This document shows positions 1-64,000 of a stretch of DNA of 64,000 nucleotides, piece by piece. How positions within the stretch are numbered: position 1 is the first letter of the stretch; every line of letters begins with the position of its first letter. The translations under genes were made by a program, and so were the position numbers. The notes below the pieces were generated by a model. That model saw nothing but the letters and a program-made list of their open reading frames with translations. It was not told the origin of the DNA and did no database searches. The DNA comes from an uncultured Gammaproteobacteria bacterium (GTDB taxonomy: Bacteria > Patescibacteriota > Microgenomatia > Levybacterales > GWA1-39-11): the NCBI GenBank assembly GCA_964406795.1, contig CAYOTA010000001.1:77081-141080 (forward strand), written 5' to 3'.

Positions 1-1
1 T

Positions 2-451
2 ATTGAGGCAACGCGAAAAAGGAGACTGGAGAAAGAACCTGAGGGCTTTTTCCTTAATGATGGTAAGGGGCCTTATACCTGTGGACTTTGCGGCGAATTG
101 GCATATGGAAATGATATCTGGTGGAATTTAGATGGAATAAGGTGTAGAAACTGTTGGAAGAATATCAAGGAAGGAGTTATTCCTCCCTTAAAACATAGGT
201 ATGACAAAGATAAAATGTACTTTCAGGATTGGCAGATACAATCTGACTTTGGAGTACACCCTGCAACACGTACCAAATTAAAAAGAGAAGGACTACTAAA
301 AGGCAGAGATTTAAAAAATGACAAGGGTCAGGTTTATTACACTGTTTATTTAGTTTCAGAAAACCAAGAGTTTCTTAAAAAATATCCCAAGAAGAAATCT
401 GATATAAAGATGACGATCGCTGGATCTGGCGGAAAAGAAGTACAACTCTAA
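2..451 (+). CDS. Hypothetical zinc-ribbon protein, 5'-truncated by the window edge. The frame is open from position 2; the listed TTG at 98 is internal or an alternative start.
   Basis: Open frame with no stop from the window start; CxxC...CxxC cluster (CGLCGE...CRNCW); no recognisable catalytic motif. Confidence 0.35.
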   Translation: MEATRKRRLEKEPEGFFLNDGKGPYTCGLCGELAYGNDIWWNLDGIRCRNCWKNIKEGVIPPLKHRYDKDKMYFQDWQIQSDFGVHPATRTKLKREGLLKGRDLKNDKGQVYYTVYLVSENQEFLKKYPKKKSDIKMTIAGSGGKEVQL

Positions 452-462
452 AAAAACAGACT

Positions 463-1305
463 ATGGCATTTGAATTTAATGATCAACAGAAAAAAATAAT
501 AGCTGAATACCGTGAATTAATAACTTACGGATACAAAATGCTGAGCTCAGTTTCGTTAGATCTAAAAAAAATTAGAGTAAGGAAAAGGGTTCTATATTTC
601 ATGATGGGAGCGATGCAAAGCTATGCGGAAAGCATTTTGAAGCTTATGAGCTCAGAACCTGCCTATGAAAAACCTGATGAATCACTACTTAGATCTCAAT
701 TAGAAATATGGCTAAACCTCAGGTTCATCTATTCGAGTAGGTCTGAGGACAAAGCTAGATTATTTATGTCAGATTTGGTGATGGAATCAGTCACATTTGC
801 GAAGAAACATAAAGCCTTATGGGAGAAATACCCTGCCTGGAATTTAGAATTTGGAAAGATTAAGAAGTCCGATGATTGGGACAAGTTCATTTCTGACAAT
901 ACAGATCTTCTAAAGAAGTACCGCAAAGAACATAAAGACAAACAAGTTATGAAATTGCCCAGTTTATACGACAGAACTATAGCAATAGATAAACACCTCA
1001 AAAAACTTGGAACATTGACTGAGAACACGAGTGCTGAGAAATACTATACTCTTTTCTATCCTTACTTCTCGCAGTCCACTCACGCGAATATGTCTGGTTT
1101 GCAACGATATATGAGAGGGACTGCTGCCTCCCCAGAACCGTTCATAGACATAGATTCGAAACCAGAAGATGCTGAAAGAGTGTTGGTGATAAGCTATATG
1201 GCCTATTTCGATGTCCTCCACTTTTTCCTACAAGTGTTTGGCGTATACGACGCAGCTGAATATAAGCGATTCAAGCAGTATTCCAAGGGAATGATGAAGA
1301 AATAA
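463..1305 (+). CDS. Hypothetical protein, 280 aa
   Basis: Long ORF directly downstream of the previous CDS; AAAACAGACTATG start context; no family recognised. Confidence 0.45.
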   Translation: MAFEFNDQQKKIIAEYRELITYGYKMLSSVSLDLKKIRVRKRVLYFMMGAMQSYAESILKLMSSEPAYEKPDESLLRSQLEIWLNLRFIYSSRSEDKARLFMSDLVMESVTFAKKHKALWEKYPAWNLEFGKIKKSDDWDKFISDNTDLLKKYRKEHKDKQVMKLPSLYDRTIAIDKHLKKLGTLTENTSAEKYYTLFYPYFSQSTHANMSGLQRYMRGTAASPEPFIDIDSKPEDAERVLVISYMAYFDVLHFFLQVFGVYDAAEYKRFKQYSKGMMKK

Positions 1306-1419
1306 ATATATCAAACTACATCATTAGTTTTGAGACAATAGCCTCATGCGGTGTCTCATTTGTCTCATTTAGCCTCAAGCACGAGACAGTTGCTCCTGGG
1401 TGTTATAAGGAGGTAGAAT

Positions 1420-1800
1420 GTGAGTTATAGGGCCTATCTGGTTCCAGACCCGTATGGCTCACCCTTCGACAAGCTCAGGGTTTTACACCATAATAAGTGT
1501 ATGCTATGGTTTGTTTACATTCTTTTTTGCGATAAGAAAACATACTACATAGGCATCACTCATAACGTTGAACAAAGATTAAAATCCCATAACTCAAAAC
1601 AGAACATTGCCACTAAAGAGTTTTCTTATCTTGAACTAGTCTTTACAGAGGAGCACCCAACAAGAAGGGATGCTGAAAAACGCGAGAAACAAATTAAAGG
1701 GTGGACTGTTGCAAAAAAGAGAGCTCTCATTGGGGGTAACCTAGAGTTGTTAAAACAGTTGAGTATATTCCGGAGCGTGTCAAAGGATAATTCAGGATAA
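1420..1800 (+). CDS. GIY-YIG domain nuclease (UPF0213-like). The GTG start at 1420 follows the SD sequence AAGGAGG; ATG at 1501 is an alternative start.
   Basis: Motif VYILFCDKKTYYIGITHNVEQRLKSHN matches GIY-YIG (YxxxxxYIG...R...H). Confidence 0.6.
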   Translation: MSYRAYLVPDPYGSPFDKLRVLHHNKCMLWFVYILFCDKKTYYIGITHNVEQRLKSHNSKQNIATKEFSYLELVFTEEHPTRRDAEKREKQIKGWTVAKKRALIGGNLELLKQLSIFRSVSKDNSG

Positions 1801-1844
1801 AATGGTGAGCTTGTCGAATCCATTCCCGTGGGGTCACAAATTAA

Positions 1845-2315
1845 CTATTTGGGTTTTGCGTGAAGTAATTGCAGCACGGCCCTAAACACGGGATAATTCC
1901 CTTTTTCTGGAATATCAAAACCTGGAATAGGAAAAGTTCCAACTATCTGTTCCTTTGGTACAAACCTTGTCTCCTCTCGTTTACTGAAGTATTTTGTACC
2001 AGCTAAGTCATTGTTATGTAGAGGTATAAATACAACAATGGCCGGAGTAGTTTTAGGATCTGTCAAATCGACTTCTAAATATGGTGAGTTTTTTATTGCA
2101 GAAAATTTTGCCAACCCAATTGCAGTACTAAAGATTCTGCTTTCTTTCAATTGGCTTAAAAAAACAAATGGGTCGTTTATGTGATCTAGGTTCACATGAA
2201 CTGAGCATGGACTTCTTAGTCCACTCTCTTCTATACTTTTTGCTTTGTAAAGATTTGTCCCATGGATATCTACACCATTTTCAAGATACCGAGTATTTCT
2301 GCCTGCTTCCTTCAT
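1845..2315 (-). CDS. Hypothetical protein, 156 aa
   Basis: ORF only; no recognised motif. Confidence 0.35.
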   Translation of the reverse strand: MKEAGRNTRYLENGVDIHGTNLYKAKSIEESGLRSPCSVHVNLDHINDPFVFLSQLKESRIFSTAIGLAKFSAIKNSPYLEVDLTDPKTTPAIVVFIPLHNNDLAGTKYFSKREETRFVPKEQIVGTFPIPGFDIPEKGNYPVFRAVLQLLHAKPK

Positions 2316-2324
2316 GACTGAGAA

Positions 2325-3044
2325 TTATAATAAGGTTTTCTGAAACCAACTAGTAGCCAGTGACCTAAACTCTTCCCTCAATACATCTGTGTCTAGAGCA
2401 TGTGTCGCATCTTTCATCTCAATAAAATCTTTCATCTTTGCGTGTATAGGAGCATCAAAAAATGCTTGTGTCATTTTTGCTGGAATTACAAAATCTTTCT
2501 CTGAAGATATAACAAGCAAGCTTCCGGTAAACTTTTTAAGCCTTTTTATAACAAGTGTCTTGGAAATATTTTCCATTTTATTAAACTTTTCACCTTCCTC
2601 AGCCATTATATCCTTCAGCGTTAAACTCATAAGATAATCTGTGTAGGTCGCTGGCGCCCGCAGTACTAAGCTATGTGTGTTTCTTACTCCACTCACATAT
2701 GCTGATATTCCTCCACCAAAACTAGATCCACACATTCCAATCCTCTTTCTATCTATAAACTCATGCTGAACTAAAAAATCATATGCCTTCTCTCCATCTT
2801 GAAAACCATCTCTGACATGAAGCGTATTATTTTCCGATGCACCCTTCACATGACCTCTTAAATTAATAGCTAGAGCTACTATTCCTTTTTCAGCAAGTCT
2901 TTGAGCTAAAGGAAGATAGTTTTTTTCACTACTACCAAACCCATGAATTAAAATAACACCTGGGTTTTTCTTTTTTAATATTTTTGGAGTAATAAGCGTA
3001 CCCTGTATTTCTTGCCCACTAGTACCAAAGATTACCTTTTGCAT
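2325..3044 (-). CDS. Alpha/beta hydrolase (dienelactone hydrolase / S9 peptidase-like)
   Basis: VILIHGFG oxyanion region; GxSxG nucleophile elbow in MCGSSFGGG; C-terminal His region. Confidence 0.65.
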   Translation of the reverse strand: MQKVIFGTSGQEIQGTLITPKILKKKNPGVILIHGFGSSEKNYLPLAQRLAEKGIVALAINLRGHVKGASENNTLHVRDGFQDGEKAYDFLVQHEFIDRKRIGMCGSSFGGGISAYVSGVRNTHSLVLRAPATYTDYLMSLTLKDIMAEEGEKFNKMENISKTLVIKRLKKFTGSLLVISSEKDFVIPAKMTQAFFDAPIHAKMKDFIEMKDATHALDTDVLREEFRSLATSWFQKTLL

Positions 3045-3125
3045 TCTTTCATTATATCATCTGCTCTAAGTGGCTAACTGAAAAATCTTTAGAGGCGGGC
3101 GTGCATTTGTGTCACAGACTTTAAA

Positions 3126-4103
3126 TTATTGGTTTCGGGATTGGAGGTATTCAAGTAGGCCTTCGTGAAGATGTTTTTTACCATCCCAAACAACTATATT
3201 ATATCCCTCAGGAAATTCGTCAGGATTCTCTACTCTAAAATCTATTGACCTGACTTCTCTAGGTAATGCTTCACTCATATGCCTATCTGTACCTGTAAGA
3301 ACAGAAAATTTATCTCCCCAAATTTCAAAGTAATCTGGATTATTCAGATCTTCTTCCTGAATATTCAATGCTTTTCTTGTTTGTTCATTTTCTAGTGCAA
3401 ACCTAACGGATGTGGTTTTGGAAATTCCTTTTATTGCAAGATCTAATGCAAACATTCCACCTAACCTAGGCGTTACAGGAATAAGAGCCTCTTCAAGCAA
3501 TTTTCCTATTCTTTCCATGAAGGGTATTCTTAAATCAGCCATATCAAAATTTGGAATATTTTCTTTTAGCTTATTTATTTGGTCGTCAGAAAGATTATAA
3601 GAATTTACAAACTCTAATGTGATCTGTGGACCCCTATCTTCAAACATTACAACAAGAGGATTATCTCCATATTTTTCTTTGAATACTTTTAGTGGTTCCG
3701 GAGGATGTGTTTCAAGATGAAATTCTGTAATAACTTGCTGAACAATTTCTCGCCACTTATCTTTTTGCTCACTGGTTAATGACTCATCATAAACACTGTA
3801 GTAGGGCGTACTTAAAACTTCTCCTTGATCATCAAATCCCATGATTTCTGCCCCACTACAATGACTTATGAGAATATGTTTTCGTAAATTTAGGGGGAAT
3901 AAATCAGCCACTCTAGTTTTTAAACTAAGAAATCCAGACCCAGAAACAAGAAAGATTGATTTGTTCTCAGATAATAATTTTGATAGTTCTTGAATGGTTT
4001 CAAGAGGGGTAGGAACAAATAAATCAGCAATAGTTTCATCTACATCTGAGATTATTAGCCTTATATCATTATTGAATTTAACATTCATAAAACAATTATA
4101 CAC
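3126..4103 (-). CDS. HAD-superfamily hydrolase
   Basis: N-terminal DxDxT motif (ISDVDETI); length and layout typical of HAD IIB phosphatases. Confidence 0.55.
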   Translation of the reverse strand: MYNCFMNVKFNNDIRLIISDVDETIADLFVPTPLETIQELSKLLSENKSIFLVSGSGFLSLKTRVADLFPLNLRKHILISHCSGAEIMGFDDQGEVLSTPYYSVYDESLTSEQKDKWREIVQQVITEFHLETHPPEPLKVFKEKYGDNPLVVMFEDRGPQITLEFVNSYNLSDDQINKLKENIPNFDMADLRIPFMERIGKLLEEALIPVTPRLGGMFALDLAIKGISKTTSVRFALENEQTRKALNIQEEDLNNPDYFEIWGDKFSVLTGTDRHMSEALPREVRSIDFRVENPDEFPEGYNIVVWDGKKHLHEGLLEYLQSRNQ

Positions 4104-4273
4104 CGATTCTAATTCTTAATAGTATATAAATAACTTGCTGGTGGATAGTTTGGATTACAAAGCTTTCCTCGACTGCAATTATATTTGCTAATTTTTCCAT
4201 TTTTATAATTGTAACGTAATGTCTTACGACCCTCTTACCGAATTTTTATTCAACGGATACTTTTAAGTGTTTT

Positions 4274-4290
4274 AATTAACTAAGTTAATT
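4274..4290. promoter_or_regulatory. 17-bp palindrome AATTAACT-A-AGTTAATT. Putative MarR operator, copy 1, upstream of the CHRD protein gene.
   Basis: Perfect 8+1+8 inverted repeat; same core TTAACTAAGTTAA found at 8414..8426 and in reverse at 8945..8957. Confidence 0.45.
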
Positions 4291-4368
4291 ATTTTTCAAA
4301 AAATTCATCATCTTTCATAAATACAGAATTTATTACATTTAAGATTATTTGAAAGGAGGTGAAAAAAA

Positions 4369-5388
4369 ATGTTACATATTAAAACAAAACTAGCAACAGG
4401 GGTAATCACAAGTGCACTTTTATTTAGTGTAGTTACTCCCACATTTGCTGCAACAGAAATCAGAATATCCGGTAACGGATCTGGATCTGACAACACCGTT
4501 TCGGCAAACAAGAACTCTACAACTTCTGTACAACAGAGCAATAGTGCAACTATCAGCAATGATATGAGCACAAGCTCCAATACAGGGTCAAATAGGGCTT
4601 CTAACAATATTCGCGGCAATGTCAGGATTAATTCTGGTGACGCAGACTCTTCTGTCAAAATTTCCAACATGGCCAACATGAATCACGTAAGTGTGGGTGA
4701 TTGTAATGGTTGCAATGGGGATACGGATTTAAGAGTGTCAGGAAATGGATCAAGGTCAAATAACCGTATCAACTTAGATATGGATACTGACATGAGAGTG
4801 TCCCAGGATAACAGTTCACGCATTGATAATACTATCGATACAGAGAACAATTCTGGTGATAATCGTGCAGATAATAACTCCCGCGGAGATGTCATGATCA
4901 GAACAGGAGACACACGTTCAGCGATTCAGGTCTCAAATGATACAAACATGAATCATGTAAGTCTTGGCGGATCAGGAAATAGCGGAGAGAATAAAGGTTC
5001 AGACGGGAATGATCATATGAATCAAACCGGTCGTAAACTCAATGCTTCCCTGACCGGAGCACAAGAAGTTCCTGGCCCTGGAGATCCAGACGGAATGGGT
5101 TGGGCGAGCGTAAAAGCTCATCCAAAAAGTGGACAACTATGTGTTGCAATGCAGGTATCAAAAATTGATCCTGCCGCAGCAGCACACATCCATGAAGCAC
5201 CTAAAGGTGCATCTGGACCGGTAGTTGTAACTTTACCTACTCCAAACGCACAGGGATTTGCAAGCGGGTGTATAACAGTTGACAAAGAGTTACTGAAGGA
5301 AATAAAAAAGAACCCTTCTGACTATTACGTCAATGTTCACAACGCTCTATATCCTGCAGGCGCAGTTCGCGGACAATTGTCCAAATAG
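4369..5388 (+). CDS. Secreted protein with two ~140-aa internal repeats and a C-terminal CHRD domain
   Basis: Signal peptide ending AxA; duplicated block (R[IV]SGNGS...NMNHVS[VL]G); C-terminus LTGAQEVPGPGDPDG...AHIHEAPKGASGPVVVTL...YYVNVHNALYPAGAVRGQL matches CHRD. Confidence 0.65.
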   Translation: MLHIKTKLATGVITSALLFSVVTPTFAATEIRISGNGSGSDNTVSANKNSTTSVQQSNSATISNDMSTSSNTGSNRASNNIRGNVRINSGDADSSVKISNMANMNHVSVGDCNGCNGDTDLRVSGNGSRSNNRINLDMDTDMRVSQDNSSRIDNTIDTENNSGDNRADNNSRGDVMIRTGDTRSAIQVSNDTNMNHVSLGGSGNSGENKGSDGNDHMNQTGRKLNASLTGAQEVPGPGDPDGMGWASVKAHPKSGQLCVAMQVSKIDPAAAAHIHEAPKGASGPVVVTLPTPNAQGFASGCITVDKELLKEIKKNPSDYYVNVHNALYPAGAVRGQLSK

Positions 5389-5415
5389 TATCTCCGTAAG
5401 AGATATTTCTTCTTA

Positions 5416-5459
5416 GGATCCGCACGCATACAAGCGGCGGATCCGGGAAGCTATTTTTT
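5416..5459 (+). terminator. Putative rho-independent terminator after the CHRD gene
   Basis: GGATCCGC...GCGGATCC 8-bp perfect stem followed within 10 nt by TTTTTT. Confidence 0.4.
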
Positions 5460-5546
5460 AACTTGACACCATATTCCTCGTATTTAAAACCTACATTATT
5501 ATATAAAAAGCCTTTTTGTGATAAGATTTGATAAATTCACTGCAAA

Positions 5547-7244
5547 ATGAAATTATTAAATTTATACTATAAAAAGCTTGTTGTATTTGTATTAGTTGCT
5601 ACTTTTCTGCTGGCCCTTATTTTAAGACTCTATAGCCTTTCATCAATCCCCACTGGATTTCATATAGATGAAGCGTCCAAAGGATATACTGCATTCTCGA
5701 TTCTTAAAACAGGAAAAGATGACAATGGAAATATGTTTCCGCTTTATGTAGATATTTTTGGAGATAATAGTCCGTCTGGGTATCATGTACTAACTACTAT
5801 TCCCGTGGCAATATTTGGTCTCTCTGAATTTGCCGTACGCTTACCCGGAGCCATCATCGGGGCACTTTCTATTTTTGCAATATATTTCTTGTCTTACGCA
5901 CTATTTAAAAACAGAAAAGTTGCGGTTTTGAGTGCTTTCCTTCTTTCTGTATCCCCTTGGCATATTATTTTGTCACGTGCATCTAGCGAGTCACTAGTCG
6001 CATTATTTTTTATACTCCTGGGATTTGGTTACATAATAAATAGCCTAAGATCGGAAAAAATAAAAGAACTAGTGATAGGATGTGCACTACTTTCCTTAAG
6101 TTTCTTTTTCTATCAAACACCCCGCCTTTTTGTTCCGCTCATGTTTTTTTCTATACTCATATTTTATATAAAATTTTGGAGTTTAAAACTTTCAAAAAAA
6201 TTTATTAAAACGCTTATTTTTTCATTTTTAGCAATCTGTATACTAAATTTTTCGCTTATATTCATAGCCCCTGGAGGATCGGGAAGATTTGCCCAAGTAA
6301 ACATATTTACCTATCCTGAAACAAAACTAATATTGGATGAACAAATTCGGGAAGACGGAGTAATACAGACAAATAATCTAGTGACGCGCGCATTCCATAA
6401 TAAAGCAATAAACTTTCCGCGCTCATATATCTCCAATTATTTTGAATATTTCTCATTTAATTTTTTGTTTATTAATAATCTTCCACCCTGGTACTTTGTC
6501 CCCGGAGTTGGAGTTATGCACTTAATTTTTTTTCCGTTTATTTTATATGGACTGTTTTTATTGGCCCGTGACAATAACAAACTATATAGGATTCCTCTCA
6601 TTTGGCTTGTTATAGCCCCTGTGGCCGCTGCCACAGCTGTTGACACAAATAATTTACAAAGAGCAATAGTTTTATTTCCTATTTTGGAAATACTAGCAGC
6701 ATTCGGAATCCTGCATGTTTCTGAAAAGTTAAAAAAGATAAAGTTTGTATTTATATTATTTTTATCGATTGGAATACTATTTAGTGCATTTTATTTTCTT
6801 CATCAGTATTTTAACCATTCACCCATACACAAACCTTGGTATAGAAATGCAGGTTTTAAAGAAATGATGGAATACGTAAATATAAATTCTGGAAAATTTG
6901 AGACAGTTGTATTAACTAAAACAGGTGGTGGATATCCACTGGTCCAATTTTATGCGCAATACGATCCTGCTACTTATCAAAAGGAAGGATCGCCAAAAGA
7001 TAAACCATATGGCGGGTTTGGAAAATTCTTCTTTGTAGACCATGAATGTCCGTCACTTGAGATGGACAACAAGATTCCACAAAAAAAAGTTTTATTTATA
7101 AACAATGGAATTTGCAAAAAAGACATACGATATACAGAAGAAGTAATATACCGGACAGATAACACTCCAGCATTTAGAATAGTTAATACTAACAGTAAAT
7201 TATTACCTAACCCAGAAAAACTTGAACTGGATAGATATTTTTAA
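5547..7244 (+). CDS. Glycosyltransferase family 39 (PMT/ArnT-like) integral membrane protein
   Basis: Multi-TM N-terminus; first loop motif LRLYSLSSIPTGFHIDEASKGYTAF (DE motif of PMT/GT39); about 12 TM segments. Confidence 0.6.
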   Translation: MKLLNLYYKKLVVFVLVATFLLALILRLYSLSSIPTGFHIDEASKGYTAFSILKTGKDDNGNMFPLYVDIFGDNSPSGYHVLTTIPVAIFGLSEFAVRLPGAIIGALSIFAIYFLSYALFKNRKVAVLSAFLLSVSPWHIILSRASSESLVALFFILLGFGYIINSLRSEKIKELVIGCALLSLSFFFYQTPRLFVPLMFFSILIFYIKFWSLKLSKKFIKTLIFSFLAICILNFSLIFIAPGGSGRFAQVNIFTYPETKLILDEQIREDGVIQTNNLVTRAFHNKAINFPRSYISNYFEYFSFNFLFINNLPPWYFVPGVGVMHLIFFPFILYGLFLLARDNNKLYRIPLIWLVIAPVAAATAVDTNNLQRAIVLFPILEILAAFGILHVSEKLKKIKFVFILFLSIGILFSAFYFLHQYFNHSPIHKPWYRNAGFKEMMEYVNINSGKFETVVLTKTGGGYPLVQFYAQYDPATYQKEGSPKDKPYGGFGKFFFVDHECPSLEMDNKIPQKKVLFINNGICKKDIRYTEEVIYRTDNTPAFRIVNTNSKLLPNPEKLELDRYF

Positions 7245-7296
7245 AAGTTTATTGCAGTACTTGACGTATACATAAAGCCTACGATATGCTCAAAGT

Positions 7297-8031
7297 ATGA
7301 AATTATTATTTAGGCCAAAATCACAAACAAGCATAACATTTTTTTGCCTTACTCCTCTCGTGTCTTTTTCAACATTTGTGATCGAGTTTGCATTTGCGGT
7401 ATACGTGCTATACAAATATAAACCAACATCTTTTAGCAGACTTTGTGTGCTCGTCCTTCTCTGTTTAGGATTATTTCAACTTTCTGAATTTCTAGTCTGT
7501 ACTACTCCATATATAGATCTTTCAATAAAAATGGGGTATGTAGCAATTACTCTCTTACCAGCTCTAGGACTGCATATTATAAATACCTTAACCCATAGAT
7601 GGAGAACGTTAGTATATATATCTTATTCATGCGTGGCTTTACTCATAGCAGCTATTTTATTTATTCCACAAGTAGCCATTTTGCCCACTTGTAACCCCAA
7701 CTATGTCAGCTATGAAGTAAATTCAACTTTTTCATTCTTTCACTGGCTTTATTATGTAGTCGCAATGGTCATAGGTATAATTCTTTTGACATACTCACTA
7801 TTCAAACGTATAGGAGATAAGAAACAGGAGAAATGGATGATACTGTCATACTTAGTGTTTATTATTCCCTCTATCATTTTGTTATATGCAAATATCATAA
7901 CTAACACAGCGCTTCCATCAGTTATGTGCGGTTTTGCCGTCATAACTGCTGTGATATTTGTGTTTATTATTATTCCTAGACACTATTACTTAAAATCCAA
8001 ATTAAGAAAAAGTAAAAAAAAGAAACGATAA
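7297..8031 (+). CDS. Polytopic membrane protein, function unknown
   Basis: About 7 hydrophobic segments; basic C-terminal tail. Confidence 0.4.
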   Translation: MKLLFRPKSQTSITFFCLTPLVSFSTFVIEFAFAVYVLYKYKPTSFSRLCVLVLLCLGLFQLSEFLVCTTPYIDLSIKMGYVAITLLPALGLHIINTLTHRWRTLVYISYSCVALLIAAILFIPQVAILPTCNPNYVSYEVNSTFSFFHWLYYVVAMVIGIILLTYSLFKRIGDKKQEKWMILSYLVFIIPSIILLYANIITNTALPSVMCGFAVITAVIFVFIIIPRHYYLKSKLRKSKKKKR

Positions 8032-8035
8032 TGCT

Positions 8036-8377
8036 ATGACAGAAAGACAAACTGGATATACACTTTTGGGAATTGGAATTGCCATAATGTGCACTGCTGT
8101 GTTACTAGTTGTCTTGCTTTTTTCAGGAACTATAAATCCTATTTCTCTTTTTAATATTCCAGCCCCGTCTATTAACACAGGAGCTATGATGCCATCTATC
8201 CCCGGTTTGCCTGCAGCAAAAGGAGAAAATATAGAAATACTACCAACAAAAGTGTTTAATGACATGCTAAACCTTGGAGTTCAATTTTTACTTATGACGT
8301 TTATCATGTCCTTTGGTTTTAAACTTGCTGATTTAGGAACAAAACTACTTCGCCCAATCAAAATTGAGCAAAAGTAA
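8036..8377 (+). CDS. Small membrane protein
   Basis: Single N-terminal TM; immediately follows the previous gene. Confidence 0.3.
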   Translation: MTERQTGYTLLGIGIAIMCTAVLLVVLLFSGTINPISLFNIPAPSINTGAMMPSIPGLPAAKGENIEILPTKVFNDMLNLGVQFLLMTFIMSFGFKLADLGTKLLRPIKIEQK

Positions 8378-8411
8378 TATTCACTCTTTACTTTTTATAT
8401 ATTTGTGATAT

Positions 8412-8428
8412 ACTTAACTAAGTTAATT
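8412..8428. promoter_or_regulatory. Putative MarR operator, copy 2 (ACTTAACTAAGTTAATT), 10 bp upstream of the marR-like start
   Basis: Same palindromic core TTAACTAAGTTAA. Confidence 0.45.
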
Positions 8429-8437
8429 AAATAACAT

Positions 8438-8899
8438 ATGAATACAAGTTCAATTTTAAAAAGACTAAATATAAATACTGAATATCTAAACGCATACAGC
8501 GCAGGACTTCTTCAAGGAAAGGCGTATCGCACATTAAATTCTCACTTAACCAAAACGCTTATGCCTTTTGACCTCTCTATCCCAGAATGGAAATTACTAG
8601 GACAACTTCATGACCATGGAAATATGGGACTAGCTGAATTGGCCGATATACTCTCAGTAGAACCACCATTAATAACAAAACTTATAGATCACTTAGAGAA
8701 AAAAGGATATGTAGAACGTGTTCTTCACGAAACAGACAAAAGGTCAAAGATAATCATCATTACAAAAACTGGAGATAAGGCACTTATGGATCTAGAACCA
8801 AAAGTGAAAGAAGTTATGGGAACGTTAGTAAAAGGCGCATCTAAACTGGATATGCTTGCCTACGTTCGCGTACTTGAGACTATTGTAAACAATGGGTAA
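8438..8899 (+). CDS. MarR-family transcriptional regulator
   Basis: Winged-helix region LSIPEWKLLGQLHDHGNMGLAELADILSVEPPLITKLIDHLEKKGYVERV...DKRSKII typical of MarR. Confidence 0.8.
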   Translation: MNTSSILKRLNINTEYLNAYSAGLLQGKAYRTLNSHLTKTLMPFDLSIPEWKLLGQLHDHGNMGLAELADILSVEPPLITKLIDHLEKKGYVERVLHETDKRSKIIIITKTGDKALMDLEPKVKEVMGTLVKGASKLDMLAYVRVLETIVNNG

Positions 8900-8942
8900 G
8901 AAAGTACCCAACAGTATTGACATTATATTTTTTTTACGTAAT

Positions 8943-8959
8943 AATTAACTTAGTTAATA
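8943..8959. promoter_or_regulatory. Putative MarR operator, copy 3 (AATTAACTTAGTTAATA), upstream of the fasciclin gene
   Basis: Reverse-orientation copy of the same palindrome. Confidence 0.45.
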
Positions 8960-9006
8960 ATCTAATTAATAAAATAACTATATGAACAAACTATGTTTGA
9001 AGGGAG

Positions 9007-9612
9007 GTGAAAAAAATGAAAAATAGCGGAATGATAATAGCTATTGTAGCTGTAGTATTAGTTGTAGGGGTTGTTGCTTGGTTTGCCATGAATGGCAAAA
9101 CTGACAACAAGATGGTAACTACTCCAGCACAAAACAACACTATGATGGATCAAAATTCTTCTGAAGGCGTAATGGTTGGAGGAGCTCTCATGACTCCCGA
9201 TATGGATATCGTGGATAATGCAGTTAACTCTAAAGATCATACTACCGTAGTTGCAGCAGTTAAAGCAGCAGGACTTGTGGAAACATTAAAGGGCAAAGGC
9301 CCATTCACAGTTTTCGCGCCAGTTAACGAAGCATTTGAAAAACTTCCAGCGGGAACAGTGGACACGTTATTAATGCCAGAAAATAAAGAAAAATTAACTG
9401 GTGTTTTAACTTACCACGTTGTACCTGGAGCGTACCGTGCAGCAGACATCACTGAAGGGCTAAAATTAAAAACTGTCAATGGACAGGAAATAACTTTCAC
9501 TCAAAAGGATGAAATGTGGTACATAAATGACTCAGCAATGATAACGATTGCTGATGTTATATCAAGTAATGGGGTTACCCATGTAATTGATGGAGTTTTA
9601 CTACCAATGTAA
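9007..9612 (+). CDS. Fasciclin (FAS1) domain protein, membrane-anchored
   Basis: N-terminal TM; TVFAPVNEAFEKLP...LTYHVVPG...ITIADVISSNGVTHVIDGVLLP FAS1 signature. Confidence 0.8.
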   Translation: MKKMKNSGMIIAIVAVVLVVGVVAWFAMNGKTDNKMVTTPAQNNTMMDQNSSEGVMVGGALMTPDMDIVDNAVNSKDHTTVVAAVKAAGLVETLKGKGPFTVFAPVNEAFEKLPAGTVDTLLMPENKEKLTGVLTYHVVPGAYRAADITEGLKLKTVNGQEITFTQKDEMWYINDSAMITIADVISSNGVTHVIDGVLLPM

Positions 9613-9679
9613 ATTGGTGTTTAACACTGCGCCCGTTAAAATTTACGGACGCAGTAATTAAGCAAGGAGCATACAAATC

Positions 9680-11404
9680 ATGGCTGTACTTTTATTTTTT
9701 GCATTCTTATCCGGTCTCATAACAATTTTGGCGCCTTGCATTTGGCCATTACTCCCCATAGTACTTTCAACCTCAATTAAGGGAGGTAAAGCAAAATCAT
9801 TAGGAATAACACTTGGAGTACTTACTACTTTTGGGCTATTGACGCTTGGAATTTCATATTTAGTAAAAATATTTGGAATAGACCCTAATATTTTAAGGTA
9901 TACTTCGGTTGTAATTCTTATAGCATTAGGTGTTTCCATGATTTTTCCTTACCTCAATAGATTACTTGAAGGATTCGTTTCTCAGTTTGCTGGAAAGCTA
10001 GGACAAACAAAAAAGCCGCGTTCTGGATTTAGTGGAGGCTTTGCTACCGGCTCAGCCCTTGGCGTAGTGTGGACTCCTTGTGCGGGACCTATTTTTGCGG
10101 CCATAGCAACACTTTCAGTAACATCATCGGTAAATTTTGGAATTATACTTGTCACCATCGCCTATCTTATAGGGGTAGGAATTCCGTTATTTCTATTTTC
10201 ATATGGGGGACAAAAATTAGTTTCTGATACACGATTCCTTTCTAAATATACTGGACGCATCCAGCAAATTTTTGGTGTAGTACTTTTACTTACTGCGATT
10301 CTAATTGGGACTAATTATGACAAAGAACTACAGGTAAAAATTTTAAATGCTGTACCCTCATACACAAATTTTTTAATAAATTTTGAGAAATCATCTATTA
10401 TTACTAATGAACTCAATAAGTTAACTGGGAGAAAAGAATTAATACTAGATGACACTTCTCTTTTTAATACAAATACTATCGCTCCAGAGATAACTGGTAT
10501 CACAAATTGGATTAACACAAATGGAAAACCTATATCGCTTAAAGAATTAAAGGGCAAAGTTGTACTTATAGATTTTTGGACATATACATGTATCAACTGT
10601 ATACGTACACTTCCCTATTTAAACTCATGGTACGAGAAATATAATAAAGAAGATTTTGTACTTATAGGTGTGCATTCTCCGGAATTTGAATTCGAAAAGA
10701 AAACTAAAAACGTGAAAGATGCAGTGGAAAAATATAAGATAAAATATCCAGTAGCACAAGATAATAATTTTGGAACATGGAAGGCCTTTTCTAATCAGTA
10801 TTGGCCTTCAAAATATTTAATTGATACCAAGGGCGTAATCAGACGCATTCAGTTTGGCGAAGGAAAATATGAAGAGATGGAAAAAGCGATTCAACTTTTA
10901 CTAAAAGATTCTGGAAAGAATATAAATGAAAAAATTAAAGCTGCTCCAAAGCAGACAACACAATTGCCGTTATCTCCTGAAACATATTTAGGTTCTAAAA
11001 GAATGCTCTACTTAGTACCAAATGGAAAAGCTGACAACGGGATACAGGAATTTACCCTGCCTCAAAATATTACAAAAAACCGCTTCGGGTTTAATGGTGT
11101 ATGGAATATACTTGATGAATACTCGATATCTACAAAAGAAAGCTCGTTAACATATAAGTTTTCAGCAGGAAAGGTATATATAGTCATGCATCCTGCAAAC
11201 ACTCCTGGAACAGTTGAGGTTTATCTGGATGGGAAAATAATTGATAATTCAAAAGCCGGATCAGATGTAAAAAATGGGAGAGTTACAGTTAACACACCTG
11301 AAAGATACGAATTAGTGTCTCTGCCTAAAGCAGGAAATCACACTCTTAAACTTGTATACAAAACGGATGGGATTCAAAACTACGCATTCATCTTTGGAGA
11401 GTAA
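9680..11404 (+). CDS. CcdA/DsbD-like thiol:disulfide transporter fused to a thioredoxin-fold (TlpA/redoxin) domain, with an extra C-terminal domain
   Basis: TM region with the two conserved Cys (APCIWPL; WTPCAGPI); later KVVLIDFWTYTCINCIRTLPYLN CxxC thioredoxin motif. Confidence 0.65.
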   Translation: MAVLLFFAFLSGLITILAPCIWPLLPIVLSTSIKGGKAKSLGITLGVLTTFGLLTLGISYLVKIFGIDPNILRYTSVVILIALGVSMIFPYLNRLLEGFVSQFAGKLGQTKKPRSGFSGGFATGSALGVVWTPCAGPIFAAIATLSVTSSVNFGIILVTIAYLIGVGIPLFLFSYGGQKLVSDTRFLSKYTGRIQQIFGVVLLLTAILIGTNYDKELQVKILNAVPSYTNFLINFEKSSIITNELNKLTGRKELILDDTSLFNTNTIAPEITGITNWINTNGKPISLKELKGKVVLIDFWTYTCINCIRTLPYLNSWYEKYNKEDFVLIGVHSPEFEFEKKTKNVKDAVEKYKIKYPVAQDNNFGTWKAFSNQYWPSKYLIDTKGVIRRIQFGEGKYEEMEKAIQLLLKDSGKNINEKIKAAPKQTTQLPLSPETYLGSKRMLYLVPNGKADNGIQEFTLPQNITKNRFGFNGVWNILDEYSISTKESSLTYKFSAGKVYIVMHPANTPGTVEVYLDGKIIDNSKAGSDVKNGRVTVNTPERYELVSLPKAGNHTLKLVYKTDGIQNYAFIFGE

Positions 11405-11496
11405 ATAGGAGCATGGCATTTAGCCATATCGCGCTTTGCGTATCGTTAAAAAAGTATAACAATTTACAAAAACCGAATAATCGATTCTTACTTATC

Positions 11497-13896
11497 TTAC
11501 TCTGCTGGGGTTGGAGTTAAAGAAGTAATATTATGCTTGGATTTGTGCTCTCCTTTTACCTCAATAAATCCGGGAATAGGGGCAGTGAGTGCTTCTTTTA
11601 AGACTTCATCCATGTGAGATACAAACACAAACCTCAAATCTTTCATTACTTCTGGTGGTACATCTTCCAAGTCCTTCCTATTCTCCTTTGGAAGAATAAT
11701 CTTGCGAAGACCTGCCCTATGTGCTGCAATTACTTTTTCCTTAACACCACCAATTTCTAAAATTCTTCCTCTGAGTGTAACCTCCCCTGTCATACCTACC
11801 ATATGGTTTACGGAAATTTTGGTAAGTGCTGATACAAGTGCGGTTGTAATTGCGCCTCCTGCTGATGGGCCGTCTTTTGGGATTCCACCTTCAGGGACAT
11901 GAATATGAACATCAATTTTATGGAAAAAGTTTTCTCGAAGGCCCAACTTATCTGCCCGTGACCTAACATACGACATGGCAGCCTGCATAGACTCTTTCAT
12001 CACGTCTCCTAATTGTCCAGTTAATATAAGTGCGCCTTTTCCAGGCATAAGTGCAACTTCAATAAACAAAATATCTCCCCCAACTTGTGTCCATGCAAGT
12101 CCAGTACTCATACCTACTTCGTCCTGCTTTTCGGCAATCGTGTCAGAAAATCGTTCCGGTCCTAAGAATTTTACAGCCAATGGAACATCTACTTTAGTTA
12201 CTTCTTTTTTTCCTTCCGCCACAGTCTTTGCAACTTTTCTTAAAATAGAAGAAAGCTCACGCTCAAGGCTTCTTACTCCCGCCTCTCGAGTATAGCGTCT
12301 GATTACGTGTTTAATTGCCTCGTCTGAAAGTTCTATATGTGAATGCTTAAGACCATGCGATTCCATAAGTTTTTTAACCAAAAATTCTTTTGAAATTTTA
12401 AATTTTTCATGCTCCGTGTACCCTGAGAAAGTAATAATCTCAAGTCTGTCACGTAATGCTGCTGGAATTGTATCAAGCACATTTGCCGTAGTTATAAACA
12501 TTACGTCAGACAAATCAAAAGGAACATCTAGATAATGATCTGAGAATGCATTATTTTGTTCAGGATCAAGTGCCTCAAGAAGGGCCGCGGACGGATCTCC
12601 CCTGTAGTCAGCGCCTAACTTATCAATTTCATCAAGCATAAATACCGGATTTTTTGTACCTGCATCTTTAATCCCTTGGATAATACGTCCTGGAAGCGCT
12701 CCCACATATGTTCTTCTGTGACCTCTTATTTCAGCTTCATCCCTAATTCCACCAAGTGACACTTTCACGAATTTTCGGCCTAATGCTTTTGCAATTGACT
12801 TTCCTATAGAAGTTTTCCCAACACCCGGAGGCCCAGAGAAACAAAGAATAGGACCCTTCATCTTTCCTGACAATTTGTGTACAGCCAAGTATTCTACTAC
12901 ACGCTCTTTAGCTTTTTTAAGTCCATAATGTTCTTCTTCCAAAATTCTTTCAGCCTCCTTTAAATCAAGCGTAGTCTTACTTTTTTTATTCCATGGAAGC
13001 ACAACCAAAGCTTCCAGATAGTTTCTGATATATGCTGCTTCAGGATTATACGGAGTTGTTTGCTGAAGTTTTTTGAGCTCTTTGCGAGCCTTTTCTTCAA
13101 CCTCTTTTGGCATACCTGCAGTTTTAATTTTTTCAGACAGTTCTTTATATTCGCCGCCTTCATCCGTGTCATCCAATTCTTTTTGAATAGTCTTAAGTCG
13201 TTCACGTAAAATTGCCTCTTTAGCACTTTTTTCAAAGTTTTCCTGAGTTTTGTTGGATATCTTTTTCTCAAGTTCTAAAACTTTTACTTCACGGGCCAAA
13301 AATTCTGAAACTTTTTCAAGTCTCTTTTTAACATCTAAAGTCTCTAAGATTTCTTGTCTTTCAGAACCTTTAATGTCCAAAGTGGATGCAATTTGATCAG
13401 CTAATTCTGAGGCGGTAATTTGAGACATGATATTCATGAAAACTAAAAAGTCTGCCTGCTTTCCGAGTCCTAAAGCTTTTTTAAACTCTGCAATAAGATG
13501 GTTAGAAAGCGCTTTTACCTCTGCTATTTCTGTTGGGTTTTCTTCCAATTCTTCAATTTTTGCTAAAAAGTAATTTCCATGGTCTTCGTAAGACAAAATA
13601 CGTGCACGTGATAGACCTCTTACTAAAGCATTTAATTCACCGTCAGTTCTGATCATTCTTTCAATATGGGAAACAGTTCCCATGGTATATAAATCCTCAG
13701 GCTGAGGGTCATTTTGGCGTGGATTTTTTTGAAGCGCAAAACAGACAATTCTTTCTCCGGCAAAGGCGGATTCCAAGGCTGCCAGACTCTTGGGTCTACC
13801 AAAAGTTAGAATACTTTCTGTATGAGGGAAAACAATTCCGTCTCTAATGGGGATAACGGGTATCAATTTTTCTTTTGTAGCTATGATCTCTGTCAT
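11497..13896 (-). CDS. lon: ATP-dependent Lon protease (LonA)
   Basis: LON N-domain; Walker A GPPGVGKTS; protease active-site PKDGPSAG; length 799 aa. Confidence 0.95.
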   Translation of the reverse strand: MTEIIATKEKLIPVIPIRDGIVFPHTESILTFGRPKSLAALESAFAGERIVCFALQKNPRQNDPQPEDLYTMGTVSHIERMIRTDGELNALVRGLSRARILSYEDHGNYFLAKIEELEENPTEIAEVKALSNHLIAEFKKALGLGKQADFLVFMNIMSQITASELADQIASTLDIKGSERQEILETLDVKKRLEKVSEFLAREVKVLELEKKISNKTQENFEKSAKEAILRERLKTIQKELDDTDEGGEYKELSEKIKTAGMPKEVEEKARKELKKLQQTTPYNPEAAYIRNYLEALVVLPWNKKSKTTLDLKEAERILEEEHYGLKKAKERVVEYLAVHKLSGKMKGPILCFSGPPGVGKTSIGKSIAKALGRKFVKVSLGGIRDEAEIRGHRRTYVGALPGRIIQGIKDAGTKNPVFMLDEIDKLGADYRGDPSAALLEALDPEQNNAFSDHYLDVPFDLSDVMFITTANVLDTIPAALRDRLEIITFSGYTEHEKFKISKEFLVKKLMESHGLKHSHIELSDEAIKHVIRRYTREAGVRSLERELSSILRKVAKTVAEGKKEVTKVDVPLAVKFLGPERFSDTIAEKQDEVGMSTGLAWTQVGGDILFIEVALMPGKGALILTGQLGDVMKESMQAAMSYVRSRADKLGLRENFFHKIDVHIHVPEGGIPKDGPSAGGAITTALVSALTKISVNHMVGMTGEVTLRGRILEIGGVKEKVIAAHRAGLRKIILPKENRKDLEDVPPEVMKDLRFVFVSHMDEVLKEALTAPIPGFIEVKGEHKSKHNITSLTPTPAE

Positions 13897-13950
13897 GAAT
13901 TGTTAGCAGTTTATCAATTCTATTGCTAATTGTCAACCCCCCCGGAAATA

Positions 13951-14796
13951 CTAATATCCTAATTCTGAGATCAGTTTTCCACTGTTATCAAACAAATAAG
14001 CACGGTCAGAACTATTATTCCAAATGAAATTTTGTGGTTCAGGGCACTTCCAGTAATAACTCGTGCGGGAATTATTACCACATCCGGAGTGAAGTCTCAA
14101 GGTACCTTTTGCTGATATGCTTGCTACATTAAACTCAAACGAGTTACTCGCACTAGCATCTTTTATAAGGTAGCCGGAGATGTCCTGGGAAGTCACGCAT
14201 GTATTAATAAATTCTATCCATTCCTCATTCTTTGTCTTTCCTTCTTTATTAATTTTAGAAATTTGTACGCATGAAGATGCAGTAGGATTACACAGTCCGT
14301 CCCACATACCCTTACATTCATTCTTTGCTCTGTCCAGAGACGCAACAAGAGTATCTGCATATAGCACATTTGGGGGGACTGTATCTACCATAGCATACCC
14401 ACTTTCAATCATATTTTGGTTAATAAACTGATCACCTATAAATAGATATCCAAGAGTACGCCCATACATGTCTTTCTGTGATACATCCAGCTCAAGCCTT
14501 ACCTCTTTTTCTAAAATAAGCATTTCTAATGTGTCTTTCGCATCTTTAAAATATGGTTGACCTTTTTCCGGAGTATTAATCCCAATGAGCCTAATTTTTT
14601 CACCGTTTGACAACTCCACAGTGTCTCCATCCACAACTTTTAGCACCTTTAGCGTATCTGCAGAAGCAGTACTTTCTGTTTGAACGCCTTGTACTTTTTT
14701 ATATTCTGGAGCATATGGGGAATTGTTGAATACAAGACTCACAAGCATAACTATGGATAAAGCCAAAAGTGTGTAGATAGTACTCTTTGATCGCAT
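13951..14796 (-). CDS. Secreted thermonuclease (SNase-like) with a C-terminal Cys-rich domain
   Basis: Signal/TM; VVDGDTVEL...IRLIGINTPE...GRTLGYLF staphylococcal-nuclease fold motifs. Confidence 0.65.
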   Translation of the reverse strand: MRSKSTIYTLLALSIVMLVSLVFNNSPYAPEYKKVQGVQTESTASADTLKVLKVVDGDTVELSNGEKIRLIGINTPEKGQPYFKDAKDTLEMLILEKEVRLELDVSQKDMYGRTLGYLFIGDQFINQNMIESGYAMVDTVPPNVLYADTLVASLDRAKNECKGMWDGLCNPTASSCVQISKINKEGKTKNEEWIEFINTCVTSQDISGYLIKDASASNSFEFNVASISAKGTLRLHSGCGNNSRTSYYWKCPEPQNFIWNNSSDRAYLFDNSGKLISELGY

Positions 14797-14859
14797 CTTA
14801 CCAATATACTATATTTTGTATTTGCATTTCCATAAAAAACCTATGTACTATTATAGTAG

Positions 14860-15660
14860 ATGAGAAAGCCTATCCTTATCATATTGTTTGTTGTGCTTGC
14901 AGGATTTGTATTATTCGGAGTGGCGCAAGAAAAAGTATCAAATCCTGAAGAAAGCGCAGTGTTTAAGATGGCAGAATCAAGGCTTTCATCTGCCACATGG
15001 ACAAAACCAGTTGACACAACTGAACAGTCTCCAATTGGCACATTTCCCGGAAAAATCATGACCGGGACTCTTACAACCAGCAATGCAATACTGACCCATT
15101 TCGAAAATGTAAAGGAACTTTCAAGAATGGGATTTAAGGCTGATCAAAACCTTTCGGCAGATGGTCCAGGCTCTTCTCAGTGGGGATACAGCAAGGAATC
15201 AAATGGGGAAACTCAGATCATAATGTACTCATACAAAACATCTCCCACTTCTACTAACCCTGATGAACCCCTTCAATTTGACTGCCCATGTAACACATCT
15301 GTTTCTGTATTTTTAAGCGATTTACATAAAATTGAAGCAAACAATTCAGCCTCACTTGCAAATCCTGCATCCGTTAATTGTAAAACTGTAGGCGGCATAA
15401 CCATTATTAAAGACGGGCCGAATGGACAATATGGATTATGTGAGTTTGAGGACGATATGGCATGCGAAGAATGGGCGCTTTATAGAGGGGAGTGCCCGGT
15501 GGGCGGAGTTAAAACAACCGGTTATGACAATATACAGCAAATGTACTGCGCATGGGTAGGTGGAGAAACGTTAGCTGTTGCAAATCCTAATTGTAAACTC
15601 CCAGATGGAACCGTGTGCACCGTTGAGGCAGTCTATAACGGAACGTGTGAAGTTAACTAA
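14860..15660 (+). CDS. Secreted protein with two DUF333-like (putative hemolysin) Cys-rich modules
   Basis: Signal peptide; NPASVNC...GLCEFEDDMACEEWALYRGECP and NPNCKLPDGTVCTVEAVYNGTCE. Confidence 0.5.
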   Translation: MRKPILIILFVVLAGFVLFGVAQEKVSNPEESAVFKMAESRLSSATWTKPVDTTEQSPIGTFPGKIMTGTLTTSNAILTHFENVKELSRMGFKADQNLSADGPGSSQWGYSKESNGETQIIMYSYKTSPTSTNPDEPLQFDCPCNTSVSVFLSDLHKIEANNSASLANPASVNCKTVGGITIIKDGPNGQYGLCEFEDDMACEEWALYRGECPVGGVKTTGYDNIQQMYCAWVGGETLAVANPNCKLPDGTVCTVEAVYNGTCEVN

Positions 15661-15756
15661 GAACTACTAACCTATAACTACTCGCTAATAACTTTTTAAT
15701 TCTCAAGCTTATTGTTACTATTTTGTTATTTGAAATTAGATGTTAGAAGTTAGTTG

Positions 15757-17607
15757 TTAACTTGCGCCGCCTCCTCCACCTCCGCCACCTCCGCCACCTC
15801 CACCTGAGAAACCTCCACCAGAACCAGAAGAAAATGATGAATTAAATGAAGAACTCATGCCTGAAAAGCTTTGCGTAAGTGATGTACCAAAATCCAATCC
15901 TACACCAGACACAGAACTTGAAACACCACCGTGTGATGCGCTCATATAATACCAACCGGGAGTTGTAACTTTTTCCGAGGACAAAATAAGCGGCAAATAT
16001 TTTGCAACTTTATGTGCAACTCCTAAAGCTGTGCCATACACTAACATCTCCTCCCAGATAGTTACTGCCTGTGGCACTTCATTTTTAAATTTAGAAAAGT
16101 CGTTTAGAAAACGCTTAAAAGAAATCCATTCAAATGCTTCTTTCTCAACTGGCTTTGACCAATTAAGATACGCGCGGCTCACAAAAGCTAACACAAAAAT
16201 CCCAAAAAACACAGAAAACATAATAATAAAATAAAATGTTTCTAAAAAGATATTGAGTGAAAGCGCTAGTATAGACGAGAAAATAAGAATAAATATACTA
16301 TTACATACTATAAATCTCGTTCTCCAAGAATTACCAGAATCCTCCAAAAATTTCCTCTTTTTAACTTCATCTTCAATACTATTCTTAAATGATAAGAAAA
16401 ATTTACGAGTATGTGTTGGGTACGTTTTCATTTCGGCAAGTAACACATCCATGGAAATACTTTTTCGGGATCCTTTTGAGAAAATAAACTCCAGAACAGT
16501 TTTTTCAAAAGACAATAATGGTTTTTTAGAACTGTATGGCTTGTTATCTGCATGGAGTACATATTTATATTTTTTCCCAGCCCCTAATCCTAAGAAACCC
16601 TTGCTTATTTTCTCGATTGCTTCAATTTTTATATACTTCTTACGCGCTAAGTCTAAAACTGTCGCTGTAAATGCATTTGGAGTAATTGACGTTTTTTGTG
16701 TTACAAGCGCTTCAACTAACGCTGGGGGCAATTTACTGGGAGGATTGTGAACATATTTTGGAACATCAGAGCGTCTTTCACGTCCATATTTATACCAAAT
16801 CACATACCAGTAAATAATCCATCCCGCAAGAATAACGCCACCCATAATAAGAGCTCCAAGTCTTAATCTACCCTGCGAAACAGTTTTATCCTGAAACGCT
16901 TTTTCTTCTTTCTTTACATTTTCTAAATGAGGTTTATTATTTATAGGACCAGCAGAAATTATGGACGCCGGAAACAGCATTCGAATTTCAACAAACGTTT
17001 TTGGTGCTACGTCAGATACCACAAATTCCGCAGTTTTTCCGTTTAATATTTTTGAAGATCCGTTTAGAGGCCCGTGACCCCAAATGTATATATCTGAAAC
17101 TGAAACCACTTGAGGAAGTGTCACGAGTATTCGGGCTGAATCAGTCTTTGAGCCCCACGCATCCCCTATAACTTTCCAGTACAATTCTGCAACATCTGAA
17201 TATCGCGTTATGGCATTGGTCAGAGTATATGTAAGTATAAACTTTTTATCTTCATAAGCAGACGCGTGATACGCCTCAATGTGATATGAATTCCCCTGGC
17301 GCCTTACCCAGTACTTTTGAGCAGGTCGAGATGTGTCTTCATAGGGAATAAGTTCATAAGACACAGCCTCTTCTGATATGGATATAGTTTCAATTTGTTG
17401 ATTAGGCTTAACTGGAATATCCCAGTAAATTTGTGTAAACGCCCCATCAAATGAAAATGTCCGCTCCTCAGTAACAAGAATACTTGAATCTTTGTTTACT
17501 TGTATGTCTACATTTACTGATGGGAAGTAAAACGATTTAGCATTGACAGCAGAGGGCATGATAAAAAGGACGCATAAAAATACGAAGAGAGTTTTCAAAA
17601 CGTTCAT
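15757..17607 (-). CDS. DUF2207-family membrane protein with a Gly-rich C-terminal tail
   Basis: Signal peptide, large exo-domain, TM hairpins, terminal GSGGGFSGGGGGGGGGGGGGAS tail. Confidence 0.55.
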   Translation of the reverse strand: MNVLKTLFVFLCVLFIMPSAVNAKSFYFPSVNVDIQVNKDSSILVTEERTFSFDGAFTQIYWDIPVKPNQQIETISISEEAVSYELIPYEDTSRPAQKYWVRRQGNSYHIEAYHASAYEDKKFILTYTLTNAITRYSDVAELYWKVIGDAWGSKTDSARILVTLPQVVSVSDIYIWGHGPLNGSSKILNGKTAEFVVSDVAPKTFVEIRMLFPASIISAGPINNKPHLENVKKEEKAFQDKTVSQGRLRLGALIMGGVILAGWIIYWYVIWYKYGRERRSDVPKYVHNPPSKLPPALVEALVTQKTSITPNAFTATVLDLARKKYIKIEAIEKISKGFLGLGAGKKYKYVLHADNKPYSSKKPLLSFEKTVLEFIFSKGSRKSISMDVLLAEMKTYPTHTRKFFLSFKNSIEDEVKKRKFLEDSGNSWRTRFIVCNSIFILIFSSILALSLNIFLETFYFIIMFSVFFGIFVLAFVSRAYLNWSKPVEKEAFEWISFKRFLNDFSKFKNEVPQAVTIWEEMLVYGTALGVAHKVAKYLPLILSSEKVTTPGWYYMSASHGGVSSSVSGVGLDFGTSLTQSFSGMSSSFNSSFSSGSGGGFSGGGGGGGGGGGGGAS

Positions 17608-17641
17608 ACAGCTATTATACTACTACTGGTATAATTAACAC

Positions 17642-18178
17642 ATGATATATGTAGCGCTTTTACGGGGAATCAATGTAGGAGGTAACAATAAAGTTGAGAT
17701 GAAAAGACTTAAAAAAGTCTTTGAATCTTTAAAATTTTTTAATGTTAAAACGTATATTAATTCAGGTAATGTTATTTTTACAACTTCCGAAAAACACGCG
17801 AATCTTTCTTTAAAAATTGAAAATGCAATTGACATAGAATTCAAATTTCATGTTCATGTAATCCTCAAAAGCTTACCTGAAATTAAGAATATAGAAAGTG
17901 TTATTCCTAAAACTTGGACTAATATAGGAAACTCAAAAACGGATGTTTTATTTCTCTGGGATGAAATAAATAAAAAAGAAATATTAAATGATCTAAAAAT
18001 TAAACCAGAAATTGATCATGTAAAGTACGTAAATGGAGCAATAATATGGAATGTAGAGCGGAAAAATATCACAAGAAGCGAGCTGCTTAAAATAGTTGGG
18101 ACAGAGTTTTACAAAAAAGTTACGATAAGAAATGTAAATACTCTCCGGAAATTATTTGCCTTAATGAATGATTCCTAA
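17642..18178 (+). CDS. DUF1697 domain protein
   Basis: N-terminal YVALLRGINVGGNNKVEM signature. Confidence 0.65.
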   Translation: MIYVALLRGINVGGNNKVEMKRLKKVFESLKFFNVKTYINSGNVIFTTSEKHANLSLKIENAIDIEFKFHVHVILKSLPEIKNIESVIPKTWTNIGNSKTDVLFLWDEINKKEILNDLKIKPEIDHVKYVNGAIIWNVERKNITRSELLKIVGTEFYKKVTIRNVNTLRKLFALMNDS

Positions 18179-18184
18179 ACGTAG

Positions 18185-19429
18185 CTAATCCACGAAAGTA
18201 AGTGCGGTACCTGTTTTGCCGGCTCTTCCTGTGCGTCCAATTCTATGGACATAGTCATCATAGGTAGCAGGTTTATCAAAATTAATTACATGTGTTACGT
18301 CAGGTATATCCAGTCCACGGGATGCAACATCTGTTGCTAAAAGAATTTTGGCTTCATTGTTTTTAAACTGTGTAAGCGCTCTTTGTCTTTGTCCTTGTGT
18401 CTTATTTCCATGTATAACCACTGCTTTAAACCCCCTGGAAACTAATTCATTTCCAAGCTTTTGGACACCCCATTTGGTCCTTCCAAAAATTAGTACTTTT
18501 TCCATCTCTACTAAATTTAGTAAATCATGAAGCTTTTCTATCTTATCCTGCTTATCTTTTGCCTTTATAACATTTTGTTCAATATTTTCAGATGTATCCT
18601 GCGTTTTTACAGAAACAGTAACTGGGTTTTGAACAAATGCTTTTAAAATACTTTCTACTTTTCCTGAAACGGTTGCGGAAAAGAAAAGTGATTGACGTTG
18701 ACGTGGGAGACATGAAATAAAATATTCAATATCATTTATAAATCCTATATCAACCATCCTGTCAGCTTCATCCAGCACAACAGTTTGGAATTCTGAAAGT
18801 CGTAACCCACTTCCTCTTGATAAGTCCTTAATCCTCCCAGGCGTACCTATAAGAAAGTGAAATCCACGCTTTATTTCTTGTTTTTGTCTGTGCATACTTG
18901 CTCCACCTACAACTAGAACTGCATATATAGACATGCTTACCGTAAAGTCGCGAAGCTCTTGGTAGATTTGTACGGCTAACTCACGTGTTGGAGCTACAAT
19001 TAAAACTTTTTGGTTTTTGTCTTTCTCTACTTTTTGAATTAATGGAAGTAAAAAGGCCGCGGTTTTTCCTGTACCGGTATTAGCTATCCCTATTAAATCT
19101 CGCCCTTGAAGAATTGGCTCAATTGCCCCATCCTGAATAGGTGTTGGAGTTGTGTAGCCTTTATTTGCAACATTTCTCTGAATCGCAGGTGATAAATCAA
19201 AGTCAGAAAATTTGTGAATTGGTGTAAATGCTTCAGTTGCTTGAGTTACTTTTGCCTCTTTAACAAATTTATCTTGATTAATATTCTCACCAAAAGCAGG
19301 TCCGGGCTTTACCTGTGGCCTTCTAAAATTATTGTGGCTTCCATTTTGAGAACGTCTTCTAACGTTTATTCTACCCATATTGGGGACAAACTGAGGATAA
19401 AAATACAACCTTATGAGGAAATATGACAC
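18185..19429 (-). CDS. DEAD-box ATP-dependent RNA helicase
   Basis: Q motif; ANTGTGKTAAF (motif I); VLDEADRM (DEAD); SAT; HRIGRTGRAG (motif VI). Confidence 0.9.
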   Translation of the reverse strand: MSYFLIRLYFYPQFVPNMGRINVRRRSQNGSHNNFRRPQVKPGPAFGENINQDKFVKEAKVTQATEAFTPIHKFSDFDLSPAIQRNVANKGYTTPTPIQDGAIEPILQGRDLIGIANTGTGKTAAFLLPLIQKVEKDKNQKVLIVAPTRELAVQIYQELRDFTVSMSIYAVLVVGGASMHRQKQEIKRGFHFLIGTPGRIKDLSRGSGLRLSEFQTVVLDEADRMVDIGFINDIEYFISCLPRQRQSLFFSATVSGKVESILKAFVQNPVTVSVKTQDTSENIEQNVIKAKDKQDKIEKLHDLLNLVEMEKVLIFGRTKWGVQKLGNELVSRGFKAVVIHGNKTQGQRQRALTQFKNNEAKILLATDVASRGLDIPDVTHVINFDKPATYDDYVHRIGRTGRAGKTGTALTFVD

Positions 19430-19613
19430 CTAATCTGTCTAATTGTTAGTATACCACAAAATGTACACGTAATCAATAACTATAGGATTTATGGTTGTAA
19501 AGCCTTCATAGATATTTTAGCCACAATCTAGTAAAATAGATATGCATTACCATTAAACCGCAAATTTTGGATTAAACACTCATCATTTGCGGGGTAATGC
19601 AATTGAATTACAT

Positions 19614-19687
19614 TGCCATGTCGTCTAATGGTAGGACACGTCCCTCTGGAGGACGGTATTGGGGTTCAAATCCCTGCATGGCAGCCA
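19614..19687 (+). tRNA. tRNA-Gln (anticodon CUG)
   Basis: Hand-folded cloverleaf: acceptor TGCCATG/CATGGCA (U1:A72 as in bacterial tRNA-Gln), U8, A14, GG in D-loop, anticodon loop CTCTGGA, TTCAAAT T-loop, discriminator G, encoded CCA. Confidence 0.8.
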
Positions 19688-19856
19688 AGACGGGCACCCT
19701 ATGGTGACCGTGGTCTCTAGAATAGCCCGAAGGGGCTTGCTAAACGCCCATTTTTAGAGACCCAAAATTCGAACCGCTAAACACCCTCAAAAAGCTGAAG
19801 TTTCAGGCTACGGTTCCAGCCTGTCCGTTGTTCCCGATTAGGATGGATTCGAACGG
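19682..19856. repeat. Left copy of a degenerate ~170-bp direct repeat (att-like), overlapping the last 6 nt of tRNA-Gln
   Basis: Shares CAGCMAAGACGGGCACCC-TA-GGTGACCGT, GAAGGGGCTTGCTAAAMGCCC, ATTCGRACCG..AAACACCC and ATTAGGAT(G)GATTCGAAC blocks at the same spacing with 46005..46176. Confidence 0.55.
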
Positions 19857-19885
19857 GGCACTGAGGATTCACCACAGTTTCAGAT

Positions 19886-20617
19886 TTAGTTTTCAAAGAG
19901 TGGAGTGGTATTCCAATACTGGATTTCGTTGTTCCCATAGAGGGATATGCGGATACTAGGATACAGATAAGGTCTGCTACTTAGACCATCAGGAAGCTTG
20001 TAGGTTTTGTCTTCCCACGTCCATTCATGAGACTCACCGTTATTTTGTTGGGAATACGAGAATTGGTCTTTAATCTGATCAAAATTTGGTAGTCCACGCT
20101 TTAGATAACCCATCGCAATTATTTCTGCATCTGCTTTTGAAAGTTTCTGTATATTGCCGGAATCTGAGGAACAGGGAGTACCATTATTTTTATAGCTCTC
20201 AATCTCATTTGATTTCAAACCTCTAATAATAACTGCTGTTAGTTTATGATTTCTGGCATCAAGATTGTACTCATAGATGGAGCACGTTCCATTAACGAGC
20301 TCTTTTTGATCGTATACAGTCACCTGACGAACCCAACCATCAACTTTATCCATATTCTCTCCGGTACTAACTTTAGTAATTTTACCGACCCTAAAGTACT
20401 GTGTTGGCAGATCAGTACCCATTGATGAAAGATCCAGGTTCGGTTTATCCATGAACTGTCGGATGACTGAAACGTCATCTGTGGGAGTATTTTGGGTTAC
20501 ATTAGTAATTTGAGTAGGTGTTTTAATGTCTTTTTTCAGCCAAAGAAAACCTGCAACCAAACCTATTATCAGTAAGACAACGGCTATCTTTATTTTCATT
20601 ACCTTATTATATGCCAA
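19886..20617 (-). CDS. Hypothetical secreted or membrane-anchored protein
   Basis: N-terminal TM/signal; no known motif. Confidence 0.4.
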   Translation of the reverse strand: MAYNKVMKIKIAVVLLIIGLVAGFLWLKKDIKTPTQITNVTQNTPTDDVSVIRQFMDKPNLDLSSMGTDLPTQYFRVGKITKVSTGENMDKVDGWVRQVTVYDQKELVNGTCSIYEYNLDARNHKLTAVIIRGLKSNEIESYKNNGTPCSSDSGNIQKLSKADAEIIAMGYLKRGLPNFDQIKDQFSYSQQNNGESHEWTWEDKTYKLPDGLSSRPYLYPSIRISLYGNNEIQYWNTTPLFEN

Positions 20618-20631
20618 ATGGAGAGATAAGG

Positions 20632-21969
20632 TTAATGTATCGGGGCTGAAACGATTCCTTTGTCGTGAAGATATAGTTGACGGCCAAGCGTTTGAACTAC
20701 TTCTCTTTTTTCCATTGCCAATCCATTTTTTAATGCATGCTTCGCATATTCAGTAAAGGTGATCGGCTTTTTATCTGGATCAACGTCTTGTTGCAAAAGA
20801 ATTGCGTCACGAATTTCTTTATAACCCTGCATCCCTCGTTTTAGTTTTTCGGACATTCTCAATATTTGAGGATGTGCCATTTCCATAAAATTGATATATC
20901 GAAGTATAGCCTTTATAAGTTCTTCCTCGGTTACGTACGGCTCTGGACATTCGTAGTTGATCTGTCGGGTGCAATGGTAGTAGATATGGTATCGTGGAAT
21001 ACCTATTTTTCGTTTTCTATATCTGTCTTCGCCAATTACACTTGCCCCACAGAAAGCACATTTGAATAAATCTTTGAAATCGAACTTTTTACCTCCCCAT
21101 TTTGATTTTGGTGCAACAATTAGCTTTGTTTGTACTTTGTTAAATAATTCTCTTGTGACAAGAGGCTTATGTTTTCCTTCGTACCAATTCCCGCTACCAA
21201 TTGGATATTCAAATTCACCGTAGTAAAAAGGGTTTTTAAGCATTAGATAGATTTGGCTCAGTGTTACTCCTTTATTTGCTCTAGTTTTCATTCCAATCTC
21301 ATCGAACCATCTTTTGATTGTTCTTCCACTATCACCATTTTTTACAACTCTTTCAAACATTTCAGTAACAGTAGGTCCACGATCTGGATCTATGACTATA
21401 TCCTTAACTCCCGCCATAGCTCTGTTCCAATAACCGATTGGAGGCATTCCTGGTCGCCAACCCATCTCACATTTGGCGCGAATACCTCTTTTTACGTTGA
21501 TGCCTTTTTGATCATTCTCCAGTTTGGCCTGAGAGCAGAGGATCATGAGTAAAAACTTTTCATTGGGATTATTTGAGAAGCTTTGAGAGAAAGTCTTTAT
21601 TTGTTGTAATTTACCTTGATCCATAAGATCGACAAGCATTCCTAAGTCTCCTGCGTTCCGACTCAATCGATCAGGTGCCCATGTCAAAATACCAGTAAAC
21701 ATACCATCTCTAATATCACTAATAAGTTGGCTGAAAACTGGTCGTTGACCAGACATTTTTGCTGAATGACTTTCTTTACGAACTTCTTTAATGAAGTATC
21801 CCTCTCGTATTGCCATTTCAGTCATTTCTTTGATCTGTGAATCAATCGACATGGCCTGTCGTTCATCATCTTCACTCGATTTTCTAGCGTATAAACAATA
21901 TTCAACGCTTAATGTTGGGGGTATTATTTGATCAGCTGGTGCAGGTATTCTTGCCATTTCAGGGTACAA
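20632..21969 (-). CDS. Large serine recombinase (resolvase/integrase family)
   Basis: N-terminal resolvase catalytic domain YARKSSEDDERQAMSIDSQ...; recombinase domain; C-terminal zinc ribbon (CAFCG...YYHC); about 80% identical to the CDS at 46193..47521. Confidence 0.9.
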   Translation of the reverse strand: MYPEMARIPAPADQIIPPTLSVEYCLYARKSSEDDERQAMSIDSQIKEMTEMAIREGYFIKEVRKESHSAKMSGQRPVFSQLISDIRDGMFTGILTWAPDRLSRNAGDLGMLVDLMDQGKLQQIKTFSQSFSNNPNEKFLLMILCSQAKLENDQKGINVKRGIRAKCEMGWRPGMPPIGYWNRAMAGVKDIVIDPDRGPTVTEMFERVVKNGDSGRTIKRWFDEIGMKTRANKGVTLSQIYLMLKNPFYYGEFEYPIGSGNWYEGKHKPLVTRELFNKVQTKLIVAPKSKWGGKKFDFKDLFKCAFCGASVIGEDRYRKRKIGIPRYHIYYHCTRQINYECPEPYVTEEELIKAILRYINFMEMAHPQILRMSEKLKRGMQGYKEIRDAILLQQDVDPDKKPITFTEYAKHALKNGLAMEKREVVQTLGRQLYLHDKGIVSAPIH

Positions 21970-22071
21970 GGTATCGGGAACGCCCTCAGAAGTCCAGGCT
22001 CAAAATGATATATACATCACAAAAAATGCCCGATGTTACTCAGGCACTTTTTTGTTTTTAGATAGTAATAA

Positions 22072-22617
22072 TTACATTCCAAGATCGACCAATATTTTCT
22101 TATTACTATAAAAACTAGCGTTGTATTGAAGCTTGGGACCTTTTGCAGTCTTTGGTACTTCAAATCCTACCCAGTCAGTTTTCTTGGCTTTTGCAATTAA
22201 AGCGCCATCCATTCCTAAAGAACCAGCATTTTCTAGTCTTTTTCCAGTTACAGCAACTTGGTACTGATTATTGTCGCCATCTATGACGAACATCTGACCC
22301 ATTGTTGTAATGTACTGCTGACTTGATCCTGTGTTCTCAAGAGTCATGTTTACATCAATCCACTGATTACCTTCAGATGGCTTTGTGTATTGACCACCCT
22401 GAGCAGTTTCTACTTTATTTATAGTAAGGATAATATCTGACATTTGAACTTTATCTCCAACCTTGTAAGTCTCCTGACTTGGTTGTTCTTTCGTATTTGA
22501 AGTTTGAGTAGTGTCAGTAGATCCTACTTTTTTACTATCACTTCCCATACTGCCAATAACTCCGATTACTATTAGGATGATAAATCCTATTCCTCCCCAT
22601 TTAAGTAATTTCTTCAT
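22072..22617 (-). CDS. DUF4352-like lipoprotein
   Basis: N-terminal TM; all-beta domain with pattern typical of DUF4352 (YKVGDKV....T.NKVE...WIDVNMTLENTG). Confidence 0.5.
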   Translation of the reverse strand: MKKLLKWGGIGFIILIVIGVIGSMGSDSKKVGSTDTTQTSNTKEQPSQETYKVGDKVQMSDIILTINKVETAQGGQYTKPSEGNQWIDVNMTLENTGSSQQYITTMGQMFVIDGDNNQYQVAVTGKRLENAGSLGMDGALIAKAKKTDWVGFEVPKTAKGPKLQYNASFYSNKKILVDLGM

Positions 22618-22947
22618 ATGTATATCACCTCCTTTTTCAGGCTAAATGCTTAGTCTAGCTTAGCACGATTATATCAGTTCTTGTGCGTAAATGCTAAGTA
22701 ACGCTCAACATTTCATTTATGCTCAAATTTGTTCAATAATCGTTTTAATTGCTTAGTTACTGAGAAAAATCGGTCAATGTAGACCTTATTGTGTGTAAGG
22801 AGATACTTGTAGAAGTATTTTTCAGATCTACGAAGAAGTACAAATGCCTTGTCTTTTTGATTTTTGCCGTCCATCACGGCACAAGGTATCGGGAAGAGGT
22901 GTTGAAGTCTAGTCCTAAAATGGGCTCGTTTTCAAGCGTGTTGCTTT

Positions 22948-24234
22948 CTATTCATAGAACCAACTCATCGCAGGGTTATCGACTTCCATTATTTTTCCTT
23001 TTTGAATTTTGTATACGCCATCTTCCTTAACCATAATCCACGTTCCTTCGTAATAATGCATTATGGCTTCACTCTCTACCCAATTCTTAGTGGAGAACTT
23101 CACAAAGGCTGTATCTTTCGTATCCTCAAACTTTTCGGACTTAATAACATCAACATCCAAAATATCTTTAAATCTATTTGTCCATTCTTCGAAATTTGTC
23201 TTAAGCAAGTATTCCTGGCTTAAAAGATTAAATCCATCTCTCATTCTTCTGGCTTTGAGGTATGTATAGTACGCTCTAACTGCATCTTCTGGAGACTTTG
23301 ATGGATCAACCTCAATTTTGGTAATTCCCTGATCTGTAAAACTCGGAACCATTGTCTTTGCCTGGTCGGCAGAAATATAAAGAGATAATCCAGCTAAACT
23401 TAGCGTGTTAATACCTATGACATTTCCGCACTGGTCAGCAATAGGCCCACCGCTCATTCCTTCCACCAAGCTTATATTCGTTTGTAGATAAACAACTGGA
23501 CTTCTACTAGATTTTCGAAAATCAATAAAGTTACCCCTAACAACGGTTGCTTTACCGACTAAATCTGTTCCTAATGCATAACCAGTTGATATCAATGGTT
23601 CGTCTTCGCGGAGCGTTACTCTGTCTGGAAGTGGCAATACTTTATCAGGGAACTTTTTATCAGTGAAAAGAACGGCCAAGTCAGCATCTTTATTGCCCAA
23701 TATTTTGCTTGGTGTAACAAAACTACCATCAGGAAAAATAATTTTTGGACTTGGTTCATCGGCAATAACATGGAAGTTTGTAATCACTTGGTCGTCCGAA
23801 ATAAAAAATCCTGATCCTTCGGAGTATCCGCCCACAACCCTGACTACAGAATTTTGTAGACTTTCTTTAGCTCCAAAAGAGCATAGAAACTTACCGTACC
23901 ATCCGTATTGAGTACGCAAATAGTCGGCAATAACAAAAAGCGAAGCGATCATGTATACAACTACAGCGATAACAAATAAAGACTTCAAAAAGTTTTTCAA
24001 ACTCCTAAAGGGGAAAATAATTGAGTCAATAATTATTTTGATGAGTGCGACTACAAACTTGATCGAAAAAACGACCAAGTAATAAGAAGAGTAAGTAACG
24101 AGTTTTATAGGGAACAGGTAAAGAGGGAAAAGAAGTCGCTTAAAGTAAGCACGAAATCTCGAGAGAAGCTTAGAAAAGTTATCTTGGATACTCTTTGACC
24201 ATTTCTCAAATTGTTTTTCAAGAATATTGATCAT
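22948..24234 (-). CDS. Membrane-anchored trypsin-like (S1/HtrA-type) serine protease with a C-terminal NTF2-like domain
   Basis: Two N-terminal TMs; GSGFFISDDQVITNFHVI (His), DLAVL (Asp), GMSGGPI (Ser) catalytic triad motifs. Confidence 0.65.
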   Translation of the reverse strand: MINILEKQFEKWSKSIQDNFSKLLSRFRAYFKRLLFPLYLFPIKLVTYSSYYLVVFSIKFVVALIKIIIDSIIFPFRSLKNFLKSLFVIAVVVYMIASLFVIADYLRTQYGWYGKFLCSFGAKESLQNSVVRVVGGYSEGSGFFISDDQVITNFHVIADEPSPKIIFPDGSFVTPSKILGNKDADLAVLFTDKKFPDKVLPLPDRVTLREDEPLISTGYALGTDLVGKATVVRGNFIDFRKSSRSPVVYLQTNISLVEGMSGGPIADQCGNVIGINTLSLAGLSLYISADQAKTMVPSFTDQGITKIEVDPSKSPEDAVRAYYTYLKARRMRDGFNLLSQEYLLKTNFEEWTNRFKDILDVDVIKSEKFEDTKDTAFVKFSTKNWVESEAIMHYYEGTWIMVKEDGVYKIQKGKIMEVDNPAMSWFYE

Positions 24235-24237
24235 GGT

Positions 24238-24993
24238 TTATTTTTCAAATTGCCGGACTGCCTGGCGGTACTTGCAGAAATCACAGTCTTCGCCTGGATC
24301 AGGCATTTCATCTGCCTTGAGACATTTGACTGCATCCAAGATTGTTTGCTCAACCCAGTTAGTGTTACCTTCGTACGGAATCACCTTTATATCAAACTCA
24401 AGCTTTCCATCAAAAGCTGCTGGATCAGTATCACCATTACAATATACAAAGTAGCCTACAGGAGAGACCCTAAAGCCGTTTTGACGGAATAACCATTGAT
24501 ATATTTCCATCTGCCGTTTGTAGCCGATTTGCCAATCTGCATCAAGCGTTACCTCAGCATCCTTAGATGTGGCTTTGTAGTCCACAATGATGAATTCACC
24601 ATCTGGTTTTACCCACACATCGTCGACCCCACCCGTAATTACTACGTTTTCGTCGTCAATCTTGAAAGTTATACCGGCTCGTAGTGAATCTCTCCACTCA
24701 TCTATCTTTTCATGAGCCAATGGAACAGCATCGATACCATATGTTTTCATTAGCGGATGAGGAGTTTTATTGGCTCTGTGAGTATCAAATTCCTTCTTGA
24801 GAAGCTTATCTACAGCCGAGTTGAGAGAAAATGGATATCCAGGTGGCTGACCAACACCTAGGCGTCGATCGAGGTAGAAACAACGTGGACAATTTAAGAA
24901 AAGATCAATCTTTGAACGACTTAAGCGAAACAACTCTGACGAATTTGCGTCATATAGATTTCTTGTGCGATTTGGATTGTAGTATTTTGACAT
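24238..24993 (-). CDS. Cas4/RecB-like PD-(D/E)XK nuclease with a 4-Cys cluster
   Basis: N-terminal Cys (CPRCFY), core ITGGVDDVW...IIVDYK (D..D/E.K), C-terminal CDFCKY; stop/start abuts the helicase below. Confidence 0.6.
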   Translation of the reverse strand: MSKYYNPNRTRNLYDANSSELFRLSRSKIDLFLNCPRCFYLDRRLGVGQPPGYPFSLNSAVDKLLKKEFDTHRANKTPHPLMKTYGIDAVPLAHEKIDEWRDSLRAGITFKIDDENVVITGGVDDVWVKPDGEFIIVDYKATSKDAEVTLDADWQIGYKRQMEIYQWLFRQNGFRVSPVGYFVYCNGDTDPAAFDGKLEFDIKVIPYEGNTNWVEQTILDAVKCLKADEMPDPGEDCDFCKYRQAVRQFEK

Positions 24994-24994
24994 A

Positions 24995-26983
24995 TCAGTT
25001 TGGTCTTCTGCTATTGTTTCTAGCTTGTTGCAATGATTCTAAGTATTGAATAAATTCAGATTTATCTCGTAATAGTTGTATTTGTCGATTGGACTTTTTG
25101 TATTTATAAAACTCAATATTTTCGCTAGGTAGCATATCCAAATAAGCATGCGGTCTCTGTGATCCGCCTGAACCTAAAGCAGTTATGAGATGTAGTGATT
25201 TTCTTGCTCTTGTTATAGCGACAAAAAAAGCATTTTTAGTTATCCATGACATATTTTGATTATCAAAACCAATAATCATTACATGATCTGCTGATAACCC
25301 TTTTGATCCAACAAGAGTTAATAACTCAACGGCACACATGTTCTTTACTTCTAATTCCTCAAGTTCAACAGATTCTTCTTCCTTATGTTCAGTTTGCAAA
25401 ACTTGATTCTCATCTATAGCTTGTTCAGTGAGATTGTTTCTTAATTCATCGGAATTAGTTATACCAATCTCAACACTTAACTTTTGAATCTTAACCTCGA
25501 TAGAATCTGTTGATTCGATAATTTCTTTTACTTTCTGACATTTGCTTAGAATTAACTGCACGGACTCGTGAGCTAATTCGAAAAACTGCTTACTAGAAGT
25601 AAGACATTCATTTATCAAAACACTAATATCAGTTGTAGCAGTACCTTCATAGTAGAAAACCTTACGAAAGGTGAAATTATTCTCAGGGTGCCTAGCAAGA
25701 GAGTAATAAGTCAATAGTTTGTAGTAATCTTCTGAAAATTTCTTAGGTTCTTCTTTATATTCAGCAACCATTTCAAATAAATCTTTATTTGCATTTGAAT
25801 TCGCATAAAAAGTTACTTGTCCGGCAGGAGTCAAAATAAGTAAAAACGGATCTTTGCTCTGTCCACTTATTAAATCATTCTTCCTTGTTGCTATTTCTTG
25901 TGCGTGGTCTTCAATGAATTTTTTAATATAGTCAACCGCTGTAGGAGAAGTGGCACATCCAATAATCTGCACTTTTGGACATTGAGTGTCTGTAGAGATT
26001 GGTAAATATACCTTCTCTATACATCCATCTTCTTGCGATTGTTTAATAAAGTGACTAGCGGTTTTTGTAATATGAAAGCTACTTCGGCCACAAAATGGAA
26101 GCATTGCCGATGTGAAGCTTGTATCTTGATATAGATTTCTTATCAATTCTGCTTTTCCTGACTTTAGTTTCTCATAAAGAACTTGATCATCATCTCCAAC
26201 TATCAAGACACCAGAATTGCCAATGGTAAGTTCATTTATGAAATTCTCCTCGGCAGTATTGAAGTCTTGATATTCATCAATAATATAAAATTGATGTTTT
26301 ATTAGTGATCGATTTTCCAATAGTGCTTTTGGTGCATGAAAAATTAAATCTGCGAAGCCTACGGCGTTATAGAATTTGGACAACTTGAAATAGTTATAAA
26401 TCACAATTTCCCACTCCTCTGAAGTGTTGAAGTTCGAATTATGGAGTTGTTCGTTAAATTTCTTAAATGAATATGTTGTCTTGTCTGGTTGATCAACAGT
26501 AAGTAACACATCCTCCCAGACTGCGTCTGTCCAAACATCACTGATAATTCTGAAATGCGGTTGAAATCTTATTTCTGGAGTTCCGTGATTTTGTTCTACT
26601 ATACTTCGAGCATATTTATGCAATGTATGAACTTCAACTTGCCCTTTTTGATCTTCAGTAAGACTTGTGTCATTTTGAATATCATTTTGTAAGTCAGCTA
26701 CAAGTTTACGAACAAAACTTAATGCTAAAATTCCTGCGGATGGATTTTGAGTTAGCCAGTAGTCGATTCGTTGTTTAAAAATTGTGCTTTTCCCCGTTCC
26801 CGGTCCTGATACGATTACAATCTTGACTGATGGATGGCCAGCAATTGCACTAGCATTACCGTTTCGATAATTGGTTCGTTCAATATCAGTTAATCTATCA
26901 AGATCACCACTTATTGTTTGTAATTCAGTGCTATTAAATGGTTCACCGTTGTCGTTGATTAAGTGTCTTATTACATTTGGCAT
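24995..26983 (-). CDS. UvrD/Rep-family SF1 DNA helicase
   Basis: GPGTGKST (I), IIDEYQDFN (II), IVGDDDQ (III), VAITRARKSLHLI (VI). Confidence 0.8.
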   Translation of the reverse strand: MPNVIRHLINDNGEPFNSTELQTISGDLDRLTDIERTNYRNGNASAIAGHPSVKIVIVSGPGTGKSTIFKQRIDYWLTQNPSAGILALSFVRKLVADLQNDIQNDTSLTEDQKGQVEVHTLHKYARSIVEQNHGTPEIRFQPHFRIISDVWTDAVWEDVLLTVDQPDKTTYSFKKFNEQLHNSNFNTSEEWEIVIYNYFKLSKFYNAVGFADLIFHAPKALLENRSLIKHQFYIIDEYQDFNTAEENFINELTIGNSGVLIVGDDDQVLYEKLKSGKAELIRNLYQDTSFTSAMLPFCGRSSFHITKTASHFIKQSQEDGCIEKVYLPISTDTQCPKVQIIGCATSPTAVDYIKKFIEDHAQEIATRKNDLISGQSKDPFLLILTPAGQVTFYANSNANKDLFEMVAEYKEEPKKFSEDYYKLLTYYSLARHPENNFTFRKVFYYEGTATTDISVLINECLTSSKQFFELAHESVQLILSKCQKVKEIIESTDSIEVKIQKLSVEIGITNSDELRNNLTEQAIDENQVLQTEHKEEESVELEELEVKNMCAVELLTLVGSKGLSADHVMIIGFDNQNMSWITKNAFFVAITRARKSLHLITALGSGGSQRPHAYLDMLPSENIEFYKYKKSNRQIQLLRDKSEFIQYLESLQQARNNSRRPN

Positions 26984-27050
26984 AGTTTTTTATTATTTTC
27001 AATCATTGGGTGGCAACTGGTCTAATCCATACATCTTGTCTTGAGACATG

Positions 27051-29729
27051 CTATTTAGAACTTAGTTGTCCAAAACTCATATTTGGTGAGATAGACGTAT
27101 GGGGCAAGATTACATATCTCCAAGGTTTTCCTCGATTAATAGTGTTAAATTTAGTCGCTGCTTCACAATACTTTTTACCTGCCTCAGCTTTTTCAAGCAC
27201 TTCGGCATCATCAATGTCTCGTTCTGCCTTTATTTCAACCAGATAAATAGCGTCCTTAGTTTCTACAACAAAATCCGGTTCATATCGTTTAGAGTTTCGC
27301 TTCCAATACATCAGAAACTGTGACATTGAAGGACGGAGCCAGCGCACAACCTCTCGATCATCTTCTAGAATGGTTGCAAAATCCTTTTCAGCTTTAGAAT
27401 CAAATTTATACAGATTATGACAAGCTTTCTTAAACCCGCCAAAAACTTTAGTAGAGATCATATTTGTAGGTGTGATCGTCTCCGTAAAGTGGTGTATTTT
27501 ATCAGCGGTATATTTGGAAAAATTATGTGGTTCGATACGAGTAAACGGATAGACTACTGGTTCTTCATACGCACCAGTTTCCAGAAAGAAGTGCTGTTGT
27601 AACTGGGCATAGATGAAGTTCCCAATTTCTCGCTTGTGATATAGCACTATATTCTCCAAGTCTTCTTCACTTCGGTTGTTACCTAATTTAACAACAGCTT
27701 GTTGAACTATTTTGTGTAGCAGTTCCGATTCACGATCATAATCAATTTCCGGATAATTCACGAGTTCATTCATAACAATATTGCTCGGGATATCACGCTC
27801 CATGCCACTTTCAGTGCTTTGTAATACCTCACTCAAATTAGTTCTTAGAGTTCGACGAATAATTTCTTCTGATACTGGTTGGTAGTTAAGTCCAGAAACA
27901 TCAAGTTCAAAATCATGAAAACCTGAACGCACCTCATTACTTTGCTGAACCAGAATTCGAGGAATGGGAATGGTCTTAGAAATAAGCTCTTCAACTACCG
28001 CCTCATACTCTTTTTCAGCGGCTGCAACTATCTGATCCTTGAACAGATTTTGTTGAGGGATGCTTTCAATATGCTCGACCATCTTTTTAATAGCAAGTTT
28101 TTGTACATCACTGCTCTTTAAGTCATCAATGTTTTTAATTTGACTTCCAAGCGAGCTAACTGCGTCTACGATTAATTGCTGGGCATCAAGGGAAATTCCA
28201 GCACTTTGTCTTTCGACTTCATCTTTCAACTCGGAGACTTGATCTCGCCTTTCATTTAGAGATGATTGAACAATTGAAGACGATGTAATAACTTCTTGAT
28301 TGGCGGGCAGTTCATTCGGATCAATTTCTATGATATTTTCTTTTCGAATTATTGAGTTTGGGTCGTTAGCCGCATCCACGATTGATTGGAAACGATCATG
28401 GGCAATTATGGTAAGCTTGTCTACTTTTTCAACACCAGTACGTGCCCCGTATGGCAATCGCAAACCTCGGCCAATAGTCTGTTCTGTTAGGATTTGAGAA
28501 TTTGCAGCGCGAAGAGGAATGATTGTATAGAGATTGGTAACATCCCAACCTTCTTTAAGCATGTTGACATGAATAACGATTTCAATTGAATTATCTGGTT
28601 TTTCTAAAGCAACTAATTTCTGTACATTTTCTTCTTTTTCCTCACCACGCTGGTTGGAATGAATCTCAATGACCTTGCCTTTATAACGGCCTTCAAAGAA
28701 TTGTTCGGATTCAATTGTTGTTCGAATCTCTTTGGCATGATCAGTGTCTTTGGCAACAACTAATACAAATGGTCGTACCAATGGTTTGTTCATATCCCTG
28801 GAGTAGATATCTAGAGCAACTTTGGTATCTTCGTGGATACGAATACCATCTTCGAGTTTGATAAGGTCGAGTTCCTTAGGGTCATTTCTGTATTGGTCAG
28901 GATTAAAGTTTCTGCGTGTTGCTATCGCAGGTTCTTTGACAAACCCGTCTTGCAATGCTTTGGCCAAAGGATAATCGTAGACTACATTTTTGAATTTAAG
29001 ACCAGTTGAATCAATTGGAGTGGCGGTTAATTCCAAACCTAAAATTGGCTTAAGTTCATTAATTGCCTTGAGTCCTGCATCAGCACGATAATGATGTGAC
29101 TCGTCCATAATCAAGACGAGATCAGGCAACTCTGCAAGATAGTTAAAGTAAGATTCTCCTAGATATTCGGACAGTCGTTTAATGCGGGGCTCACGTCCTC
29201 CACGAACTTCAGAATTTATCTTGGAAATATTAAAGATGTTGATACGAACAGTCTCACCCAGCATTTGCTGGTGCTGATTGTAGGTATCTCCAGTGATGAT
29301 ACGTGGGCCAAATACCGCAAATTCGGATATACCTTTAAAGACATACTTTGGATTCTGTGGATTAGATAAATCGTCTATTAATTTATTATAAATAGTTAGA
29401 TTGGGCGCCAACACAAAAAAATTCTTTATTCCTTTTGCTGAATAGAGGTAGGCAATAAATGCTCCCATCAAGCGGGTTTTGCCAACGCCTGTAGCTAAAG
29501 AAAAACAAACTGAAGGAAACTCACGCTCAAAATCAGAACACGTAGGATACAACGCACGAACTTTTTCTAAATCACTTTTAACGTCATCATCACTCTTCAA
29601 TTTCAAAATATCTGTTATTTTTTGCAAAATTTCTAAGCTATCCGCTTGTGGTTTACGTAGACTTAATCTATTTTTGATAGTTTGAGCTTTACTGTTCATC
29701 TTGTACCTCCTTAGATTCTTCCGCCTCAT
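27051..29729 (-). CDS. Type III restriction enzyme Res subunit (SF2 helicase + C-terminal PD-(D/E)XK endonuclease)
   Basis: LATGVGKT (I), LIMDESHH (II), QTIGRGLRL (VI), C-terminal EPDFVV...YLVEIK nuclease motif; overlaps the mod gene by 41 nt. Confidence 0.75.
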   Translation of the reverse strand: MRRKNLRRYKMNSKAQTIKNRLSLRKPQADSLEILQKITDILKLKSDDDVKSDLEKVRALYPTCSDFEREFPSVCFSLATGVGKTRLMGAFIAYLYSAKGIKNFFVLAPNLTIYNKLIDDLSNPQNPKYVFKGISEFAVFGPRIITGDTYNQHQQMLGETVRINIFNISKINSEVRGGREPRIKRLSEYLGESYFNYLAELPDLVLIMDESHHYRADAGLKAINELKPILGLELTATPIDSTGLKFKNVVYDYPLAKALQDGFVKEPAIATRRNFNPDQYRNDPKELDLIKLEDGIRIHEDTKVALDIYSRDMNKPLVRPFVLVVAKDTDHAKEIRTTIESEQFFEGRYKGKVIEIHSNQRGEEKEENVQKLVALEKPDNSIEIVIHVNMLKEGWDVTNLYTIIPLRAANSQILTEQTIGRGLRLPYGARTGVEKVDKLTIIAHDRFQSIVDAANDPNSIIRKENIIEIDPNELPANQEVITSSSIVQSSLNERRDQVSELKDEVERQSAGISLDAQQLIVDAVSSLGSQIKNIDDLKSSDVQKLAIKKMVEHIESIPQQNLFKDQIVAAAEKEYEAVVEELISKTIPIPRILVQQSNEVRSGFHDFELDVSGLNYQPVSEEIIRRTLRTNLSEVLQSTESGMERDIPSNIVMNELVNYPEIDYDRESELLHKIVQQAVVKLGNNRSEEDLENIVLYHKREIGNFIYAQLQQHFFLETGAYEEPVVYPFTRIEPHNFSKYTADKIHHFTETITPTNMISTKVFGGFKKACHNLYKFDSKAEKDFATILEDDREVVRWLRPSMSQFLMYWKRNSKRYEPDFVVETKDAIYLVEIKAERDIDDAEVLEKAEAGKKYCEAATKFNTINRGKPWRYVILPHTSISPNMSFGQLSSK

Positions 29730-31287
29730 TCCTAGTCGCTTTGATGATATTCAAATCGTAATTATCTTTACCAAATTCGCACTTCCCAAGAATCATCTGA
29801 GGAATTTTCTTAATAGTTATATTTGAAAAATAATTTTCGCTCTCTGGAGCAAACGATTTGGCGCAGATTAATAAACTTTCATTTTCGGTCATTTGTGCAT
29901 GAATAGCATCGAGCTGTTCTACTGTCACGAAGCCAGTTGTAACAAAAATATAGTCCGTTTCGGTAGATTTACCCTGCTTCCAATATGCTGCCTCGTCAGG
30001 AGAATATTTAAAACCTTCATGTTTACACATAGCTGCGGACAACATATTTGCATTATATTTCTCATCAATCACAAAGTTTCCAAAACTGTCCTTGCGCAAG
30101 AGGGAAGGAGCTAAATTATAAAACTTAAATCCACCTCCACCTTTCCAACCAAGAGCTTCTGATAATGGTAACCCATCCTTACCGTCAACCACCTTCTTCA
30201 GCCTAGGTAAGCAGTGTGTTGTCGCGTGTTCGCCCAGTTCGACCCCAATCCATTTACGACCCATTTTGTGAGCGACTGACGCGGTAGTACCTGATCCTAG
30301 GAAACTGTCGAGTACCCAGTCTCCAGGCTTTGAAGCTATATCAAATATTCTCTTTATGAGTCTTTCAGGTTTAGGTGTTGAAAAAGGATCATCAGCAAAT
30401 AACTTTTTAATCTCTTGTTTAGCCTCCTGATTGTCACCAACTTCAGTTCGAAACCAAATTGTAATAGGGACAAGACCATCCTGCACCTCCGTAAGAAAAC
30501 GCTTATAGCGAGGAACATTGTTACCATTACTGCCGAAGTATATTCGATTATCGTTAATCAACTCTTCAAATCTGATTTTAGAAAATCTCCAGCTTGTACC
30601 TGCTGGAGGCATTAAGACTCTGCCTGATGGTGTGGTCAAAGGGTAAATATCCTTAGGATTTGGTGTTTTGGCATGACAAGGCCCTGATGCCCAGACTCCT
30701 CTTGGGTCGTTATCAATATTTGTATATCCTTTAGAATCATCACCATTGCGAGGCAACAAATTTCTTTGCCAAAGTAATTTATTCTTTGCGTAACAGAGTA
30801 TAAAATCGTGATTGTCAGATAGCCATCTTGCATCATTACTTCTCGTGTGTTTCTTTTCCCAAATAATTGTAGCTACAAAATTATTTCTACCAAAAACTTC
30901 GTCGCATAATACTTTTAAATAATGAGACTCTGTATCATCTACAGAAATCCATAAACTGCCCTGATCTTTATCTAAAAGATTTTTTAATATTTCTAATCTT
31001 GGGCGTACTAAATTTAACCAAATCGAATGTTCAAGGTTGTCGTCATAGTGCGTAAATGCACTTCCAGTATTATAAGGAGGGTCAATATAAATACATTTTA
31101 TTTTGCCTGTAAAATCTTGTTCTAAAGCCTTTAACGCAAGAAGGTTGTCACCGTAAATAAGCATATTTTCGGAGTTGTGGTCGCCATAAGACTTTTCAGA
31201 ATCTTCAATCAAGATTCTCGGCTCAAGCTTGAGTTCTTCATCTTTGCCGATCCATGTTAATTCCAGTTTTTGTTTTTTATTTGTCAT
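29689..31287 (-). CDS. Type III Mod N6-adenine DNA methyltransferase
   Basis: IYIDPPYN (motif IV) preceding LDSFLGSGTT (motif I): beta-class order typical of Mod. Confidence 0.8.
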   Translation of the reverse strand: MTNKKQKLELTWIGKDEELKLEPRILIEDSEKSYGDHNSENMLIYGDNLLALKALEQDFTGKIKCIYIDPPYNTGSAFTHYDDNLEHSIWLNLVRPRLEILKNLLDKDQGSLWISVDDTESHYLKVLCDEVFGRNNFVATIIWEKKHTRSNDARWLSDNHDFILCYAKNKLLWQRNLLPRNGDDSKGYTNIDNDPRGVWASGPCHAKTPNPKDIYPLTTPSGRVLMPPAGTSWRFSKIRFEELINDNRIYFGSNGNNVPRYKRFLTEVQDGLVPITIWFRTEVGDNQEAKQEIKKLFADDPFSTPKPERLIKRIFDIASKPGDWVLDSFLGSGTTASVAHKMGRKWIGVELGEHATTHCLPRLKKVVDGKDGLPLSEALGWKGGGGFKFYNLAPSLLRKDSFGNFVIDEKYNANMLSAAMCKHEGFKYSPDEAAYWKQGKSTETDYIFVTTGFVTVEQLDAIHAQMTENESLLICAKSFAPESENYFSNITIKKIPQMILGKCEFGKDNYDLNIIKATRNEAEESKEVQDEQ

Positions 31288-31291
31288 AGTT

Positions 31292-34200
31292 TTAGATTAT
31301 CTTCCATCGAATGGTAAATAATGGCTCAAGTTTTGAGTGCTGAGCCAATCGGGCTTCAACTGATTCAAGCAACTTTTCCTTCTTTAATTCTACCTCGTCT
31401 TGGGTCTCAAACAAACGCCTTCTCATCTCATTTCGTTTCTTCTCCCAATCTTTAATTTCTCTTTGGGCTTTCAATTTTTCATCTAAATTAATGATCTTTT
31501 TAGCATTTGTTTTTGCCGTTTTAATGTCAATATCAAACTTCCTTAAATCTAGCTCTATCGCTTTCTTTACATCTTCTGCCCAATTATCTAGTTTATCTAC
31601 CTCGTGATCAAAGAAACTCCCGTTACGCTCGGCGATAACGGTGGAAACAGTCTTAACATACGTATTTTCAAGTTCATCAAGTTTGGTTTTTTTATCACTT
31701 GGAACATTCAATGGAGTAGTGGACTCTGCTGATAACTGAAATATTTTCTTGATAATTTCAGGTTCTATTACATCACCAGAGTCGGTAATTGCAGAGAGAA
31801 TAATATTATCTTCTGCTTCAAATGATTCCACGGTAAAGTTTGAGATCTTCAATACTCCACTTTTTCCTACAAACCGTTTTAGTACAGATATTATGGTTTG
31901 ATTGTCGGAATAATTAAAGACAATTTCTGTTTCTTCAGCCTGTTTTGATTTAATGTCAGACAAAATACGCTGGGCAAGGGAATGTCCTGGGCGGTAAATG
32001 TGAGCATCTTCAATATTCTTACCTATTTTATAAGGGCCAGAATCAATTTCTTCGTTTGGAAATGGGTTCTTTTTTAACATGAATGAATATTCTTGTTCAG
32101 AAAATTCAGCATTATCGCCAAGATAAAATCTTGTGGTATCCCAAAGCCAACGGTTATACATGTCAAGATACATCGTAGTTTCTTTAAGATTTAATTTAAG
32201 TTTTTCGTGTACCTCAGCGTCAAAGTTCTCCAAAAGTGTTTGTCTAGTCTCGGAAAGATTATTTTTGATACTCACATCCATTTCCTCCTGAAGTTTATCG
32301 AACGCAGTATTAATCTCGTCTGTGGTACGACAATCTTGATAGATTGCTGCAATACGCTTTTCAAAGTCCACTCCAGACTCGATATTACCCAAAACTTCGT
32401 CACTAGCTCCGAAAACACCTTTAAACAATTTGAACTTTTGATCTAAAAGGTCATATACGCGACTATCAGCTGCGTTTTTTCGATTCACAAAATTAATTAC
32501 AACCACATCATGCTTCTGTCCGTATCGATGACATCTGCCAATGCGCTGTTCGATACGCTGTGGATTCCACGGCAAATCGTAGTTAATAACTAAGGAACAA
32601 AACTGTAAGTTAACACCCTCCGCTGCTGCCTCGGTGGCGATCATAATATCTGCTTCATCATGGAAGTAGTCGATAAGGGCAGAACGCATGTCCGCAGTTT
32701 TTGACCCAGTAAGTTTATCGGAGTCTTTATTTTTTTCAACCCAATTTTTATAAATTTCTTTTGATTTAGGATCGTTGTTCGAACCGTTAAAGAGGACGAT
32801 TTTATCCTGATAGCCATTATCCGGCAAAAGAGTCTCTGATAAATATTTTTGTGTAATCGTGGATTCAGTAAAAATAATCGCTTTTTGTTTTGCGCCAAGC
32901 TCTTTCGTCATCTCAAAACCTTTTTTAAGTGCTATCAGAAGCGCGTCCCCTTTAGAGTTAGTGAAAATAGCTTTTGCGAGATCTCTAAATCTTTCCAAAT
33001 CGATCTTTTCCTGTTCCATTAGTGGAATATCGTCCTGGGTGTATACCTTAGGTTTTTTACCTTTTTCTGTATCACCATCGTCACCTTCTTCATCATCAAT
33101 CCATTCATCAGATATTTCATCCAATCCCTCAAAATTTTGGGCAATCTCGGTTGTATCAAACTCAACAGGTACAGTTGCCAATGTCTTCTTCGTTTCATCA
33201 ATCAGTAATCCTAGTTTTGCTACGAGATTATTAAGGGTACTTGCTATGGCAAAGGAAGACGAAGCAAGTAACTTTCTTAAAATAAGTGTCATGAGCTGTC
33301 GCTGGCTCGAAGGAAGGGCAAACAATGTCGGCCGTTGTAAATATTCAGACATACTGTCATACAGCTCAATCTCTTGTTTCGTAGGGATGTAGTCCTGAGT
33401 AATTGGTTTACGTTCAGTGTATTTAATATATTCCAATACCTGACGTCTTAATGTCCGAATACAGACCGACTTTAGACGACTTCGTAAATCAGTAAAAAGA
33501 AGTTGTTTTGGATCGACCATTTGCTCATCTTCTGCCAGTCCATTTTCTCTTATAACAATACCTTTACCCGTGTCACCCTCTTTTGCCCACTGGATACCAC
33601 TTATATGTGTAGGAATTTCCTGCTCTCTAGGTGCATGCGAGTAATTTGCTTTGAAACTTTTTAAATCACCAAATACGTGATCATCGATAATGCTTACGAG
33701 ACCATATAGTTCAAGTAATGAATTTTGTAACGGTGTTGCTGTGAGCAGAATCTTGGGCACATCAGACAAAGAGCTTTTTATTTCTCGAGCTATCTTGTTA
33801 CTTGTCTTGTAAACATTACGTAGTCGATGCGCTTCATCGATTACTGCTAAATCCCATTTAGTTTGTTTTACGTATGGAGCTTTTCCTCTAGCAAAATGAT
33901 ATGAGCAAATAATTATCTTATCTTCCTGATCAAAAGGGTTGAGATTTCCGTCTTTAATAGATTGATTAAATGATTTGGCTTCCAATATCACCGAGGGCAA
34001 AAAGAACTTTTCTTGTAATTCCATGTTCCATTGCTTGCGAAGCGCAGCGGGAACAATCAAGAGAATCTTTCTTTTTCGCTCTGCCCATTTTTGAGATAAA
34101 ACAAGACCAGCCTCGATTGTCTTTCCTAGTCCAACTTCATCGGCCAAGATTGCACCCATCGATAAAGGGGATTTAAATGCAAATAATGCGGCTTCAATTT

Positions 34201-34327
34201 GGTGTGGATTAAGGTCAACCTGCGCATTAGAAAGAGTGGAAGATAATTTTTCAAGGCTATCTGAAGAACATCGCTTAGTTAACTCGTAAGCAAAGTATTT
34301 TGCATGATATGGCGTAATTTTTAACAT
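31292..34327 (-). CDS. SNF2-family helicase (1011 aa) co-operonic with Type III mod-res
   Basis: ADEVGLGKT, DEAHRLRN, HelicC block NYDLPWNPQRIEQRIGRCHRYGQ; 5-nt gap to mod. Confidence 0.85.
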   Translation of the reverse strand: MLKITPYHAKYFAYELTKRCSSDSLEKLSSTLSNAQVDLNPHQIEAALFAFKSPLSMGAILADEVGLGKTIEAGLVLSQKWAERKRKILLIVPAALRKQWNMELQEKFFLPSVILEAKSFNQSIKDGNLNPFDQEDKIIICSYHFARGKAPYVKQTKWDLAVIDEAHRLRNVYKTSNKIAREIKSSLSDVPKILLTATPLQNSLLELYGLVSIIDDHVFGDLKSFKANYSHAPREQEIPTHISGIQWAKEGDTGKGIVIRENGLAEDEQMVDPKQLLFTDLRSRLKSVCIRTLRRQVLEYIKYTERKPITQDYIPTKQEIELYDSMSEYLQRPTLFALPSSQRQLMTLILRKLLASSSFAIASTLNNLVAKLGLLIDETKKTLATVPVEFDTTEIAQNFEGLDEISDEWIDDEEGDDGDTEKGKKPKVYTQDDIPLMEQEKIDLERFRDLAKAIFTNSKGDALLIALKKGFEMTKELGAKQKAIIFTESTITQKYLSETLLPDNGYQDKIVLFNGSNNDPKSKEIYKNWVEKNKDSDKLTGSKTADMRSALIDYFHDEADIMIATEAAAEGVNLQFCSLVINYDLPWNPQRIEQRIGRCHRYGQKHDVVVINFVNRKNAADSRVYDLLDQKFKLFKGVFGASDEVLGNIESGVDFEKRIAAIYQDCRTTDEINTAFDKLQEEMDVSIKNNLSETRQTLLENFDAEVHEKLKLNLKETTMYLDMYNRWLWDTTRFYLGDNAEFSEQEYSFMLKKNPFPNEEIDSGPYKIGKNIEDAHIYRPGHSLAQRILSDIKSKQAEETEIVFNYSDNQTIISVLKRFVGKSGVLKISNFTVESFEAEDNIILSAITDSGDVIEPEIIKKIFQLSAESTTPLNVPSDKKTKLDELENTYVKTVSTVIAERNGSFFDHEVDKLDNWAEDVKKAIELDLRKFDIDIKTAKTNAKKIINLDEKLKAQREIKDWEKKRNEMRRRLFETQDEVELKKEKLLESVEARLAQHSKLEPLFTIRWKII

Positions 34328-34328
34328 A

Positions 34329-34499
34329 TTAATTCTTTTTACTTATGAATTTTTCTAAATCGGCTTTTCTATATCGCCTAGTTCGTTTTTCTCCAATTCG
34401 AATAGCTATGAGAATGCCCTTTTTGTCCCATATACGCAAAGTATTTACATGAACCTTTAAGATTTGTGCCGCTTCTTTGAGAGTTAATAGTTCTTCCAT
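34329..34499 (-). CDS. Small excisionase-family (AlpA/MerR-like) HTH protein, 56 aa. Not in the ORF track (below the size cut-off).
   Basis: Manual translation MEELLTLKEAAQILKVHVNTLRIWDKKGILIAIRIGEKRTRRYRKADLEKFISKKN; paralog of 39591..39773; stop 2 nt before the SNF2 start. Confidence 0.55.
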   Translation of the reverse strand: MEELLTLKEAAQILKVHVNTLRIWDKKGILIAIRIGEKRTRRYRKADLEKFISKKN

Positions 34500-34618
34500 A
34501 TTGATTTACCTACCAATTGATAACAATATTATATAGAGTTAGCTAGGCTTTTTCAACCATTTTTATACGAAAAAACACCTCAAAAAGGCCGAAGTCTATG
34601 TAGTATAGGAGGAATTCC

Positions 34619-34831
34619 TTAAACGAAGTCACTCATGGAAGATTTGAGGGCTTTTGCTACTTTTTGGAGTACTTCAAGAGAAGGAGCATGTCTACCTTGT
34701 TCAATATATCCCATATAGGCTCGACTGATGCCTGCTCTTTCAGCTGCTTCCTCCTGGGTAATCCCAATTTGTTTCCTTCGCTTCTGGATTTTCTTCCCTA
34801 TCGCTTTTGGAAGCGTTGCGTTTTTCCTCAT
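34619..34831 (-). CDS. XRE-family HTH transcriptional regulator
   Basis: IGITQEEAAERAGISRAYMGYIEQGRHAPSLEVLQKVAKAL. Confidence 0.75.
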   Translation of the reverse strand: MRKNATLPKAIGKKIQKRRKQIGITQEEAAERAGISRAYMGYIEQGRHAPSLEVLQKVAKALKSSMSDFV

Positions 34832-34947
34832 GTATATATTGTCTAAAACACTCGATCATTACTCCACTTAGCTACACTAAGAGTTTAGCCTTGAATACGG
34901 GGGTTTTTTATGCTAAGGTTGACTAAGCAACTAACTTATGACAGGAG

Positions 34948-35358
34948 GTGAACAAAATGGGATTATTTGGAAATAAACAACAAACTGGAGAAAAACCGTT
35001 GTATGAAACAAGTTATGCCGGGTTTTGGATTAAAGTTTTTCCTAATAGGATTGAGTTTAAAGCCGGAGTTGGTTCACAAAGTATTCCAATAAACCAGATA
35101 GCGAGTGTTCAACTACCTATGATGGGCATATGGAAAATCACTTTAGAAACAACTGGAGGAAAGAAGTACGCCGTACCAACTTCCAAAAAGAAAGAAGTTC
35201 AAAAGGCTATTTATGAGGCACAATCACAATTTTCTGGGAACGGAAGAGCTACTGAAGATGTGACTGGCGAAATTGTAAAGCTAAACGATTTAAAGGAAAA
35301 GGGAATTTTATCTCAAGAAGAATTTGATAAAAAGAAAAAACAACTTCTTGGAATTTAA
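34948..35358 (+). CDS. Bacterial PH-like domain + C-terminal SHOCT domain protein
   Basis: C-terminal IVKLNDLKEKGILSQEEFDKKKKQLL SHOCT motif. Confidence 0.5.
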   Translation: MNKMGLFGNKQQTGEKPLYETSYAGFWIKVFPNRIEFKAGVGSQSIPINQIASVQLPMMGIWKITLETTGGKKYAVPTSKKKEVQKAIYEAQSQFSGNGRATEDVTGEIVKLNDLKEKGILSQEEFDKKKKQLLGI

Positions 35359-35359
35359 T

Positions 35360-36907
35360 TTAAAACTTCATATCCAGTGTGATTGGTTCAATATCAAATC
35401 CTAAATCATTCATGTGTTGCAAAGACCAAGTTAATCCAGGGTGAGGATCAGGTTCTGGTGTAGATACTTCGCCCGGTTTACGCCTGCTTGATGGACGATC
35501 TGAATCTATGACTTTTGACATAAGTAATGTAAAAGCATCAGCCAAATCATCATATTTTTCCACACCAAAATTTACTAATTGACCTATTAATACTTCTGCA
35601 CCTGTTCTTGGAAAGAATACTTTCCCTTGTTGGATAAGGGGAGAAACCAAGGATAGTCTTGACCTTTTATCCATATTTGGAATTCTCACTTCTTCAGCAA
35701 GTACGTGTTCTACTGTCAGTTGTTGCGCTGCGGCACTTTGGTAACCGACACTTTCTATGTAGGCCACAGGATACGGTCTATAACCTACTTTAAGTTGCTC
35801 CGTTAAGGTTTTTATTGCCTGAATTGTTTGTGGAAAATCTAATTTCTTGTTTAAGATATATGGCAAAATGTAGACTTGAAGATTGTCGCCGTAACCCACT
35901 ACATACGCTGGAACTAAGGCCGTGAAGTTTGCCCATTCCAAAAGTGAAATAGCTAAGTCAACGCCAATCGCTACAAGCCTGGCTGGATAACGATCAGTAC
36001 TAGGAAGAATATCGTAATATTTTATCCAAGAGCCTTTTACAATTCGGTCTTCGTCAGCAATAATTTTTAACAAGAACTCCCTGTACCAAGCTGATTCATC
36101 AGAAATCTCTTTCCTTTTAGCTTCAATGTGTGCCATCGTTGGAAATTTGCCAGGCCAAGCAATATTTCCGTTATCGTCTAACAATGGAAATTCTTTATAA
36201 ATACCGCCTGCCCCTCCTGATTGGATATTTTGCTTAATTCGCATCATCAGCGAATCCTCATGCAAGAGGTTACCTACTGTAATTATTCTGGTGCCACTAT
36301 CTCCAATTGGCTTTATCTCACCAGAAAACCAGTTCCAGAGATTATCTCTGCTTTCTCTGGTCTTAACTGATTCCAGATCTTCAACATCGTCGATGATAAT
36401 AAGATCAGGTCGGTATTGTCGATGTCTGAGTCCTCTGATTCTTTCACTTTGAGATATGGCTGAAATTCTGGCGTCGTGGTGCGGGATTACGAGTGAATTG
36501 GATCGCCATTCGTCAGCTACTTCTGAAAATGGTCCAAAATCTCGTATCAATAACTCATTTGATGTAAGTTCTTGTTTTATGTTTGTAAGGATTTGTTTTG
36601 CCAATCCCTGGGTCAGGCTCACGAGCAGGGTATATTTCTTGCTTGGCTTACCAACCATTGCCCAGATAGGTAGTGCAAGAGTTGCTATTGTTGATTTAGC
36701 CGAACCACGAAAAGCAGTAATGGAAATCTTTTCTAATTCTTCGTTTTGTATGAGATTAAAAATTTCCTTTTGAAAATCAGCAGTCGGACAAGTAATGTAG
36801 TGAGGAAAATAAGTGACAAAAAACCAATAAAAGTTCTCCTGCGTTAATGCTCTTCGAAAATCAGGATTATCCTGAATTTGTTTTATGATTTGTTGTTGAT
36901 CATTCAT
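35360..36907 (-). CDS. Phage terminase large subunit-like protein (ATPase + nuclease)
   Basis: Walker A-like AFRGSAKST, Walker B LIIIDDVED, nuclease motif IGVDLA; 515 aa. Confidence 0.65.
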   Translation of the reverse strand: MNDQQQIIKQIQDNPDFRRALTQENFYWFFVTYFPHYITCPTADFQKEIFNLIQNEELEKISITAFRGSAKSTIATLALPIWAMVGKPSKKYTLLVSLTQGLAKQILTNIKQELTSNELLIRDFGPFSEVADEWRSNSLVIPHHDARISAISQSERIRGLRHRQYRPDLIIIDDVEDLESVKTRESRDNLWNWFSGEIKPIGDSGTRIITVGNLLHEDSLMMRIKQNIQSGGAGGIYKEFPLLDDNGNIAWPGKFPTMAHIEAKRKEISDESAWYREFLLKIIADEDRIVKGSWIKYYDILPSTDRYPARLVAIGVDLAISLLEWANFTALVPAYVVGYGDNLQVYILPYILNKKLDFPQTIQAIKTLTEQLKVGYRPYPVAYIESVGYQSAAAQQLTVEHVLAEEVRIPNMDKRSRLSLVSPLIQQGKVFFPRTGAEVLIGQLVNFGVEKYDDLADAFTLLMSKVIDSDRPSSRRKPGEVSTPEPDPHPGLTWSLQHMNDLGFDIEPITLDMKF

Positions 36908-37334
36908 GACTATTTTCTTTGGACGGAATAAGTGCCGCCATTTCTATTGCTTTATTGAGTAATTCTTTCTGTTCATCTGTCAGGTTAATTTCTTTGTTAT
37001 AGCCAGCGGTAGTCACCTCAACTCTGTTGCGATAGGAATCATGATGTGTCTTAAGCCAGAAAATTATCGAGGTCATGTTTTTATCCTTAATGGCACTAAT
37101 TAGCTGGCTCTCGGCTAGATCATTCACAAGCAAGTTGCCTTCTTGCAAGGCTTCATCTGCCTGTTTTGAAAACTCTTTATCTTCAGCTCTCCATCGATAA
37201 TATGTCGAACGTCCTACATTGGTTTTCTCACAGGCCACCTGAACTATGGGAGTTTTCTTTAGTTGCTCTACCAGTAGATCTTGTTCAACTTTTATACGAT
37301 CTCTAACTGTAATTTGATTATCTTTGTTGTTCAT
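36900..37334 (-). CDS. Phage terminase small subunit-like HTH protein
   Basis: HTH ACEKTNVGRSTYYRWR; ...IIFWLKTHHDSYR typical of TerS; overlaps terL by 8 nt. Confidence 0.5.
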   Translation of the reverse strand: MNNKDNQITVRDRIKVEQDLLVEQLKKTPIVQVACEKTNVGRSTYYRWRAEDKEFSKQADEALQEGNLLVNDLAESQLISAIKDKNMTSIIFWLKTHHDSYRNRVEVTTAGYNKEINLTDEQKELLNKAIEMAALIPSKENSHE

Positions 37335-38074
37335 AGTTTTTTAGCATTTTTACCTGTAACTTTTTCAAAACGATCCATGACGACCTGACAGTATTCTGGA
37401 TCAAGCTCGATTCCCAAACATCTACGCCTAGTTTGCTCACAGGCTATTAACGTAGATCCCGAACCTAGAAAAGGGTCATATACCCAGTCGCCGATTTTTG
37501 AACTATTTAGAATAAGATTGCGAAGTAACCCGACTGGCTTCATCGTTGGGTGCAACGGACTCTTATTTGGTTTAGGGTAAAACAAAACGCTTTTATCCTG
37601 GGATTTCTGAAACCTATGAGTGCCGAACCACCCATAGGCTATGAGCTCATGCATGGGGAGATAGTTAAGTCTTCCGAGTACCGCATGGTTTTTGATCCAG
37701 ATAAGAAGTTGGGCAAACTTGAATCCCTGTTCAAGCAGTCCTTCTCGCATAGAAAAGAGCATTTTGTCGGAATTAAACAAATAATAGCTATTTTTTTCAG
37801 CAAGATGTAGTTTAACTAATTTCAACCATCCACTTGTAAATTCTTTATATTCCTCATCAGTTTGCAAATGGTCATTTAGGATAGTTTTCCTTTTCCCAAC
37901 TTGGTTAAATCCAATTTTGTTTTCAATAAGCGCCACAGCGTACGGCATATCGGTGAGGATCAAAGAAACCTTCCGATCACTAAGAATCTTTTTAACAATT
38001 TCTGGATCCAATGCATCGCCACAAGCGAGATAGTGTGAACCTAGTTCAAAGATGTCATTCTTTTGGATTAACAT
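37331..38074 (-). CDS. DNA N6/N4 methyltransferase
   Basis: ILTDMPY (motif IV), VYDPFLGSGSTLIACE (motif I). Confidence 0.75.
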   Translation of the reverse strand: MLIQKNDIFELGSHYLACGDALDPEIVKKILSDRKVSLILTDMPYAVALIENKIGFNQVGKRKTILNDHLQTDEEYKEFTSGWLKLVKLHLAEKNSYYLFNSDKMLFSMREGLLEQGFKFAQLLIWIKNHAVLGRLNYLPMHELIAYGWFGTHRFQKSQDKSVLFYPKPNKSPLHPTMKPVGLLRNLILNSSKIGDWVYDPFLGSGSTLIACEQTRRRCLGIELDPEYCQVVMDRFEKVTGKNAKKL

Positions 38075-39338
38075 ATTTTGCCTCCTTTCCAGTCAATTGT
38101 TGATACCGAGCGACAATAACATCACAAAAGATCGGATCAATTTCGCAGAGGAACACCCTGCGTTTCAACTGCTCGGCGGCTACAAGTTGACTTCCTGAAC
38201 CTCCAAAGAGGTCAAGAATAATATCTCCTGGCTTGGTACAACGACGGAATGCTTTCTCATATAAAGTAGGGGGCTTTTGTGTAGGATGTTCGTAGTCCTG
38301 TCCATTTACACGCTTCACGAGCCAGATATTAAATAAGTCCATGATGTCATCGGGAAGTCGATTACCTGTTCCAATCTCTTTATTGAGGACTTCGCTGATA
38401 TTGTGAACAGAAGCTGATAGGTAAGGACTGCCGATAGTTCCGTAGACGCAAGGCTCGAAAACCTTATTAAATGCAATTTGGGGAGTCATGTTGGAATTAT
38501 TCTTGATCCAAAGACAAACTCGTTTGTTATTAATTCCTAATTCTGAATACAAACTTTGTAGCATCCCAATGTATGTTTCATCACACCAACAAAAGATGTG
38601 ACAATCGGGGTAAATAAATTGCAAGCCGTTTTGAAGAACAGTTTTTAGAAATTCTCGGTACTCACTGTCAGATTTTTTGTCAGTAGCTCTGCCTCCATAT
38701 TTTCCTTTTGTGCTCACGCCCTTGTTGTAACTAAGTCCGATGTTATAAATCGGATCATAATTAAGCATATGGATTTTATGGTCATCAACTAACTCCTTAA
38801 CCACTTCAGAACTGGTACTATCCCCGCAATACAATCTGTGTTGCCCTAGCAAAATTAGATCACCCAGTTTTGTTCTTGGATTTCTTATCTTTGTCGCCTC
38901 TACCTCAGCATCAAAATCATCATCTTCAACACCAAGCGCATCGTCAAAAATATGGGTGAAATCAAGATCGTCAAAACCAGATTCCAAAAGCAGTTCCATG
39001 TCAAAGCTTTTTAAAAGTTCGTAATCCCAATCGCCAGATACGCGATTCAAAGTCAAATTCAATTTCTTCTCTCTTTCTACATCTTCGATGTCGATAAAAT
39101 TTACAGGAACCGTTTCGTATCCTAAGTCCTTGGCAATTTTTAATCTTAGATGACCTGCGATTACGGTTCCGTAGCGAGATTTATTGCTATTAACTAGGAT
39201 TGGAATAACAAACCCGTTTTCCTTAATACTTTTCGTCGCATCATGTATAGTCTTTTCATACCAAACACGAGGATTGTAACCAGCAGGGTTTAAATCGTTG
39301 ATAGGAACTTCAACTGTTTGAAGAGATATTTGTTTCAT
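38055..39338 (-). CDS. ParB-like nuclease domain fused to a DNA methyltransferase (phage-type)
   Basis: N-terminal ParB/Srx fold (VPINDLNPAGYNPR...IAGHLRL); C-terminal ILDLFGGSGSQLVAAE motif I. Confidence 0.75.
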   Translation of the reverse strand: MKQISLQTVEVPINDLNPAGYNPRVWYEKTIHDATKSIKENGFVIPILVNSNKSRYGTVIAGHLRLKIAKDLGYETVPVNFIDIEDVEREKKLNLTLNRVSGDWDYELLKSFDMELLLESGFDDLDFTHIFDDALGVEDDDFDAEVEATKIRNPRTKLGDLILLGQHRLYCGDSTSSEVVKELVDDHKIHMLNYDPIYNIGLSYNKGVSTKGKYGGRATDKKSDSEYREFLKTVLQNGLQFIYPDCHIFCWCDETYIGMLQSLYSELGINNKRVCLWIKNNSNMTPQIAFNKVFEPCVYGTIGSPYLSASVHNISEVLNKEIGTGNRLPDDIMDLFNIWLVKRVNGQDYEHPTQKPPTLYEKAFRRCTKPGDIILDLFGGSGSQLVAAEQLKRRVFLCEIDPIFCDVIVARYQQLTGKEAKYVNPKE

Positions 39339-39532
39339 ACTGTCAATTTACCACGCGTTTTTTTGAAGACCCGGGTGACACGGAGGGCAAGGTGAAACCC
39401 TGGGTTGTATAGAGAATTGGTTGATATGTTGGGATAAATCGATTTTAGATTTTAAAAAATGATTAACAAAAATACCCCTTGACAAGGTTTTCGATAAAAA
39501 TCTTTCCCCTTAATTTATTGACCTTAAGTAGA

Positions 39533-39561
39533 TTGCTATTTAGTCGATATTTTTGTATGAT
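39533..39561 (+). promoter_or_regulatory. Candidate sigma70-type promoter for the HTH/giant NTPase operon
   Basis: TTGCTA -35, 17-nt spacer, TATGAT -10, about 30 nt upstream of the ATG at 39591. Confidence 0.3.
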
Positions 39562-39590
39562 ATTGTTAACAAATGGTAAGTTAGGAAGAC

Positions 39591-39773
39591 ATGAACAAAA
39601 CAGAAAAAATTCCAGAGCTGCTAACCCTAAAGGAAACATGCGACCTTCTTAAGGTTCATGCCAATACGCTTAGACAGTGGGATAAAAAGGGTATCTTAGT
39701 TGCGGTACGTTTCGGCGCGCGAAAAGATCGAAAATATAACAAAGAAGATGTCTTAAGGTTACTAAAAGGGTAA
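39591..39773 (+). CDS. Excisionase-family (AlpA-like) HTH protein, 60 aa
   Basis: LLTLKETCDLLKVHANTLRQWDKKGILVAVRFG; 3-nt gap to the next gene. Confidence 0.65.
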   Translation: MNKTEKIPELLTLKETCDLLKVHANTLRQWDKKGILVAVRFGARKDRKYNKEDVLRLLKG

Positions 39774-39776
39774 ATT

Positions 39777-42700
39777 ATGGAAGATATTAATTGGAGTGCT
39801 TTTAAGGCGAAATTCGATGGAAAAGAACAAAAGTCGTTCGAGAGGCTCAGTTACCTCCTTTTTTGTGACGAGTTTAACAAACCATTAGGGTTGTTTCGAT
39901 ATAAAAACCAGGCTGGCATTGAAACAGAACCAGTTGAAGTTGACGGGAAAAATATTGGCTTCCAGGCAAAATTTTATGAAACATCTCTTGCTAGTAATAA
40001 AGCTGAAATAATAGACGCACTTAAGAAAGCAAAAGATAAAAACTCCGAACTTAATAAAGTTATTTTCTATACAAACCAGGAGTTTGCGGAAAGTAGCAAG
40101 AAAAACAAAAAAGAACCTGACTATAAAGTAGAGATTGAAAATTATGCCAAATCATTAGTTTTAGAAATTGAATGGAGAACTAAGAGTTATTTTGAGTCAT
40201 CTCATGTAAGTATTAAAAATAAAAACATTGCCCATCATTATTTTAGCCTTGAAAAAAGCACACTTGACTTAGTTACTGAATTAACTCAACACTCGGACTC
40301 AATCATCTCTCCAATACACTCATTAATTGAATTTAATAACCAAGAAATTAAAATACAACGTGCTGAGACTCTTGCATTTCTCATTAAAAAACTTAAGGAT
40401 TTTCCATTAGTTATTTTGAGTGGCGAAGGCGGATCAGGAAAAACAGCGATTATAAAAGACTTTTATGATGCGAAAAAGAATGAATCACCCATTTTTATAT
40501 TTAAGGCTACAGAGTTTAATATATCGAATATCAATTTGCTGTTTAAAAACTACGGGGAATTTACTCTAGCTAGCTTTAATGAAGAATTATCTGGATATTC
40601 TGAAAAATTTATTGTAATTGATTCTGCTGAAAAACTGTCAGACATAGAGGATACTCAAGCTTTTCAAGAATTTTTAACTACAACACTCAGCAATAAATGG
40701 AAAATAATCTTTACAACACGATATAACTACCTTGATGACTTGAAATTTCAACTTACCAACATTTATGGAAGAAACTTTCATTTAATTAATATTGAAAATC
40801 TTGATCAGAAAGCCCTTAGTGATTTAGCATCTAAGTATGGTTTTAAATTGCCTCAAAACGACAAGTTTATAGATCTGATAAAAAATCCATTTTATCTTAA
40901 TGAATATTTGCAAAATTACACGACTTTAGGTGAATCAACAAACCCTACTGAATTTAAAGAACTCATATGGAACAAGCAAATATTGGGAAATTTCCAAAGA
41001 AATAACACGCATATAAAAAGGGAGGAAGTATTTCTAAAAATCGCAGAAAAAAGGGCAAATGACACTTCATTCTTTGTAAATACAGCTGAATTCGACAGTG
41101 AAATTCTTCACAAGCTTGAATCAGATGAGTTAATCAAACATGATCCTCGCACGGGTGGGTATTTTATTACGCATGACATATACGAAGAGTGGGCGTTAAA
41201 CAAAATAATTGATAGAGAGTTTTATAAAAATGAAGACAAACTCGATTTCCTAAAATCCATCGGCATTTCATTACCAGTTCGTAGAGCCTTTAGAATTTGG
41301 CTTTCAGAAAAACTTGCTGTTAAACCAAAGGAAATAGAGTCTTTTATCGATACCGTAATAAAAACTAAAGAAATCGAACCTTTTTGGAAAGATGAATCAA
41401 TTATATCTGTCCTATTGTCAGACTATGCTCAAACATTTTTTGAATTGTATGAGCAGAAAATATTAGCCAATGATTACGAGCTATTGGTCAGAATTATTTT
41501 TCTCCTGAGAATCGCGTGTAAAGAAATTGATGAGACACTACTACATCTCTTGGGGCTACAGAAGACTGATGGTATTGCTTTAAAAACTATTTTCACAAAA
41601 CCAAAAGGTGCAGGATGGAATTGCGTTATAAGTCTAATATTTAAGCATAAAGAGGAACTTGGCTTGACCAAGATGTTTATCATTACGTCTTTGTTGGCTG
41701 ACTGGAATAGCAAGTTTAAGAGGGGTAATACCACAAAAAATGCGAGTCTAATTGCTCTCTATTTATATGAACAATTTATGGATCAAGGTGGCTATTGGTC
41801 TGGATCAAGAGATGACAAGAAGGAAGAAATAGTAAATGTTATTTTGCAAGGTTCCGCTGAGATTAAAGAAGAGTTAAAAAAAGTTTTTGATACTGTAATA
41901 GCTGAAAAACAAACAAGCCACAGAGATAAATACTACCCATTAGTTGAGGTAATGTTAGGATCAATCTCTAGTGCCGCGGAAATTACAATGAACTTACCAG
42001 AATATGTTATTAAAATAGCTGACTTATATTGGTATAGACCGCCTGTTAAAGAGCTTAATCCATACGAACATCATTCAATTGGCGTTGAACAACACTTCGG
42101 CTTAAGTGAGATGCATGACTTTAACTACTTCCCCCCTAGTGCGCTTCAAACACCAACATTTCTACTTTTAAGATACCATCCTCAACTTGCAGTAAATTTC
42201 ATATTGTCATTTACAAATAAGACAGCTGAATGTTATTCAAAATCAGAATTTGGAGACGAGGTTGAAGAGGTGGAAATTTTTTTCGATGAATCATCATCCA
42301 TAAAACAACTAATTAGTAATCGTTTATGGAATATGTACAGGGGTACTCAGGTTTCCACCAGTCTTTTAGAGTCAATACATATGGCACTTGAGAAATGGCT
42401 ACTCGAATTCGCCAAAATTGTATCTGGTGAGGTTTTAGAGAGTTGGTGCCTATATCTACTCAAGAATTCGAAGTCTGCATCGATTACAGCAGTAGTGACA
42501 AGTGTCGTTCTAGCTAACCCAGATAAATTAAGCAAAGTCGCCATTATTTTATTTAGGTCTAGAAAATTGTTTTTTTATGACACAGGTAGATATAGCTTAG
42601 ATCAAACTGCCAGTTTTCAGTATTCAATAGGGAGCGGTTTGGGTCATGGAGATATGTATAGAAACGAAAGAATTAAAACGTGTGAAGATCCACATAGGAA

Positions 42701-44513
42701 ACAATCATTAGAATATTTGGCAGTAAATTATCAATTTTTTAGATCTGATAAAGTTGATGAAAAAACAGCCGAAAACAGACTAAAAGAAGTTTGGGATGTT
42801 ATCGATAAACATTATTCCGAACTTCCTGATGAACAAAGTGAGACTTCAGAAGACAAGACGTGGAGGCTGTATCTTGCGAGAATGGATAAAAGGAAAATGA
42901 ATCCTAAGCTTGAAAGAAAAGATGGACAAGTACTAATAAAGTTTAATCCTAAGATTGAACCGAAGTTGAGGAAGTACAGTGAAGATTCTTTGAAGAAAGG
43001 TAATGAGGCCTCAAAATATGTCCAACTTAAACTTTGGTCTAGCTACAGATTTGAATACAAGAAAGAAGAATACGAAAAATATGAAAAGTATCAAGATAAT
43101 CCAACGCAGGTTATATCCGATGTAAAAAAGATTGTTAGTAAGATAAAAAGAAATAAAGATGATAACTTCTCACTGCTGAATAGAACAATTCCAGTATTTT
43201 CATGCGCTGTTTTAGTGCGAGACTATTTTGATCAATTAAGCCCTAAGGATAAAGAGTATTGTAAAAAAATCTTACTAGAGTTCGCTTTTCTTCCACTTAA
43301 TCCTCAATACCGCTTTCAAATTTCTGATGGAGTTGAACCAGCAATTGCAAGCCTTCCCTTATTAATAAAAAACTTTCCCTCTGATAGAACAGAGACAAAA
43401 GCTTTATTACTGATGCTTTTAGTTAGTTCGTGGGGACATATTGAAGTATTTGTTATCAAAGCGATATTACATCAACTATGGAAACTGAGCTTTAAAGATG
43501 CACAGTCCTTATTATTTGGCTATATTTTATTAAAACCTAAATACGATCTTCTTAGAGAAGAATTAAGAAAAGAAAGTTATAAGAATTATCATTATGAGGA
43601 TTTAGAACCTAAGTTAATGTTAGCGTTCACTCAAAAGTATGAGAAGGAAAGCGAATCTGTTGTTGTGGATGCGATTTCGTACAAGGACTTAGAACCTTTA
43701 GCAGATTTAGAAAACGATGTCTTGAATACAATATTTGAACTAATTCCTTTAAGAACTTCAGATGAAGAACACAAAAAAATAATTGGTCAATTATTTCCGA
43801 TTTTTTCTAAAAAAATGTTCAAAGAGCGTGATGGAGATAGCTATCAATTAAGGCAAAGGTTTTTTGAGAAGATGTCTTATTTTCTACTCACATCTAGTAA
43901 AGATGAGCTGCATACGCACTTAATCCCGTTCATTGAAAACTTCACCCTCTCGAGGGAAACGGCAGACTTTTTTCAAGCACTAGTATTTGCTGAAGATTCA
44001 CTAAATGAATATGAGAACTTTTGGACTATATGGAACAATTACTACGATAAACTAAAGGATGCTTGTCAGGCAGAAAGACCCAATTTTTATCTTAAAGAAA
44101 TTATTCGTAACTATCTACTTGCTGGGTCATTTTGGAAGGAAGAAGCGAAAGAGTGGCATTCTTTAAAAGATCGTGAAAAAAGCTTTTTTAGCAATGTTGC
44201 TAATGAAATGGGTAAGTTCCCGACGACCCTTTATTCCATTTCTAAACTTTTAAACGAAATTGGAAGCAAATTCTTAGATGATAGTATTTACTGGATAGCA
44301 ACTATCATAGATAAAAATCCTGAATTAACCTCTGCTGATTTGGATACCAATACCATTTATTATCTTGAAAATTTAATTAGAAAACACATTCTGGTAGACA
44401 GACAAAGTATTAAAAGAAACACTAAAGAAAAAAAGGCTGTTATTTCCATTCTTAACTTCCTTGTTGAGCATGGTTCTCCAACGGGTTATTTGCTAAGAGA
44501 GGATATTCTTTAA
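39777..44513 (+). CDS. Giant Mrr-like restriction-endonuclease domain + STAND/NACHT NTPase + ~1200-aa C-terminal helical region (Avs-like antiviral NTPase candidate)
   Basis: N-terminus FERLSYLL...AGIETEPVEVDGKNIGFQAKFY...VIFYTNQEF (Mrr_cat-like D...QxK); Walker A ILSGEGGSGKTAII; Walker B FIVIDSAEKL; NACHT TTR motif KIIFTTRYNY. Confidence 0.6.
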   Translation: MEDINWSAFKAKFDGKEQKSFERLSYLLFCDEFNKPLGLFRYKNQAGIETEPVEVDGKNIGFQAKFYETSLASNKAEIIDALKKAKDKNSELNKVIFYTNQEFAESSKKNKKEPDYKVEIENYAKSLVLEIEWRTKSYFESSHVSIKNKNIAHHYFSLEKSTLDLVTELTQHSDSIISPIHSLIEFNNQEIKIQRAETLAFLIKKLKDFPLVILSGEGGSGKTAIIKDFYDAKKNESPIFIFKATEFNISNINLLFKNYGEFTLASFNEELSGYSEKFIVIDSAEKLSDIEDTQAFQEFLTTTLSNKWKIIFTTRYNYLDDLKFQLTNIYGRNFHLINIENLDQKALSDLASKYGFKLPQNDKFIDLIKNPFYLNEYLQNYTTLGESTNPTEFKELIWNKQILGNFQRNNTHIKREEVFLKIAEKRANDTSFFVNTAEFDSEILHKLESDELIKHDPRTGGYFITHDIYEEWALNKIIDREFYKNEDKLDFLKSIGISLPVRRAFRIWLSEKLAVKPKEIESFIDTVIKTKEIEPFWKDESIISVLLSDYAQTFFELYEQKILANDYELLVRIIFLLRIACKEIDETLLHLLGLQKTDGIALKTIFTKPKGAGWNCVISLIFKHKEELGLTKMFIITSLLADWNSKFKRGNTTKNASLIALYLYEQFMDQGGYWSGSRDDKKEEIVNVILQGSAEIKEELKKVFDTVIAEKQTSHRDKYYPLVEVMLGSISSAAEITMNLPEYVIKIADLYWYRPPVKELNPYEHHSIGVEQHFGLSEMHDFNYFPPSALQTPTFLLLRYHPQLAVNFILSFTNKTAECYSKSEFGDEVEEVEIFFDESSSIKQLISNRLWNMYRGTQVSTSLLESIHMALEKWLLEFAKIVSGEVLESWCLYLLKNSKSASITAVVTSVVLANPDKLSKVAIILFRSRKLFFYDTGRYSLDQTASFQYSIGSGLGHGDMYRNERIKTCEDPHRKQSLEYLAVNYQFFRSDKVDEKTAENRLKEVWDVIDKHYSELPDEQSETSEDKTWRLYLARMDKRKMNPKLERKDGQVLIKFNPKIEPKLRKYSEDSLKKGNEASKYVQLKLWSSYRFEYKKEEYEKYEKYQDNPTQVISDVKKIVSKIKRNKDDNFSLLNRTIPVFSCAVLVRDYFDQLSPKDKEYCKKILLEFAFLPLNPQYRFQISDGVEPAIASLPLLIKNFPSDRTETKALLLMLLVSSWGHIEVFVIKAILHQLWKLSFKDAQSLLFGYILLKPKYDLLREELRKESYKNYHYEDLEPKLMLAFTQKYEKESESVVVDAISYKDLEPLADLENDVLNTIFELIPLRTSDEEHKKIIGQLFPIFSKKMFKERDGDSYQLRQRFFEKMSYFLLTSSKDELHTHLIPFIENFTLSRETADFFQALVFAEDSLNEYENFWTIWNNYYDKLKDACQAERPNFYLKEIIRNYLLAGSFWKEEAKEWHSLKDREKSFFSNVANEMGKFPTTLYSISKLLNEIGSKFLDDSIYWIATIIDKNPELTSADLDTNTIYYLENLIRKHILVDRQSIKRNTKEKKAVISILNFLVEHGSPTGYLLREDIL

Positions 44514-45817
44514 AAAAGCGATAAATTTTCATTTATCTTTATTTGATTTAGACCTGCAAGCAGCAGTGATATTAAATAATATCTTCTGTCCGGTTTTGCA
44601 TAAAGAATCATGTTTTGAAGGTACATTTTGGTTGTAGTGTCGTCTATTTCGCTAAATTTCATTGGATAAATTGAGAGTTTGATTGTGCTTTCGCTCATGC
44701 GGGCGTGAATATCCCATCGCATCCGTTCAAATCTGACTATCTCGTCCTGAATCTGCTCTGGAAAATTGATTTTTGAAACATCGACGGAATCAATGAGCTT
44801 AGTTATATCCCGGAAGACATCTTCTTCTAAGACATATTCAACCTTACATTTTTTATCTTTTTGACGACTACATCTGTAGTAAGTATGAAAATTCGATCTG
44901 CCGTTTTTAAGTTTCCGAATTTTACTCTGGCGGTGCACTGGCGACCCACAACGAGCGCATTTTAGAAATCTGGCTATCGAATACTTATCTCCACGGGCAT
45001 ATGTATTGCGGAATGGTCGGAGTTTTGCTTGAACCTGATCATATCGTTCTAGGGTGACGGTAGGTTCGTAAATTCCTTGATATTCAATACCCTTAATCAC
45101 AAATCTGCCAGCATAGAATTTGTTTCGGAGTATTCCATAAATAACACTCTGAGGAATGTGTTTTCCTTTGGCACTTCTTAAAGAAGTATTCTTATTGATC
45201 CATGCAATTACTTTTTTTACGGGTATTCCGTCCGCTACCTTCTGGAATAACTTTGAAATGGGTTCTCCTCGCTCTGGATCGATGGAGATTTTACGTACTC
45301 CACCAATCGTTTCACTGATATAGCCAATTGGCACTGGCCCCGGCCAATATCCGAGCTGGCACTGATTTCGTATCCCGCGCCGAATGTTTATGCTTCGATT
45401 ATCGTTCTCTAGCTTAGCTTGACTGCCAAGGATCATTAAGAGGAACTTCTCATTAGGATTGTCGGTAAAGGTCTGTGAGTACGTCACGATCATCTTAAGC
45501 TTCCCCTCGTCCATCAGATCGACCAAGATACCAAGGTCTCCAGCGTTCCTTGATAATCTGTCTGGCGACCATGTAATAATGCCGGAGTAAATACCTTGCT
45601 CGATTTCTTTAAGTAGTTTGTTAAAAGTTTCTCGTTGTCCGCATTTTTTAGCAGTGTGACTTTCCCGATAGATTTCGCCAATTTCAAGATTATCTCGTTG
45701 TGCTATCTTTTGCATTTCGTTTACCTGCGAGTCGATAGAGATTGCCTGTCTTTCGTCCGACTCCGATGATTTTCTGGCATAGAGGCAAAACCGTATGTGC
45801 GAATCTTGTTTTTCCAT
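44510..45817 (-). CDS. Large serine recombinase (more divergent paralog)
   Basis: YARKSSESDERQAISIDSQ catalytic region; zinc ribbon CARCG...YYRC. Confidence 0.9.
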   Translation of the reverse strand: MEKQDSHIRFCLYARKSSESDERQAISIDSQVNEMQKIAQRDNLEIGEIYRESHTAKKCGQRETFNKLLKEIEQGIYSGIITWSPDRLSRNAGDLGILVDLMDEGKLKMIVTYSQTFTDNPNEKFLLMILGSQAKLENDNRSINIRRGIRNQCQLGYWPGPVPIGYISETIGGVRKISIDPERGEPISKLFQKVADGIPVKKVIAWINKNTSLRSAKGKHIPQSVIYGILRNKFYAGRFVIKGIEYQGIYEPTVTLERYDQVQAKLRPFRNTYARGDKYSIARFLKCARCGSPVHRQSKIRKLKNGRSNFHTYYRCSRQKDKKCKVEYVLEEDVFRDITKLIDSVDVSKINFPEQIQDEIVRFERMRWDIHARMSESTIKLSIYPMKFSEIDDTTTKMYLQNMILYAKPDRRYYLISLLLAGLNQIKINENLSLF

Positions 45818-46004
45818 TCAACTCAACACATACCGGGAATATTTGAGGAATGCAAGCTAATTTTAGATAAATATATCAAAGTACATCATACCTAAATTGT
45901 GAGACACCCTTTTTTATAGTGTCCCATTTGTCTCATTTTTGATAGAATTAGCCTCGAAAGCTAATTGGGCTATAGGGATAAAAAGGGTCTAGACCGTACC
46001 CCAC

Positions 46005-46176
46005 AGCAAAGACGGGCACCCCTAGGTGACCGTATTCCCTATTTAGCTTGAAGGGGCTTGCTAAAAGCCCCTTCAAGACGGGAAACATTCGGACCGACAA
46101 AACACCCCCAAGTTCTCAATATTAGGCTAGGGTTCACATATGTCCTACTTAACCGGAGGAATTAGGATTCGAACAG
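46005..46176. repeat. Right copy of the ~170-bp degenerate direct repeat (att-like)
   Basis: See 19682..19856; contains perfect hairpin GAAGGGGC-TTGCTAAAA-GCCCCTTC. Confidence 0.55.
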
Positions 46177-46192
46177 TAGATTTGCAATCCGA

Positions 46193-47521
46193 TCAAATAA
46201 GCGGTACGGAGGTTACAGTTTCGTTGTGGATATAAAGCTGTCGGTTTAATATGTTCGTTACCTCCCGTTTTTCCTGCACGGTCCCGTTGCGAAATATGTA
46301 GTTTGCGTAATCCATAAAATGCACTGATTTGTTTTCGGGATTAATATCCTGCGCCCATAGAATTTCATCTCTCATTTTCTTATACGCTTCCATACTTTCC
46401 TTAATAAATTCCTTAAAAGTAAAGATCTGAGGATGTGCCATGTACATAAAGTTTAAGTATCGTAATATTTGTTTTATGAGCTTTTCTTCGGTCAGGTATG
46501 GCTCAGGACAGCCATACTTCTTTTGCCTTGTGCAATGATAATAAATATGATAAACAGAGGGTCTTGCTTTCCTCTTTCTGTATCTGTCTTCGCCGATAAC
46601 CAAGGATCCACAGCTTGCACATTTGAATAAATCTTTGAAGGTAAATGTTTTGCTTCCCCATTTTGCTTTTTTGAATGGAACCGCAAGTTGTTTCTGGACT
46701 TGATCAAATAGTTCTTTAGTAATTAATGGTTGATGAGAGCCCTTATACCAGTTTCCGCTACCGATTGGGTATTCAAATTCGCCATAGTAAAAGGGATTCT
46801 TTAGCATGAGGTAAATCTGACTTAACGTTACTCTCTTTCCTGCTCGTGTTGTAAGACAAGTATCTAGCCATTTCTTAAGCGTCCTTCCACTGTCACCATT
46901 CCTTGCGACACGTTCAAACATTTCAGTAACTATGTGACCTCTGTCGGGATCTACCACAATATCTTTTATTCCTGCCATAGCTCGGTTATAGTAACCAATT
47001 GGTGGCATGCCTGGTCTCCATCCCATGTTACACTTTGCTCGAATACCTCGCTTAACGTTAATTCCTTTTTGATCGTTCTCCAACTTTGCTTGAGAACACA
47101 AGATCATTAAGAGAAACTTTTCATTTGGATTATTAGAAAAACTTTGACTAAATGTTTTTATTTGCTGAAGTTTACCTTGGTCCATCAGATCTACAACCAT
47201 TCCTAAGTCTCCTGCATTACGGCTTAAACGATCAGGAGCCCAAGAAAGAATACCTGTAAACATTCCATTTCTAATATCCTCAAGTAACTTTCTAAAAACT
47301 GGTCGTTGTCCTGATTCTTTAGCCGAATGACTTTCTCGACGTATCTCTTTAATAAAGAATCCTTCTCTTTCTGCAAGTTCGCTCATTTCTTTAACTTGTG
47401 AGTCAATAGACATTGCTTGTCGCTCATCATCTTCGCTGGATTTCCTTGCATACAAACAATACTCAATAATATGGATTTGTATAGATGGAGTAACTCTTAA
47501 AGGCTCGCTGTATTTATCCAT
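46193..47521 (-). CDS. Large serine recombinase
   Basis: Same architecture and high identity to the CDS at 20632..21969. Confidence 0.9.
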   Translation of the reverse strand: MDKYSEPLRVTPSIQIHIIEYCLYARKSSEDDERQAMSIDSQVKEMSELAEREGFFIKEIRRESHSAKESGQRPVFRKLLEDIRNGMFTGILSWAPDRLSRNAGDLGMVVDLMDQGKLQQIKTFSQSFSNNPNEKFLLMILCSQAKLENDQKGINVKRGIRAKCNMGWRPGMPPIGYYNRAMAGIKDIVVDPDRGHIVTEMFERVARNGDSGRTLKKWLDTCLTTRAGKRVTLSQIYLMLKNPFYYGEFEYPIGSGNWYKGSHQPLITKELFDQVQKQLAVPFKKAKWGSKTFTFKDLFKCASCGSLVIGEDRYRKRKARPSVYHIYYHCTRQKKYGCPEPYLTEEKLIKQILRYLNFMYMAHPQIFTFKEFIKESMEAYKKMRDEILWAQDINPENKSVHFMDYANYIFRNGTVQEKREVTNILNRQLYIHNETVTSVPLI

Positions 47522-47588
47522 AGTTGTGGTAGAAGGTACCGCAACTATTCTTTGAAGTCCAGACGCAGAATGCTATAGGCAAATCTTA

Positions 47589-48755
47589 TCAATTATGAGT
47601 TTTTACAAGCATAGTAACACCTAGCGCCGTTCCATCAAATGTTTTTTGCTTTCTCACTGAAATCTTTGATACTTCAGATTGTTTTGAAACTAAAAAGTCG
47701 CTTCTAGTAACACCACCATCTAAGATCAGCTCATTTGGCTTTATTGGAAGTTGTTTTAAATAGGTATCGACATCTATGGTTAAATCAGTAAGAAATTTTT
47801 GTAACTCTACTGGTTTATTAAGTAAAGGCTCGACTTGTTTTCCTCCACGAGCGATTTTTGCCTCTATCGCATAAATCGGCTTATCTGTATATCCAGCAAT
47901 TGTTGTGAAAAATGGCTCTCTGATCTTGAACTGTGAACCGATGATCTGCATAATAAACGTTCCTGTTCCATAGGTTATTTTTGTTGTTCCTTCCTCTATA
48001 CCGGCCGCATACATACTTGCCTGCTGGTCTCCTGCTACCGCCAAGACTGGCAAGCTAAAGCCCAGTATCTCTTTTTTAAGATTGCCAAAAAGAGAGGATG
48101 GAGGCTTAACTGATGGGAGAACACCAGCGGGAACCTGAAATAACGCAAGAAGCTCTCTATCCCACTCAAGTGTTTGAATATCAAAAAGAAGCGTCCTGGC
48201 GGCATTCGTATAATCTGTGATATGCGGCTTGCTCTCAAGTAAATTCCATAAAATCCAAGTGTCAACAGTGCCAAAAAGTAACGTGTCTTGTTTGAGGAGT
48301 CCTTTTGCCTCTTTTACATTTTCCAAAATCCAATTGATCTTTGTCGCTGAGAAATAGGTGTCGATTTTTAAGCCTGTCTTTTCCTGCACTTGCTTGCCAT
48401 ATTTCTTCTGCAACTCATCACACAATGCTTTTGTTCTAGTGTCTTCCCATACAATAGCAGGATAGATACTCTTTCCCGTAGTTTTATCCCACAAAATAGT
48501 TGTTTCTCTTTGATTGGTAATGCCTAATCCTAAAAATGACGCAGCGGGAATCTTGCTTTCCGCTATAACTTTCTGCAAGACTTCTTTTGATGCTTCAATA
48601 AGCTCTTGCGGATCCTGTTCAACCCACCCCTCAGGTGTCACAGATTTCTCAAGTGCTTTATATATTCGAGAGACAATATTGAACTTATCATCAAAAACCA
48701 GTGCTTTAACGCCTGTTGTTCCAATATCGAGAACGAGAATATGATTTTTAGCCAT
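47589..48755 (-). CDS. FGGY-family carbohydrate kinase (glycerol kinase-like, short). Start trimmed to ATG at 48755, which gives an 8-nt overlap with gpsA.
   Basis: ILVLDIGTTGVKALVFD...GITNQRETTILWDKTTGK FGGY N-domain. Confidence 0.65.
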   Translation of the reverse strand: MAKNHILVLDIGTTGVKALVFDDKFNIVSRIYKALEKSVTPEGWVEQDPQELIEASKEVLQKVIAESKIPAASFLGLGITNQRETTILWDKTTGKSIYPAIVWEDTRTKALCDELQKKYGKQVQEKTGLKIDTYFSATKINWILENVKEAKGLLKQDTLLFGTVDTWILWNLLESKPHITDYTNAARTLLFDIQTLEWDRELLALFQVPAGVLPSVKPPSSLFGNLKKEILGFSLPVLAVAGDQQASMYAAGIEEGTTKITYGTGTFIMQIIGSQFKIREPFFTTIAGYTDKPIYAIEAKIARGGKQVEPLLNKPVELQKFLTDLTIDVDTYLKQLPIKPNELILDGGVTRSDFLVSKQSEVSKISVRKQKTFDGTALGVTMLVKTHN

Positions 48756-49638
48756 GTGTTGTAAATACCTTTCTGAAGGCAGTTTTTGCATCCTTATGTT
48801 CAAGGACAACCTCGGAAATTGCATGTAATAAAATGAATCTTTCCAAGGTATCAATTCTTTTTATAAACACAGGTAACGCTACTAATCCTTCGCTTTTTTT
48901 ATCAGTATTGCCATGTTTTCCCAAATCAAAACCCACCTGTCTGTTGCTGGAGTATTGGCTAAAGCCGGTTGCTATAAAATCCCCAATTCCAGCAGTACTA
49001 AAAACAGTTTCTTTTCTTCCTCCAAGACTGGTAACTATCTCTACCATTTCTTTTACTGCTAAATTTGTGAGCCAGCCTTTGGCATTATTTCCGTAGCCTA
49101 ATCCCTCAGCTATCCCCAGAGAAATAGCATAGATATTTTTTAACACACCACAGAGCGCAACACCACGAATATCATCAGTAAATTCTAAATACAGACTGGT
49201 ATCAGCAAAAACGTTTCTTAACTCATCAAAAACTTGGGAATTTTTTGCTCCAACAGCGCCAACACCAATCATATCTGCTTTTAATTCTTCAGCTAACATC
49301 GGTCCACCTAAAATCGCGTATTGGGCTGACAGAGAAAACAATCCTTCTAGTAGCTCGTCAATAGTTTTTCCGCTTTTTTCCTCGATTCCTTTCGAAACCG
49401 AAACGATAATGCTATCTTTTTTTAAATAGCCAGTGATGGCAGCTGCAACTTCACGAATAGCCCATGAAGGAATACAAAGAAAGATAATGTCAGATGAAGG
49501 AATAATAGACTCTAGCGATTTTTGGCTTGGCGCTTTACTGGAATTCCGATCCCACACTTCAATAGTAAAACCCTTGGGAGAAAGTAATTTGTGAATGGCT
49601 TGTCCAATTTCACCAGTGCCAATAATTGTTATAAACAT
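48748..49638 (-). CDS. gpsA: NAD(P)H-dependent glycerol-3-phosphate dehydrogenase
   Basis: N-terminal Rossmann IIGTGEIGQA; overall GpsA layout. Confidence 0.75.
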   Translation of the reverse strand: MFITIIGTGEIGQAIHKLLSPKGFTIEVWDRNSSKAPSQKSLESIIPSSDIIFLCIPSWAIREVAAAITGYLKKDSIIVSVSKGIEEKSGKTIDELLEGLFSLSAQYAILGGPMLAEELKADMIGVGAVGAKNSQVFDELRNVFADTSLYLEFTDDIRGVALCGVLKNIYAISLGIAEGLGYGNNAKGWLTNLAVKEMVEIVTSLGGRKETVFSTAGIGDFIATGFSQYSSNRQVGFDLGKHGNTDKKSEGLVALPVFIKRIDTLERFILLHAISEVVLEHKDAKTAFRKVFTTHG

Positions 49639-49656
49639 ACTGTGATTGCAAGATTT

Positions 49657-51321
49657 TTATCTCTCGACTGTAAACTTCATCATCATGTCAGCTTCCAAGT
49701 GTTCAGCAATATGGCAATGCGCCATCCACTGCCCGGGATTAGTCATATCAACAAGCAATTCCATCGTATCGCCGTTTGGAATAAGCACTGTGTCTTTCCA
49801 CACAAGGTTGTCGTTAGTTTTGCCATTGGTAGAGAGCACTAAGAAACGCTGGCCGTGAATATGGATCGGGTGCTGCATCGGATGCATGGAATTTTTATCA
49901 TTGGTAATTTTAATCTTTACCTTGTCTCCAACTTTAAACTTCCAATCAATATCCATGTTTTTAATACCCGTATCTTCATCTTGAATAACCCACTTCATCA
50001 TCTCTTTATCGGACATCGTATTCATTTCAGCGTTTGATTCTTCCCATTCAATCGGATCATCATTGCCCATCATTTGTCCGCTTGGCATCATTTCATCCAT
50101 GTTGTGGCCACCAGAATTGTTTGGCATCATACCCTGCATTTGACTGCCCATATCAATCGTGAGTTTCAGACGTTTGTCAGCAGGTTTATCGAAAAACGGC
50201 CTAAATGCGTCAATCTCTGACTGTATATCGCTATTTGACCTGAGTGTTGCGAATTCTTTTTCAAATGAAGTGTCAGTCTTTTCACTCGCAACAGTGATTG
50301 TTCCAAGTGTATAGGTACGCTCTGGAGTCTTGTGTTGAATCGTGTATGATCCGGCATTAGCAAAGAACACCTCAATAATAGCACGCTCGGAAGGGCCGAG
50401 AATCACACTATCGCTCCATGTTTCCCGCTCATATTTGCCACCATCACCACCGACCAGTTTTACTTTGGCTCCGGGAATAGCAATATTAAATGTCCGAGTG
50501 TTTGCAGAGTTAGTGATATAGAAACGGATTACCTCTCCAGTTTTCGCAGAAAGAGTGTAGTTTGTCTCGCCGTTGACCAGCATGGTGTTACCGAACCTGC
50601 CCATGAGCGTGCGGTTGGCATTTGCTGTATTAAACACCGCAATCTTGCCGTTTTCCATAAGAATATCGTCTATAAATAGCGCAACCTCGCGGTTGACAGG
50701 AGACCAATAATTAGGGTCGTTGGGTGTAACAAGGTAATTGCCATAAAGACCAAGTTCCTGAGCATAGTCTTCTCTAATATGTGGATGATACCAGTACATA
50801 CCCTCATCAGGGAATTTGATCTGATAAGTGAATGATTCTCCAGGTTTGACCTCTTTCTGGGTCAAGTCAGGAACACCATCAAATTTATTTTCAAGCCTGA
50901 CACCGTGTGAATGGATCGTGGTTGGGACATCGGCCTGATTGGTAAAATTCAGAGTGACTTGTGCGCCTTGCTCGACTTTGACAAGCGGCCCTGGGATCAT
51001 GCCGTTATAGGCAAGCATTTTCACTACGTCGTTACCGATTTGCTTTTTGACAATTGAAGCGGTGAGATCATACGTATCGCCGTTTTTAAGCTCGACTATT
51101 TCAGACGATTTTGCTTCAGGTAATCCGACTGTGCTTTGCGAGAAATATGCTTGTCCGGCCTGGCCTGACATATCGTTAGGACGCATGAAGAAATTACCAT
51201 AAAGTGCGGCAATAACGATCCCTGCTGCCAAGGCAACGAGTGAAAGAACTGTCACTGCAATTATTTGAGGCTGTGTGACTTTTGATTTCATATTCATTTG
51301 TTCAGAGTTTATATTTTTCAT
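49657..51321 (-). CDS. Multicopper oxidase (CueO/laccase-like) with a Met-rich segment
   Basis: HSHGV, HPHIRE, HPIHIHG, HCHIAEHLEADMMM copper-ligand motifs; N-terminal TM/signal. Confidence 0.85.
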   Translation of the reverse strand: MKNINSEQMNMKSKVTQPQIIAVTVLSLVALAAGIVIAALYGNFFMRPNDMSGQAGQAYFSQSTVGLPEAKSSEIVELKNGDTYDLTASIVKKQIGNDVVKMLAYNGMIPGPLVKVEQGAQVTLNFTNQADVPTTIHSHGVRLENKFDGVPDLTQKEVKPGESFTYQIKFPDEGMYWYHPHIREDYAQELGLYGNYLVTPNDPNYWSPVNREVALFIDDILMENGKIAVFNTANANRTLMGRFGNTMLVNGETNYTLSAKTGEVIRFYITNSANTRTFNIAIPGAKVKLVGGDGGKYERETWSDSVILGPSERAIIEVFFANAGSYTIQHKTPERTYTLGTITVASEKTDTSFEKEFATLRSNSDIQSEIDAFRPFFDKPADKRLKLTIDMGSQMQGMMPNNSGGHNMDEMMPSGQMMGNDDPIEWEESNAEMNTMSDKEMMKWVIQDEDTGIKNMDIDWKFKVGDKVKIKITNDKNSMHPMQHPIHIHGQRFLVLSTNGKTNDNLVWKDTVLIPNGDTMELLVDMTNPGQWMAHCHIAEHLEADMMMKFTVER

Positions 51322-51325
51322 AGCA

Positions 51326-52081
51326 TTACATGTTCATACCATCATGACTTGTATTTAGCTTTTCTCCACCTTTTCCTAAAACTGCCTCTGTACCCATACC
51401 ATGCTTTAGTTTATTGGCAACCAGCCACCAGTTAATTGGATAAGCCAGGATTAGCCCAACCAAGCTTGCTAAAGACATAACACCCCAAAACCGAAGATTT
51501 GTGGCTTCCATTGCCTGCATATCTCGGCTCATCAAAATGACCATGATAGGAATCATTCCTGCCATAACCATATTCATTGACAACCACTCAGGAAGAAACG
51601 ATTTTTTAACAGCACTAGCATACGATCCCCCGAGCATTTTCTGCATGAATAATGCCTGGAAAATTAAAAGTCCAAAGGCAAAACCAAAGATATATTCAGA
51701 TATGGTATCAGCCCACATCGGAAAGCCTAAATAAGCAGTAATTGCCGCTGCGACAATAATCCCTGTTGCGTCTCCTGCCATACAATGAATCGTGGAACCA
51801 AGTGCTTGCTTCCAACGAGGAGATATAAAAGATTGGTGTTCTTTTACCTTTGGTGGTTTACAGGAAAGCACATACAATGCTGCTCCAATGACGCCAGTAT
51901 AGGCAGTAACTAATATCCAACCCCAACGCATTACTTTCAGTTCCGGGTTATTGGTAAAGCTATCATAGGCAACATAGAGTACTGACAAAGCAGTTAAAAT
52001 AAACCAAATTATTAAGGCTGCATCAATAATTGATCCAGTCGCCACAGGAGTCATTGTCATAGTTGAATGATCCATATTCAT
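51326..52081 (-). CDS. Integral membrane protein (DUF4396-like), adjacent to the MCO
   Basis: About 6 TM; His/Met-rich N-terminus. Confidence 0.4.
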   Translation of the reverse strand: MNMDHSTMTMTPVATGSIIDAALIIWFILTALSVLYVAYDSFTNNPELKVMRWGWILVTAYTGVIGAALYVLSCKPPKVKEHQSFISPRWKQALGSTIHCMAGDATGIIVAAAITAYLGFPMWADTISEYIFGFAFGLLIFQALFMQKMLGGSYASAVKKSFLPEWLSMNMVMAGMIPIMVILMSRDMQAMEATNLRFWGVMSLASLVGLILAYPINWWLVANKLKHGMGTEAVLGKGGEKLNTSHDGMNM

Positions 52082-52156
52082 TTACTTATTTATTCTATCA
52101 AAGATTATCGTTATCTCCGTGATAAATATCACGGCTTGATGCATTAGTAGCGTCTG

Positions 52157-53524
52157 TTAGGAATATACCCGCACAAAGAGGATTGCGGAAATAAAACCAG
52201 CTGCAAGCGTTATTAGTAAGCAGACTGCCCATACAATCGAGACTGGATGCGACAGGAGCTTTTGCGTGGCTATTTTTTCTCCCCAATACATCGGCGCGAT
52301 AATCCGTATATACACTCCCAATGATATAACGCTATTTAAGATGCCAATAATTGCCAGGAGAATTGCTTTGTTCTCAATTGCAACGCCAAAAAGCAGTATC
52401 TTGCCGATAAATCCAAAAAGCGGAGGTATACCGACAAGTGAAAGAAGAAATATTGTCATAGAGAGTGCCAACCAGGGATGTCTTTTCATAAGTCCTGAAA
52501 AATTAGAAAGCGCGGATCCTATTTGCAAGGTCACAGCAAACGCGCCGATGTTCATGGCAGCGTAAGCTGCTGCAAAAACTAATAATGCCGGAAGCGCCAG
52601 ACTGCTTTTGCCAAGGAACGCAATAGCAAAAAGAAAATAGCCGGATTGGGCAATGGAAGAGTATGCCAAAAGCCGTTTGACATTATCCTGAAACAGGGCA
52701 GCAACAGTGCCGTAGGTCATGGTTGCAATGGCAAGTAAGCTTATGAGTAAAGTCCAGTCAACTCCACCCGAAAGATTTTTGGCAATTTGAGCAAGTGCAA
52801 ACAGCCCGCCTATTTTGGGAATAATAGAAAGATAAGCCGCGATAGAAACAGGAGCGCCTTCATACGCATCTGGTGTCCAGAAATGAAATGGTACGAGTGA
52901 TGCTTTATATCCCAGTCCCGCGATAACACCTATTGTCCCGATCAACGCAGCAAGCGGCATACCAGAGGCTTTCGGAAGGTCCAAAAGAAGCGTTGATCCG
53001 GTTGCTCCGTACCAGTATGTGAGTCCAAATAACATCAGCGCCGTACTGATGGAGCCGAAAATAAAATACTTCATACCGGCTTCAGTTGCATTAATACTGC
53101 CAGGATACGTCACCAGCGCATAAGAGCCAAGACTTGTTAAGAGCATTCCTAAAATAAGAAACATCATATCCCCTGAGGCTGATAAAACAATTGCGCCAAG
53201 TGTTGTAAAAAGAAACAGCGTATAGATAGATCCTACTCGTACAGTCTTGCCTAACTCATCACGAGTCAATAATACGATGAGCGCAGTTGCGGGCAAAAGT
53301 ATCACTTTTGCCCAGACACTAAGCGCATCAATTCTGAAAGTCTGGCTAAATACTGTTGTTTCAGTATTCAGTAGTGAGATGGTCAGAAAAAAGGATAGGA
53401 ATAGTCCAGCTATACTGATAAGAAAAGTAAGTTGCTTGCGGTGAAACATCTCCGAAACCAGAGCAAACACTGCTGTCAGCAAAAGCGCAATATCCGGAAG
53501 TAAAAGTTGTAAATCCCGTTCCAT
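52157..53524 (-). CDS. Complex-I-like antiporter subunit (NuoN/Mrp-type)
   Basis: Polytopic; conserved NuoN-type core. Confidence 0.75.
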   Translation of the reverse strand: MERDLQLLLPDIALLLTAVFALVSEMFHRKQLTFLISIAGLFLSFFLTISLLNTETTVFSQTFRIDALSVWAKVILLPATALIVLLTRDELGKTVRVGSIYTLFLFTTLGAIVLSASGDMMFLILGMLLTSLGSYALVTYPGSINATEAGMKYFIFGSISTALMLFGLTYWYGATGSTLLLDLPKASGMPLAALIGTIGVIAGLGYKASLVPFHFWTPDAYEGAPVSIAAYLSIIPKIGGLFALAQIAKNLSGGVDWTLLISLLAIATMTYGTVAALFQDNVKRLLAYSSIAQSGYFLFAIAFLGKSSLALPALLVFAAAYAAMNIGAFAVTLQIGSALSNFSGLMKRHPWLALSMTIFLLSLVGIPPLFGFIGKILLFGVAIENKAILLAIIGILNSVISLGVYIRIIAPMYWGEKIATQKLLSHPVSIVWAVCLLITLAAGFISAILFVRVYS

Positions 53525-53530
53525 ACATTG

Positions 53531-55009
53531 TTACAATTTGAGCATGTTAGTTGTTTCATGAATAATATTTAAGATGATTCCCGGGAAGATACCGAGCAGG
53601 ATGATCAGCAGGATTAATATTGTGGCGACAACAAGCTCCGCCCGGTCAAAATCCCGGATCTTTGCAAACTTTTGGGGAAGTTCTCCGAAAAATACTTTCT
53701 GGATTGCCCGAAGATACAGCGCTGCGGTGACGGCGATACTGACGACTGTGAGGGCTGTAATAACCGGAAATGCCTGGAAGCTGCCTAAAAAGATCTGAAA
53801 TTCTGCCGGGAAATGCGCCAGAGCCGGAAGGCCAAGCGATGCAAATGCGGCCAAAATAAAAAACCAGCCGAATTTCGGCATCACAGACAGTATTCCGGAA
53901 AGCTCAGGCATTTCTCTTGTTTTTGTCCGTGTTTCAAGTATTCCTACCAATAAAAAAAGTGTGCCGGTCACCACACCATGGCTGACCATTTGGAGTACTG
54001 CCCCATCAAGCGCCAAAGTTCTGGCTGCCTGGTTGGTTGTCGCGGCAGCAGCTGCAACTGCCAGCAGAATAAAACCCATGTGATTAACGGATGTGTATGC
54101 GACCATGCGCTTGAGATCTGTCTGGGCCAATGCCACAAATGCACCATAAAGCGCTGAAACCATACCAAGGGATGCCACAACAATTGCTAGTTGAGCAAAC
54201 GCATCAGGCGTCATCTGCAAGGCAAAGCGGATCAGCCCGTATGTCCCGAATTTCAGAAGGATAGCAGCCAAAACCACACTGCCAGTGGATGGTGCTTCTA
54301 CGTGCGCCAAAGGCAACCAGGTATGGAAAGGTACTGAAGGCGTTTTAATCAGAAACGCCAACAGCATGCCGATAAATGCCAGCATTCCTGCCAGTCCCAA
54401 AAGCGGCGGGTCGGCAATAATTGTCCGCATGTCAAAGGTGTTGGGGGTGCTGCCAAAATAAAGCCCGATGATTGCAAGCAGAAGCGGCAAACTCCCCAAA
54501 AGGGTATAGAGGAAAAATGTAAGTGCTGCTTTTTTTGCATCTTTATGCCCACCCCACTGTGCGATAATAAAATACATCCCAACCAGACTGACCTCAAAAA
54601 AGATGTAAAACAAAAACATATCCAAAGCCATAAAGACTCCGAGAGATGCTGTCTCAAGCATCAGAAAAAGCGCATAATAACTTTTCAGCCGCTCAAACCG
54701 CCGTCCCGAATACGCAATGACAGCCAGGAAGAGAACGCTTGTTAAAAGCACCAGGGGAAGGCTGATGCCATCAAGTCCTACCCTATAGGCAACACCGAGC
54801 GAGGGAATCCAGTTAAACTCTTCAATCTGGGAAAATCCCACCCCAACACCTCTAACATACATTAGTATTGTCCCTAAAAAGGTAAGGACAGCAGTGCCAA
54901 GCGCCACCATGTTACTCTGGCGTGAGGTAGGATTATTCCACAGCGCTAAGATTACTGCTCCCAAAAGCGGAAGGAAAAGTGTGATTGTTAACAGTAAAGG
55001 TATATTCAT
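53531..55009 (-). CDS. Complex-I-like antiporter subunit (NuoM-like)
   Basis: NuoM family motifs in a 14-TM protein. Confidence 0.8.
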   Translation of the reverse strand: MNIPLLLTITLFLPLLGAVILALWNNPTSRQSNMVALGTAVLTFLGTILMYVRGVGVGFSQIEEFNWIPSLGVAYRVGLDGISLPLVLLTSVLFLAVIAYSGRRFERLKSYYALFLMLETASLGVFMALDMFLFYIFFEVSLVGMYFIIAQWGGHKDAKKAALTFFLYTLLGSLPLLLAIIGLYFGSTPNTFDMRTIIADPPLLGLAGMLAFIGMLLAFLIKTPSVPFHTWLPLAHVEAPSTGSVVLAAILLKFGTYGLIRFALQMTPDAFAQLAIVVASLGMVSALYGAFVALAQTDLKRMVAYTSVNHMGFILLAVAAAAATTNQAARTLALDGAVLQMVSHGVVTGTLFLLVGILETRTKTREMPELSGILSVMPKFGWFFILAAFASLGLPALAHFPAEFQIFLGSFQAFPVITALTVVSIAVTAALYLRAIQKVFFGELPQKFAKIRDFDRAELVVATILILLIILLGIFPGIILNIIHETTNMLKL

Positions 55010-55013
55010 AGTG

Positions 55014-56756
55014 TTATCCTATCATTATAGTAAAAACTATATAAACCACAACAATAATTATTGTACTGTACAAGGCGTAGGCCATTTCCTGGTGGATAAG
55101 CCCGGTTTGTAATCTTCTGGCATACATTCCAAGCATCCTTACTTCTGTTACTAAATAATTGATAATGCCATTAATAAAAGGTTCGCCGGATTGGTTTGAA
55201 ATGTTGCCGAGAGACAAATTGACCCGACCTATACCAAAAACTTGCTGGGTTAGTAGAAAGTCTACCCGAGTCAGGCGTTGGCTGGTTTGCAGGGCGTATG
55301 CAGCGGTTTTTTGCGGAAGGGTTATTAGGAATTCTTCAACCAACACCAATCTATTTGTAATTAAAAATGTACTTTTAATGAAGACTGAATCAATCGTTGA
55401 ACTAATAGATAAACCATTTTGTAAAAAGGCAGTTAAATTTTTAGGAACAAAGTTTTCTTTCCAAATCCAGCCGAGAGCAAGACCAATAATACCGACTACC
55501 AGTCCCGCGATAAGTGCCATATTACCTTCTATTGCTTCAAAGCCAACTACCTCTTCAAGTAAAGCGAAAAAAAGGAAAAATGTTAGGACAAAGAATGCGA
55601 GTCCAGCAATTCCGAAATACATGAACGACTTTCCGGCAAGCGGTTGATCTTTTCCAGTACCAAACCAGAGCTGTTTTGCCGATCTTGCCACATAGATGCC
55701 AGTAAATACAGAGGAAAGAAGCGTCATAGGCAACAAGATAGCTTGGAAAGAAGAGGTAATAGTTACGGCAATGATTGCATCCTTTGTAAAAAATCCAGCG
55801 AGTGGCGGGATGCCGCTTAAGGCAAGGCCTGCAATTACAAAAGCAGAAAATACAAATACGTTTTTTCTGCCGATGCCTTGTAATTTTTGAAATTCCGTCC
55901 CTTCCCGTAGGTGCTGGAAAACTCCTGCAGTTAAAAATAGTGTACTTTTCATTGCGGCATTCGCAATCAAATGTAAAATAGCTGCCCCTGGAACGCCCGA
56001 ACCGACTGCGACAAGCATTAATCCAAGCTGGGCAGATGTTGATGCAGCCAGCATCCGTTTCAGGTCATACTGTGTTATCGCAGCTATGCCTGTAATTAGT
56101 GCGGTTATACCGCCGATAATTCCAACTAGAAGCAAAAGCGGGAAGGTAAATAGCGGAAAGATTTTTAAAATCAAGATAACTCCAGCTGCAACCAAAGTTG
56201 CAGAGTGTAAAAGTGCCGACACAGGTGTCGGCCCTGCCATGGCATCTCTGAGCCAGCCGTCAAATGGAACTTGGGCTGCTTTGGCAAATCCGGCAATCAG
56301 AATAAAAAGGGCTGCAAGTTGCGCCAGACCTCCGGTCGTTGTTACTGTTTTTGTTATTTCTGTTGTTTGGGTTAAAGAAAACAAAAGTAAAATTCCCAAA
56401 ATCAGTCCGGTATCAGCACTTCTGGTAGTGAGAAAAGCGCGGTTACCGGCTTTTAGCGCAGTGTCCGTCTGATAAAAGCCGATCAGAAAATATGAAGCAA
56501 CACCGATAATTTCCCAGGCAGTAATAAGGAGCAGCCAGTCGCCTGCGAAAATAAAAAGTTGCATGCCTGTGATAAAAAGCAGCATAAAAGCAAAAAAGCG
56601 ACTTTTCCCGTTTTCTTTTTGCATGTACCCGATGCTGTAAAGCAGAATAAAAAAAGCGGCAATAAAAACCATTGCTGATAGCAGCAGGGAAACCGGTGTC
56701 ACTGAAAACACCAGAGGTAACTTAGGTATAAACGGCACAAGTATTTCCGTATTCAT
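55014..56756 (-). CDS. Complex-I-like antiporter subunit (NuoL-like). Start trimmed to the ATG overlapping the nuoK stop (ATGA).
   Basis: Listed ORF has a 53-aa basic, non-membrane N-terminal extension; MNTEILVPFIP start gives ATGA coupling. Confidence 0.8.
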   Translation of the reverse strand: MNTEILVPFIPKLPLVFSVTPVSLLLSAMVFIAAFFILLYSIGYMQKENGKSRFFAFMLLFITGMQLFIFAGDWLLLITAWEIIGVASYFLIGFYQTDTALKAGNRAFLTTRSADTGLILGILLLFSLTQTTEITKTVTTTGGLAQLAALFILIAGFAKAAQVPFDGWLRDAMAGPTPVSALLHSATLVAAGVILILKIFPLFTFPLLLLVGIIGGITALITGIAAITQYDLKRMLAASTSAQLGLMLVAVGSGVPGAAILHLIANAAMKSTLFLTAGVFQHLREGTEFQKLQGIGRKNVFVFSAFVIAGLALSGIPPLAGFFTKDAIIAVTITSSFQAILLPMTLLSSVFTGIYVARSAKQLWFGTGKDQPLAGKSFMYFGIAGLAFFVLTFFLFFALLEEVVGFEAIEGNMALIAGLVVGIIGLALGWIWKENFVPKNLTAFLQNGLSISSTIDSVFIKSTFLITNRLVLVEEFLITLPQKTAAYALQTSQRLTRVDFLLTQQVFGIGRVNLSLGNISNQSGEPFINGIINYLVTEVRMLGMYARRLQTGLIHQEMAYALYSTIIIVVVYIVFTIMIG

Positions 56757-57055
56757 CCTTTTAATCCTCCTGCTTCTTCGGATTCCACTGACCCCCGGGA
56801 GCGGAATCTGCCGACTGCGATCCCAAATCCGACAGCCGCTTCTACGGCCATAATCACCATGGCAACTAAGACAAACATCTGGCCTGAAAATTCCTGAGGA
56901 TACAGAAACCGCCAAAAGGCAACCAGATTGACCATGGCTGATCCCAGCATCAGTTCTATGCCCATCATAATCATGACCATATTCGTCTGTGATAAAGCGC
57001 CGTAAAGACCGATCGCAAAAAGGACAGCACCGATGATAAGGGAAAGTTCAAGCAT
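56753..57055 (-). CDS. NuoK-like subunit (ND4L)
   Basis: 100 aa, 3 TM, conserved Glu positions. Confidence 0.8.
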   Translation of the reverse strand: MLELSLIIGAVLFAIGLYGALSQTNMVMIMMGIELMLGSAMVNLVAFWRFLYPQEFSGQMFVLVAMVIMAVEAAVGFGIAVGRFRSRGSVESEEAGGLKG

Positions 57056-57563
57056 TGGTATTTTTCCTTTCCGGCACAGCTACTATGATGGAGGCGATCA
57101 TCGCCACCAGTATCGTTATGCCCGCTACCTGGAAGATAAGCATTGAACGTTCAAGTATCTGCATGCCTAGTTCATAGGTTTGTTTTTCAGGCGACGGCAC
57201 AAGTGATGTTGATTGTCCCCAATTGGTGAAAAAGATCACAGCTACTATGGTTATAAAAGCGACAATGGCGATACCACCAGCTGTTTTTTTCTGGTGCGTC
57301 ATATTCATCTGTCCCATACCGCCCGGATCCATCATAAACATCACCATAAAAACAGCCATAATCGTCATCTCCCCTGCCATCATCATCAGTTGCAAAACAC
57401 CTAAGAACTGCGCTTCCATTGCCAAAAAGAGAAAGCCAATGGAGGCCATGGAAGCAAGAAGCGATAATGCAGAACGCACCATTGAGCGGGTACGAAAAAC
57501 TCTCCAGCCAAACCAGATAGCGGAAATCCCGAAAAATATGATGCCTAATAGTTGCATGGTCAT
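57048..57563 (-). CDS. NuoJ-like subunit (ND6); start trimmed
   Basis: NuoJ-like TM core. Confidence 0.65.
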   Translation of the reverse strand: MTMQLLGIIFFGISAIWFGWRVFRTRSMVRSALSLLASMASIGFLFLAMEAQFLGVLQLMMMAGEMTIMAVFMVMFMMDPGGMGQMNMTHQKKTAGGIAIVAFITIVAVIFFTNWGQSTSLVPSPEKQTYELGMQILERSMLIFQVAGITILVAMIASIIVAVPERKNTNA

Positions 57564-58450
57564 AGATAAATAACAATGAGTCCTGTTATAAAAATATTCA
57601 AAAGTGCTAAGGGAATACCTAATTTCCAGCTCCATTCCAGAAGATGGTCTTGTCTGAGTCTTGGCAGAAAGCGTCTGGCTGTAAGCATACTTGCTGCAAC
57701 AAGTAATGTCTTAAGAACATTCCATAACCAGTCAGGAAGTAGCGGTCCGCTCCATCCGCCCAAAAAGAAAACTACAATAGCCTGAGCAAGCACCAGTATC
57801 AAGGTAAGTCTTGCTATGCGGATTACGGCCAAACGGATGCCGGTGTATTCTGCAAAAGCTCCCCCTGCCAGTTCAGATCCTGAAACAGGCAAGTCGAAAG
57901 GCGGCAGGAAGGAAAGTGCCAGGGCAAAGATATAAAAAACAAGAAAGCCAAGTGGCATATAAATAATATTCCACAGATTTTCCTGGGAAGAAATTACCTG
58001 CGTCATAGAAAGAGACTGTGCCCGCATACCCACAGCAACGATCGACATTACAATCGGCATGGCATAGGAGAGCAGTTGCCCAATCGCCCGGAAGGCACCG
58101 ATCATTGCGTAATTGCCATTTGATCCCCACCCAGCCATAAAAAGTGCGACCAGCACATAAATTAAGGCGGCATTCACAAAGAGTGCCCCGGTCGCAAGGT
58201 CAATCAGCACAGAATCTTTGGCAAACGGCAGAACAACTGATGCAGCTAGCGGCGCAATAAGAAGCAAGAGTGGAGCAGTCTCAAACAAAACCTTATCCCG
58301 CTCACGGGGCGTAAGCGATTCCTGAGAGAAAAGCGCGAGAGTATTCAAAAACGGAGCACTCAAACGCACCCTTCCGGATGTGCTCCAATGTTGGATTAAG
58401 GCAACAATATAAATTCCAGCGAAAAGTGCCAATAACCACATAATTATCAT
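57560..58450 (-). CDS. NuoH-like subunit (ND1)
   Basis: NuoH signature regions. Confidence 0.8.
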   Translation of the reverse strand: MIIMWLLALFAGIYIVALIQHWSTSGRVRLSAPFLNTLALFSQESLTPRERDKVLFETAPLLLLIAPLAASVVLPFAKDSVLIDLATGALFVNAALIYVLVALFMAGWGSNGNYAMIGAFRAIGQLLSYAMPIVMSIVAVGMRAQSLSMTQVISSQENLWNIIYMPLGFLVFYIFALALSFLPPFDLPVSGSELAGGAFAEYTGIRLAVIRIARLTLILVLAQAIVVFFLGGWSGPLLPDWLWNVLKTLLVAASMLTARRFLPRLRQDHLLEWSWKLGIPLALLNIFITGLIVIYL

Positions 58451-59844
58451 AACGCCACCTCCCATGGAGAAATATCGAGCGAGGCGATAGCAATAAGTGC
58501 ATCTCCAACCTCTGAATTTTGAACAAGTTGTGGAATAAGCTCAATTTTTTTGGCCGATGGGGAGGAGAATGACACAGCGGATATTTTTCCGCTTTCCAGT
58601 ATTATTGAAAGCTCTGCTTTCCCTCTTGGTGTTTTTAAGGATGTCTTACCACTACCTGAGAAATTGTCCGGTACATTCTCCGGCTGACCAATCCTTTTTT
58701 GTACTTCTTGCTTTCTCTCACTTAAAAGAGAAAGGCTTTGATCTACTTCTGAGAATATGGTTAAGAGTCTTATCCAGGCATCTGTTTCCTCAATAATGCC
58801 AATGCTGGAGAGCCGTTTTTTTAAAAGCCAATTGTTTGTTACCCTGGCAGCAAGCCGCCCTACATCATTTTGTATCATTTCAAAATCATCAGCGGTTTGG
58901 GCATTTTGTAAATTTTTTAAATGCCTCTCTGCACCATCTCTCAGGTTGGAAAAGTGAAGCAGTGTTGCAAACGAGGCAAGCCAGTTGAGATGGCTTATAA
59001 CCCGCTCTTGTTCTAAAAGGAACATTCTTTCACTTTTCGTTTTTTCATCTATAGTTTTTTTCATAGCATTTTCAATCGCCTGCTCAGCTAAAATCCGATA
59101 CGACTGAGGCGCGAGTGGATCGATCATTGAAAAAATATGCAGAAAGTTACTAACACTTCCAATCCATTTGCTATCTAAATTCCGTTTGACAGACTCAGTT
59201 GCAATTTGCGTATCAGCCACACTGTCTCCGTCTAATAGAAAGATAACTTCAAGCCCTCCGGGTAATCCAGCAAAAAGCGGGCCAAAATGCACTTCTCCCC
59301 ATTCCATCGGCAGACCGTCAGGGCTTTTGGGTAAATTCTCCGTCATCATGACCATGGACATAAAACCCATATCGTTTGAACCGTGATCCATGCCTTCCAT
59401 ACCCTGCATATTATGTTCCTGGTGGGATGACTGTTTTGTCTTTTCAGCATGAATCCCATTTTTCTCAAACGCTTTATTACTGAAAAGCTCTTGTAACTTC
59501 TTCACTGATTGTTTAATACTTTGCTGACTGAAATCAGCTGTCATATCAGGCTTAGGAAGCGGATTAAACGCTGCTGTTCCAATTGCCAGTATTGCCTTGG
59601 GAGCAGGCATCTGGTTATACAAAGTCCTGGCATGTTGCCGCATGCTCTGTGGTATTTCTCCGATAAGGAGTAAGACATTAGCATGGCGGGGAGTATCGGT
59701 TAGGATAAGTCCACTGTTTTCTAAGTCAAGTTGATACGTTCTGGCAATTTCCATTCCCGGCACAACAATCGCAGTTAAGTCATTACTAACTGCATTGCTT
59801 AAAAAGCTATTTAATACCGGTATCGTGCTTTGTGCTGTTATCAT
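58447..59844 (-). CDS. Cysteine-free NuoB-like + NuoD/[NiFe]-hydrogenase large-subunit-like fusion protein
   Basis: N-terminus PRHANVLLLIGEIPQSM resembles NuoB but has no FeS Cys; C-terminus ends DISPWEVAL where hydrogenase large subunits have DPCxxCxxH; the whole protein contains zero Cys. Confidence 0.55.
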   Translation of the reverse strand: MITAQSTIPVLNSFLSNAVSNDLTAIVVPGMEIARTYQLDLENSGLILTDTPRHANVLLLIGEIPQSMRQHARTLYNQMPAPKAILAIGTAAFNPLPKPDMTADFSQQSIKQSVKKLQELFSNKAFEKNGIHAEKTKQSSHQEHNMQGMEGMDHGSNDMGFMSMVMMTENLPKSPDGLPMEWGEVHFGPLFAGLPGGLEVIFLLDGDSVADTQIATESVKRNLDSKWIGSVSNFLHIFSMIDPLAPQSYRILAEQAIENAMKKTIDEKTKSERMFLLEQERVISHLNWLASFATLLHFSNLRDGAERHLKNLQNAQTADDFEMIQNDVGRLAARVTNNWLLKKRLSSIGIIEETDAWIRLLTIFSEVDQSLSLLSERKQEVQKRIGQPENVPDNFSGSGKTSLKTPRGKAELSIILESGKISAVSFSSPSAKKIELIPQLVQNSEVGDALIAIASLDISPWEVAL

Positions 59845-60203
59845 AATCTCGTAATTGCCCCTTGACTCCATCCGTAGAGAAGCCCTAAGAAAAGTATTGC
59901 CAAAAATACGCCCATATCCAAAAGTGCGACTAAACCAACTTCTTTATAAACCACCGACCAGGGGTACATAAATGCCATTTCCATATCAAAAGCCATAAAA
60001 AGAAGCGCGATGCCATAGTAATGGAAGTGATACCGCAGCCAGGCAGGGGTTTCTTGGACTTTCCCGCTTTCTGCAGGCAGGTCTTTCTTATCCTCAACCC
60101 TCGCTTTGCCAATTTTTCTACGCAGCAAGTAAAGCGTCATAATAAACCCTGCTGTAGAAAGCAGGATACCTGTGAGTAATGTATATTGCAGTAACGGCTC
60201 CAT
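59841..60203 (-). CDS. NuoA-like subunit (ND3)
   Basis: LFMAFDMEMAFMYPW motif. Confidence 0.8.
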   Translation of the reverse strand: MEPLLQYTLLTGILLSTAGFIMTLYLLRRKIGKARVEDKKDLPAESGKVQETPAWLRYHFHYYGIALLFMAFDMEMAFMYPWSVVYKEVGLVALLDMGVFLAILFLGLLYGWSQGAITRL

Positions 60204-60322
60204 TATTTATTTTCTTCTTTCTTTTTGGCAGGCACTAAACGCATTTTGCATTTTGGGCAAATCCCCGGTTTGTCAGATGTCACTTCAGGGTGCATCGGAC
60301 AGGTATATGTTTGCTTTTCCAT
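60203..60322 (-). CDS. 39-aa heavy-metal-binding-domain peptide, translationally coupled to nuoA (TAATG overlap). Not in the ORF track.
   Basis: Manual translation MEKQTYTCPMHPEVTSDKPGICPKCKMRLVPAKKKEENK: YTCPMHPEV...G.CP.CGM.L metal-binding motif. Confidence 0.5.
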   Translation of the reverse strand: MEKQTYTCPMHPEVTSDKPGICPKCKMRLVPAKKKEENK

Positions 60323-60343
60323 ATTTATTTATCGCCTCCTTTC

Positions 60344-60559
60344 TTACTGTGCATATTCTTCAGGATCACTATCAAACTGCTCAACACAACCATTGCAGCA
60401 AAGATAAATTTTCTTTCCTTTATATTCGCTCACCCAGCCGTTTTCTTCAGACTCTTCCTTATTAATAGGAATGCCTTTCATCACAGGACACGTTAATAGT
60501 TCTTCATCAGATAGGTGGTATTTTTGATTCTGTATGTGTGTCATAAGATTAAGATTCAA
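60344..60559 (-). CDS. YHS/TRASH-domain metal-binding protein
   Basis: TCPVMKG...YKGKKIYLCCNGCVEQF. Confidence 0.6.
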   Translation of the reverse strand: MNLNLMTHIQNQKYHLSDEELLTCPVMKGIPINKEESEENGWVSEYKGKKIYLCCNGCVEQFDSDPEEYAQ

Positions 60560-60563
60560 ATCG

Positions 60564-62252
60564 TCAAAATATTTTTTTAATCAGCGTCCATCCGCCAATA
60601 ATTCCTAAAACCACTAATGCAACCGTTGAAAGATTTAGGTGTAAATTTAATAAACCATTGGCTACAAGATAGGAAACGATCCCTATGGCAAAAAGAGACG
60701 CAACGAGTGTAGTTGTCATCCGCTTTGTGCCTTCCTCTGATAATCTTTTTCCAAACGCTTCAAATTCTTCCTGATTAATTTTCACTTCGAATTGTCCGTT
60801 TTGTACTTTTTTCAGTGTCTGCATGATCATTTCCGGTCCTTCTTCAAGATAGGAGTAGTAATCAAGCGCCATATCCTGTAATTTTTGTTTGAGATTTTTG
60901 GGATTGATTTCTTTTTTAAGAATTTGCATGGCGTAGGGTTTCATCTGCTTGGCAAAATCAAATTCAGGATCAAGACTCATCCCCATCGCTTCAGTTGTCA
61001 AAAGCGATTTCCCAAGATAGGCAAAACTTGAAGGGAAATAGACTCTGTTTCTTCTGCCGCTGTCCATAATCCGCATAAAGGTTCGGGCCAGACTAATGTC
61101 TTTTAATTTCGCGCCAAACCATTCATGCAAAATATCGTCAACATCATGCTCAAATGACATTTTGTTCGCGTTTGGCCCTACTTCCACCAAATGCCAGAGA
61201 TGTTTAATAGCGCCTTCCGAATCCTCATTTAAAAAGCTGATGAAAAATGCCGCTAGTTCTCTTCTATCGGTAACGGATAATCTGCCCACCATGCCATAAT
61301 CTATAAAGGCAAAGACATTTTCGGAAAGGGCAAAATAATTGCCCGGATGCGGATCGGCGTGGAAGAACCCCTCAATAAAGACTTGGCGTAAAAGCGCGTT
61401 CACGCCGTTTTGGGCAAGTACTTGTTTATCAATATGCGCTTTTTGTAATGCTTTTTCATCATCCAGTTTTACTCCACTTATGAGTTCCATTGTCATAACG
61501 CTTCTGGAAGAATATTCGGAAAAGACTTTTGCAACTTTCACTGAGGGTTCACCCGCAAACATTGTGCCGAAGCGTTTGGCATGCACTGCCTCAATCGTAA
61601 AATCCAGCTCACGGCCGATGGTTTGGGCAAATTCTTCAACTAACTGCTTAGGACGAAAGATGCGCCACTCAGGAACCTGTTGTTCAATGCGATTGGCAAG
61701 AAAACGTAAGATGTCGATGTCTTCTCCTACCATTTTTCTGATACCCGGGCGTTGGACTTTGACTGCTACTTTTGTCCCATCAAAAAGGACAGCTTTATGT
61801 ACTTGCGCAAGTGAGGCGGCAGCTAACGGCTCGCGGTCAAATTCTTTAAAGAGCTTTTCAATTGGTTTTCCTAATTCATTTTCAACAAGAATTTTTACCT
61901 GTTGGTAAGGAAACGACGGTACTTGGTTGGTTAGCTTACTCAATTCTGTTGTGAGATTTGAAGGTATGATGTCTGGTCTAAGAGATAGCACTTGTCCGAA
62001 TTTGACAAAGGTCGGGCCGAGCTTTATGAGCATTTTTCTAAGGCGCGTAGGGAATTCTTCTTCAGGTATGCTGTCTGACCACATACCAACACAGGCTTTT
62101 AGATAACAACGGATTTTACACTCAAGAGGCACTGCCCAAGAAAGCTTGGCTTTTTGAAAGATGACTCCAAAGCCTTCCTCAAAGACGGCTCCGGTTATAA
62201 CCCCAAACCGCTTCAGGTCTGCAATTGTGTTTCTTGTAAATAAAAGTTTCAT
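60564..62252 (-). CDS. UbiB/ABC1-family atypical kinase
   Basis: FVKFGQVLSLRPDIIP; AAASLAQVHKA...VAVKVQRPGI; C-terminal TMs. Confidence 0.85.
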   Translation of the reverse strand: MKLLFTRNTIADLKRFGVITGAVFEEGFGVIFQKAKLSWAVPLECKIRCYLKACVGMWSDSIPEEEFPTRLRKMLIKLGPTFVKFGQVLSLRPDIIPSNLTTELSKLTNQVPSFPYQQVKILVENELGKPIEKLFKEFDREPLAAASLAQVHKAVLFDGTKVAVKVQRPGIRKMVGEDIDILRFLANRIEQQVPEWRIFRPKQLVEEFAQTIGRELDFTIEAVHAKRFGTMFAGEPSVKVAKVFSEYSSRSVMTMELISGVKLDDEKALQKAHIDKQVLAQNGVNALLRQVFIEGFFHADPHPGNYFALSENVFAFIDYGMVGRLSVTDRRELAAFFISFLNEDSEGAIKHLWHLVEVGPNANKMSFEHDVDDILHEWFGAKLKDISLARTFMRIMDSGRRNRVYFPSSFAYLGKSLLTTEAMGMSLDPEFDFAKQMKPYAMQILKKEINPKNLKQKLQDMALDYYSYLEEGPEMIMQTLKKVQNGQFEVKINQEEFEAFGKRLSEEGTKRMTTTLVASLFAIGIVSYLVANGLLNLHLNLSTVALVVLGIIGGWTLIKKIF

Positions 62253-62342
62253 AAGAGTATTGTATCAAGTTTGTATCGTGTTTTTACGCAAACACGGTTA
62301 TCTTATTTCTATGTTTTTCAGAACGATAACCGTGTTTCTGTT

Positions 62343-62546
62343 TTAATGTGCATGTGCGGTTGTGCCTTTTTCCTTTGGCCCGCAGCATTTATTGACCTGA
62401 TCAACACCCCATGGCAAAAAGAATGCTACTGCCAACGGGATAAGAAGAAATGCGCTCCAGAATGGAAAGTGCCAAGATAAAGCGAATATATCATACACAA
62501 CCATTGCTGCTATAAAGAAAAATGCAAAGCTTGCGAGTGTTCTCAT
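62343..62546 (-). CDS. Small 2-TM protein with a C-terminal CCGP...HAH tail (start trimmed to MRTLASF)
   Basis: Hydrophobic hairpin; Cys/His-rich terminus. Confidence 0.3.
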   Translation of the reverse strand: MRTLASFAFFFIAAMVVYDIFALSWHFPFWSAFLLIPLAVAFFLPWGVDQVNKCCGPKEKGTTAHAH

Positions 62547-62652
62547 AATGTCCACCTCCTTTCTCATATATCTAACGCAATCATAAAACAAGTACAACGG
62601 CTTTTCCGTGACATTTGTCACGGAGCAGTGAAAGGAGAAAATTGAAGAATTA

Positions 62653-63540
62653 TCAAGAAACTGATCGGTTTTTCAGCGAGTCAAAAACAAGAAACAGTGT
62701 TGCAAGAAGAATTGAACCAATCCCAAACAGTTCATTTCCGCGCAATGGCTCTTTAAATACAAAACCGGCAATGACAAGACCAAAGACTGGAATAAGAAAG
62801 AGAAATAACGATAGCCTTCCGACATTGTGGCGCTGAATCAATAGGTACCATGTTGCAGTGATAAAAGCTGTTCCGATAACTCCCAAAAATAACAAAATGC
62901 CAACTGATGTGATATTCCAGATGAGTGGTTTCCCCTGCTCAGTAAACCATGACAATAGCATAAGGGGAAGGCTGCCCGCAATAAGTTGCCAAGCACTAAT
63001 TCGGACAATCCCTTTTGTCAGATGCATTTGTTTTACAAGTATGTTGCTTGTGGCTGCACCAATTGATGCTCCGAGTGCTAATACAAGCCCTGTTATGCCA
63101 TAGGCGTTTTCTCCAAATAAATCAGGATAAGAAATAAGCAGTATGCCAAATATACCAAAAATGAGAGCGATCAGAGACTTGCGGGAAAGTTTTTCATGAA
63201 GTACAACTGCTGCAAGAAGCACCGTAAAAAGTGGTGACATATTGCCAAGAATTGACGCAATGCCTGCACCTGTTCTCCCAGGACTTAAAAACATGCCAAA
63301 GAATGTTATGGTTGTTGTAACTCCAATCCAGCATATCCATTTCCATTCCTGTTTCGTCGGCAGTATCGGTTGCTTCAAATACAAGATAACCAGAAGAAGG
63401 GATACTCCGCCAAGAAGCGCACGCAAGCCGCCGAAAAGTAAGGGAGGAAGATACAAAAGCCCTAATTTTATAGCGGTAAAACAGATCGCATAGATAAGGG
63501 TAAGAAGCGCCATAAAGCAGAGAAGATACATTCGTTTCAT
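62653..63540 (-). CDS. EamA/DMT-superfamily transporter
   Basis: 10 TM, duplicated EamA halves. Confidence 0.7.
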   Translation of the reverse strand: MKRMYLLCFMALLTLIYAICFTAIKLGLLYLPPLLFGGLRALLGGVSLLLVILYLKQPILPTKQEWKWICWIGVTTTITFFGMFLSPGRTGAGIASILGNMSPLFTVLLAAVVLHEKLSRKSLIALIFGIFGILLISYPDLFGENAYGITGLVLALGASIGAATSNILVKQMHLTKGIVRISAWQLIAGSLPLMLLSWFTEQGKPLIWNITSVGILLFLGVIGTAFITATWYLLIQRHNVGRLSLFLFLIPVFGLVIAGFVFKEPLRGNELFGIGSILLATLFLVFDSLKNRSVS

Positions 63541-63611
63541 AGGTTATACTGAGTATACAAAAACATACGACTATTCATCAGTATTACTTTTTGAATCGCC
63601 GTATGTTTGAG

Positions 63612-63824
63612 TTAGTGTTGATGAGCTGTTTGCGGTTTTTTCTCATCAGTACTGCCGTGTCCCTCGCCATGATTCATAAACAGGTGCATGACTCCGCAAA
63701 GTGCTAGTGGCAGAATCAAAAACGCGTACGATGCTGGCAGGTTAAATATCGCTGAAGCACCCAGGTATAACGCTGCTGCTCCTAAACCGTAGATAACAAT
63801 TTTTTTGATATTCATATTGTTCAC
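63612..63824 (-). CDS. DUF2933-like small membrane protein
   Basis: 2 TM; LALCGVMHLFMNHGEGHG motif typical of DUF2933, which is usually near metal-resistance genes. Confidence 0.5.
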   Translation of the reverse strand: MNNMNIKKIVIYGLGAAALYLGASAIFNLPASYAFLILPLALCGVMHLFMNHGEGHGSTDEKKPQTAHQH

Positions 63825-64000
63825 CTCCTCTCCTTGTTCTGCATTCAGAATACCTCAATGAAAAAACAAATGCCGTGATATTTATCACGAGGTATAAAAA
63901 CCAGGGCAGCGTTTTTAAGAAGGCTGTTGTTTGTACCAAGTAAAATGCTCATAGACACTGCTCCACATAGCTCCAAGGGATGCTGCCCATAGCAATTCCT

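Follow-up and report, generated by a model that had tools for sequence, protein, structure and literature searches.

Two mini-HTH genes at the edges of a Patescibacteria mobile element look like portable self-regulating switches rather than parts of the defence systems that they head

Introduction

Restriction-modification (R-M) systems are the main defences reported for Patescibacteria, and to our knowledge almost nothing is known about the promoters, operators and regulators of this lineage. The P2/P4-type defence hotspots of prophages and satellites are variable cargo slots, i.e., defined positions on a conserved mobile backbone where unrelated anti-phage systems replace one another.

Several small HTH proteins provide a frame for the genes described here. 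The controller (C) proteins of R-M systems, including C.PvuII and C.AhdI, are encoded by a small, co-transcribed HTH gene that heads the R-M genes; their conserved operators (C-boxes) lie at their own promoter and are common to unrelated systems, and their likely role is the control of toxic-gene expression after transfer (PMC2175313, PMC2275141). C proteins are Xre-type (HTH_3) dimers that both activate and repress from palindromic boxes around the -35 element. BldC of Streptomyces (PDB 6ama/6amk; 68 aa, winged HTH only) is encoded on the chromosome, controls development through a large regulon, and binds direct repeats, AATTxxxx(C), in a head-to-tail manner (PMC5859096), and the related phage mini-MerR D29 Gp36 represses via direct repeats (PMC12266134). 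The first gene of the MADS defence operon of Proteobacteria and Actinobacteria, mad1, encodes a protein of approximately 60 aa; deletion of mad1 affected defence only to a limited degree, and its authors place the gene among widespread regulators (bioRxiv 10.1101/2023.03.30.534895). Finally, the excisionases (Xis, TorI, AlpA-like) are found on mobile elements and share the broad winged-helix superfamily and the Pfam family of the proteins studied here.

This paper describes HTH-A and HTH-B, two mini-HTH genes of a Candidatus Levybacteria genome that lie on the outward-facing edges of a mobile element, by comparison of the window (the whole stretch of 64,000 nucleotides that was analysed) with homologous loci in other genomes.

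Results

HTH-A and HTH-B encode BldC-like winged-helix proteins

34499..34329, minus strand: HTH-A, 56-aa effector-less MerR-like winged-helix protein (HTH_17), heads cargo slot A; translation MEELLTLKEAAQILKVHVNTLRIWDKKGILIAIRIGEKRTRRYRKADLEKFISKKN
39591..39773, plus strand: HTH-B, 60-aa paralogue of HTH-A, heads cargo slot B

The translations agree with the original prediction of two mini-HTH open reading frames (ORFs) in opposite orientations, one of them below 60 aa, and their identity, put at about 50%, was slightly higher in BLASTP (56% over 52 residues, E 6e-22). Both proteins exceed the curated Pfam cut-offs for HTH_17 and MerR_1 (4.5e-12 and 3.9e-9 for HTH-A; 2.9e-9 and 2.7e-9 for HTH-B), with HTH_17 scores of 46.5 and 37.5, respectively, against a cut-off of 27, and neither has a Pfam match to HTH_3. 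These matches, together with the gene order, bear out the proposal of paralogous HTH_17/MerR-type mini-proteins heading defence operons. The ORFs are also conserved, as had been expected: 80 homologues with 46-91% identity were found in other genomes, at loci that were retrieved with two peptide patterns and therefore form a biased sample of close relatives. With both exact sequences being called as genes in public collections as well, HTH-A and HTH-B are not chance frames. Nor are they recent duplicates of one another, since each is closer to relatives elsewhere (HTH-A, 83-91% in L001, L003, and L008; HTH-B, 79-81% in L065, L072, and L097).

The AF2 model of HTH-A (pLDDT 84) comprises helices at residues 7-14 and 18-26, a beta wing, and a helix at residues 45-55. 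BldC (6ama) was the top match in a fold search with this model (TM 0.68; BldC matches at TM 0.66-0.70 and 31% identity), as well as the best match in a sequence search of the PDB (E 0.01), the nearest structures being complexes of BldC with DNA. Beyond the winged HTH, no coiled coil, dimerisation, effector or sensor domain was found in either protein. HTH-A and HTH-B are thus effector-less MerR-like winged-helix proteins that are nearest to BldC in sequence and fold and of similar size, although they score only 27.3 and 25.6 bits against the NCBIfam BldC model (NF033787, cut-off 77). The PADLOC mad1 profile (PDLC04133) also matches HTH-A (1.1e-13) and HTH-B (1.5e-9).

A tandem box is conserved at the HTH promoters

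34500..34556, minus strand: HTH-A promoter and leader, TTGAAA-17-TATAAT, then box ATTGTTATCAATTGGTAGGT (TGTTATCAATTGGTA at 34525..34511), then AGGT-type ribosome-binding site
39533..39590, plus strand: HTH-B promoter and leader, TTGCTA-17-TATGAT, then box ATTGTTAACAAATGGTAAGT (TGTTAACAAATGGTA at 39564..39578)

The HTH-A promoter was recovered with an 11/12 match in a promoter scan, and alignment of the two leaders from the -10 element through the box revealed 28 of 32 identical nucleotides, exceeding the conservation of the coding DNA. In both promoters the predicted operator, ATGKTA-N4-ATGKTA, starts directly 3' of the -10 element with a period of 10 bp, and the shared regulatory logic that had been proposed for the pair is borne out by this common promoter and predicted operator. 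As predicted, the box would form direct repeats in tandem whose units are approximately one helical turn apart, as in the BldC repeats (PMC5859096), but it can also be read as an imperfect inverted repeat, TAnCA-AA-TGkTA. A search of the 64-kb window that tolerated one mismatch found no copy of the box beyond those of the two HTH promoters. Of the 80 homologous loci, 38 carry a strict box at -150..+30 relative to the start of the HTH gene, and the remaining 1.83 Mb of these 80 loci contains it 5 times. The position weight matrix of the box scores above the 99th background percentile upstream of the HTH gene in 64 of these 80 Patescibacteria loci.

The base preceding each TGKTA half-site (A/T) covaries with the recognition-helix residue that follows NTLR (Q as against L/I/S/D), with Fisher p values of 2.4e-8 and 1.6e-6 for the two half-sites in statistics that ignore shared ancestry. 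The same switch is repeated within a close pair, in which HTH-B of the window has Q and CAAATGGTA, and the HTH of L097 has L and CTATTGGTA.

Part of the leader conservation (AGGT and its distance to the ATG) may merely represent the ribosome-binding site. A conserved leader that acts at the RNA level, as a translation enhancer or riboregulator of a short 5' UTR instead of a protein-binding operator, would agree with a box that lies 3' of the -10 element, and would therefore mostly be transcribed, and whose end is formed by an AGGT-type Shine-Dalgarno sequence with constant spacing to the ATG. This reading is nevertheless highly improbable, as the leader RNA is not significantly structured (z -0.09 and +0.24), and the half-sites vary in concert with each other and with a residue of the recognition helix, which is unexpected for an RNA signal.

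The cargo genes have homologues that lack the HTH

31292..34327, minus strand: SNF2 helicase, DrmD-like, below the DISARM cut-off (Pfam SNF2-rel_dom and Helicase_C), first cargo gene of slot A
22948..31287, minus strand: remaining cargo of slot A, whole span
31287..29689, minus strand: type III-like methyltransferase, slot A
29729..27051, minus strand: ResIII/TnsA-like endonuclease, slot A
26983..24995, minus strand: UvrD-like helicase, slot A
24993..24238, minus strand: PD-(D/E)XK nuclease, slot A
24234..22948, minus strand: trypsin-like protease, slot A
39777..44513, plus strand: Avs4 (AVAST type 4 STAND nuclease), full length (NCBIfam NF041815 and PADLOC Avs4), cargo of slot B

Each HTH gene abuts a large ATPase gene, as had been noted before: the stop of HTH-A lies 1 nt from the ATG of the SNF2 gene (34327..31292; 1011 aa), and that of HTH-B 3 nt from the ATG of the STAND gene (1578 aa). 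The slot A cargo is a type III-like R-M operon opened by a DrmD-like SNF2 helicase. The homologues of this helicase are 70-91% identical in many Patescibacteria, and the trio of SNF2, methyltransferase, and endonuclease genes is kept in L088-L096 and L098. DISARM was rejected for slot A, because the DrmD score is below the cut-off (693 bits against NF038318, cut-off 950), the helicase gene is followed by genes for a type III methyltransferase and endonuclease, and neither DrmA nor DrmB (DUF1998) was found. A MADS system was rejected as well, since the mandatory mad6-mad8 are wanting, with no mad6 or mad7 and only a weak mad8-like match (1.4e-4) on the UvrD-like protein. The slot B protein matches NF041815 with 2019.6 bits (cut-off 1500) over residues 5-1578 and the PADLOC Avs4 profile over its full length with 1979 bits, and is 42% identical, also over its full length, to an annotated Avs4 of an E. 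coli plasmid.

A 79% identical HTH-B orthologue precedes a 93% identical Avs4 in the related element L097. Homologues of both cargos are also encountered without a mini-HTH, in six independent contexts for the SNF2 operon (75-91% identity) and in four for Avs4 (42-57% identity), so the HTH is not a component of either defence system; on this point the data go against the original prediction, which expected homologous loci to carry the HTH genes.

The same loci bear on the idea that the mini-HTH is no transcription regulator but a DNA-binding subunit or adaptor that targets or licenses the downstream enzyme on DNA. With only 1-3 nt between them, the HTH and cargo genes may be translationally coupled and their products made in equimolar amounts, one homologue (L079) is naturally fused to a C5 methyltransferase, and the TIGR01764 domain, presumably, also takes in the DNA-binding domains of modification methylases. 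Such a role is nonetheless improbable when the HTHs ahead of mechanistically unrelated cargo (type I, IIG, ISP, and III systems, SNF2, Avs4, and AAA_13) are nearly identical and share their recognition helix, both cargos have close HTH-less homologues, the curated NCBIfam and PADLOC models treat Avs4 as a single-gene system, and the conserved predicted target site lies in the HTH gene's own promoter.

HTH homologues usually precede R-M genes and never adjoin recombinases

The expected co-occurrence of HTH leaders with defence genes proved to be strong, with at least 38 of 72 downstream neighbour genes in other genomes being R-M genes of varying type. Members of the HTH subfamily precede type I, IIG, ISP, and III R-M genes, an AAA_13 ATPase, and large proteins of unknown kind, and some of the genes that follow are non-defence genes (SecDF-like, YceG, and Fic). 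The spacing to the next gene is usually 1-6 nt or a stop overlap, and amounts to 100-350 nt in 28 loci.

Of the 80 loci, 42 have a large serine recombinase at most 7 kb from the HTH, and 38 lack any recombinase in the 14 kb around it. In neither the window nor the 80 loci does the HTH adjoin a recombinase; the two are 3-12 kb apart, usually on opposite strands. In the window the 4.7-kb Avs4 gene separates HTH-B from the nearest recombinase, and HTH-A is more than 12 kb away from its nearest. In L091 and L092 a distant HTH_17 ORF lies directly upstream of a serine recombinase.

If the mini-HTHs were excisionases or recombination directionality factors for the large serine recombinases of the element, their place before defence genes would be incidental. 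Pointing that way are the TIGR01764 'excisionase family' score of HTH-A (31.9, above the cut-off of 28.8), the Xis proteins (Pukovnik Xis and Tn916 Xis) among the fold matches weaker than BldC and MerR N-domains, the 42 loci with a recombinase nearby, and the ORF of L091 and L092. HTH-B scores below the same cut-off (26.6), however, and the HTHs adjoin no recombinase, are tightly coupled to a cargo gene, and have their conserved box in their own promoter instead of at an element end, which makes this function quite unlikely. The excisionase/AlpA-type identity originally assigned thus survives as a family label only, the best match being the transcription factor BldC.

The HTH cassettes belong to the backbone of a serine-recombinase element

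34831..34619, minus strand: XRE-type HTH gene (70 aa; Pfam HTH_3 2.7e-16), backbone, immediately 5' of HTH-A and in the same orientation
35360..39338, minus strand: element core, whole span
39338..38055, minus strand: ParB-N/methylase, core
38074..37331, minus strand: methylase, core
37334..36900, minus strand: small-terminase-like HTH protein, core
36907..35360, minus strand: large-terminase-like protein, core
20632..21969, minus strand: large serine recombinase at the left element end, near tRNA-Gln (19614..19687)
22617..22072, minus strand: DUF4352 gene preceding the left-end recombinase
45817..44510 and 47521..46193, minus strand: two more large serine recombinases at the right end of the island (Pfam Resolvase, Recombinase, and Zn_ribbon_recom)

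The order of XRE gene and HTH-A recurs in L005, L008, and L011, and 11 of the 80 loci have the core block beside their HTH gene. L097 also contains this core, a 75% identical XRE gene, and a recombinase/DUF4352 end with 79.6% DNA identity to that of the window. Capsid genes were absent from all stretches that were examined.

Comparison with L097 revealed that the whole block 22921..34624 is missing from that element and that HTH-B and Avs4 are kept. Breakpoints of homology coincide with the XRE stop and the cargo end; DNA homology restarts at 39546, within the HTH-B promoter spacer, and other intergenic sequence has diverged. The homology to L098 covers the SNF2 block and stops at the SNF2 ATG. 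In L005 the slot behind the XRE gene and HTH-A holds a type I HsdR, and the HTH-led slot likewise carries differing cargo in L018, L043, L060, L072, and L097. Since the breaks in DNA homology coincide with the limits of the cargo behind the HTH genes, the cassettes are, as judged from sequence comparison, part of the serine-recombinase element and head its two slots; they belong to the element backbone with the ParB-methylase/TerS/TerL core and not to the defence systems. Of the mobile-element or phage-responsive switch that had been suggested, the tie to a mobile element therefore stands, and for a phage response neither a pointer nor a sensor domain was found.

The breakpoints at the junction of cassette and cargo (the SNF2 ATG in L098; the XRE stop and cargo end in L097) and the exchange of cargo in the same slot are also what would be expected if the cassette were mainly a recombination anchor, providing portable homology for cargo exchange between elements, with regulation being secondary. 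Few breakpoints have been mapped, and such an anchor accounts neither for the covariation of protein and box nor for the position of the box at the -10 element, so that we regard it as unlikely for the main role; it is compatible with an autorepressing cassette rather than an alternative to it.

Discussion

Each mini-HTH is, in our judgement, probably the regulator of a self-contained, autorepressing promoter-operator-regulator cassette in the mobile-element backbone. One such cassette sits at each outward-facing edge of the ParB-methylase/TerS-like/TerL-like/XRE core, where it would be co-transcribed and translationally coupled with any downstream cargo. The HTH protein is predicted to bind the tandem ATGKTA-N4-ATGKTA box in its own promoter. 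Because the transcription start is expected to fall where this box lies, the operon would be repressed on binding, and repression rather than activation is the presumed outcome, although a site just 3' of the -10 element could in principle equally serve a DNA-distorting activator. Potentially toxic cargo might in this manner be expressed at a low and constant level, except for a burst once the element enters a repressor-free cell.

Such a role would resemble that of the C proteins in the position of the gene, the predicted operator at its own promoter, and the control of toxic genes after transfer. The mini-HTHs differ from them in their MerR/BldC-like fold, in a predicted tandem box 3' of the -10 element, and in heading whole operons instead of the endonuclease gene alone, including non-R-M cargo (Avs4 and AAA_13). 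In contrast to BldC, they are predicted autoregulatory cargo leaders, with a single site each in 64 kb, and in contrast to MADS they are found in Patescibacteria. The P2/P4-type hotspots share the conserved backbone with exchangeable systems, but in the present Patescibacteria element, with its serine recombinases and TerS/TerL-like genes, every slot has a dedicated and conserved regulator cassette at its head. A broader and more speculative view, which we hold to be unlikely, is that the HTH cassette serves Patescibacteria mobile elements as the docking module for cargo capture, marking positions for recombination swaps at or next to itself and providing host-independent, dose-limited expression, and that its carrier is a previously undescribed satellite-like CPR element (serine recombinases and ParB-methylase/TerS/TerL).

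Small HTH regulators heading defence operons are already known in principle, and the whole case made here rests on comparison of sequences, which limits its value. Within these bounds, the defence cargo of reduced Patescibacteria genomes travels in defined slots of a serine-recombinase element, and the mini-HTH genes look like portable self-regulating switches of that element. The cassette precedes every R-M type examined (I, IIG, ISP, and III) and, in the window, the NLR-like sensor Avs4, making it a candidate portable expression part. If true, the controller-protein idea would extend to a BldC/MerR-like fold and to immunity genes other than R-M genes, and a compact, widely conserved promoter-operator-regulator unit would give the lineage a concrete regulatory element.

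Results

The mini-HTH genes and their products

The two small ORFs described in the original prediction are real and paralogous, with 56% identity over 52 residues (E 6e-22), and their exact sequences are both already present as called genes in public collections. Their reported position next to large ATPase genes was confirmed as well: 1 nt separates the HTH-A stop codon from the ATG of the 1011-aa SNF2 helicase gene (34327..31292), and 3 nt separate the HTH-B stop from the ATG of the 1578-aa Avs4 gene (39777..44513).

34499..34329, minus strand: HTH-A, translated ORF of 56 aa
39591..39773, plus strand: HTH-B, translated ORF of 60 aa

Both proteins exceed the Pfam cut-offs for HTH_17 and MerR_1, lack a dimerization domain as well as a sensor domain, and are hit by the PADLOC profile for mad1, a small gene that opens the MADS defence operon. 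A PDB sequence search returned the BldC-DNA complexes 6ama and 6amk at the top (E 0.01) with MerR N-terminal domains next in rank, and the AlphaFold model of HTH-A (pLDDT 84) matched BldC chains first (TM 0.66-0.70, 31% identity), MerR-family N-domains second, and Xis proteins third. The NF033787 BldC model scored both proteins far under its cut-off. The excisionase-family label proposed for them earlier holds to the extent that both match HTH_17, but the TIGR01764 'excisionase family' model (cut-off 28.8) is exceeded narrowly by HTH-A (31.9) and missed by HTH-B (26.6), and Xis folds rank behind BldC; a role as excisionase is given lower weight than the autorepression model discussed below. 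Neither protein is assigned to a named subfamily by curated models. The layout expected of a true directionality factor is seen on a Bacteroidota contig (L091/L092), where a 574-aa serine recombinase gene is immediately preceded by a distant HTH_17-like ORF (5092-5253, 33% identity with HTH-A), in contrast with the cassettes of the window.

A conserved box directly downstream of the promoter

HTH-A is preceded by a near-consensus promoter (TTGAAA-17-TATAAT) and HTH-B by TTGCTA-17-TATGAT, both of which are sigma-70-like. From the -10 element onward the leaders read TATAAT ATTGTTATCAATTGGTAGGT (HTH-A) and TATGAT ATTGTTAACAAATGGTAAGT (HTH-B), with 28 of 32 positions identical, a conservation above that of the coding DNA of the two genes. 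The core TGKTANCAANTGKTA is restricted to these two promoters in the 64-kb window, with one mismatch tolerated.

A genome scan with HTH-A and HTH-B was performed via two peptide patterns, and the best 80 of 96 matches (identity 46-91%, nearly all from Patescibacteria MAGs) were taken, which is a biased sample because of retrieval with these patterns. Of these best 80 of 96 loci, 38 have a strict form of the ATGKTA-N4-ATGKTA box between positions -150 and +30 relative to the HTH start, compared to 5 occurrences in their remaining 1.83 Mb, and 64 contain a match to a 21-nt PWM that scores above the 99th percentile of the background windows. The consensus across loci, TTG...(17)...TG-TATAAT-AATGKTAnCAAATGKTArGT...AAAnCA-ATG, comprises the promoter followed at once by two ATGKTA units spaced one helical turn, which can be read as a direct repeat or as an imperfect inverted repeat.

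The recognition-helix residue after NTLR covaries with the base preceding each box unit, in that Q is accompanied by A before both units, and L, I, S or D by T (Fisher p = 2.4e-8 and 1.6e-6 for the two units; 55 non-identical pairs, statistics that ignore ancestry). The same switch is found within a close pair, as HTH-B of the window combines Q with CAAATGGTA, and its 79% identical orthologue in the related element L097 combines L with CTATTGGTA. BldC binds head-to-tail on direct repeats (PMC5859096), and the phage mini-MerR Gp36 of D29 represses via direct repeats (PMC12266134). The box is most naturally read as a putative operator overlapping the transcription start, which would imply autorepression. 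Alternatively, the conserved leader might act at the RNA level; folding of the leader RNA revealed no significant structure, which rules out an RNA-structure account, and an RNA-level leader is given lower weight than autorepression.

Genes downstream of homologous mini-HTH genes

A same-strand ORF starts within 400 nt of the HTH gene, or is fused to it, in 72 of the 80 loci. Linkage is tight (gap of at most 60 nt, often 1-6 nt or overlap) in 44 of these 72, four fusion ORFs included, and looser in the other 28. Pfam restriction-modification (R-M) domains were detected in the downstream genes of at least 25 of the 44 tight and 13 of the 28 loose loci, and include type I HsdR, type ISP, MmeI-type IIG, and type III Mod/Res. 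Also encoded in this position are an AAA_13 ATPase (L043), a few non-defence functions (SecDF-like, YceG, and Fic), and large proteins without family match in four loci:

L060 7173-9629 and L065 7175-9631: 818 aa, no Pfam match
L071 992-4510: 1172 aa, no Pfam match
L072 8036-11713: 1225 aa, no Pfam match

In related elements these proteins fill the cargo slot of HTH-B type and, judged by position, are candidate unknown defence genes. The HTH is fused to other sequence in four loci, of which the triple-HTH_17 ORF may be over-extended:

L079 6986-8149: fusion to the N-terminus of a C5 DNA methyltransferase
L049 3843-5789 and L078 6977-9748: fusions to the N-terminus of GAF/PAS sensor histidine kinases
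L067 6560-8497: HTH with two further HTH copies (three HTH_17 in one long ORF)

The cargo operons are found without the mini-HTH

The SNF2 helicase that opens the slot A cargo is DISARM DrmD-like (693 bits vs a cut-off of 950), and is followed by:

31287..29689, minus strand: type III-like methyltransferase
29729..27051, minus strand: ResIII/TnsA-like endonuclease
within 22948-26983, minus strand: UvrD-like helicase, PD-(D/E)XK nuclease, and trypsin-like protease

DrmA and DrmB were not found in this operon, and membership of DISARM was rejected on these grounds and on the DrmD score, as was membership of MADS (no mad6-8 found). The absence of DrmA and DrmB together with the type III-like neighbors identifies the predicted function of the operon as an SNF2-assisted type III-like R-M module, not DISARM. 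Both in the window and in the SNF2-block relative L098 (9019-11714), the type III-like endonuclease gene is succeeded by genes for a UvrD-like helicase and a PD-(D/E)XK (Cas4-like) nuclease; at the equivalent position L090 (16235-19261) encodes an unannotated 752-aa protein and then a PD-(D/E)XK nuclease, and homologues of this nuclease (48-61%) follow R-M genes in L009, L010, L023, and L033. These occurrences hint at a five-gene module that recurs as SNF2-Mod-Res-helicase-nuclease, to which the trypsin-like protease is an addition of the window.

SNF2 homologues with 70-91% identity are common among Patescibacteria, and the SNF2-methylase-endonuclease trio is kept in L088-L096 and L098 (six independent contexts, SNF2 75-91% identity), none of which has the HTH; this rules out the HTH as a conserved part of the SNF2/type III operon. 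The SNF2 block of L098 shares 84-85% DNA identity with the window, a similarity whose limit is precisely the SNF2 ATG. With the SNF2 loci L093/L094, the shared DNA sequence begins 32 nt upstream of that ATG (34360-34328 vs L093 8968-9000), within the 3'-terminal part of the HTH-A reading frame, and therefore the last HTH-A codons overlap SNF2 5' untranslated sequence of other genomes.

The slot B cargo is a full-length Avs4 (NCBIfam NF041815, 2019.6 bits, cut-off 1500), and the PADLOC Avs4 profile is also matched over its entire length. Besides one 93% copy, in L097, its closest homologues are at most 57% identical, and a metagenome scan yielded 4 loci only. HTH_17 was not found upstream of Avs4 in L081 (55%), L086 (57%), L087 (55%), or E. 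coli plasmids (42%), and tblastn for the HTH at these loci was negative, leaving the L097 orthologue as the sole Avs4 homologue examined with an HTH upstream. The four HTH-less contexts (42-57% identity) rule out the HTH as a conserved part of Avs4 loci. The original prediction had assigned the HTH genes to the defence operons, and named homologous loci lacking them as its refutation; such loci exist for both Avs4 and SNF2, and this assignment is refuted. A function of the mini-HTH as subunit of the downstream enzyme, to be set beside the fusions as well as these HTH-less homologues, likewise receives lower weight than autorepression.

The cassettes are carried by a putative mobile element

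The Lon protease encoded by the contig shares 93% identity with a protein from Candidatus Levybacteria, and the predicted host is a Candidatus Levybacteria bacterium. The surroundings of the cassettes comprise:

19614..19687: tRNA-Gln, left side of the element
21969..20632, minus strand: large serine recombinase, left end
between the left recombinase and the slot A cargo: DUF4352 gene
34831..34619, minus strand: XRE gene, right of HTH-A, then SHOCT gene
35360..39338, between the SHOCT gene and HTH-B: TerL-like, TerS-like, methylase, and ParB-methylase block
45817..44510 and 47521..46193, minus strand: two more large serine recombinases, right of Avs4

The order from left to right is tRNA-Gln, recombinase, DUF4352, slot A cargo, HTH-A, XRE, SHOCT, and the Ter/ParB block, followed by HTH-B, Avs4, and two serine recombinases (44510..47521). 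The region 19614-47521 looks like a single integrated mobile element adjoining tRNA-Gln, with three large serine recombinases. Genes for capsid or portal proteins were not seen in this region, which may represent a satellite-like element from Patescibacteria. The related L097 element likewise adjoins a tRNA-Gln-like stretch. Splitting of the FGGY kinase gene (48854..47589) by the element was ruled out, as both domains are present. A viral-contig scan with the TerL-like protein retrieved only 26%-identical relatives, and therefore added no further elements.

Among the best 80 of 96 loci, a homologous serine recombinase is encoded within 7 kb of the HTH in 42, and the TerL/TerS/ParB-methylase block adjoins the HTH in 11, in the two arrangements of the window: ParB-methylase, TerS, TerL, XRE, HTH-A, and cargo in one direction throughout (L005, L008), or ParB-methylase divergent from HTH-B and its cargo (L018, L027, L043, L060, L065, L066, L072). 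L097, from an independent sample, contains recombinase, DUF4352, XRE, TerL, TerS, ParB-methylase, and then divergent HTH and Avs4 (79% and 93% identical to HTH-B and its Avs4, respectively). Positions 22921..34624 of the window are wholly missing from L097, and DNA similarity returns at 39546, in the HTH-B promoter spacer, with the remaining intergenic region diverged. On the basis of the L097 and L098 homology patterns, the cassettes are interpreted as element backbone features heading two exchangeable cargo slots. The cassette could also serve as a recombination anchor, given these similarity boundaries; this is compatible with autorepression, and is given lower weight.

Avs4 senses phage portal proteins, and Avs1-3 sense large terminases. 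The element encodes its own TerL-like protein (35360-36907) and also carries Avs4 (39777-44513); if this account of Avs sensing is right, one may speculate that self-activation could be avoided through the type of Avs carried.

At window positions 50000-60000, where the G+C is 0.43-0.45 vs 0.32-0.40 elsewhere, there are genes with matches to subunits L and N of NADH-quinone oxidoreductase, and further membrane-protein ORFs of this region may be part of the same cluster. Genes of the complex I type are uncommon in Patescibacteria, and the L/N-subunit genes could encode subunits of an Mrp-type antiporter or form an acquired cluster.

Discussion

Small HTH regulators heading defence operons are already known, i.e., C proteins, mad1, and CvkR, the small HTH regulator for CAST (PMC9938897). 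The control logic proposed for the cassettes of the window is that of R-M controller proteins (PMC2175313, PMC2275141), but the cassettes differ from these in fold, box position, and their wider cargo. A literature search, with many subscription papers outside its reach, found no description of this HTH cassette, and in a recent study of Patescibacteria horizontal transfer, islands carrying R-M systems are described, with no mention of recombinases, terminases, or HTH leaders.

We consider it reasonably probable, judging from sequence comparison, that each cassette combines a BldC-like repressor gene with a promoter and an operator. The repressor gene would share a transcript with the cargo, and translation of the two would probably be coupled. 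The HTH protein would bind the box and repress its own promoter. Such autorepression would limit expression of potentially self-toxic cargo, and upon entry into a naive cell a transient burst of expression would be possible.

Follow-up and report, generated by a model that had tools for sequence, protein, structure and literature searches.

The window analysed here, a 64,000-nucleotide stretch of DNA, contains an operon of four overlapping minus-strand genes, and gene calls and family matches agree with the identities that the initial annotation had given them. The first gene (38055 to 39338; 427 amino acids) encodes a DNA methyltransferase with a ParB_N domain (Pfam ParB_N, E = 5e-10; N6_N4_Mtase, E = 1.5e-23). 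Its product matches several PHROG phage families, with phrog_498 as the best match (E = 1e-94); ParB-methyltransferase fusions are usually orphan methylases of phages. The second gene (37331 to 38074; 247 amino acids), which overlaps the first by 20 nucleotides, encodes another N6/N4 DNA methyltransferase (N6_N4_Mtase, E = 4e-31). It overlaps by 4 nucleotides a TerS-like gene (36900 to 37334) whose 144-amino-acid product has an N-terminal helix-turn-helix (HTH) and a helical core. TerS gave weak matches to phrog_309 (E = 1e-8) and phrog_4044 (E = 1e-7), and profile-profile comparison with hhalign related it to the TerS of portal-linked phages (93.7% probability, E = 2e-7).

The fourth gene (35360 to 36907; 515 amino acids) overlaps terS by 8 nucleotides and encodes the large terminase subunit (TerL), with an ATPase and an RNase H-like nuclease domain. 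A Pfam search with TerL gave no match, and in PHROGs it belongs to phrog_38, "terminase large subunit" (E = 3e-78). Among PDB sequences, its profile matched the T7 gp19 terminase, and the alignment covers both Walker A (AFRGSAKS) and Walker B (DDVE). The AlphaFold (AF2) model has a pLDDT of 83, and its best fold matches are large terminases: Foldseek found TerL of PhiV-1, T4, T7, D6E, and HK97, and the ATPase and nuclease domains were matched separately. The claim that both sets of motifs are intact holds: R67, K71, S72, T73, D173, D174, E176, D317, E385, D454, and D457 are invariant in 36 homologues.

The initial annotation also stated that nothing follows terL except a convergent PH-SHOCT gene. 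This was incorrect. The convergent gene is there (34948 to 35358, plus strand; 136 amino acids) and has a SHOCT domain (Pfam, E = 8e-8) but no detectable PH domain; in L001, L004, L005, and L015, the closest relatives, this accessory gene is found at the corresponding place. Past it, 13 more open reading frames on the strand of terL run on to a tRNA-Gln: a pair of small HTH genes, nine genes classed as cargo, the gene for a large serine recombinase, and a 243-amino-acid open reading frame. The first HTH gene (34619 to 34831, minus strand; 70 amino acids) encodes an XRE-type regulator (HTH_3, E = 3e-16), whose cluster is present in 35 of 164 loci, mostly directly downstream of TerL. The second (34329 to 34499, minus strand; 56 amino acids) leads the downstream cargo string; it is MerR/HTH_17-like by clustering, and it groups with a 60-amino-acid regulator upstream of the operon and with genes at the head of cargo operons elsewhere. 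The recombinase (20632 to 21969, minus strand; 445 amino acids; Pfam Resolvase, Recombinase, and Zn_ribbon_recom) is the last conserved gene of the string. Between it and the tRNA lies the 243-amino-acid open reading frame (19886 to 20617, minus strand), which matched no Pfam, PADLOC, or PHROG family. The tRNA-Gln(CTG) (19614 to 19687, plus strand; ARAGORN; Rfam tRNA, 55.7 bits) has its 3' end towards the island. We presume that the tRNA marks the integration junction and that the recombinase is the integrase.

An att-like repeat of about 190 nucleotides (copy A, 19682 to 19870) begins in the last 6 nucleotides of the tRNA and matched no Rfam family. Copy B (46004 to 46190) lies directly 3' of another large serine recombinase (46193 to 47521, minus strand; 442 amino acids; Pfam), the third in the window; the copies correspond to direct-repeat families D4 and D7 and were aligned to each other pairwise. 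The second recombinase (44510 to 45817, minus strand; 435 amino acids; Pfam) is also at this distal end, and all three fall in one cluster. The third is 73 to 77% identical in nucleotide sequence to the presumed integrase, at constant spacing, and is probably the remnant of a tandem element. The island extends from the tRNA-Gln (19.6 kb) to about 46 to 47.5 kb.

Upstream of the operon is a divergent control region (39339 to 39590) with promoter-like hexamers on both strands (39469 to 39442, minus; 39533 to 39561, plus), which are not enriched over shuffled sequences. It separates the methyltransferase gene from the 60-amino-acid regulator (39591 to 39773, plus strand), which is MerR/HTH_17-like and may be AlpA- or excisionase-like (MerR_1, E = 3e-9; HTH_17, E = 3e-9; also phrog_66, "excisionase and transcriptional regulator"). 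Its position, divergent from the packaging operon, is kept in L004, L015, L035, L044, and other loci.

Judging from PADLOC match scores, the cargo is rich in predicted defence genes. On the minus strand downstream of terL are a DrmD-like SNF2 helicase (31292 to 34327; PADLOC DrmD, E = 1e-206), a type III Mod (29689 to 31287; MTase_III, E = 3e-193), and a type III Res (27051 to 29729; REase_III, E = 6e-185). Pfam also supports this block (27051 to 34327). Next are a UvrD-like helicase (24995 to 26983; Pfam, with a GajB/RTasHel-like match in PADLOC), a Cas4-like PD-(D/E)XK nuclease (24238 to 24993; Pfam, with a Cas4-like match in PADLOC), a trypsin-like protease (22948 to 24234; Pfam), and a DUF4352 protein (22072 to 22617; Pfam). 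DUF4352 recurs in 24 loci, usually close to the recombinase or TerL. Among the cargo of other loci are restriction-modification systems of types I and II, reverse transcriptases, nucleases of the OLD family, and genes for metal resistance. There are two fast-changing cargo slots, the interval between TerL and the recombinase and the upstream divergent position: relatives whose TerL is 93 to 95% identical have only 34327 to 37282 in common with the window.

In the window, the upstream slot holds a STAND NTPase of the antiviral Avs4 type (39777 to 44513, plus strand), whose whole length (residues 1 to 1578) matches the Avs4 model of PADLOC (1979 bits). A self-encoded TerL near an Avs-like gene had been considered unexpected, and TerL might be retained to serve the adjoining protein as bait, decoy, or regulator. 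The two genes are 2.9 kb apart and divergently transcribed, and among solved structures, the TerL model most closely resembles that of a TerL in complex with Avs3. However, the Avs4 family senses the portal, and TerL is sensed by others among Avs1 to Avs4 (PMC13581612). Because the island encodes no portal, self-activation of Avs4 is not expected. The members that sense TerL are Avs1 to Avs3. Furthermore, none of 164 other loci tested contains an Avs4 homologue, and unrelated cargo fills the slot in other loci; Avs4 is cargo outside the conserved module and was seen at this locus only among those sampled. The GC content of its region is 0.32 to 0.34, compared to 0.38 to 0.40 for its neighbours, which suggests separate acquisition. 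We therefore give the bait explanation almost no credence: the apparent paradox dissolves, and the pairing looks like chance co-carriage in a variable slot.

The initial annotation was right that the window lacks virion genes. Scans with Pfam or PHROGs of nearly all open reading frames of at least 100 amino acids, including every non-nested one, found no portal, capsid, or tail families. Nearly every island gene has a non-structural assignment; the exceptions are small open reading frames of 243, 56, and 54 amino acids, which matched no structural family. Chromosomal genes border the island on both sides within the window, so a split of the island by the assembly is excluded.

We then considered the same module in 206 cassette-type loci from three collections (genome, IMG/VR, and metagenome). 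Nearly all are from CPR/Patescibacteria: hosts were assigned from MAG labels, of which 55 of 80 are CPR names, and the others are other or unspecific labels, mostly from one bulk project. A ParB-methyltransferase cluster lies upstream of TerL in all 150 scorable loci, often with a second methyltransferase, and TerS lies upstream of TerL in 165 of 197. The window's own methyltransferase pair is closest to that of L030 (74% nucleotide identity), whereas its TerL is closest to that of other loci, which makes the module a mosaic. A recombinase follows TerL on the same strand within about 10 kb in 65 of 94 loci (and is less than 100 nucleotides from the TerL stop in 30 of 89). About 30% have no recombinase within about 10 kb; in L001, for example, TerL is followed at once by the his operon. 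Where a tRNA gene comes after the recombinase, the first one is always on the other strand (34 of 34 loci), and it is within 300 nucleotides of the recombinase in 13 of 80, compared to about 0.65 expected. A divergent S24 repressor (LexA/CI-like) was found within 3 kb upstream in 15 of 77 loci, as well as in metagenome loci. The genes just upstream of the methyltransferase matched no Pfam family, and no replication module was recognised. Across the 10-kb flanks, none of the 206 loci contains the structural clusters of related phages (portal, protease, capsid, adaptor, or tail). Overall, this is a phage-derived operon (ParB-methyltransferase, with or without a second methyltransferase, then TerS, then TerL) that is kept intact without virion genes.

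Could the module be the decayed remains of an ordinary prophage's 5' end, with the portal, capsid, and tail genes lost through deletion or separated from it in the assembly? The module does come from phages, and the nearest portal-linked TerLs have the same order of methyltransferase, TerS, and TerL. Accretion and decay are also apparent elsewhere in the island, with its three recombinase genes, one of them probably a solo remnant. However, TerL and TerS are under strong purifying selection (dN/dS of 0.035 to 0.069, or about 0.04 to 0.07, for TerL and 0.08 to 0.14 for TerS), the TerL motifs are intact, and the same truncated layout recurs in the 206 loci. The chromosomal genes on both sides argue against an assembly split. 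The island TerLs also group apart from those of phages: a neighbour-joining tree puts 20 portal-linked TerLs in one clade (21 tips) and all 97 recombinase-linked TerLs in the other (143 tips), and portal-linked TerLs are just 36 to 45% identical to island TerLs. By these sequence comparisons, the island TerLs are a separate lineage. We reject prophage decay as highly improbable, given the purifying selection, the recurring order without structural genes, and the separate clade.

It is very improbable, too, that the island is itself a complete virus that went unrecognised, with virion genes that are too divergent to detect or are elsewhere in the element. Many open reading frames in the CPR loci do lack a family assignment, and one contig (L034, 17.3 kb) may be circular: it is the only one with a terminal repeat that suggests a circle, which may be an assembly artefact. 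But virion genes would be conserved along with the cassette, and no further gene family is. Also, L023 has just 9.56 kb between its 34-nucleotide direct repeats, beside a tRNA-Ser, and almost all island genes in the window have non-structural assignments. Finally, the portal-linked relatives are genuine tailed phages: they encode a portal, a protease, a major capsid protein, an adaptor, and tail proteins, and PHROGs detect these structural genes readily. Some of these phages also have the methyltransferase cluster and a homologous TerS.

We compared the island to known satellites, using the list of PICI core genes from PMC10085698, which reports satellites mostly from Proteobacteria and Firmicutes and some from Actinobacteria; the hosts of this island are instead CPR bacteria. 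Like phage-inducible chromosomal islands (PICIs, including the SaPI type), it is a site-specific integrative island of roughly 10 to 27 kb with an integrase at one end, a divergent regulator (merR-, alpA-, or stl-type in PICIs, MerR/HTH_17-like or S24 here), its own TerS, no structural or lysis genes, and accessory and defence cargo. Unlike PICIs, it carries TerL besides TerS, the ParB-methyltransferase is obligatory in its core, and no primase-replicase or capsid-morphogenesis gene was recognised. Its integrase is a large serine recombinase, whereas known PICI integrases are of the tyrosine type. The capsid-forming PICIs (cfPICIs) also carry both terS and terL, of phage origin and in lineages separate from phages, but they are defined by 11 core genes that include capsid, head-tail adaptor, and connector genes (PMC10085698). 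Those genes are absent from the window and from the 206 loci. PLE of Vibrio cholerae uses a large serine recombinase as its integrase, protects its host against phage, and encodes its own replication initiator; to our knowledge, it is confined to one species and one helper phage and has neither virion genes nor a terminase. The use of a serine recombinase by a satellite is shared with PLE (PMC9618062). The module itself has the same gene order as, and proteins homologous to, the ParB-methyltransferase-terS-terL module of tailed phages; however, downstream of TerL those phages have portal, protease, capsid, and tail genes, and the island has cargo and, next to a tRNA gene, a serine recombinase.

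Because the methyltransferase is linked to TerL more tightly than the recombinase is (150 of 150 loci versus 65 of 94), a self-contained function of methyltransferase and terminase would also fit. In particular, the terminase may have been domesticated to serve the host or the island, with methyltransferase, TerS, and TerL acting jointly in defence rather than transfer. The defence could be restriction-like, with self DNA marked by methylation and TerL moving along unmarked DNA and cutting it. Alternatively, the proteins could disturb packaging in an invading phage, whose procapsids they would compete for or load wrongly. Consistent with domestication, the methyltransferase module is exchanged among otherwise close relatives, as restriction-modification specificity modules are, the cassette is always among defence genes, and no replication or capsid-remodelling genes were recognised. 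On the other hand, no PADLOC model matches TerL, the ParB-methyltransferase fusion matches phage families, and the whole packaging motor is kept with its cognate TerS, not the nuclease alone. Often, the operon has a divergent S24 repressor, which is more in keeping with an inducible mobile element than with defence genes; defence genes are usually expressed constitutively. Satellites interfere with packaging anyway, so this alternative overlaps with a satellite. We consider domestication unlikely, though less so than the other alternatives.

Of the three origins that the initial annotation had offered, a satellite or PICI-like element or a retained module is favoured over a decayed prophage end. 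The annotation overlooked the features on which the case rests: the serine recombinase on the same strand, the junction with tRNA-Gln, and the conservation across CPR bacteria. From gene content and order, the four genes appear to form the core that is conserved in a family of integrative genomic islands of CPR/Patescibacteria, and we lean, somewhat, towards these islands being satellites that depend on a helper. Cassette-type and portal-type relatives do occur together in four IMG samples. Against this, the analysis turned up neither a helper phage nor packaged DNA, an excised circle, or an empty site, and we know of no satellite family that has TerL without capsid genes. If the islands are satellites, derepression, which would act through the divergent S24 repressor in many relatives and through the MerR/AlpA-like and XRE regulators here, would lead the recombinase to excise the island. 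The methyltransferases would mark or protect its DNA; TerS and TerL would cut this DNA and pump it into the procapsids of a co-infecting phage from the related portal-bearing lineage; and the recombinase would then insert the island beside a tRNA gene of a new cell. Our best reading is that these CPR bacteria carry a new kind of satellite-like island, which has its own terminase but no capsid genes and would depend on a helper phage.

The initial annotation described four overlapping minus-strand genes for DNA packaging, and gene calls, Pfam, and PHROGs bear this out. In the order of transcription, they encode a ParB_N-methyltransferase fusion (38055-39338), an N6/N4 methyltransferase (37331-38074), a TerS-like protein of 144 amino acids (36900-37334), and TerL (35360-36907). 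TerL overlaps the TerS-like gene by 8 nt, and the next two overlaps are 4 nt and 20 nt. Pfam confirmed both methylases and the ParB_N domain. A promoter scan gave nothing above the shuffled background.

TerL itself had no match in Pfam; its identity came via PHROGs (phrog_38, E=3e-78), a profile search of PDB, and a fold search. The protein has an N-terminal ASCE ATPase domain, in which AFRGSAKST (Walker A) and DDVE (Walker B, then the catalytic Glu) are invariant across 36 TerL homologs, and a C-terminal RNase H-like nuclease domain, in which D317, E385, D454, and D457 are likewise invariant. A profile built from these 36 homologs matched the T7 gp19 terminase in PDB, with AFRGSAKS aligned to AFRGIGKS and DDVE to DDVE, and Pfam's Terminase_6C is present in TerL homologs. 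The AlphaFold (AF2) model of TerL (pLDDT 83.4) was most similar to PhiV-1 TerL according to Foldseek (E=1.5e-19), which also returned T4 gp17, T7 gp19, D6E, and HK97, as well as the nuclease domains of RB49 gp17 and G20c. The ATPase and nuclease domains of the model were matched separately, and the predicted fold is that of a two-domain TerL. The claim of intact ATPase and nuclease motifs thus stands: on alignment the catalytic residues are invariant, not degenerate.

The TerS-like protein is small, is encoded directly upstream of terL, and has an N-terminal HTH. It matches the PHROG TerS families weakly, and its profile aligned to TerS of related phages with 93.7% probability (hhalign), which supports homology to TerS. 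The comparison with a second phage cluster (c32) was unconvincing (40% probability, hhalign), and no terminase was matched when the TerS profile was compared to PDB sequences.

A search of 50,697 phage records found no close relative of TerL, the best match having 27.5% identity. Thousands of relatives were found in metagenomes, and at least 545 in species-representative genomes. One relative with a 95% identical TerL (L165) comes from the Hainich wells, a CPR-rich groundwater site. CPR/Patescibacteria names are attached to 55 of the best 80 of these genome relatives, and those 80 include TerLs from Beckwithbacteria (85% identical) and from a Patescibacteria MAG (95%). We clustered the ORFs from the loci of these 80, together with 80 loci from IMG/VR and 80 from metagenomes, and obtained 206 loci with a cassette of the type seen in the window; none of the 206 contains a gene from the structural clusters of related phages. 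Similarly, no portal, capsid, or tail family was found in the 64-kb window among nearly all ORFs of at least 100 amino acids (and all of the non-nested ones), which agrees with the initial annotation.

One proposal was that the operon is the decayed 5' end of a prophage. However, neither the window nor any of the 206 related loci was found to have portal, major capsid, or tail genes next to terL, and selection on the genes is not relaxed: against relatives with 86-95% protein identity, dN/dS was 0.035-0.069 for TerL and 0.08-0.14 for TerS. Because dN/dS is low and the catalytic residues are invariant, a decaying remnant is ruled out.

More distant TerLs do belong to phages. Nineteen loci with 36-45% TerL identity are real tailed phages, with TerL followed by portal, protease, major capsid, adaptor, and tail genes, and some portal-linked phages also carry a methyltransferase and a homologous TerS. 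In a neighbor-joining tree, 20 portal-linked TerLs fell in one clade of 21 tips and all 97 recombinase-linked TerLs fell in the other clade (143 tips), with no mixing; the sampled sequences were picked by similarity to the window, so this is a clean split and not a proven single origin.

The cassette-type loci share an architecture. TerS is upstream of TerL in 165 of 197 loci, and a serine recombinase on the same strand lies within 3 kb in 78 of 145 loci and within about 10 kb in 65 of 94. The recombinase begins less than 100 nt from the TerL stop in 30 of 89 loci; in 17 of the 89, it is more than 5 kb away, with cargo between. A methyltransferase is upstream of TerL in all 150 scorable loci. 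We favor a helper-dependent satellite as the function of these islands, but because the linkage of methyltransferase and TerL is perfect (150/150), a domesticated, defense-like role stays alive as a rival.

Some loci depart from this plan. Ten loci (L041, L068, L074, L081, L090, L095, L096, L101, L103, and L218), mainly labeled as Peribacteria or Peregrinibacteria, have a tandem duplication of terL (about 520-560 amino acids each), and in about half of them the usual TerS is missing or is replaced by a 72-amino-acid ORF. The TerL ORF is extended in L058, L082, and L215 (689-720 amino acids) and may be fused to an extra domain. Also, 60 of the 80 "viral" contigs that we retrieved from IMG/VR (L085-L144) are cassette-type islands without virion genes, and several of these contigs carry two cassettes (L109/L112, L110/L119, and L120/L128). 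These contigs look like host fragments that were scored as viral because of the terminase.

The initial annotation stated that only a convergent PH-SHOCT gene follows terL. In fact, the terL strand runs on past the SHOCT gene: an XRE regulator and a small MerR-like ORF come first, then a DrmD-like SNF2 helicase with type III Mod and Res, and then a UvrD-like helicase, a Cas4-like nuclease, a trypsin-like protease, and a DUF4352 protein. The string ends with a large serine recombinase (20632-21969), beyond which lies tRNA-Gln(CTG) (19614-19687), with its 3' end towards the island. A sequence of about 190 nt starts in the last 6 nt of this tRNA (19682-19870), and a second copy (46004-46190) is directly 3' of another recombinase paralog. 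By our reading, the island spans about 26 kb (19.7-46.0 kb), and a solo-recombinase remnant extends from there to about 47.5 kb. The chromosomal flanks encode Lon, a DsbD-type protein, MarR, glycerol-3-phosphate dehydrogenase, an FGGY kinase, a multicopper oxidase, and Mrp subunits.

The two copies of the repeat are roughly 75% identical, have GC-rich hairpin-like segments, and lie 3' of two recombinase paralogs; the repeat may be the att arm close to the recombinase or a structured element of an undescribed kind. No Rfam family matched it, and the idea of a tmRNA fragment was dropped. The island has three paralogs of the large serine recombinase (20632-21969, 44510-45817, and 46193-47521), those of 445 and 442 amino acids being 73-77% identical in nucleotide sequence. 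Extra recombinases are also found upstream of the cassette in L021, L104, L120, L128, and L141, and such multiple recombinases suggest tandem accretion. A 54-amino-acid ORF on the minus strand (22713-22877), from a cluster of small proteins (c25) that directly precede the DUF4352 gene or the recombinase in several loci, could be a recombination directionality factor.

Traces of other islands may lie nearby. The first 1,800 nt of the window (1-1800) encode the C-terminal end of a cargo gene of a 556-amino-acid family, a DUF5677 protein, and a GIY-YIG nuclease, and over the first 400 nt there is 70-79% identity to cargo genes that precede the cassette in L004, L005, L006, L052, and L060. Just off the window, there may thus be another island of this kind. 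Just beyond the island are genes for the multicopper oxidase and a DUF4396 protein (49657-52081), which may be older island cargo. Homologous oxidases directly follow the recombinase in L056 and L076.

Association with tRNAs is also seen among the relatives. A tRNA lies within 300 nt of the recombinase in 13 of 80 loci, as compared to about 0.65 expected from the tRNA density in these loci, and a tRNA that follows the recombinase is always on the opposite strand (34/34 loci). The recombinase-adjacent tRNAs are for Gln, Ser, Glu, and Asp. In one related locus, L023, a 34-nt direct repeat (33/34 identical), with one copy at the 3' end of a tRNA-Ser, bounds a 9.56-kb element that encodes two methyltransferases, TerS, TerL, and the recombinase, along with a few small genes; a virion module would need far more space than this. 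Only in L023 and the window did we find long direct repeats that flank the element, which is unsurprising because serine recombinases use short att cores. In L008, from a Woesebacteria genome (CP011214), the recombinase, tRNA-Gln(CTG), and Lon protease are laid out as at 11497-21969 of the window (lon has 75% nucleotide identity), so the window shares this integration site with a distant Microgenomates genome.

Of 244 loci, only L034 has terminal repeats, so circular forms are not documented. The L034 contig (17,334 nt, with a 44-nt terminal direct repeat) is a possible circular form. It encodes two methyltransferases, TerS, TerL, two recombinases of about 580 amino acids, and a protein with the Ntox44 toxin domain, along with genes that lack annotation. 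Structural families were not detected on this contig.

As for putative regulators, a divergent LexA/CI-like S24 repressor is encoded within 3 kb upstream in 15 of 77 loci, and also in 14 of 80 metagenome loci. In its place, the window has a divergent gene for a 60-amino-acid MerR/HTH_17 protein (AlpA- or excisionase-like). Separate genes for MerR/HTH_17 proteins of 55-66 amino acids also stand at the head of cargo operons, both in the window and elsewhere, and the same domain forms the N terminus of a type I HsdM in the cargo of L004 (17515-19197).

Around this conserved core, the islands are mosaic. Loci with 93-95% identical TerL have only 34327-37282 in common with the window, while the window's two methyltransferases are closest to those of another locus (L030), and close relatives have unrelated cargo on both sides of the cassette. 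There is a recombination breakpoint near the 5' end of terS (37047-39340 versus 34327-37282), and in the comparison with L005, TerL is 95% identical at the protein level, TerS is 61% identical, and the methyltransferases are unrelated. Co-inheritance with TerL was weak (Mantel rho of 0.32 for TerS, 0.15 for the methyltransferase, and 0.12 for the recombinase), which says little beyond mosaicism, as the sequences are saturated at about 48% identity. Elsewhere, most of the cargo between TerL and the recombinase was labeled by PADLOC as restriction-modification systems of type I, II, or IIG and as MADS components; reverse transcriptases, an OLD-family nuclease, or copper or heavy-metal resistance genes (the latter in L245 and L246) are present in further loci.

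The window's own cargo includes a STAND protein of 1,578 amino acids, and the initial annotation raised the question of whether TerL is used as a bait or decoy for this Avs-type neighbor. The results speak against this. PADLOC identifies the protein as a full-length Avs4 (PDLC02169, 1979 bits, residues 1-1578 against model positions 1-1570), and Avs4 is a portal-sensing family, triggered by the phage portal protein and not by TerL (PMC13581612). The island encodes no portal, none of the other 164 loci tested has an Avs4 homolog, and the GC content of the Avs4 gene (39777-44513) is 0.32-0.34 versus 0.38-0.40 in the packaging operon. Therefore, the adjacency of Avs4 and TerL is chance co-carriage in a cargo slot and not a conserved coupling. 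The Avs4 gene and the convergent recombinase gene overlap by 4 nt at their stop codons.

Overall, the architecture is conserved, selected, tRNA-associated, recombinase-linked, and probably regulator-controlled. The initial suggestion of a satellite similar to PICIs holds in part. Like a PICI, the island has an integrase at one end with an attachment site (here, a large serine recombinase beside a tRNA 3' end) and probably a regulation module, with the divergent MerR/HTH_17 gene, or S24 in relatives, where PICIs have an alpA, merR, or stl homolog. However, PICI integrases are usually tyrosine-type. Also, no recognized primase or replicase family was found in the window island or in the conserved upstream clusters, where some ORFs have no annotation, and the island has a full terL besides terS, whereas terS is the sole packaging gene of the PICI core. 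Thus, the island works most like a PICI but without two of the PICI core features. It shares terL with cfPICIs, but the definition of these also requires capsid, head-tail adaptor, and connector genes (PMC10085698), which the island lacks. With PLE, it shares a serine-recombinase integrase and nothing else. We found no precedent in the literature on satellites for one with TerL but without capsid genes, and no description of the cassette, which is not proof of absence.

The helper-dependent satellite that we favor would package its own methylated DNA into procapsids from the lineage of the related phages; four IMG samples contain both cassette-type and portal-type relatives. By analogy with phage P1, whose pac cutting is methylation-dependent, the obligatory methyltransferase may gate pac cleavage. 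The weak points of the satellite reading are that there is no recognizable replication module, no circle or packaged form was observed, and there is no precedent. We consider it possible, if somewhat short of probable, that these terminase-only islands (ParB-methyltransferase, TerS, TerL, and a large serine recombinase) are an undescribed, phylum-wide class of phage satellites that parasitize the capsids of CPR phages and are a main vehicle of defense and resistance genes in Patescibacteria.

Such islands would widen the concept of a satellite to include elements with a complete packaging motor and no shell. They are also a warning that lone terminase genes in MAGs should not be scored as prophages or viral contigs. 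CPR/Patescibacteria account for a large share of bacterial diversity, yet very little is known about their mobile elements or their interactions with phages. The signature of methyltransferase, TerS, TerL, and serine recombinase beside a tRNA is a handle for finding defense and resistance cargo in their genomes, and the island would aid in finding CPR phages and in building integration or delivery tools for these hard-to-manipulate organisms.

Follow-up and report, generated by a model that had tools for sequence, protein, structure and literature searches.

The window, by which we mean the whole 64,000-nucleotide stretch of DNA from an uncultured bacterium analysed here, carries an island in which a 1578-aa gene lies directly behind a gene for a 60-aa winged-helix protein, HTH1 [Table 1]. 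The first-pass annotation had described this pair as part of a tRNA-linked island, next to restriction-modification (RM) and nuclease-helicase modules and divergent from a terminase operon, and each of these elements was recovered in our analysis: a tRNA-Gln, a type III RM system, SNF2/DrmD-like and UvrD-like helicases, a Cas4-like nuclease, and the ParB-MTase, TerS-like and TerL genes. PADLOC models scored 687 bits (DrmD), 642 bits (MTase_III), and 615 bits (REase_III) on the second defence operon, whose leader, HTH2, is 54% identical to HTH1 and 50-58% identical to members of the HTH family. The backbone operon is syntenic in related loci (L087-L096, L108, L118-123, L130, and L133). No portal, capsid, or tail genes were found among the island genes, though TerL and TerS-like genes are present, and the best TerL match among sequenced phages reaches no more than about 27% identity. 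GC content is 0.32-0.35 over the 1578-aa gene versus 0.42-0.46 in the right chromosomal flank, and the predicted serine recombinase convergent with this gene marks the right boundary of the cargo.

Table 1. Features of the island, in order of position in the window.
Feature	Position	Strand	Basis or detail
tRNA-Gln	19614..19687		
Large serine recombinase, tRNA-Gln end of island	20632..21969	-	phrog_95 (integrase), 7e-60
Second defence operon, headed by HTH2: SNF2/DrmD-like helicase, type III Mod and Res, UvrD/GajB-like helicase, Cas4-like nuclease, protease-like gene	22948..34327	-	PADLOC
Type III Res	27051..29729		
Type III Mod	29689..31287		
HTH2, paralogous 56-aa HTH leader	34329..34499	-	Stop codon 1 nt before SNF2 gene start
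Second operator-like tandem repeat, ATTGTTATCA then ATTGGTAGGT, TATAAT ahead	34508..34527	-	Same motif as at HTH1
Backbone operon, divergent from HTH1	35360..39338	-	Pfam and PHROG
TerL-like	35360..36907	-	phrog_38, 3e-78
TerS-like	36900..37334	-	Pfam/PHROG
MTase	37331..38074	-	Pfam/PHROG
ParB_N-MTase	38055..39338	-	Pfam/PHROG
Predicted sigma-70-like promoter of HTH1-Avs4 operon, TTGCTA-17-TATGAT	39533..39561	+	Consensus scan match only
Operator-like element, two ~10-bp tandem direct repeats, ATTGTTAACA then AATGGTAAGT	39562..39581	+	Between -10 box and start codon
HTH1, 60-aa winged-helix HTH leader (HTH_17/MerR_1, BldC/Xis-like fold)	39591..39773	+	ATG start; Pfam, AF2
Avs4 gene, 1578 aa	39777..44513	+	ATG start; ORF list
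Avs4 N-terminal nuclease effector module, residues 1-190	39777..40346	+	EcAvs4 N-terminus match; invariant E49/Q63/K65
Avs4 STAND NTPase module	40347..41036	+	Walker A G216-T223, Walker B D282-E285, R315; EcAvs4 match
Avs4 C-terminal sensor region, about 1150 aa	41037..44513	+	EcAvs4 collinearity; full-length NCBIfam and PADLOC Avs4 models
Large serine recombinase, convergent with Avs4, gene ends overlapping	44510..45817	-	Pfam Resolvase, Recombinase, Zn_ribbon_recom

From our sequence comparisons, the 1578-aa protein is a canonical, single-protein, full-length Avs4 (AVAST type 4) and is past the status of a candidate. It scored 2019.6 bits against the NCBIfam equivalog NF041815.1 (cutoff 1500; residues 5-1578 on profile positions 1-1579) and 1979.2 bits against the PADLOC Avs4 model PDLC02169 over residues 1-1578, while the EcAvs4 chain in the PDB (8DGF_A) was matched with 1329 bits, residues 4-1578 running collinear with chain residues 4-1587 to the last residue. 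The initial reading as an Avs-like antiviral sensor was thus right but understated, given a score above the curated NCBI cutoff and collinearity with EcAvs4 throughout. Homologs of the protein are named 'AVAST type 4 anti-phage nuclease Avs4' by NCBI, the closest relative outside a near-twin element (L096, described below) is 57% identical, and the heterogeneous upstream neighbours across 76 Avs4 loci agree with a single-gene system.

The effector-STAND-sensor layout proposed earlier was borne out as well, since the N-terminal and NTPase modules each match EcAvs4 when searched alone (8DGF_A residues 4-122, E=3.4e-45, and EcAvs4 residues 209-417, E=8.5e-48, respectively) within the full-length collinearity. 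As in EcAvs4 (8DGF; 1587 versus 1578 aa), a nuclease would be followed by a STAND NTPase and a large C-terminal sensor, with the Walker residues and the nuclease residues E49, Q63, and K65, which align with the EcAvs4 effector, conserved. The motifs quoted from the translation were all present, namely FERL, GIETEP, FQAKFY, IFYTNQEF, GEGGSGKT (216-223), VIDSAE (280-285), and TTR (313-315). Across 19 aligned Avs4 proteins, E49, Q63, K65, G216, G219, G221, K222, D282, E285, and R315 were invariant, and the STAND P-loop NTPase is intact, with K222, D282, E285, and R315 all in place. The labels 'Mrr-type' and 'NACHT-type' stand on homology to EcAvs4, which is their sole basis, but they were not recovered by Pfam, where the protein had no Mrr_cat match and its nSTAND3 (16.3 versus 27.2), NACHT, and AAA_16 matches all fell under the gathering cutoffs. 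The AF2 model of residues 1-200 reached a pLDDT of 54.7, too low for a fold search. Compared with EcAvs4 and the NF041815 family, the window Avs4 is a diverged homolog from an uncultured bacterium; it differs from other Avs4 loci in having an upstream winged-helix leader on a transcript predicted to be shared, and, unlike the EcAvs4 entry, it is cargo in a TerL/TerS/ParB-MTase island with serine recombinases.

Avs4 is a portal-sensing family (PMC13581612) of phage-activated, non-specific DNA endonucleases (PMC11564622), and it forms a homotetramer whose oligomerisation requires ATP but not ATP hydrolysis (PMC12236752). The trigger and mechanism of the window Avs4 are carried over from EcAvs4 by homology: the C-terminal domain would bind the phage portal protein, the STAND NTPase would drive ATP-dependent tetramerisation, and the tetramer would activate the N-terminal nuclease, leading to non-specific DNA degradation by which infection would be aborted. 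The earlier idea of docking the sensor onto the co-located TerL is not supported, as Avs4 senses the portal (PMC13581612) and no recognisable gene for a portal was found in the island.

HTH1 ends 3 nt before the Avs4 gene, as had been noted from the letters: the ORF list and the sequence give a stop codon TAA at 39771-39773, then ATT, then the ATG at 39777. An AAAGGG Shine-Dalgarno-like run lies within the final HTH codons ahead of Avs4, and no terminator-like site was found between the two genes. The spacing implies that they are co-transcribed and possibly translationally coupled. The protein satisfied two Pfam models, HTH_17 (37.5 bits, cutoff 27) and MerR_1 (37.5 bits, cutoff 21.6), and its AF2 model (pLDDT 85.7) has the topology b-a-a-b-b-a. 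Among solved folds, the BldC-DNA complexes 6AMK and 6AMA were the best matches (TM 0.74-0.87, rmsd 1.3-1.5 A, about 32% identity), followed by the Xis of Pukovnik (4J2N); BldC was also the top sequence-profile match among solved structures (E=1.5e-5). The PADLOC mad1 model matched at E=1.5e-9. HTH1 resembles BldC, excisionases, and MAD1 but belongs to none of them because its scores lie under the curated NCBIfam cutoffs (BldC NF033787, 25.6 versus 77; excisionase TIGR01764, 26.6 versus 28.8; MAD1 NF047737, 19.2 versus 80). About 500 relatives that are 70-88% identical make up its family, which had no occurrence in the IMG/VR viral contig collection.

The -10-like hexamer of the predicted promoter keeps its position throughout the 14 unique regions upstream of HTH family genes. 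The tandem repeats that follow it were conserved upstream of each of the 49 HTH genes examined, which represent these 14 unique upstream sequences, and the exact repeat pattern occurs in the window at only two sites, 39562..39581 and 34508..34527, against 0.06 expected by chance. BldC binds tandem direct repeats head-to-tail (PMC5859096). By analogy, HTH1 would bind the two ~10-bp repeats head-to-tail just past the -10 box and would thereby autoregulate, most likely repress, the leader-cargo transcript; such repression would hold a potentially toxic nuclease at a safe level, whatever the cargo may be, and the near-identical repeats at both leaders would permit joint control of both operons. 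Autoregulation of the operon is, in our inference, the most likely role of HTH1. Alternatively, the conserved 20 nt may act as a 5'-UTR or translation signal and not as an operator. HTH1 could also regulate the divergent operon, instead of or besides its cargo, because HTH genes are divergent from another operon in most contexts.

We then compared the gene contexts of HTH relatives with at least 70% identity, chosen on long contigs, a non-random sample in which 11 distinct cargo sets were found directly downstream of HTH family members: Avs4, type I RM, type III RM, Shedu-like genes, PDC candidates, and unknowns. The gap between the HTH gene and the cargo is 1-10 nt in these sets, bar one set in which the two genes overlap and another in which they are 199 nt apart. 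Defence models (Avs4, type I, type III, SduA, PDC-M14A, PD-T7-5, PDC-S39, PDC-S06, Stk2-like, and Mrr_cat) matched nine of the 11 cargo sets and were without a match in the other two. In one case (L098-L107), the operon behind the family member is a type I RM system that lies between rpsP and tyrS. The gene orders place the HTH family at the head of a variable cargo slot, usually beside a ParB-MTase/TerS/TerL backbone in islands with predicted serine recombinases. L096, the near-twin of the window element, has a backbone that is unalignable with that of the window, and the block 22921..34624, HTH2 and its promoter included, is missing from it (junction L096 5717/5736); the serine recombinase at 20632..21969 has an 82% identical counterpart in the corresponding place in L096. 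Between the two elements, DNA identity rises from 68-69% in the HTH gene to 81-97% (about 90%) in Avs4, and similarity stops exactly at the Avs4 stop, at 44514. From this step we conclude that the leader is the resident gene and Avs4 an exchangeable cargo. The best joint explanation, which we consider probable, is that a canonical Avs4 stands behind an HTH that is independent of it, heads a variable defence slot, and autoregulates via the repeats.

Three other readings of HTH1 have to be weighed against this explanation. If HTH1 served Avs4 specifically, for instance as an inhibitor or antitoxin, as a co-sensor, or as a DNA-targeting subunit, the pair would be a new two-component Avs4 variant. 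The tight spacing, with the co-transcription and possible translational coupling that it suggests, and the recurrence of the pair in one other element (L096) speak for this reading. However, a relative of HTH1 was found upstream of none of the 76 informative Avs4 loci (those with at least 300 nt of upstream sequence; searched with phmmer and with the family HMM, filters off), where a small, unrelated excisionase-like ORF occurs in about two, and nine or more further, unrelated cargo sets are headed by members of this HTH family. When the window element is compared with L096, which also bears the pair, HTH1 is only 79% identical in amino acids (68-69% in DNA) and Avs4 93% (about 90% in DNA); the HTH has diverged far more, and therefore the two have not co-evolved as a unit. 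HTH relatives at large are 70-88% identical, and the nearest Avs4 outside the twin is 57% identical, which also speaks for the independence of the two genes. The accessory role is thus very improbable, and these comparisons place HTH1 outside the Avs4 system. The first-pass annotation was correct that a small HTH leader is foreign to canonical Avs loci, whereas the specific HTH-Avs coupling that it implied does not hold, since the same family heads many unrelated operons and the HTH is the more diverged gene between the twins.

HTH1 could alternatively be a recombination directionality factor (RDF, excisionase) for the large serine recombinases of the island, its place before Avs4 being incidental. 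Matches to the PHROG excisionase families phrog_66 (8e-8), phrog_2907, and phrog_7735, a TIGR01764 'excise' score barely under the cutoff, the second rank of the Pukovnik Xis among structural matches, and the presence of three serine recombinases in the window and of recombinases in L096, L108, and L125 are all in keeping with this. Yet the type I RM operon of L098-L107 is headed by the family with no recombinase within 8 kb, both HTH paralogs of the island are joined to defence operons and not to a recombinase gene, and the conserved repeats sit in the HTH's own promoter, away from the island ends. Moreover, excisionase-type winged-helix RDFs are the classic partners of tyrosine, not serine, recombinases. 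We consider this role quite unlikely, and we rejected membership in the excisionase family on the TIGR01764 score and the members without a nearby recombinase. It is also unlikely that the main function of the HTH gene with its promoter is that of a homology anchor for cassette swaps by homologous recombination between related islands, with regulation being secondary, although several observations are compatible with it: the HTH is unusually well conserved (70-88%) amid unalignable or variable DNA on either side; the identity step falls exactly on the HTH/cargo junction; a conserved gene for a 213-aa membrane protein (73-94% identical) marks the distal end of the slot in relatives with the TerL backbone; and cargo genes move singly between slots, as exemplified by a 203-aa HNH-like gene that is first in L091 and second in L087 (87% identity). 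Nevertheless, the HTH is conserved as a protein, with invariant residues of the DNA-contact type and a confident fold model, which argues for selection on a working protein, and an HTH gene that is only 68-69% identical in DNA between the twins is a poor substrate for homologous recombination. An anchor function would in any case be compatible with the preferred explanation of an autoregulating slot leader rather than its exclusive alternative.

As a putative autoregulator, HTH1 can be compared with several known small-HTH systems. Like BldC of Streptomyces (6AMA/6AMK; 68 versus 60 aa), the founding single-domain MerR-like winged-helix regulator, it has a single winged-helix domain with no coiled coil and no effector domain, and the ~10-bp tandem direct repeats in HTH promoters parallel those bound by BldC (PMC5859096). 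However, BldC is encoded on the chromosome, regulates development, and controls a large regulon, whereas the HTH family heads mobile defence operons; with its NF033787 score, HTH1 was rejected from the BldC subfamily, and the resemblance is at the level of the fold only. MAD1 of the methylation-associated defence system (MADS) is likewise a small HTH_17-type protein encoded first in a defence locus, but membership was rejected on the NF047737 score and the lack of a mad2-mad8 set beside HTH1; no other MADS genes were found in the window, and mad2-like and mad6-like domains appeared only as generic MTase and kinase matches in other slots. The C proteins of RM systems and BrxR/CapW are encoded by small DNA-binding genes at the 5' end of potentially self-toxic defence operons, co-transcribed with them and with an operator in their own promoter; C proteins are of the XRE-type HTH and BrxR/CapW are WYL-domain proteins. 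The HTH family is similar in being associated with many defence systems, not one, but HTH1 is a 60-aa MerR/excisionase-type winged helix with no sensor domain, and its putative operator consists of direct repeats, unlike the inverted repeats of those systems.

The arrangement of the islands is reminiscent of the P2/P4 hotspots and the cargo regions of PICIs, which are defence hotspots of phages and satellites and in which unrelated defence systems likewise interchange in a slot between conserved genes of a mobile backbone. The HTH islands differ in carrying TerS-like, TerL, and ParB-MTase genes with no portal, capsid, or other structural genes nearby, in being bounded by large serine recombinases, and in having a dedicated leader with its own putative operator at the head of the slot. 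It is conceivable, though we would sooner doubt it than assume it, that the HTH and its tandem-repeat operator are the universal head of an exchangeable defence-cassette slot in a large, undescribed family of TerS/TerL/ParB-MTase islands with serine recombinases at their boundaries, and that these islands may be phage satellites of uncultured CPR-like bacteria.

The Avs4 of the window is an ordinary member of its family, which is well characterised, has a solved structure, and is named automatically by the NCBI pipeline; the gene adds little beyond its occurrence in this uncultured bacterial lineage. The more useful result is that the supposed Avs-specific partner is a portable, highly conserved leader of many defence operons that brings its own conserved repeats. 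Autoregulation independent of the cargo, if that is what the leader does, would account for the safe exchange of self-toxic immune genes between mobile islands, as a regulatory module of this kind would make any toxic defence gene safe to acquire. If so, the HTH and its operator would also be a sequence handle for mining new defence systems in metagenomes of poorly studied bacteria, and genes of no assigned function behind the leader (e.g., the two of about 1170 aa and 152 aa that recur together in L088, L118-122, and L130) may, through guilt by association, be new antiphage systems.

From our analysis of the 1578-aa ORF behind the small winged-helix gene (HTH1, or simply the HTH), the large protein is almost certainly an Avs4. 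It matches the NCBIfam equivalog 'AVAST type 4 anti-phage nuclease Avs4' end to end (2019.6 bits against a cutoff of 1500) and the PADLOC Avs4 model (1979 bits), and its residues 4-1578 align with the characterised E. coli Avs4 (EcAvs4; PDB 8DGF chain A) at 1329 bits. The two modules also match EcAvs4 separately, the N-terminal 190 residues its effector (E=3.4e-45) and residues 191-420 its NTPase (E=8.5e-48). The first-pass annotation had rightly placed the protein among the Avs sensors, although its wording of a candidate, Avs-like protein was too weak for a full-length Avs4. Every motif cited by it was found in the translation, and 19 aligned homologs show no variation at E49, Q63 and K65, at G216, G219, G221 and K222 of Walker A, at D282 and E285 of Walker B, or at R315. 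Its domain labels fared less well, as there was no Pfam Mrr_cat match, and nSTAND3, NACHT and NB-ARC all fell below the Pfam gathering scores. Because Pfam gave no match and the AF2 model of residues 1-200 was too poor to use (pLDDT 54.7), the prediction of a nuclease in the N-terminal module rests on homology to EcAvs4. The primary Avs paper is said to call this effector 'Mrr-like' and to describe a Q63/K65 mutant. A protein-database search returned 1875 relatives at E<=1e-20, several of them named Avs4 by NCBI; the gene is a further member of a known, solved family, which automated annotation would already name.

TerL is reportedly the trigger of Avs1-3. Avs4 senses the portal (PMC13581612), and docking of its sensor against the neighbouring TerL, proposed earlier as a check, is therefore misdirected; no recognisable portal gene was found in the island. 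Avs4 is a non-specific DNA endonuclease activated by phage (PMC11564622), and its active form is a homotetramer in which ATP serves assembly and hydrolysis is dispensable (PMC12236752). By analogy with EcAvs4, the protein would bind portal, tetramerise in an ATP-dependent manner and cleave DNA non-specifically, leading to abortive infection.

Both ORFs lie exactly where the first-pass annotation placed them, 3 nt apart, with a purine-rich, ribosome-binding-like run within the final HTH codons and no terminator-like site found between the two genes. The surroundings which it described are likewise real: a tRNA, the only match in the Rfam scan; RM and nuclease-helicase modules (a type III RM pair, SNF2/DrmD-like and UvrD-like helicases, and a Cas4-like nuclease); and, divergent from the HTH, a terminase operon (ParB-MTase/MTase/TerS-like/TerL, hereafter the backbone). 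Three large serine recombinases are encoded in the window. The gene of one is convergent with Avs4, overlaps it at the stop codons and so abuts this cargo without a spacer; similarity to the twin (L096, a related element also carrying an HTH and Avs4) stops exactly at the overlap. Directly 3' of tRNA-Gln lies a ~65-nt sequence with a ~75% identical copy in the gap between the two serine recombinase genes on the right; it is also found beside the tRNA in L096 (~596..668). This repeat may mark the ends of the island, or else a tandem, partly degraded second element may start with the last recombinase. The left edge of the window has ~79% DNA identity to L096 17186..17576, which is the 3' part of a gene for a 556-aa cargo protein located after Avs4 in the twin; a further related element may be present directly upstream of the window. 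Among the genes of the chromosomal flank are those for complex I subunits (three Proton_antipo_M proteins and NADHdh). Complex I is atypical for CPR bacteria, and its genes are unexpected if the host belongs to the CPR/Patescibacteria, as relatives of the island genes suggest by their names.

Coordinates of features in the window
Feature	Position	Strand	Remark
Left edge similar to L096	2..393		
ORF ending at operator-like match	8438..8899		
Operator-like match, 3 mismatches	8882..8901	+	ATTGTAAACAATGGGTAAGA
tRNA-Gln	19614..19687		
~65-nt sequence	19688..19755		
Block missing from L096	22921..34624		includes HTH2 and its promoter
HTH2 defence operon	22948..34327	-	
HTH2 (second leader)	34329..34499	-	56 aa
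Backbone operon	35360..39338	-	
HTH ORF (HTH1)	39591..39773	+	60 aa
Large ORF (Avs4)	39777..44513	+	1578 aa
Stop-codon overlap	44510..44513		
Serine recombinase	44510..45817	-	convergent with Avs4
Copy of ~65-nt sequence	46004..46070		
Serine recombinase	46193..47521		
Complex I flank	52157..58465	-	

A total of 86 Avs4 loci were fetched from genome, metagenome and viral collections, including 3 from species-representative genomes scanned with a single Avs4 protein and 80 from an alignment-based metagenome scan; 76 were informative, with at least 300 nt 5' of the Avs4 start. An HTH relative 5' of Avs4 was found in none of these 76, either by phmmer or by a family HMM with all filters off (best E-value 1.6; the HMM gives 130 bits on its own family), which bears out the earlier remark that such a leader is not canonical for Avs loci and makes the HTH very unlikely as a partner of Avs4. 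The viral-contig scan with the HTH alignment gave no relatives, and that with Avs4 gave three distant loci, none with the HTH. By eye, only L019 and L062 among the 76 have a small excisionase-like ORF 5' of Avs4, unrelated to the HTH. A different neighbour recurs in at least 10 of the 76, all metagenomic (L005, L007, L008, L010, L014, L015, L016, L020, L022 and L056), where a same-strand ORF bearing the NPPY motif of N6-adenine methyltransferases ends <60 nt before the Avs4 start.

Mapping of relatives onto the window revealed a second leader, HTH2, which is 54% identical to HTH1, has its stop codon 1 nt before the SNF2 start, and stands at the head of an inserted defence operon of 11.7 kb with SNF2/DrmD-like, type III Mod/Res, UvrD-like, Cas4-like and protease-like genes. 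The block is missing from L096, where the flanking DUF4352 and XRE genes lie 18 nt apart; the island therefore holds two independently acquired defence operons, and both are headed by the same HTH family. The twin has the same backbone, plus an HTH and an Avs4, with protein identities to the window of 93% for Avs4, 79% for the HTH, 64% for TerS-like, 60% for TerL and 30% for ParB-MTase. In a sliding comparison, the DNA is unalignable 5' of the promoter and 68-69% identical in the HTH gene, rises abruptly to 81-97% (~90%) from the start to the stop codon of Avs4, and loses similarity beyond. This step shows a breakpoint at the HTH/Avs4 junction, with Avs4 swapped behind a resident HTH, and together with the mosaic identities it indicates that Avs4 was exchanged more recently than its leader. 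A single co-travelling cassette of operator, HTH and Avs4, as a single BLAST block would have it, is contradicted by the same step.

The contexts of ten HTH relatives and of the window, a small sample that favoured long contigs and close relatives of the HTH, gave 11 distinct sets of directly downstream same-strand genes, at least one gene of which matched a known or candidate defence model in nine. The gap between HTH and cargo is 1-10 nt except for one 17-nt overlap and one 199-nt gap. The HTH is a family-wide leader of variable, mostly defence cargo.

Genes directly behind HTH family members
Set	Locus	Cargo
1	window	Avs4
2	window paralog (HTH2)	SNF2/DrmD-like, type III RM, UvrD-like, Cas4-like, protease-like
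3	L096	Avs4, Mrr_cat protein, two unknowns
4	L087	four small/unknown genes, one HNH-like
5	L088, L118-122, L130	~1170-aa HEAT-like protein, 152-aa protein, others
6	L091	HNH, PDC-M14A-like, Shedu SduA
7	L093-95	LmuA-like (weak), 1225-aa protein, PD-T7-5-like
8	L098-107	complete type I RM, between rpsP and tyrS
9	L108-117	five genes, one PDC-S39-like
10	L124-129	type III-like MTase and ResIII helicase, in primase/serine-recombinase element
11	L133	PDC-S06 (862 bits), Stk2-like kinase, SEC-C protein

One cargo pair recurs behind the HTH (L088 6205..10178; L118 8192..12153; L119, L120 and L122; L130 8191..12146), consisting of a ~1166-1172-aa protein with only weak HEAT-repeat matches and a 152-aa protein. 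Neither has a PADLOC match or a significant Pfam match; by its position, the pair is a candidate for a new defence system. L091 9092..9973 (-), located where the Shedu-containing slot has its far end, encodes a 293-aa protein in which an N-terminal HTH domain (46-49% identical to the leader family) is fused to an uncharacterised C-terminal region.

In eight sets, all but those of the window paralog, L098 and L124, the HTH is divergent from the backbone of ParB_N-MTase, TerS-like and TerL genes. Relatives with this backbone are L087-L096, L108, L118-123, L130 and L133, and identity to the window is 45-73% in TerL and 57-69% in TerS-like. At the far slot end, the TerL-backbone relatives sampled have a conserved 213-aa membrane-protein gene (73-94% identical) that is absent from the window. 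We rejected this gene as a common HTH partner, as its conservation is confined to TerL-backbone loci and the 213-aa and 222-aa genes of L124 and L098 are not related to it. Genes for portal, capsid or tail proteins were not found near the backbone operon. The TerL family has >2,700 members, of which the named ones are from CPR bacteria; its best match in a sequenced phage is 27% identical, and the 150,903-bp source contig has a second copy (P0285, 60% identical) at another site. Relatives of the backbone carry the labels Ca. Beckwithbacteria, Ca. Shapirobacteria or Patescibacteria. The backbone may be a satellite, a degraded prophage or remnant, or something else. Literature searches of incomplete coverage, in which HTH_17/excisionase-like leaders of defence systems and terminase-bearing islands of Patescibacteria were sought, found neither the leader family nor its TerS/TerL/ParB-MTase serine-recombinase islands described.

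All 49 HTH genes examined, which have 14 unique upstream sequences among them, share a -10-like hexamer directly followed by two ~10-bp tandem direct repeats that end 10-15 nt before the ATG: ATTGTTAACA / AATGGTAAGT at HTH1, ATTGTTATCA / ATTGGTAGGT at HTH2, AATGGTAACA / AATAGTAAGT in L087 and L108, and ATATTAAGCA / ATATTAAGTA in L098. Exact matches to the degenerate pattern in the 64-kb window were confined to the two leaders, with 0.06 expected by chance. A conserved repeat element is part of the promoter of the leader itself. A match with three mismatches at the end of another ORF, with no HTH gene near it, is probably due to chance. The protein passes the gathering scores of Pfam HTH_17 and MerR_1, and its model (pLDDT 85.7) has a beta-alpha-alpha-beta-beta-alpha winged-helix fold, to which the BldC-DNA complexes 6AMK and 6AMA are the best matches among solved structures (TM 0.74-0.87, rmsd 1.3-1.5 A, ~32% identity). 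On tandem direct repeats, BldC assembles head-to-tail into multimers and binds cooperatively (PMC5859096). The HTH is like BldC in fold and probably in its mode of DNA binding, while scoring below the BldC membership cutoff. The probable transcription start overlaps the repeats; most likely, the HTH binds there and autoregulates, probably represses, the leader-cargo transcript. The analysis is computational throughout, and we lean modestly towards autorepression through the repeats.

An excisionase or RDF (recombination directionality factor) would be another role for such a protein, as mycobacteriophage Pukovnik Xis is the next match after BldC, both to the model and in the ranking of solved structures by sequence profile. 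However, the HTH falls below the curated cutoff of excisionase TIGR01764, family members exist without any nearby recombinase, and the repeats are found in the promoter of the HTH gene itself. A role as a dedicated accessory of Avs4 would agree with the pairing in the window and in L096, but both the distribution of the HTH among loci and its divergence pattern relative to Avs4 argue against this. Among the matches listed from ~500 database relatives, the HTH is 70-88% identical across all 60 residues, whereas the closest non-twin Avs4 relative is 57% identical; the HTH is far better conserved than Avs4. It is very probably a generic leader of the slot and not specific to Avs4. The HTH gene could also serve mainly as a recombinational 'homology anchor' behind which cargo is exchanged, a reading compatible with autoregulation and weakened by the low DNA identity of the gene.

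In its genomic logic, the HTH resembles the C proteins, BrxR/CapW and MAD1 (it scores below the MAD1 cutoff). By analogy with the controller proteins of RM systems, an autoregulating HTH would provide safety and dosage control independent of the cargo. In essence, it is the HTH leader and its slot that are worth following up.
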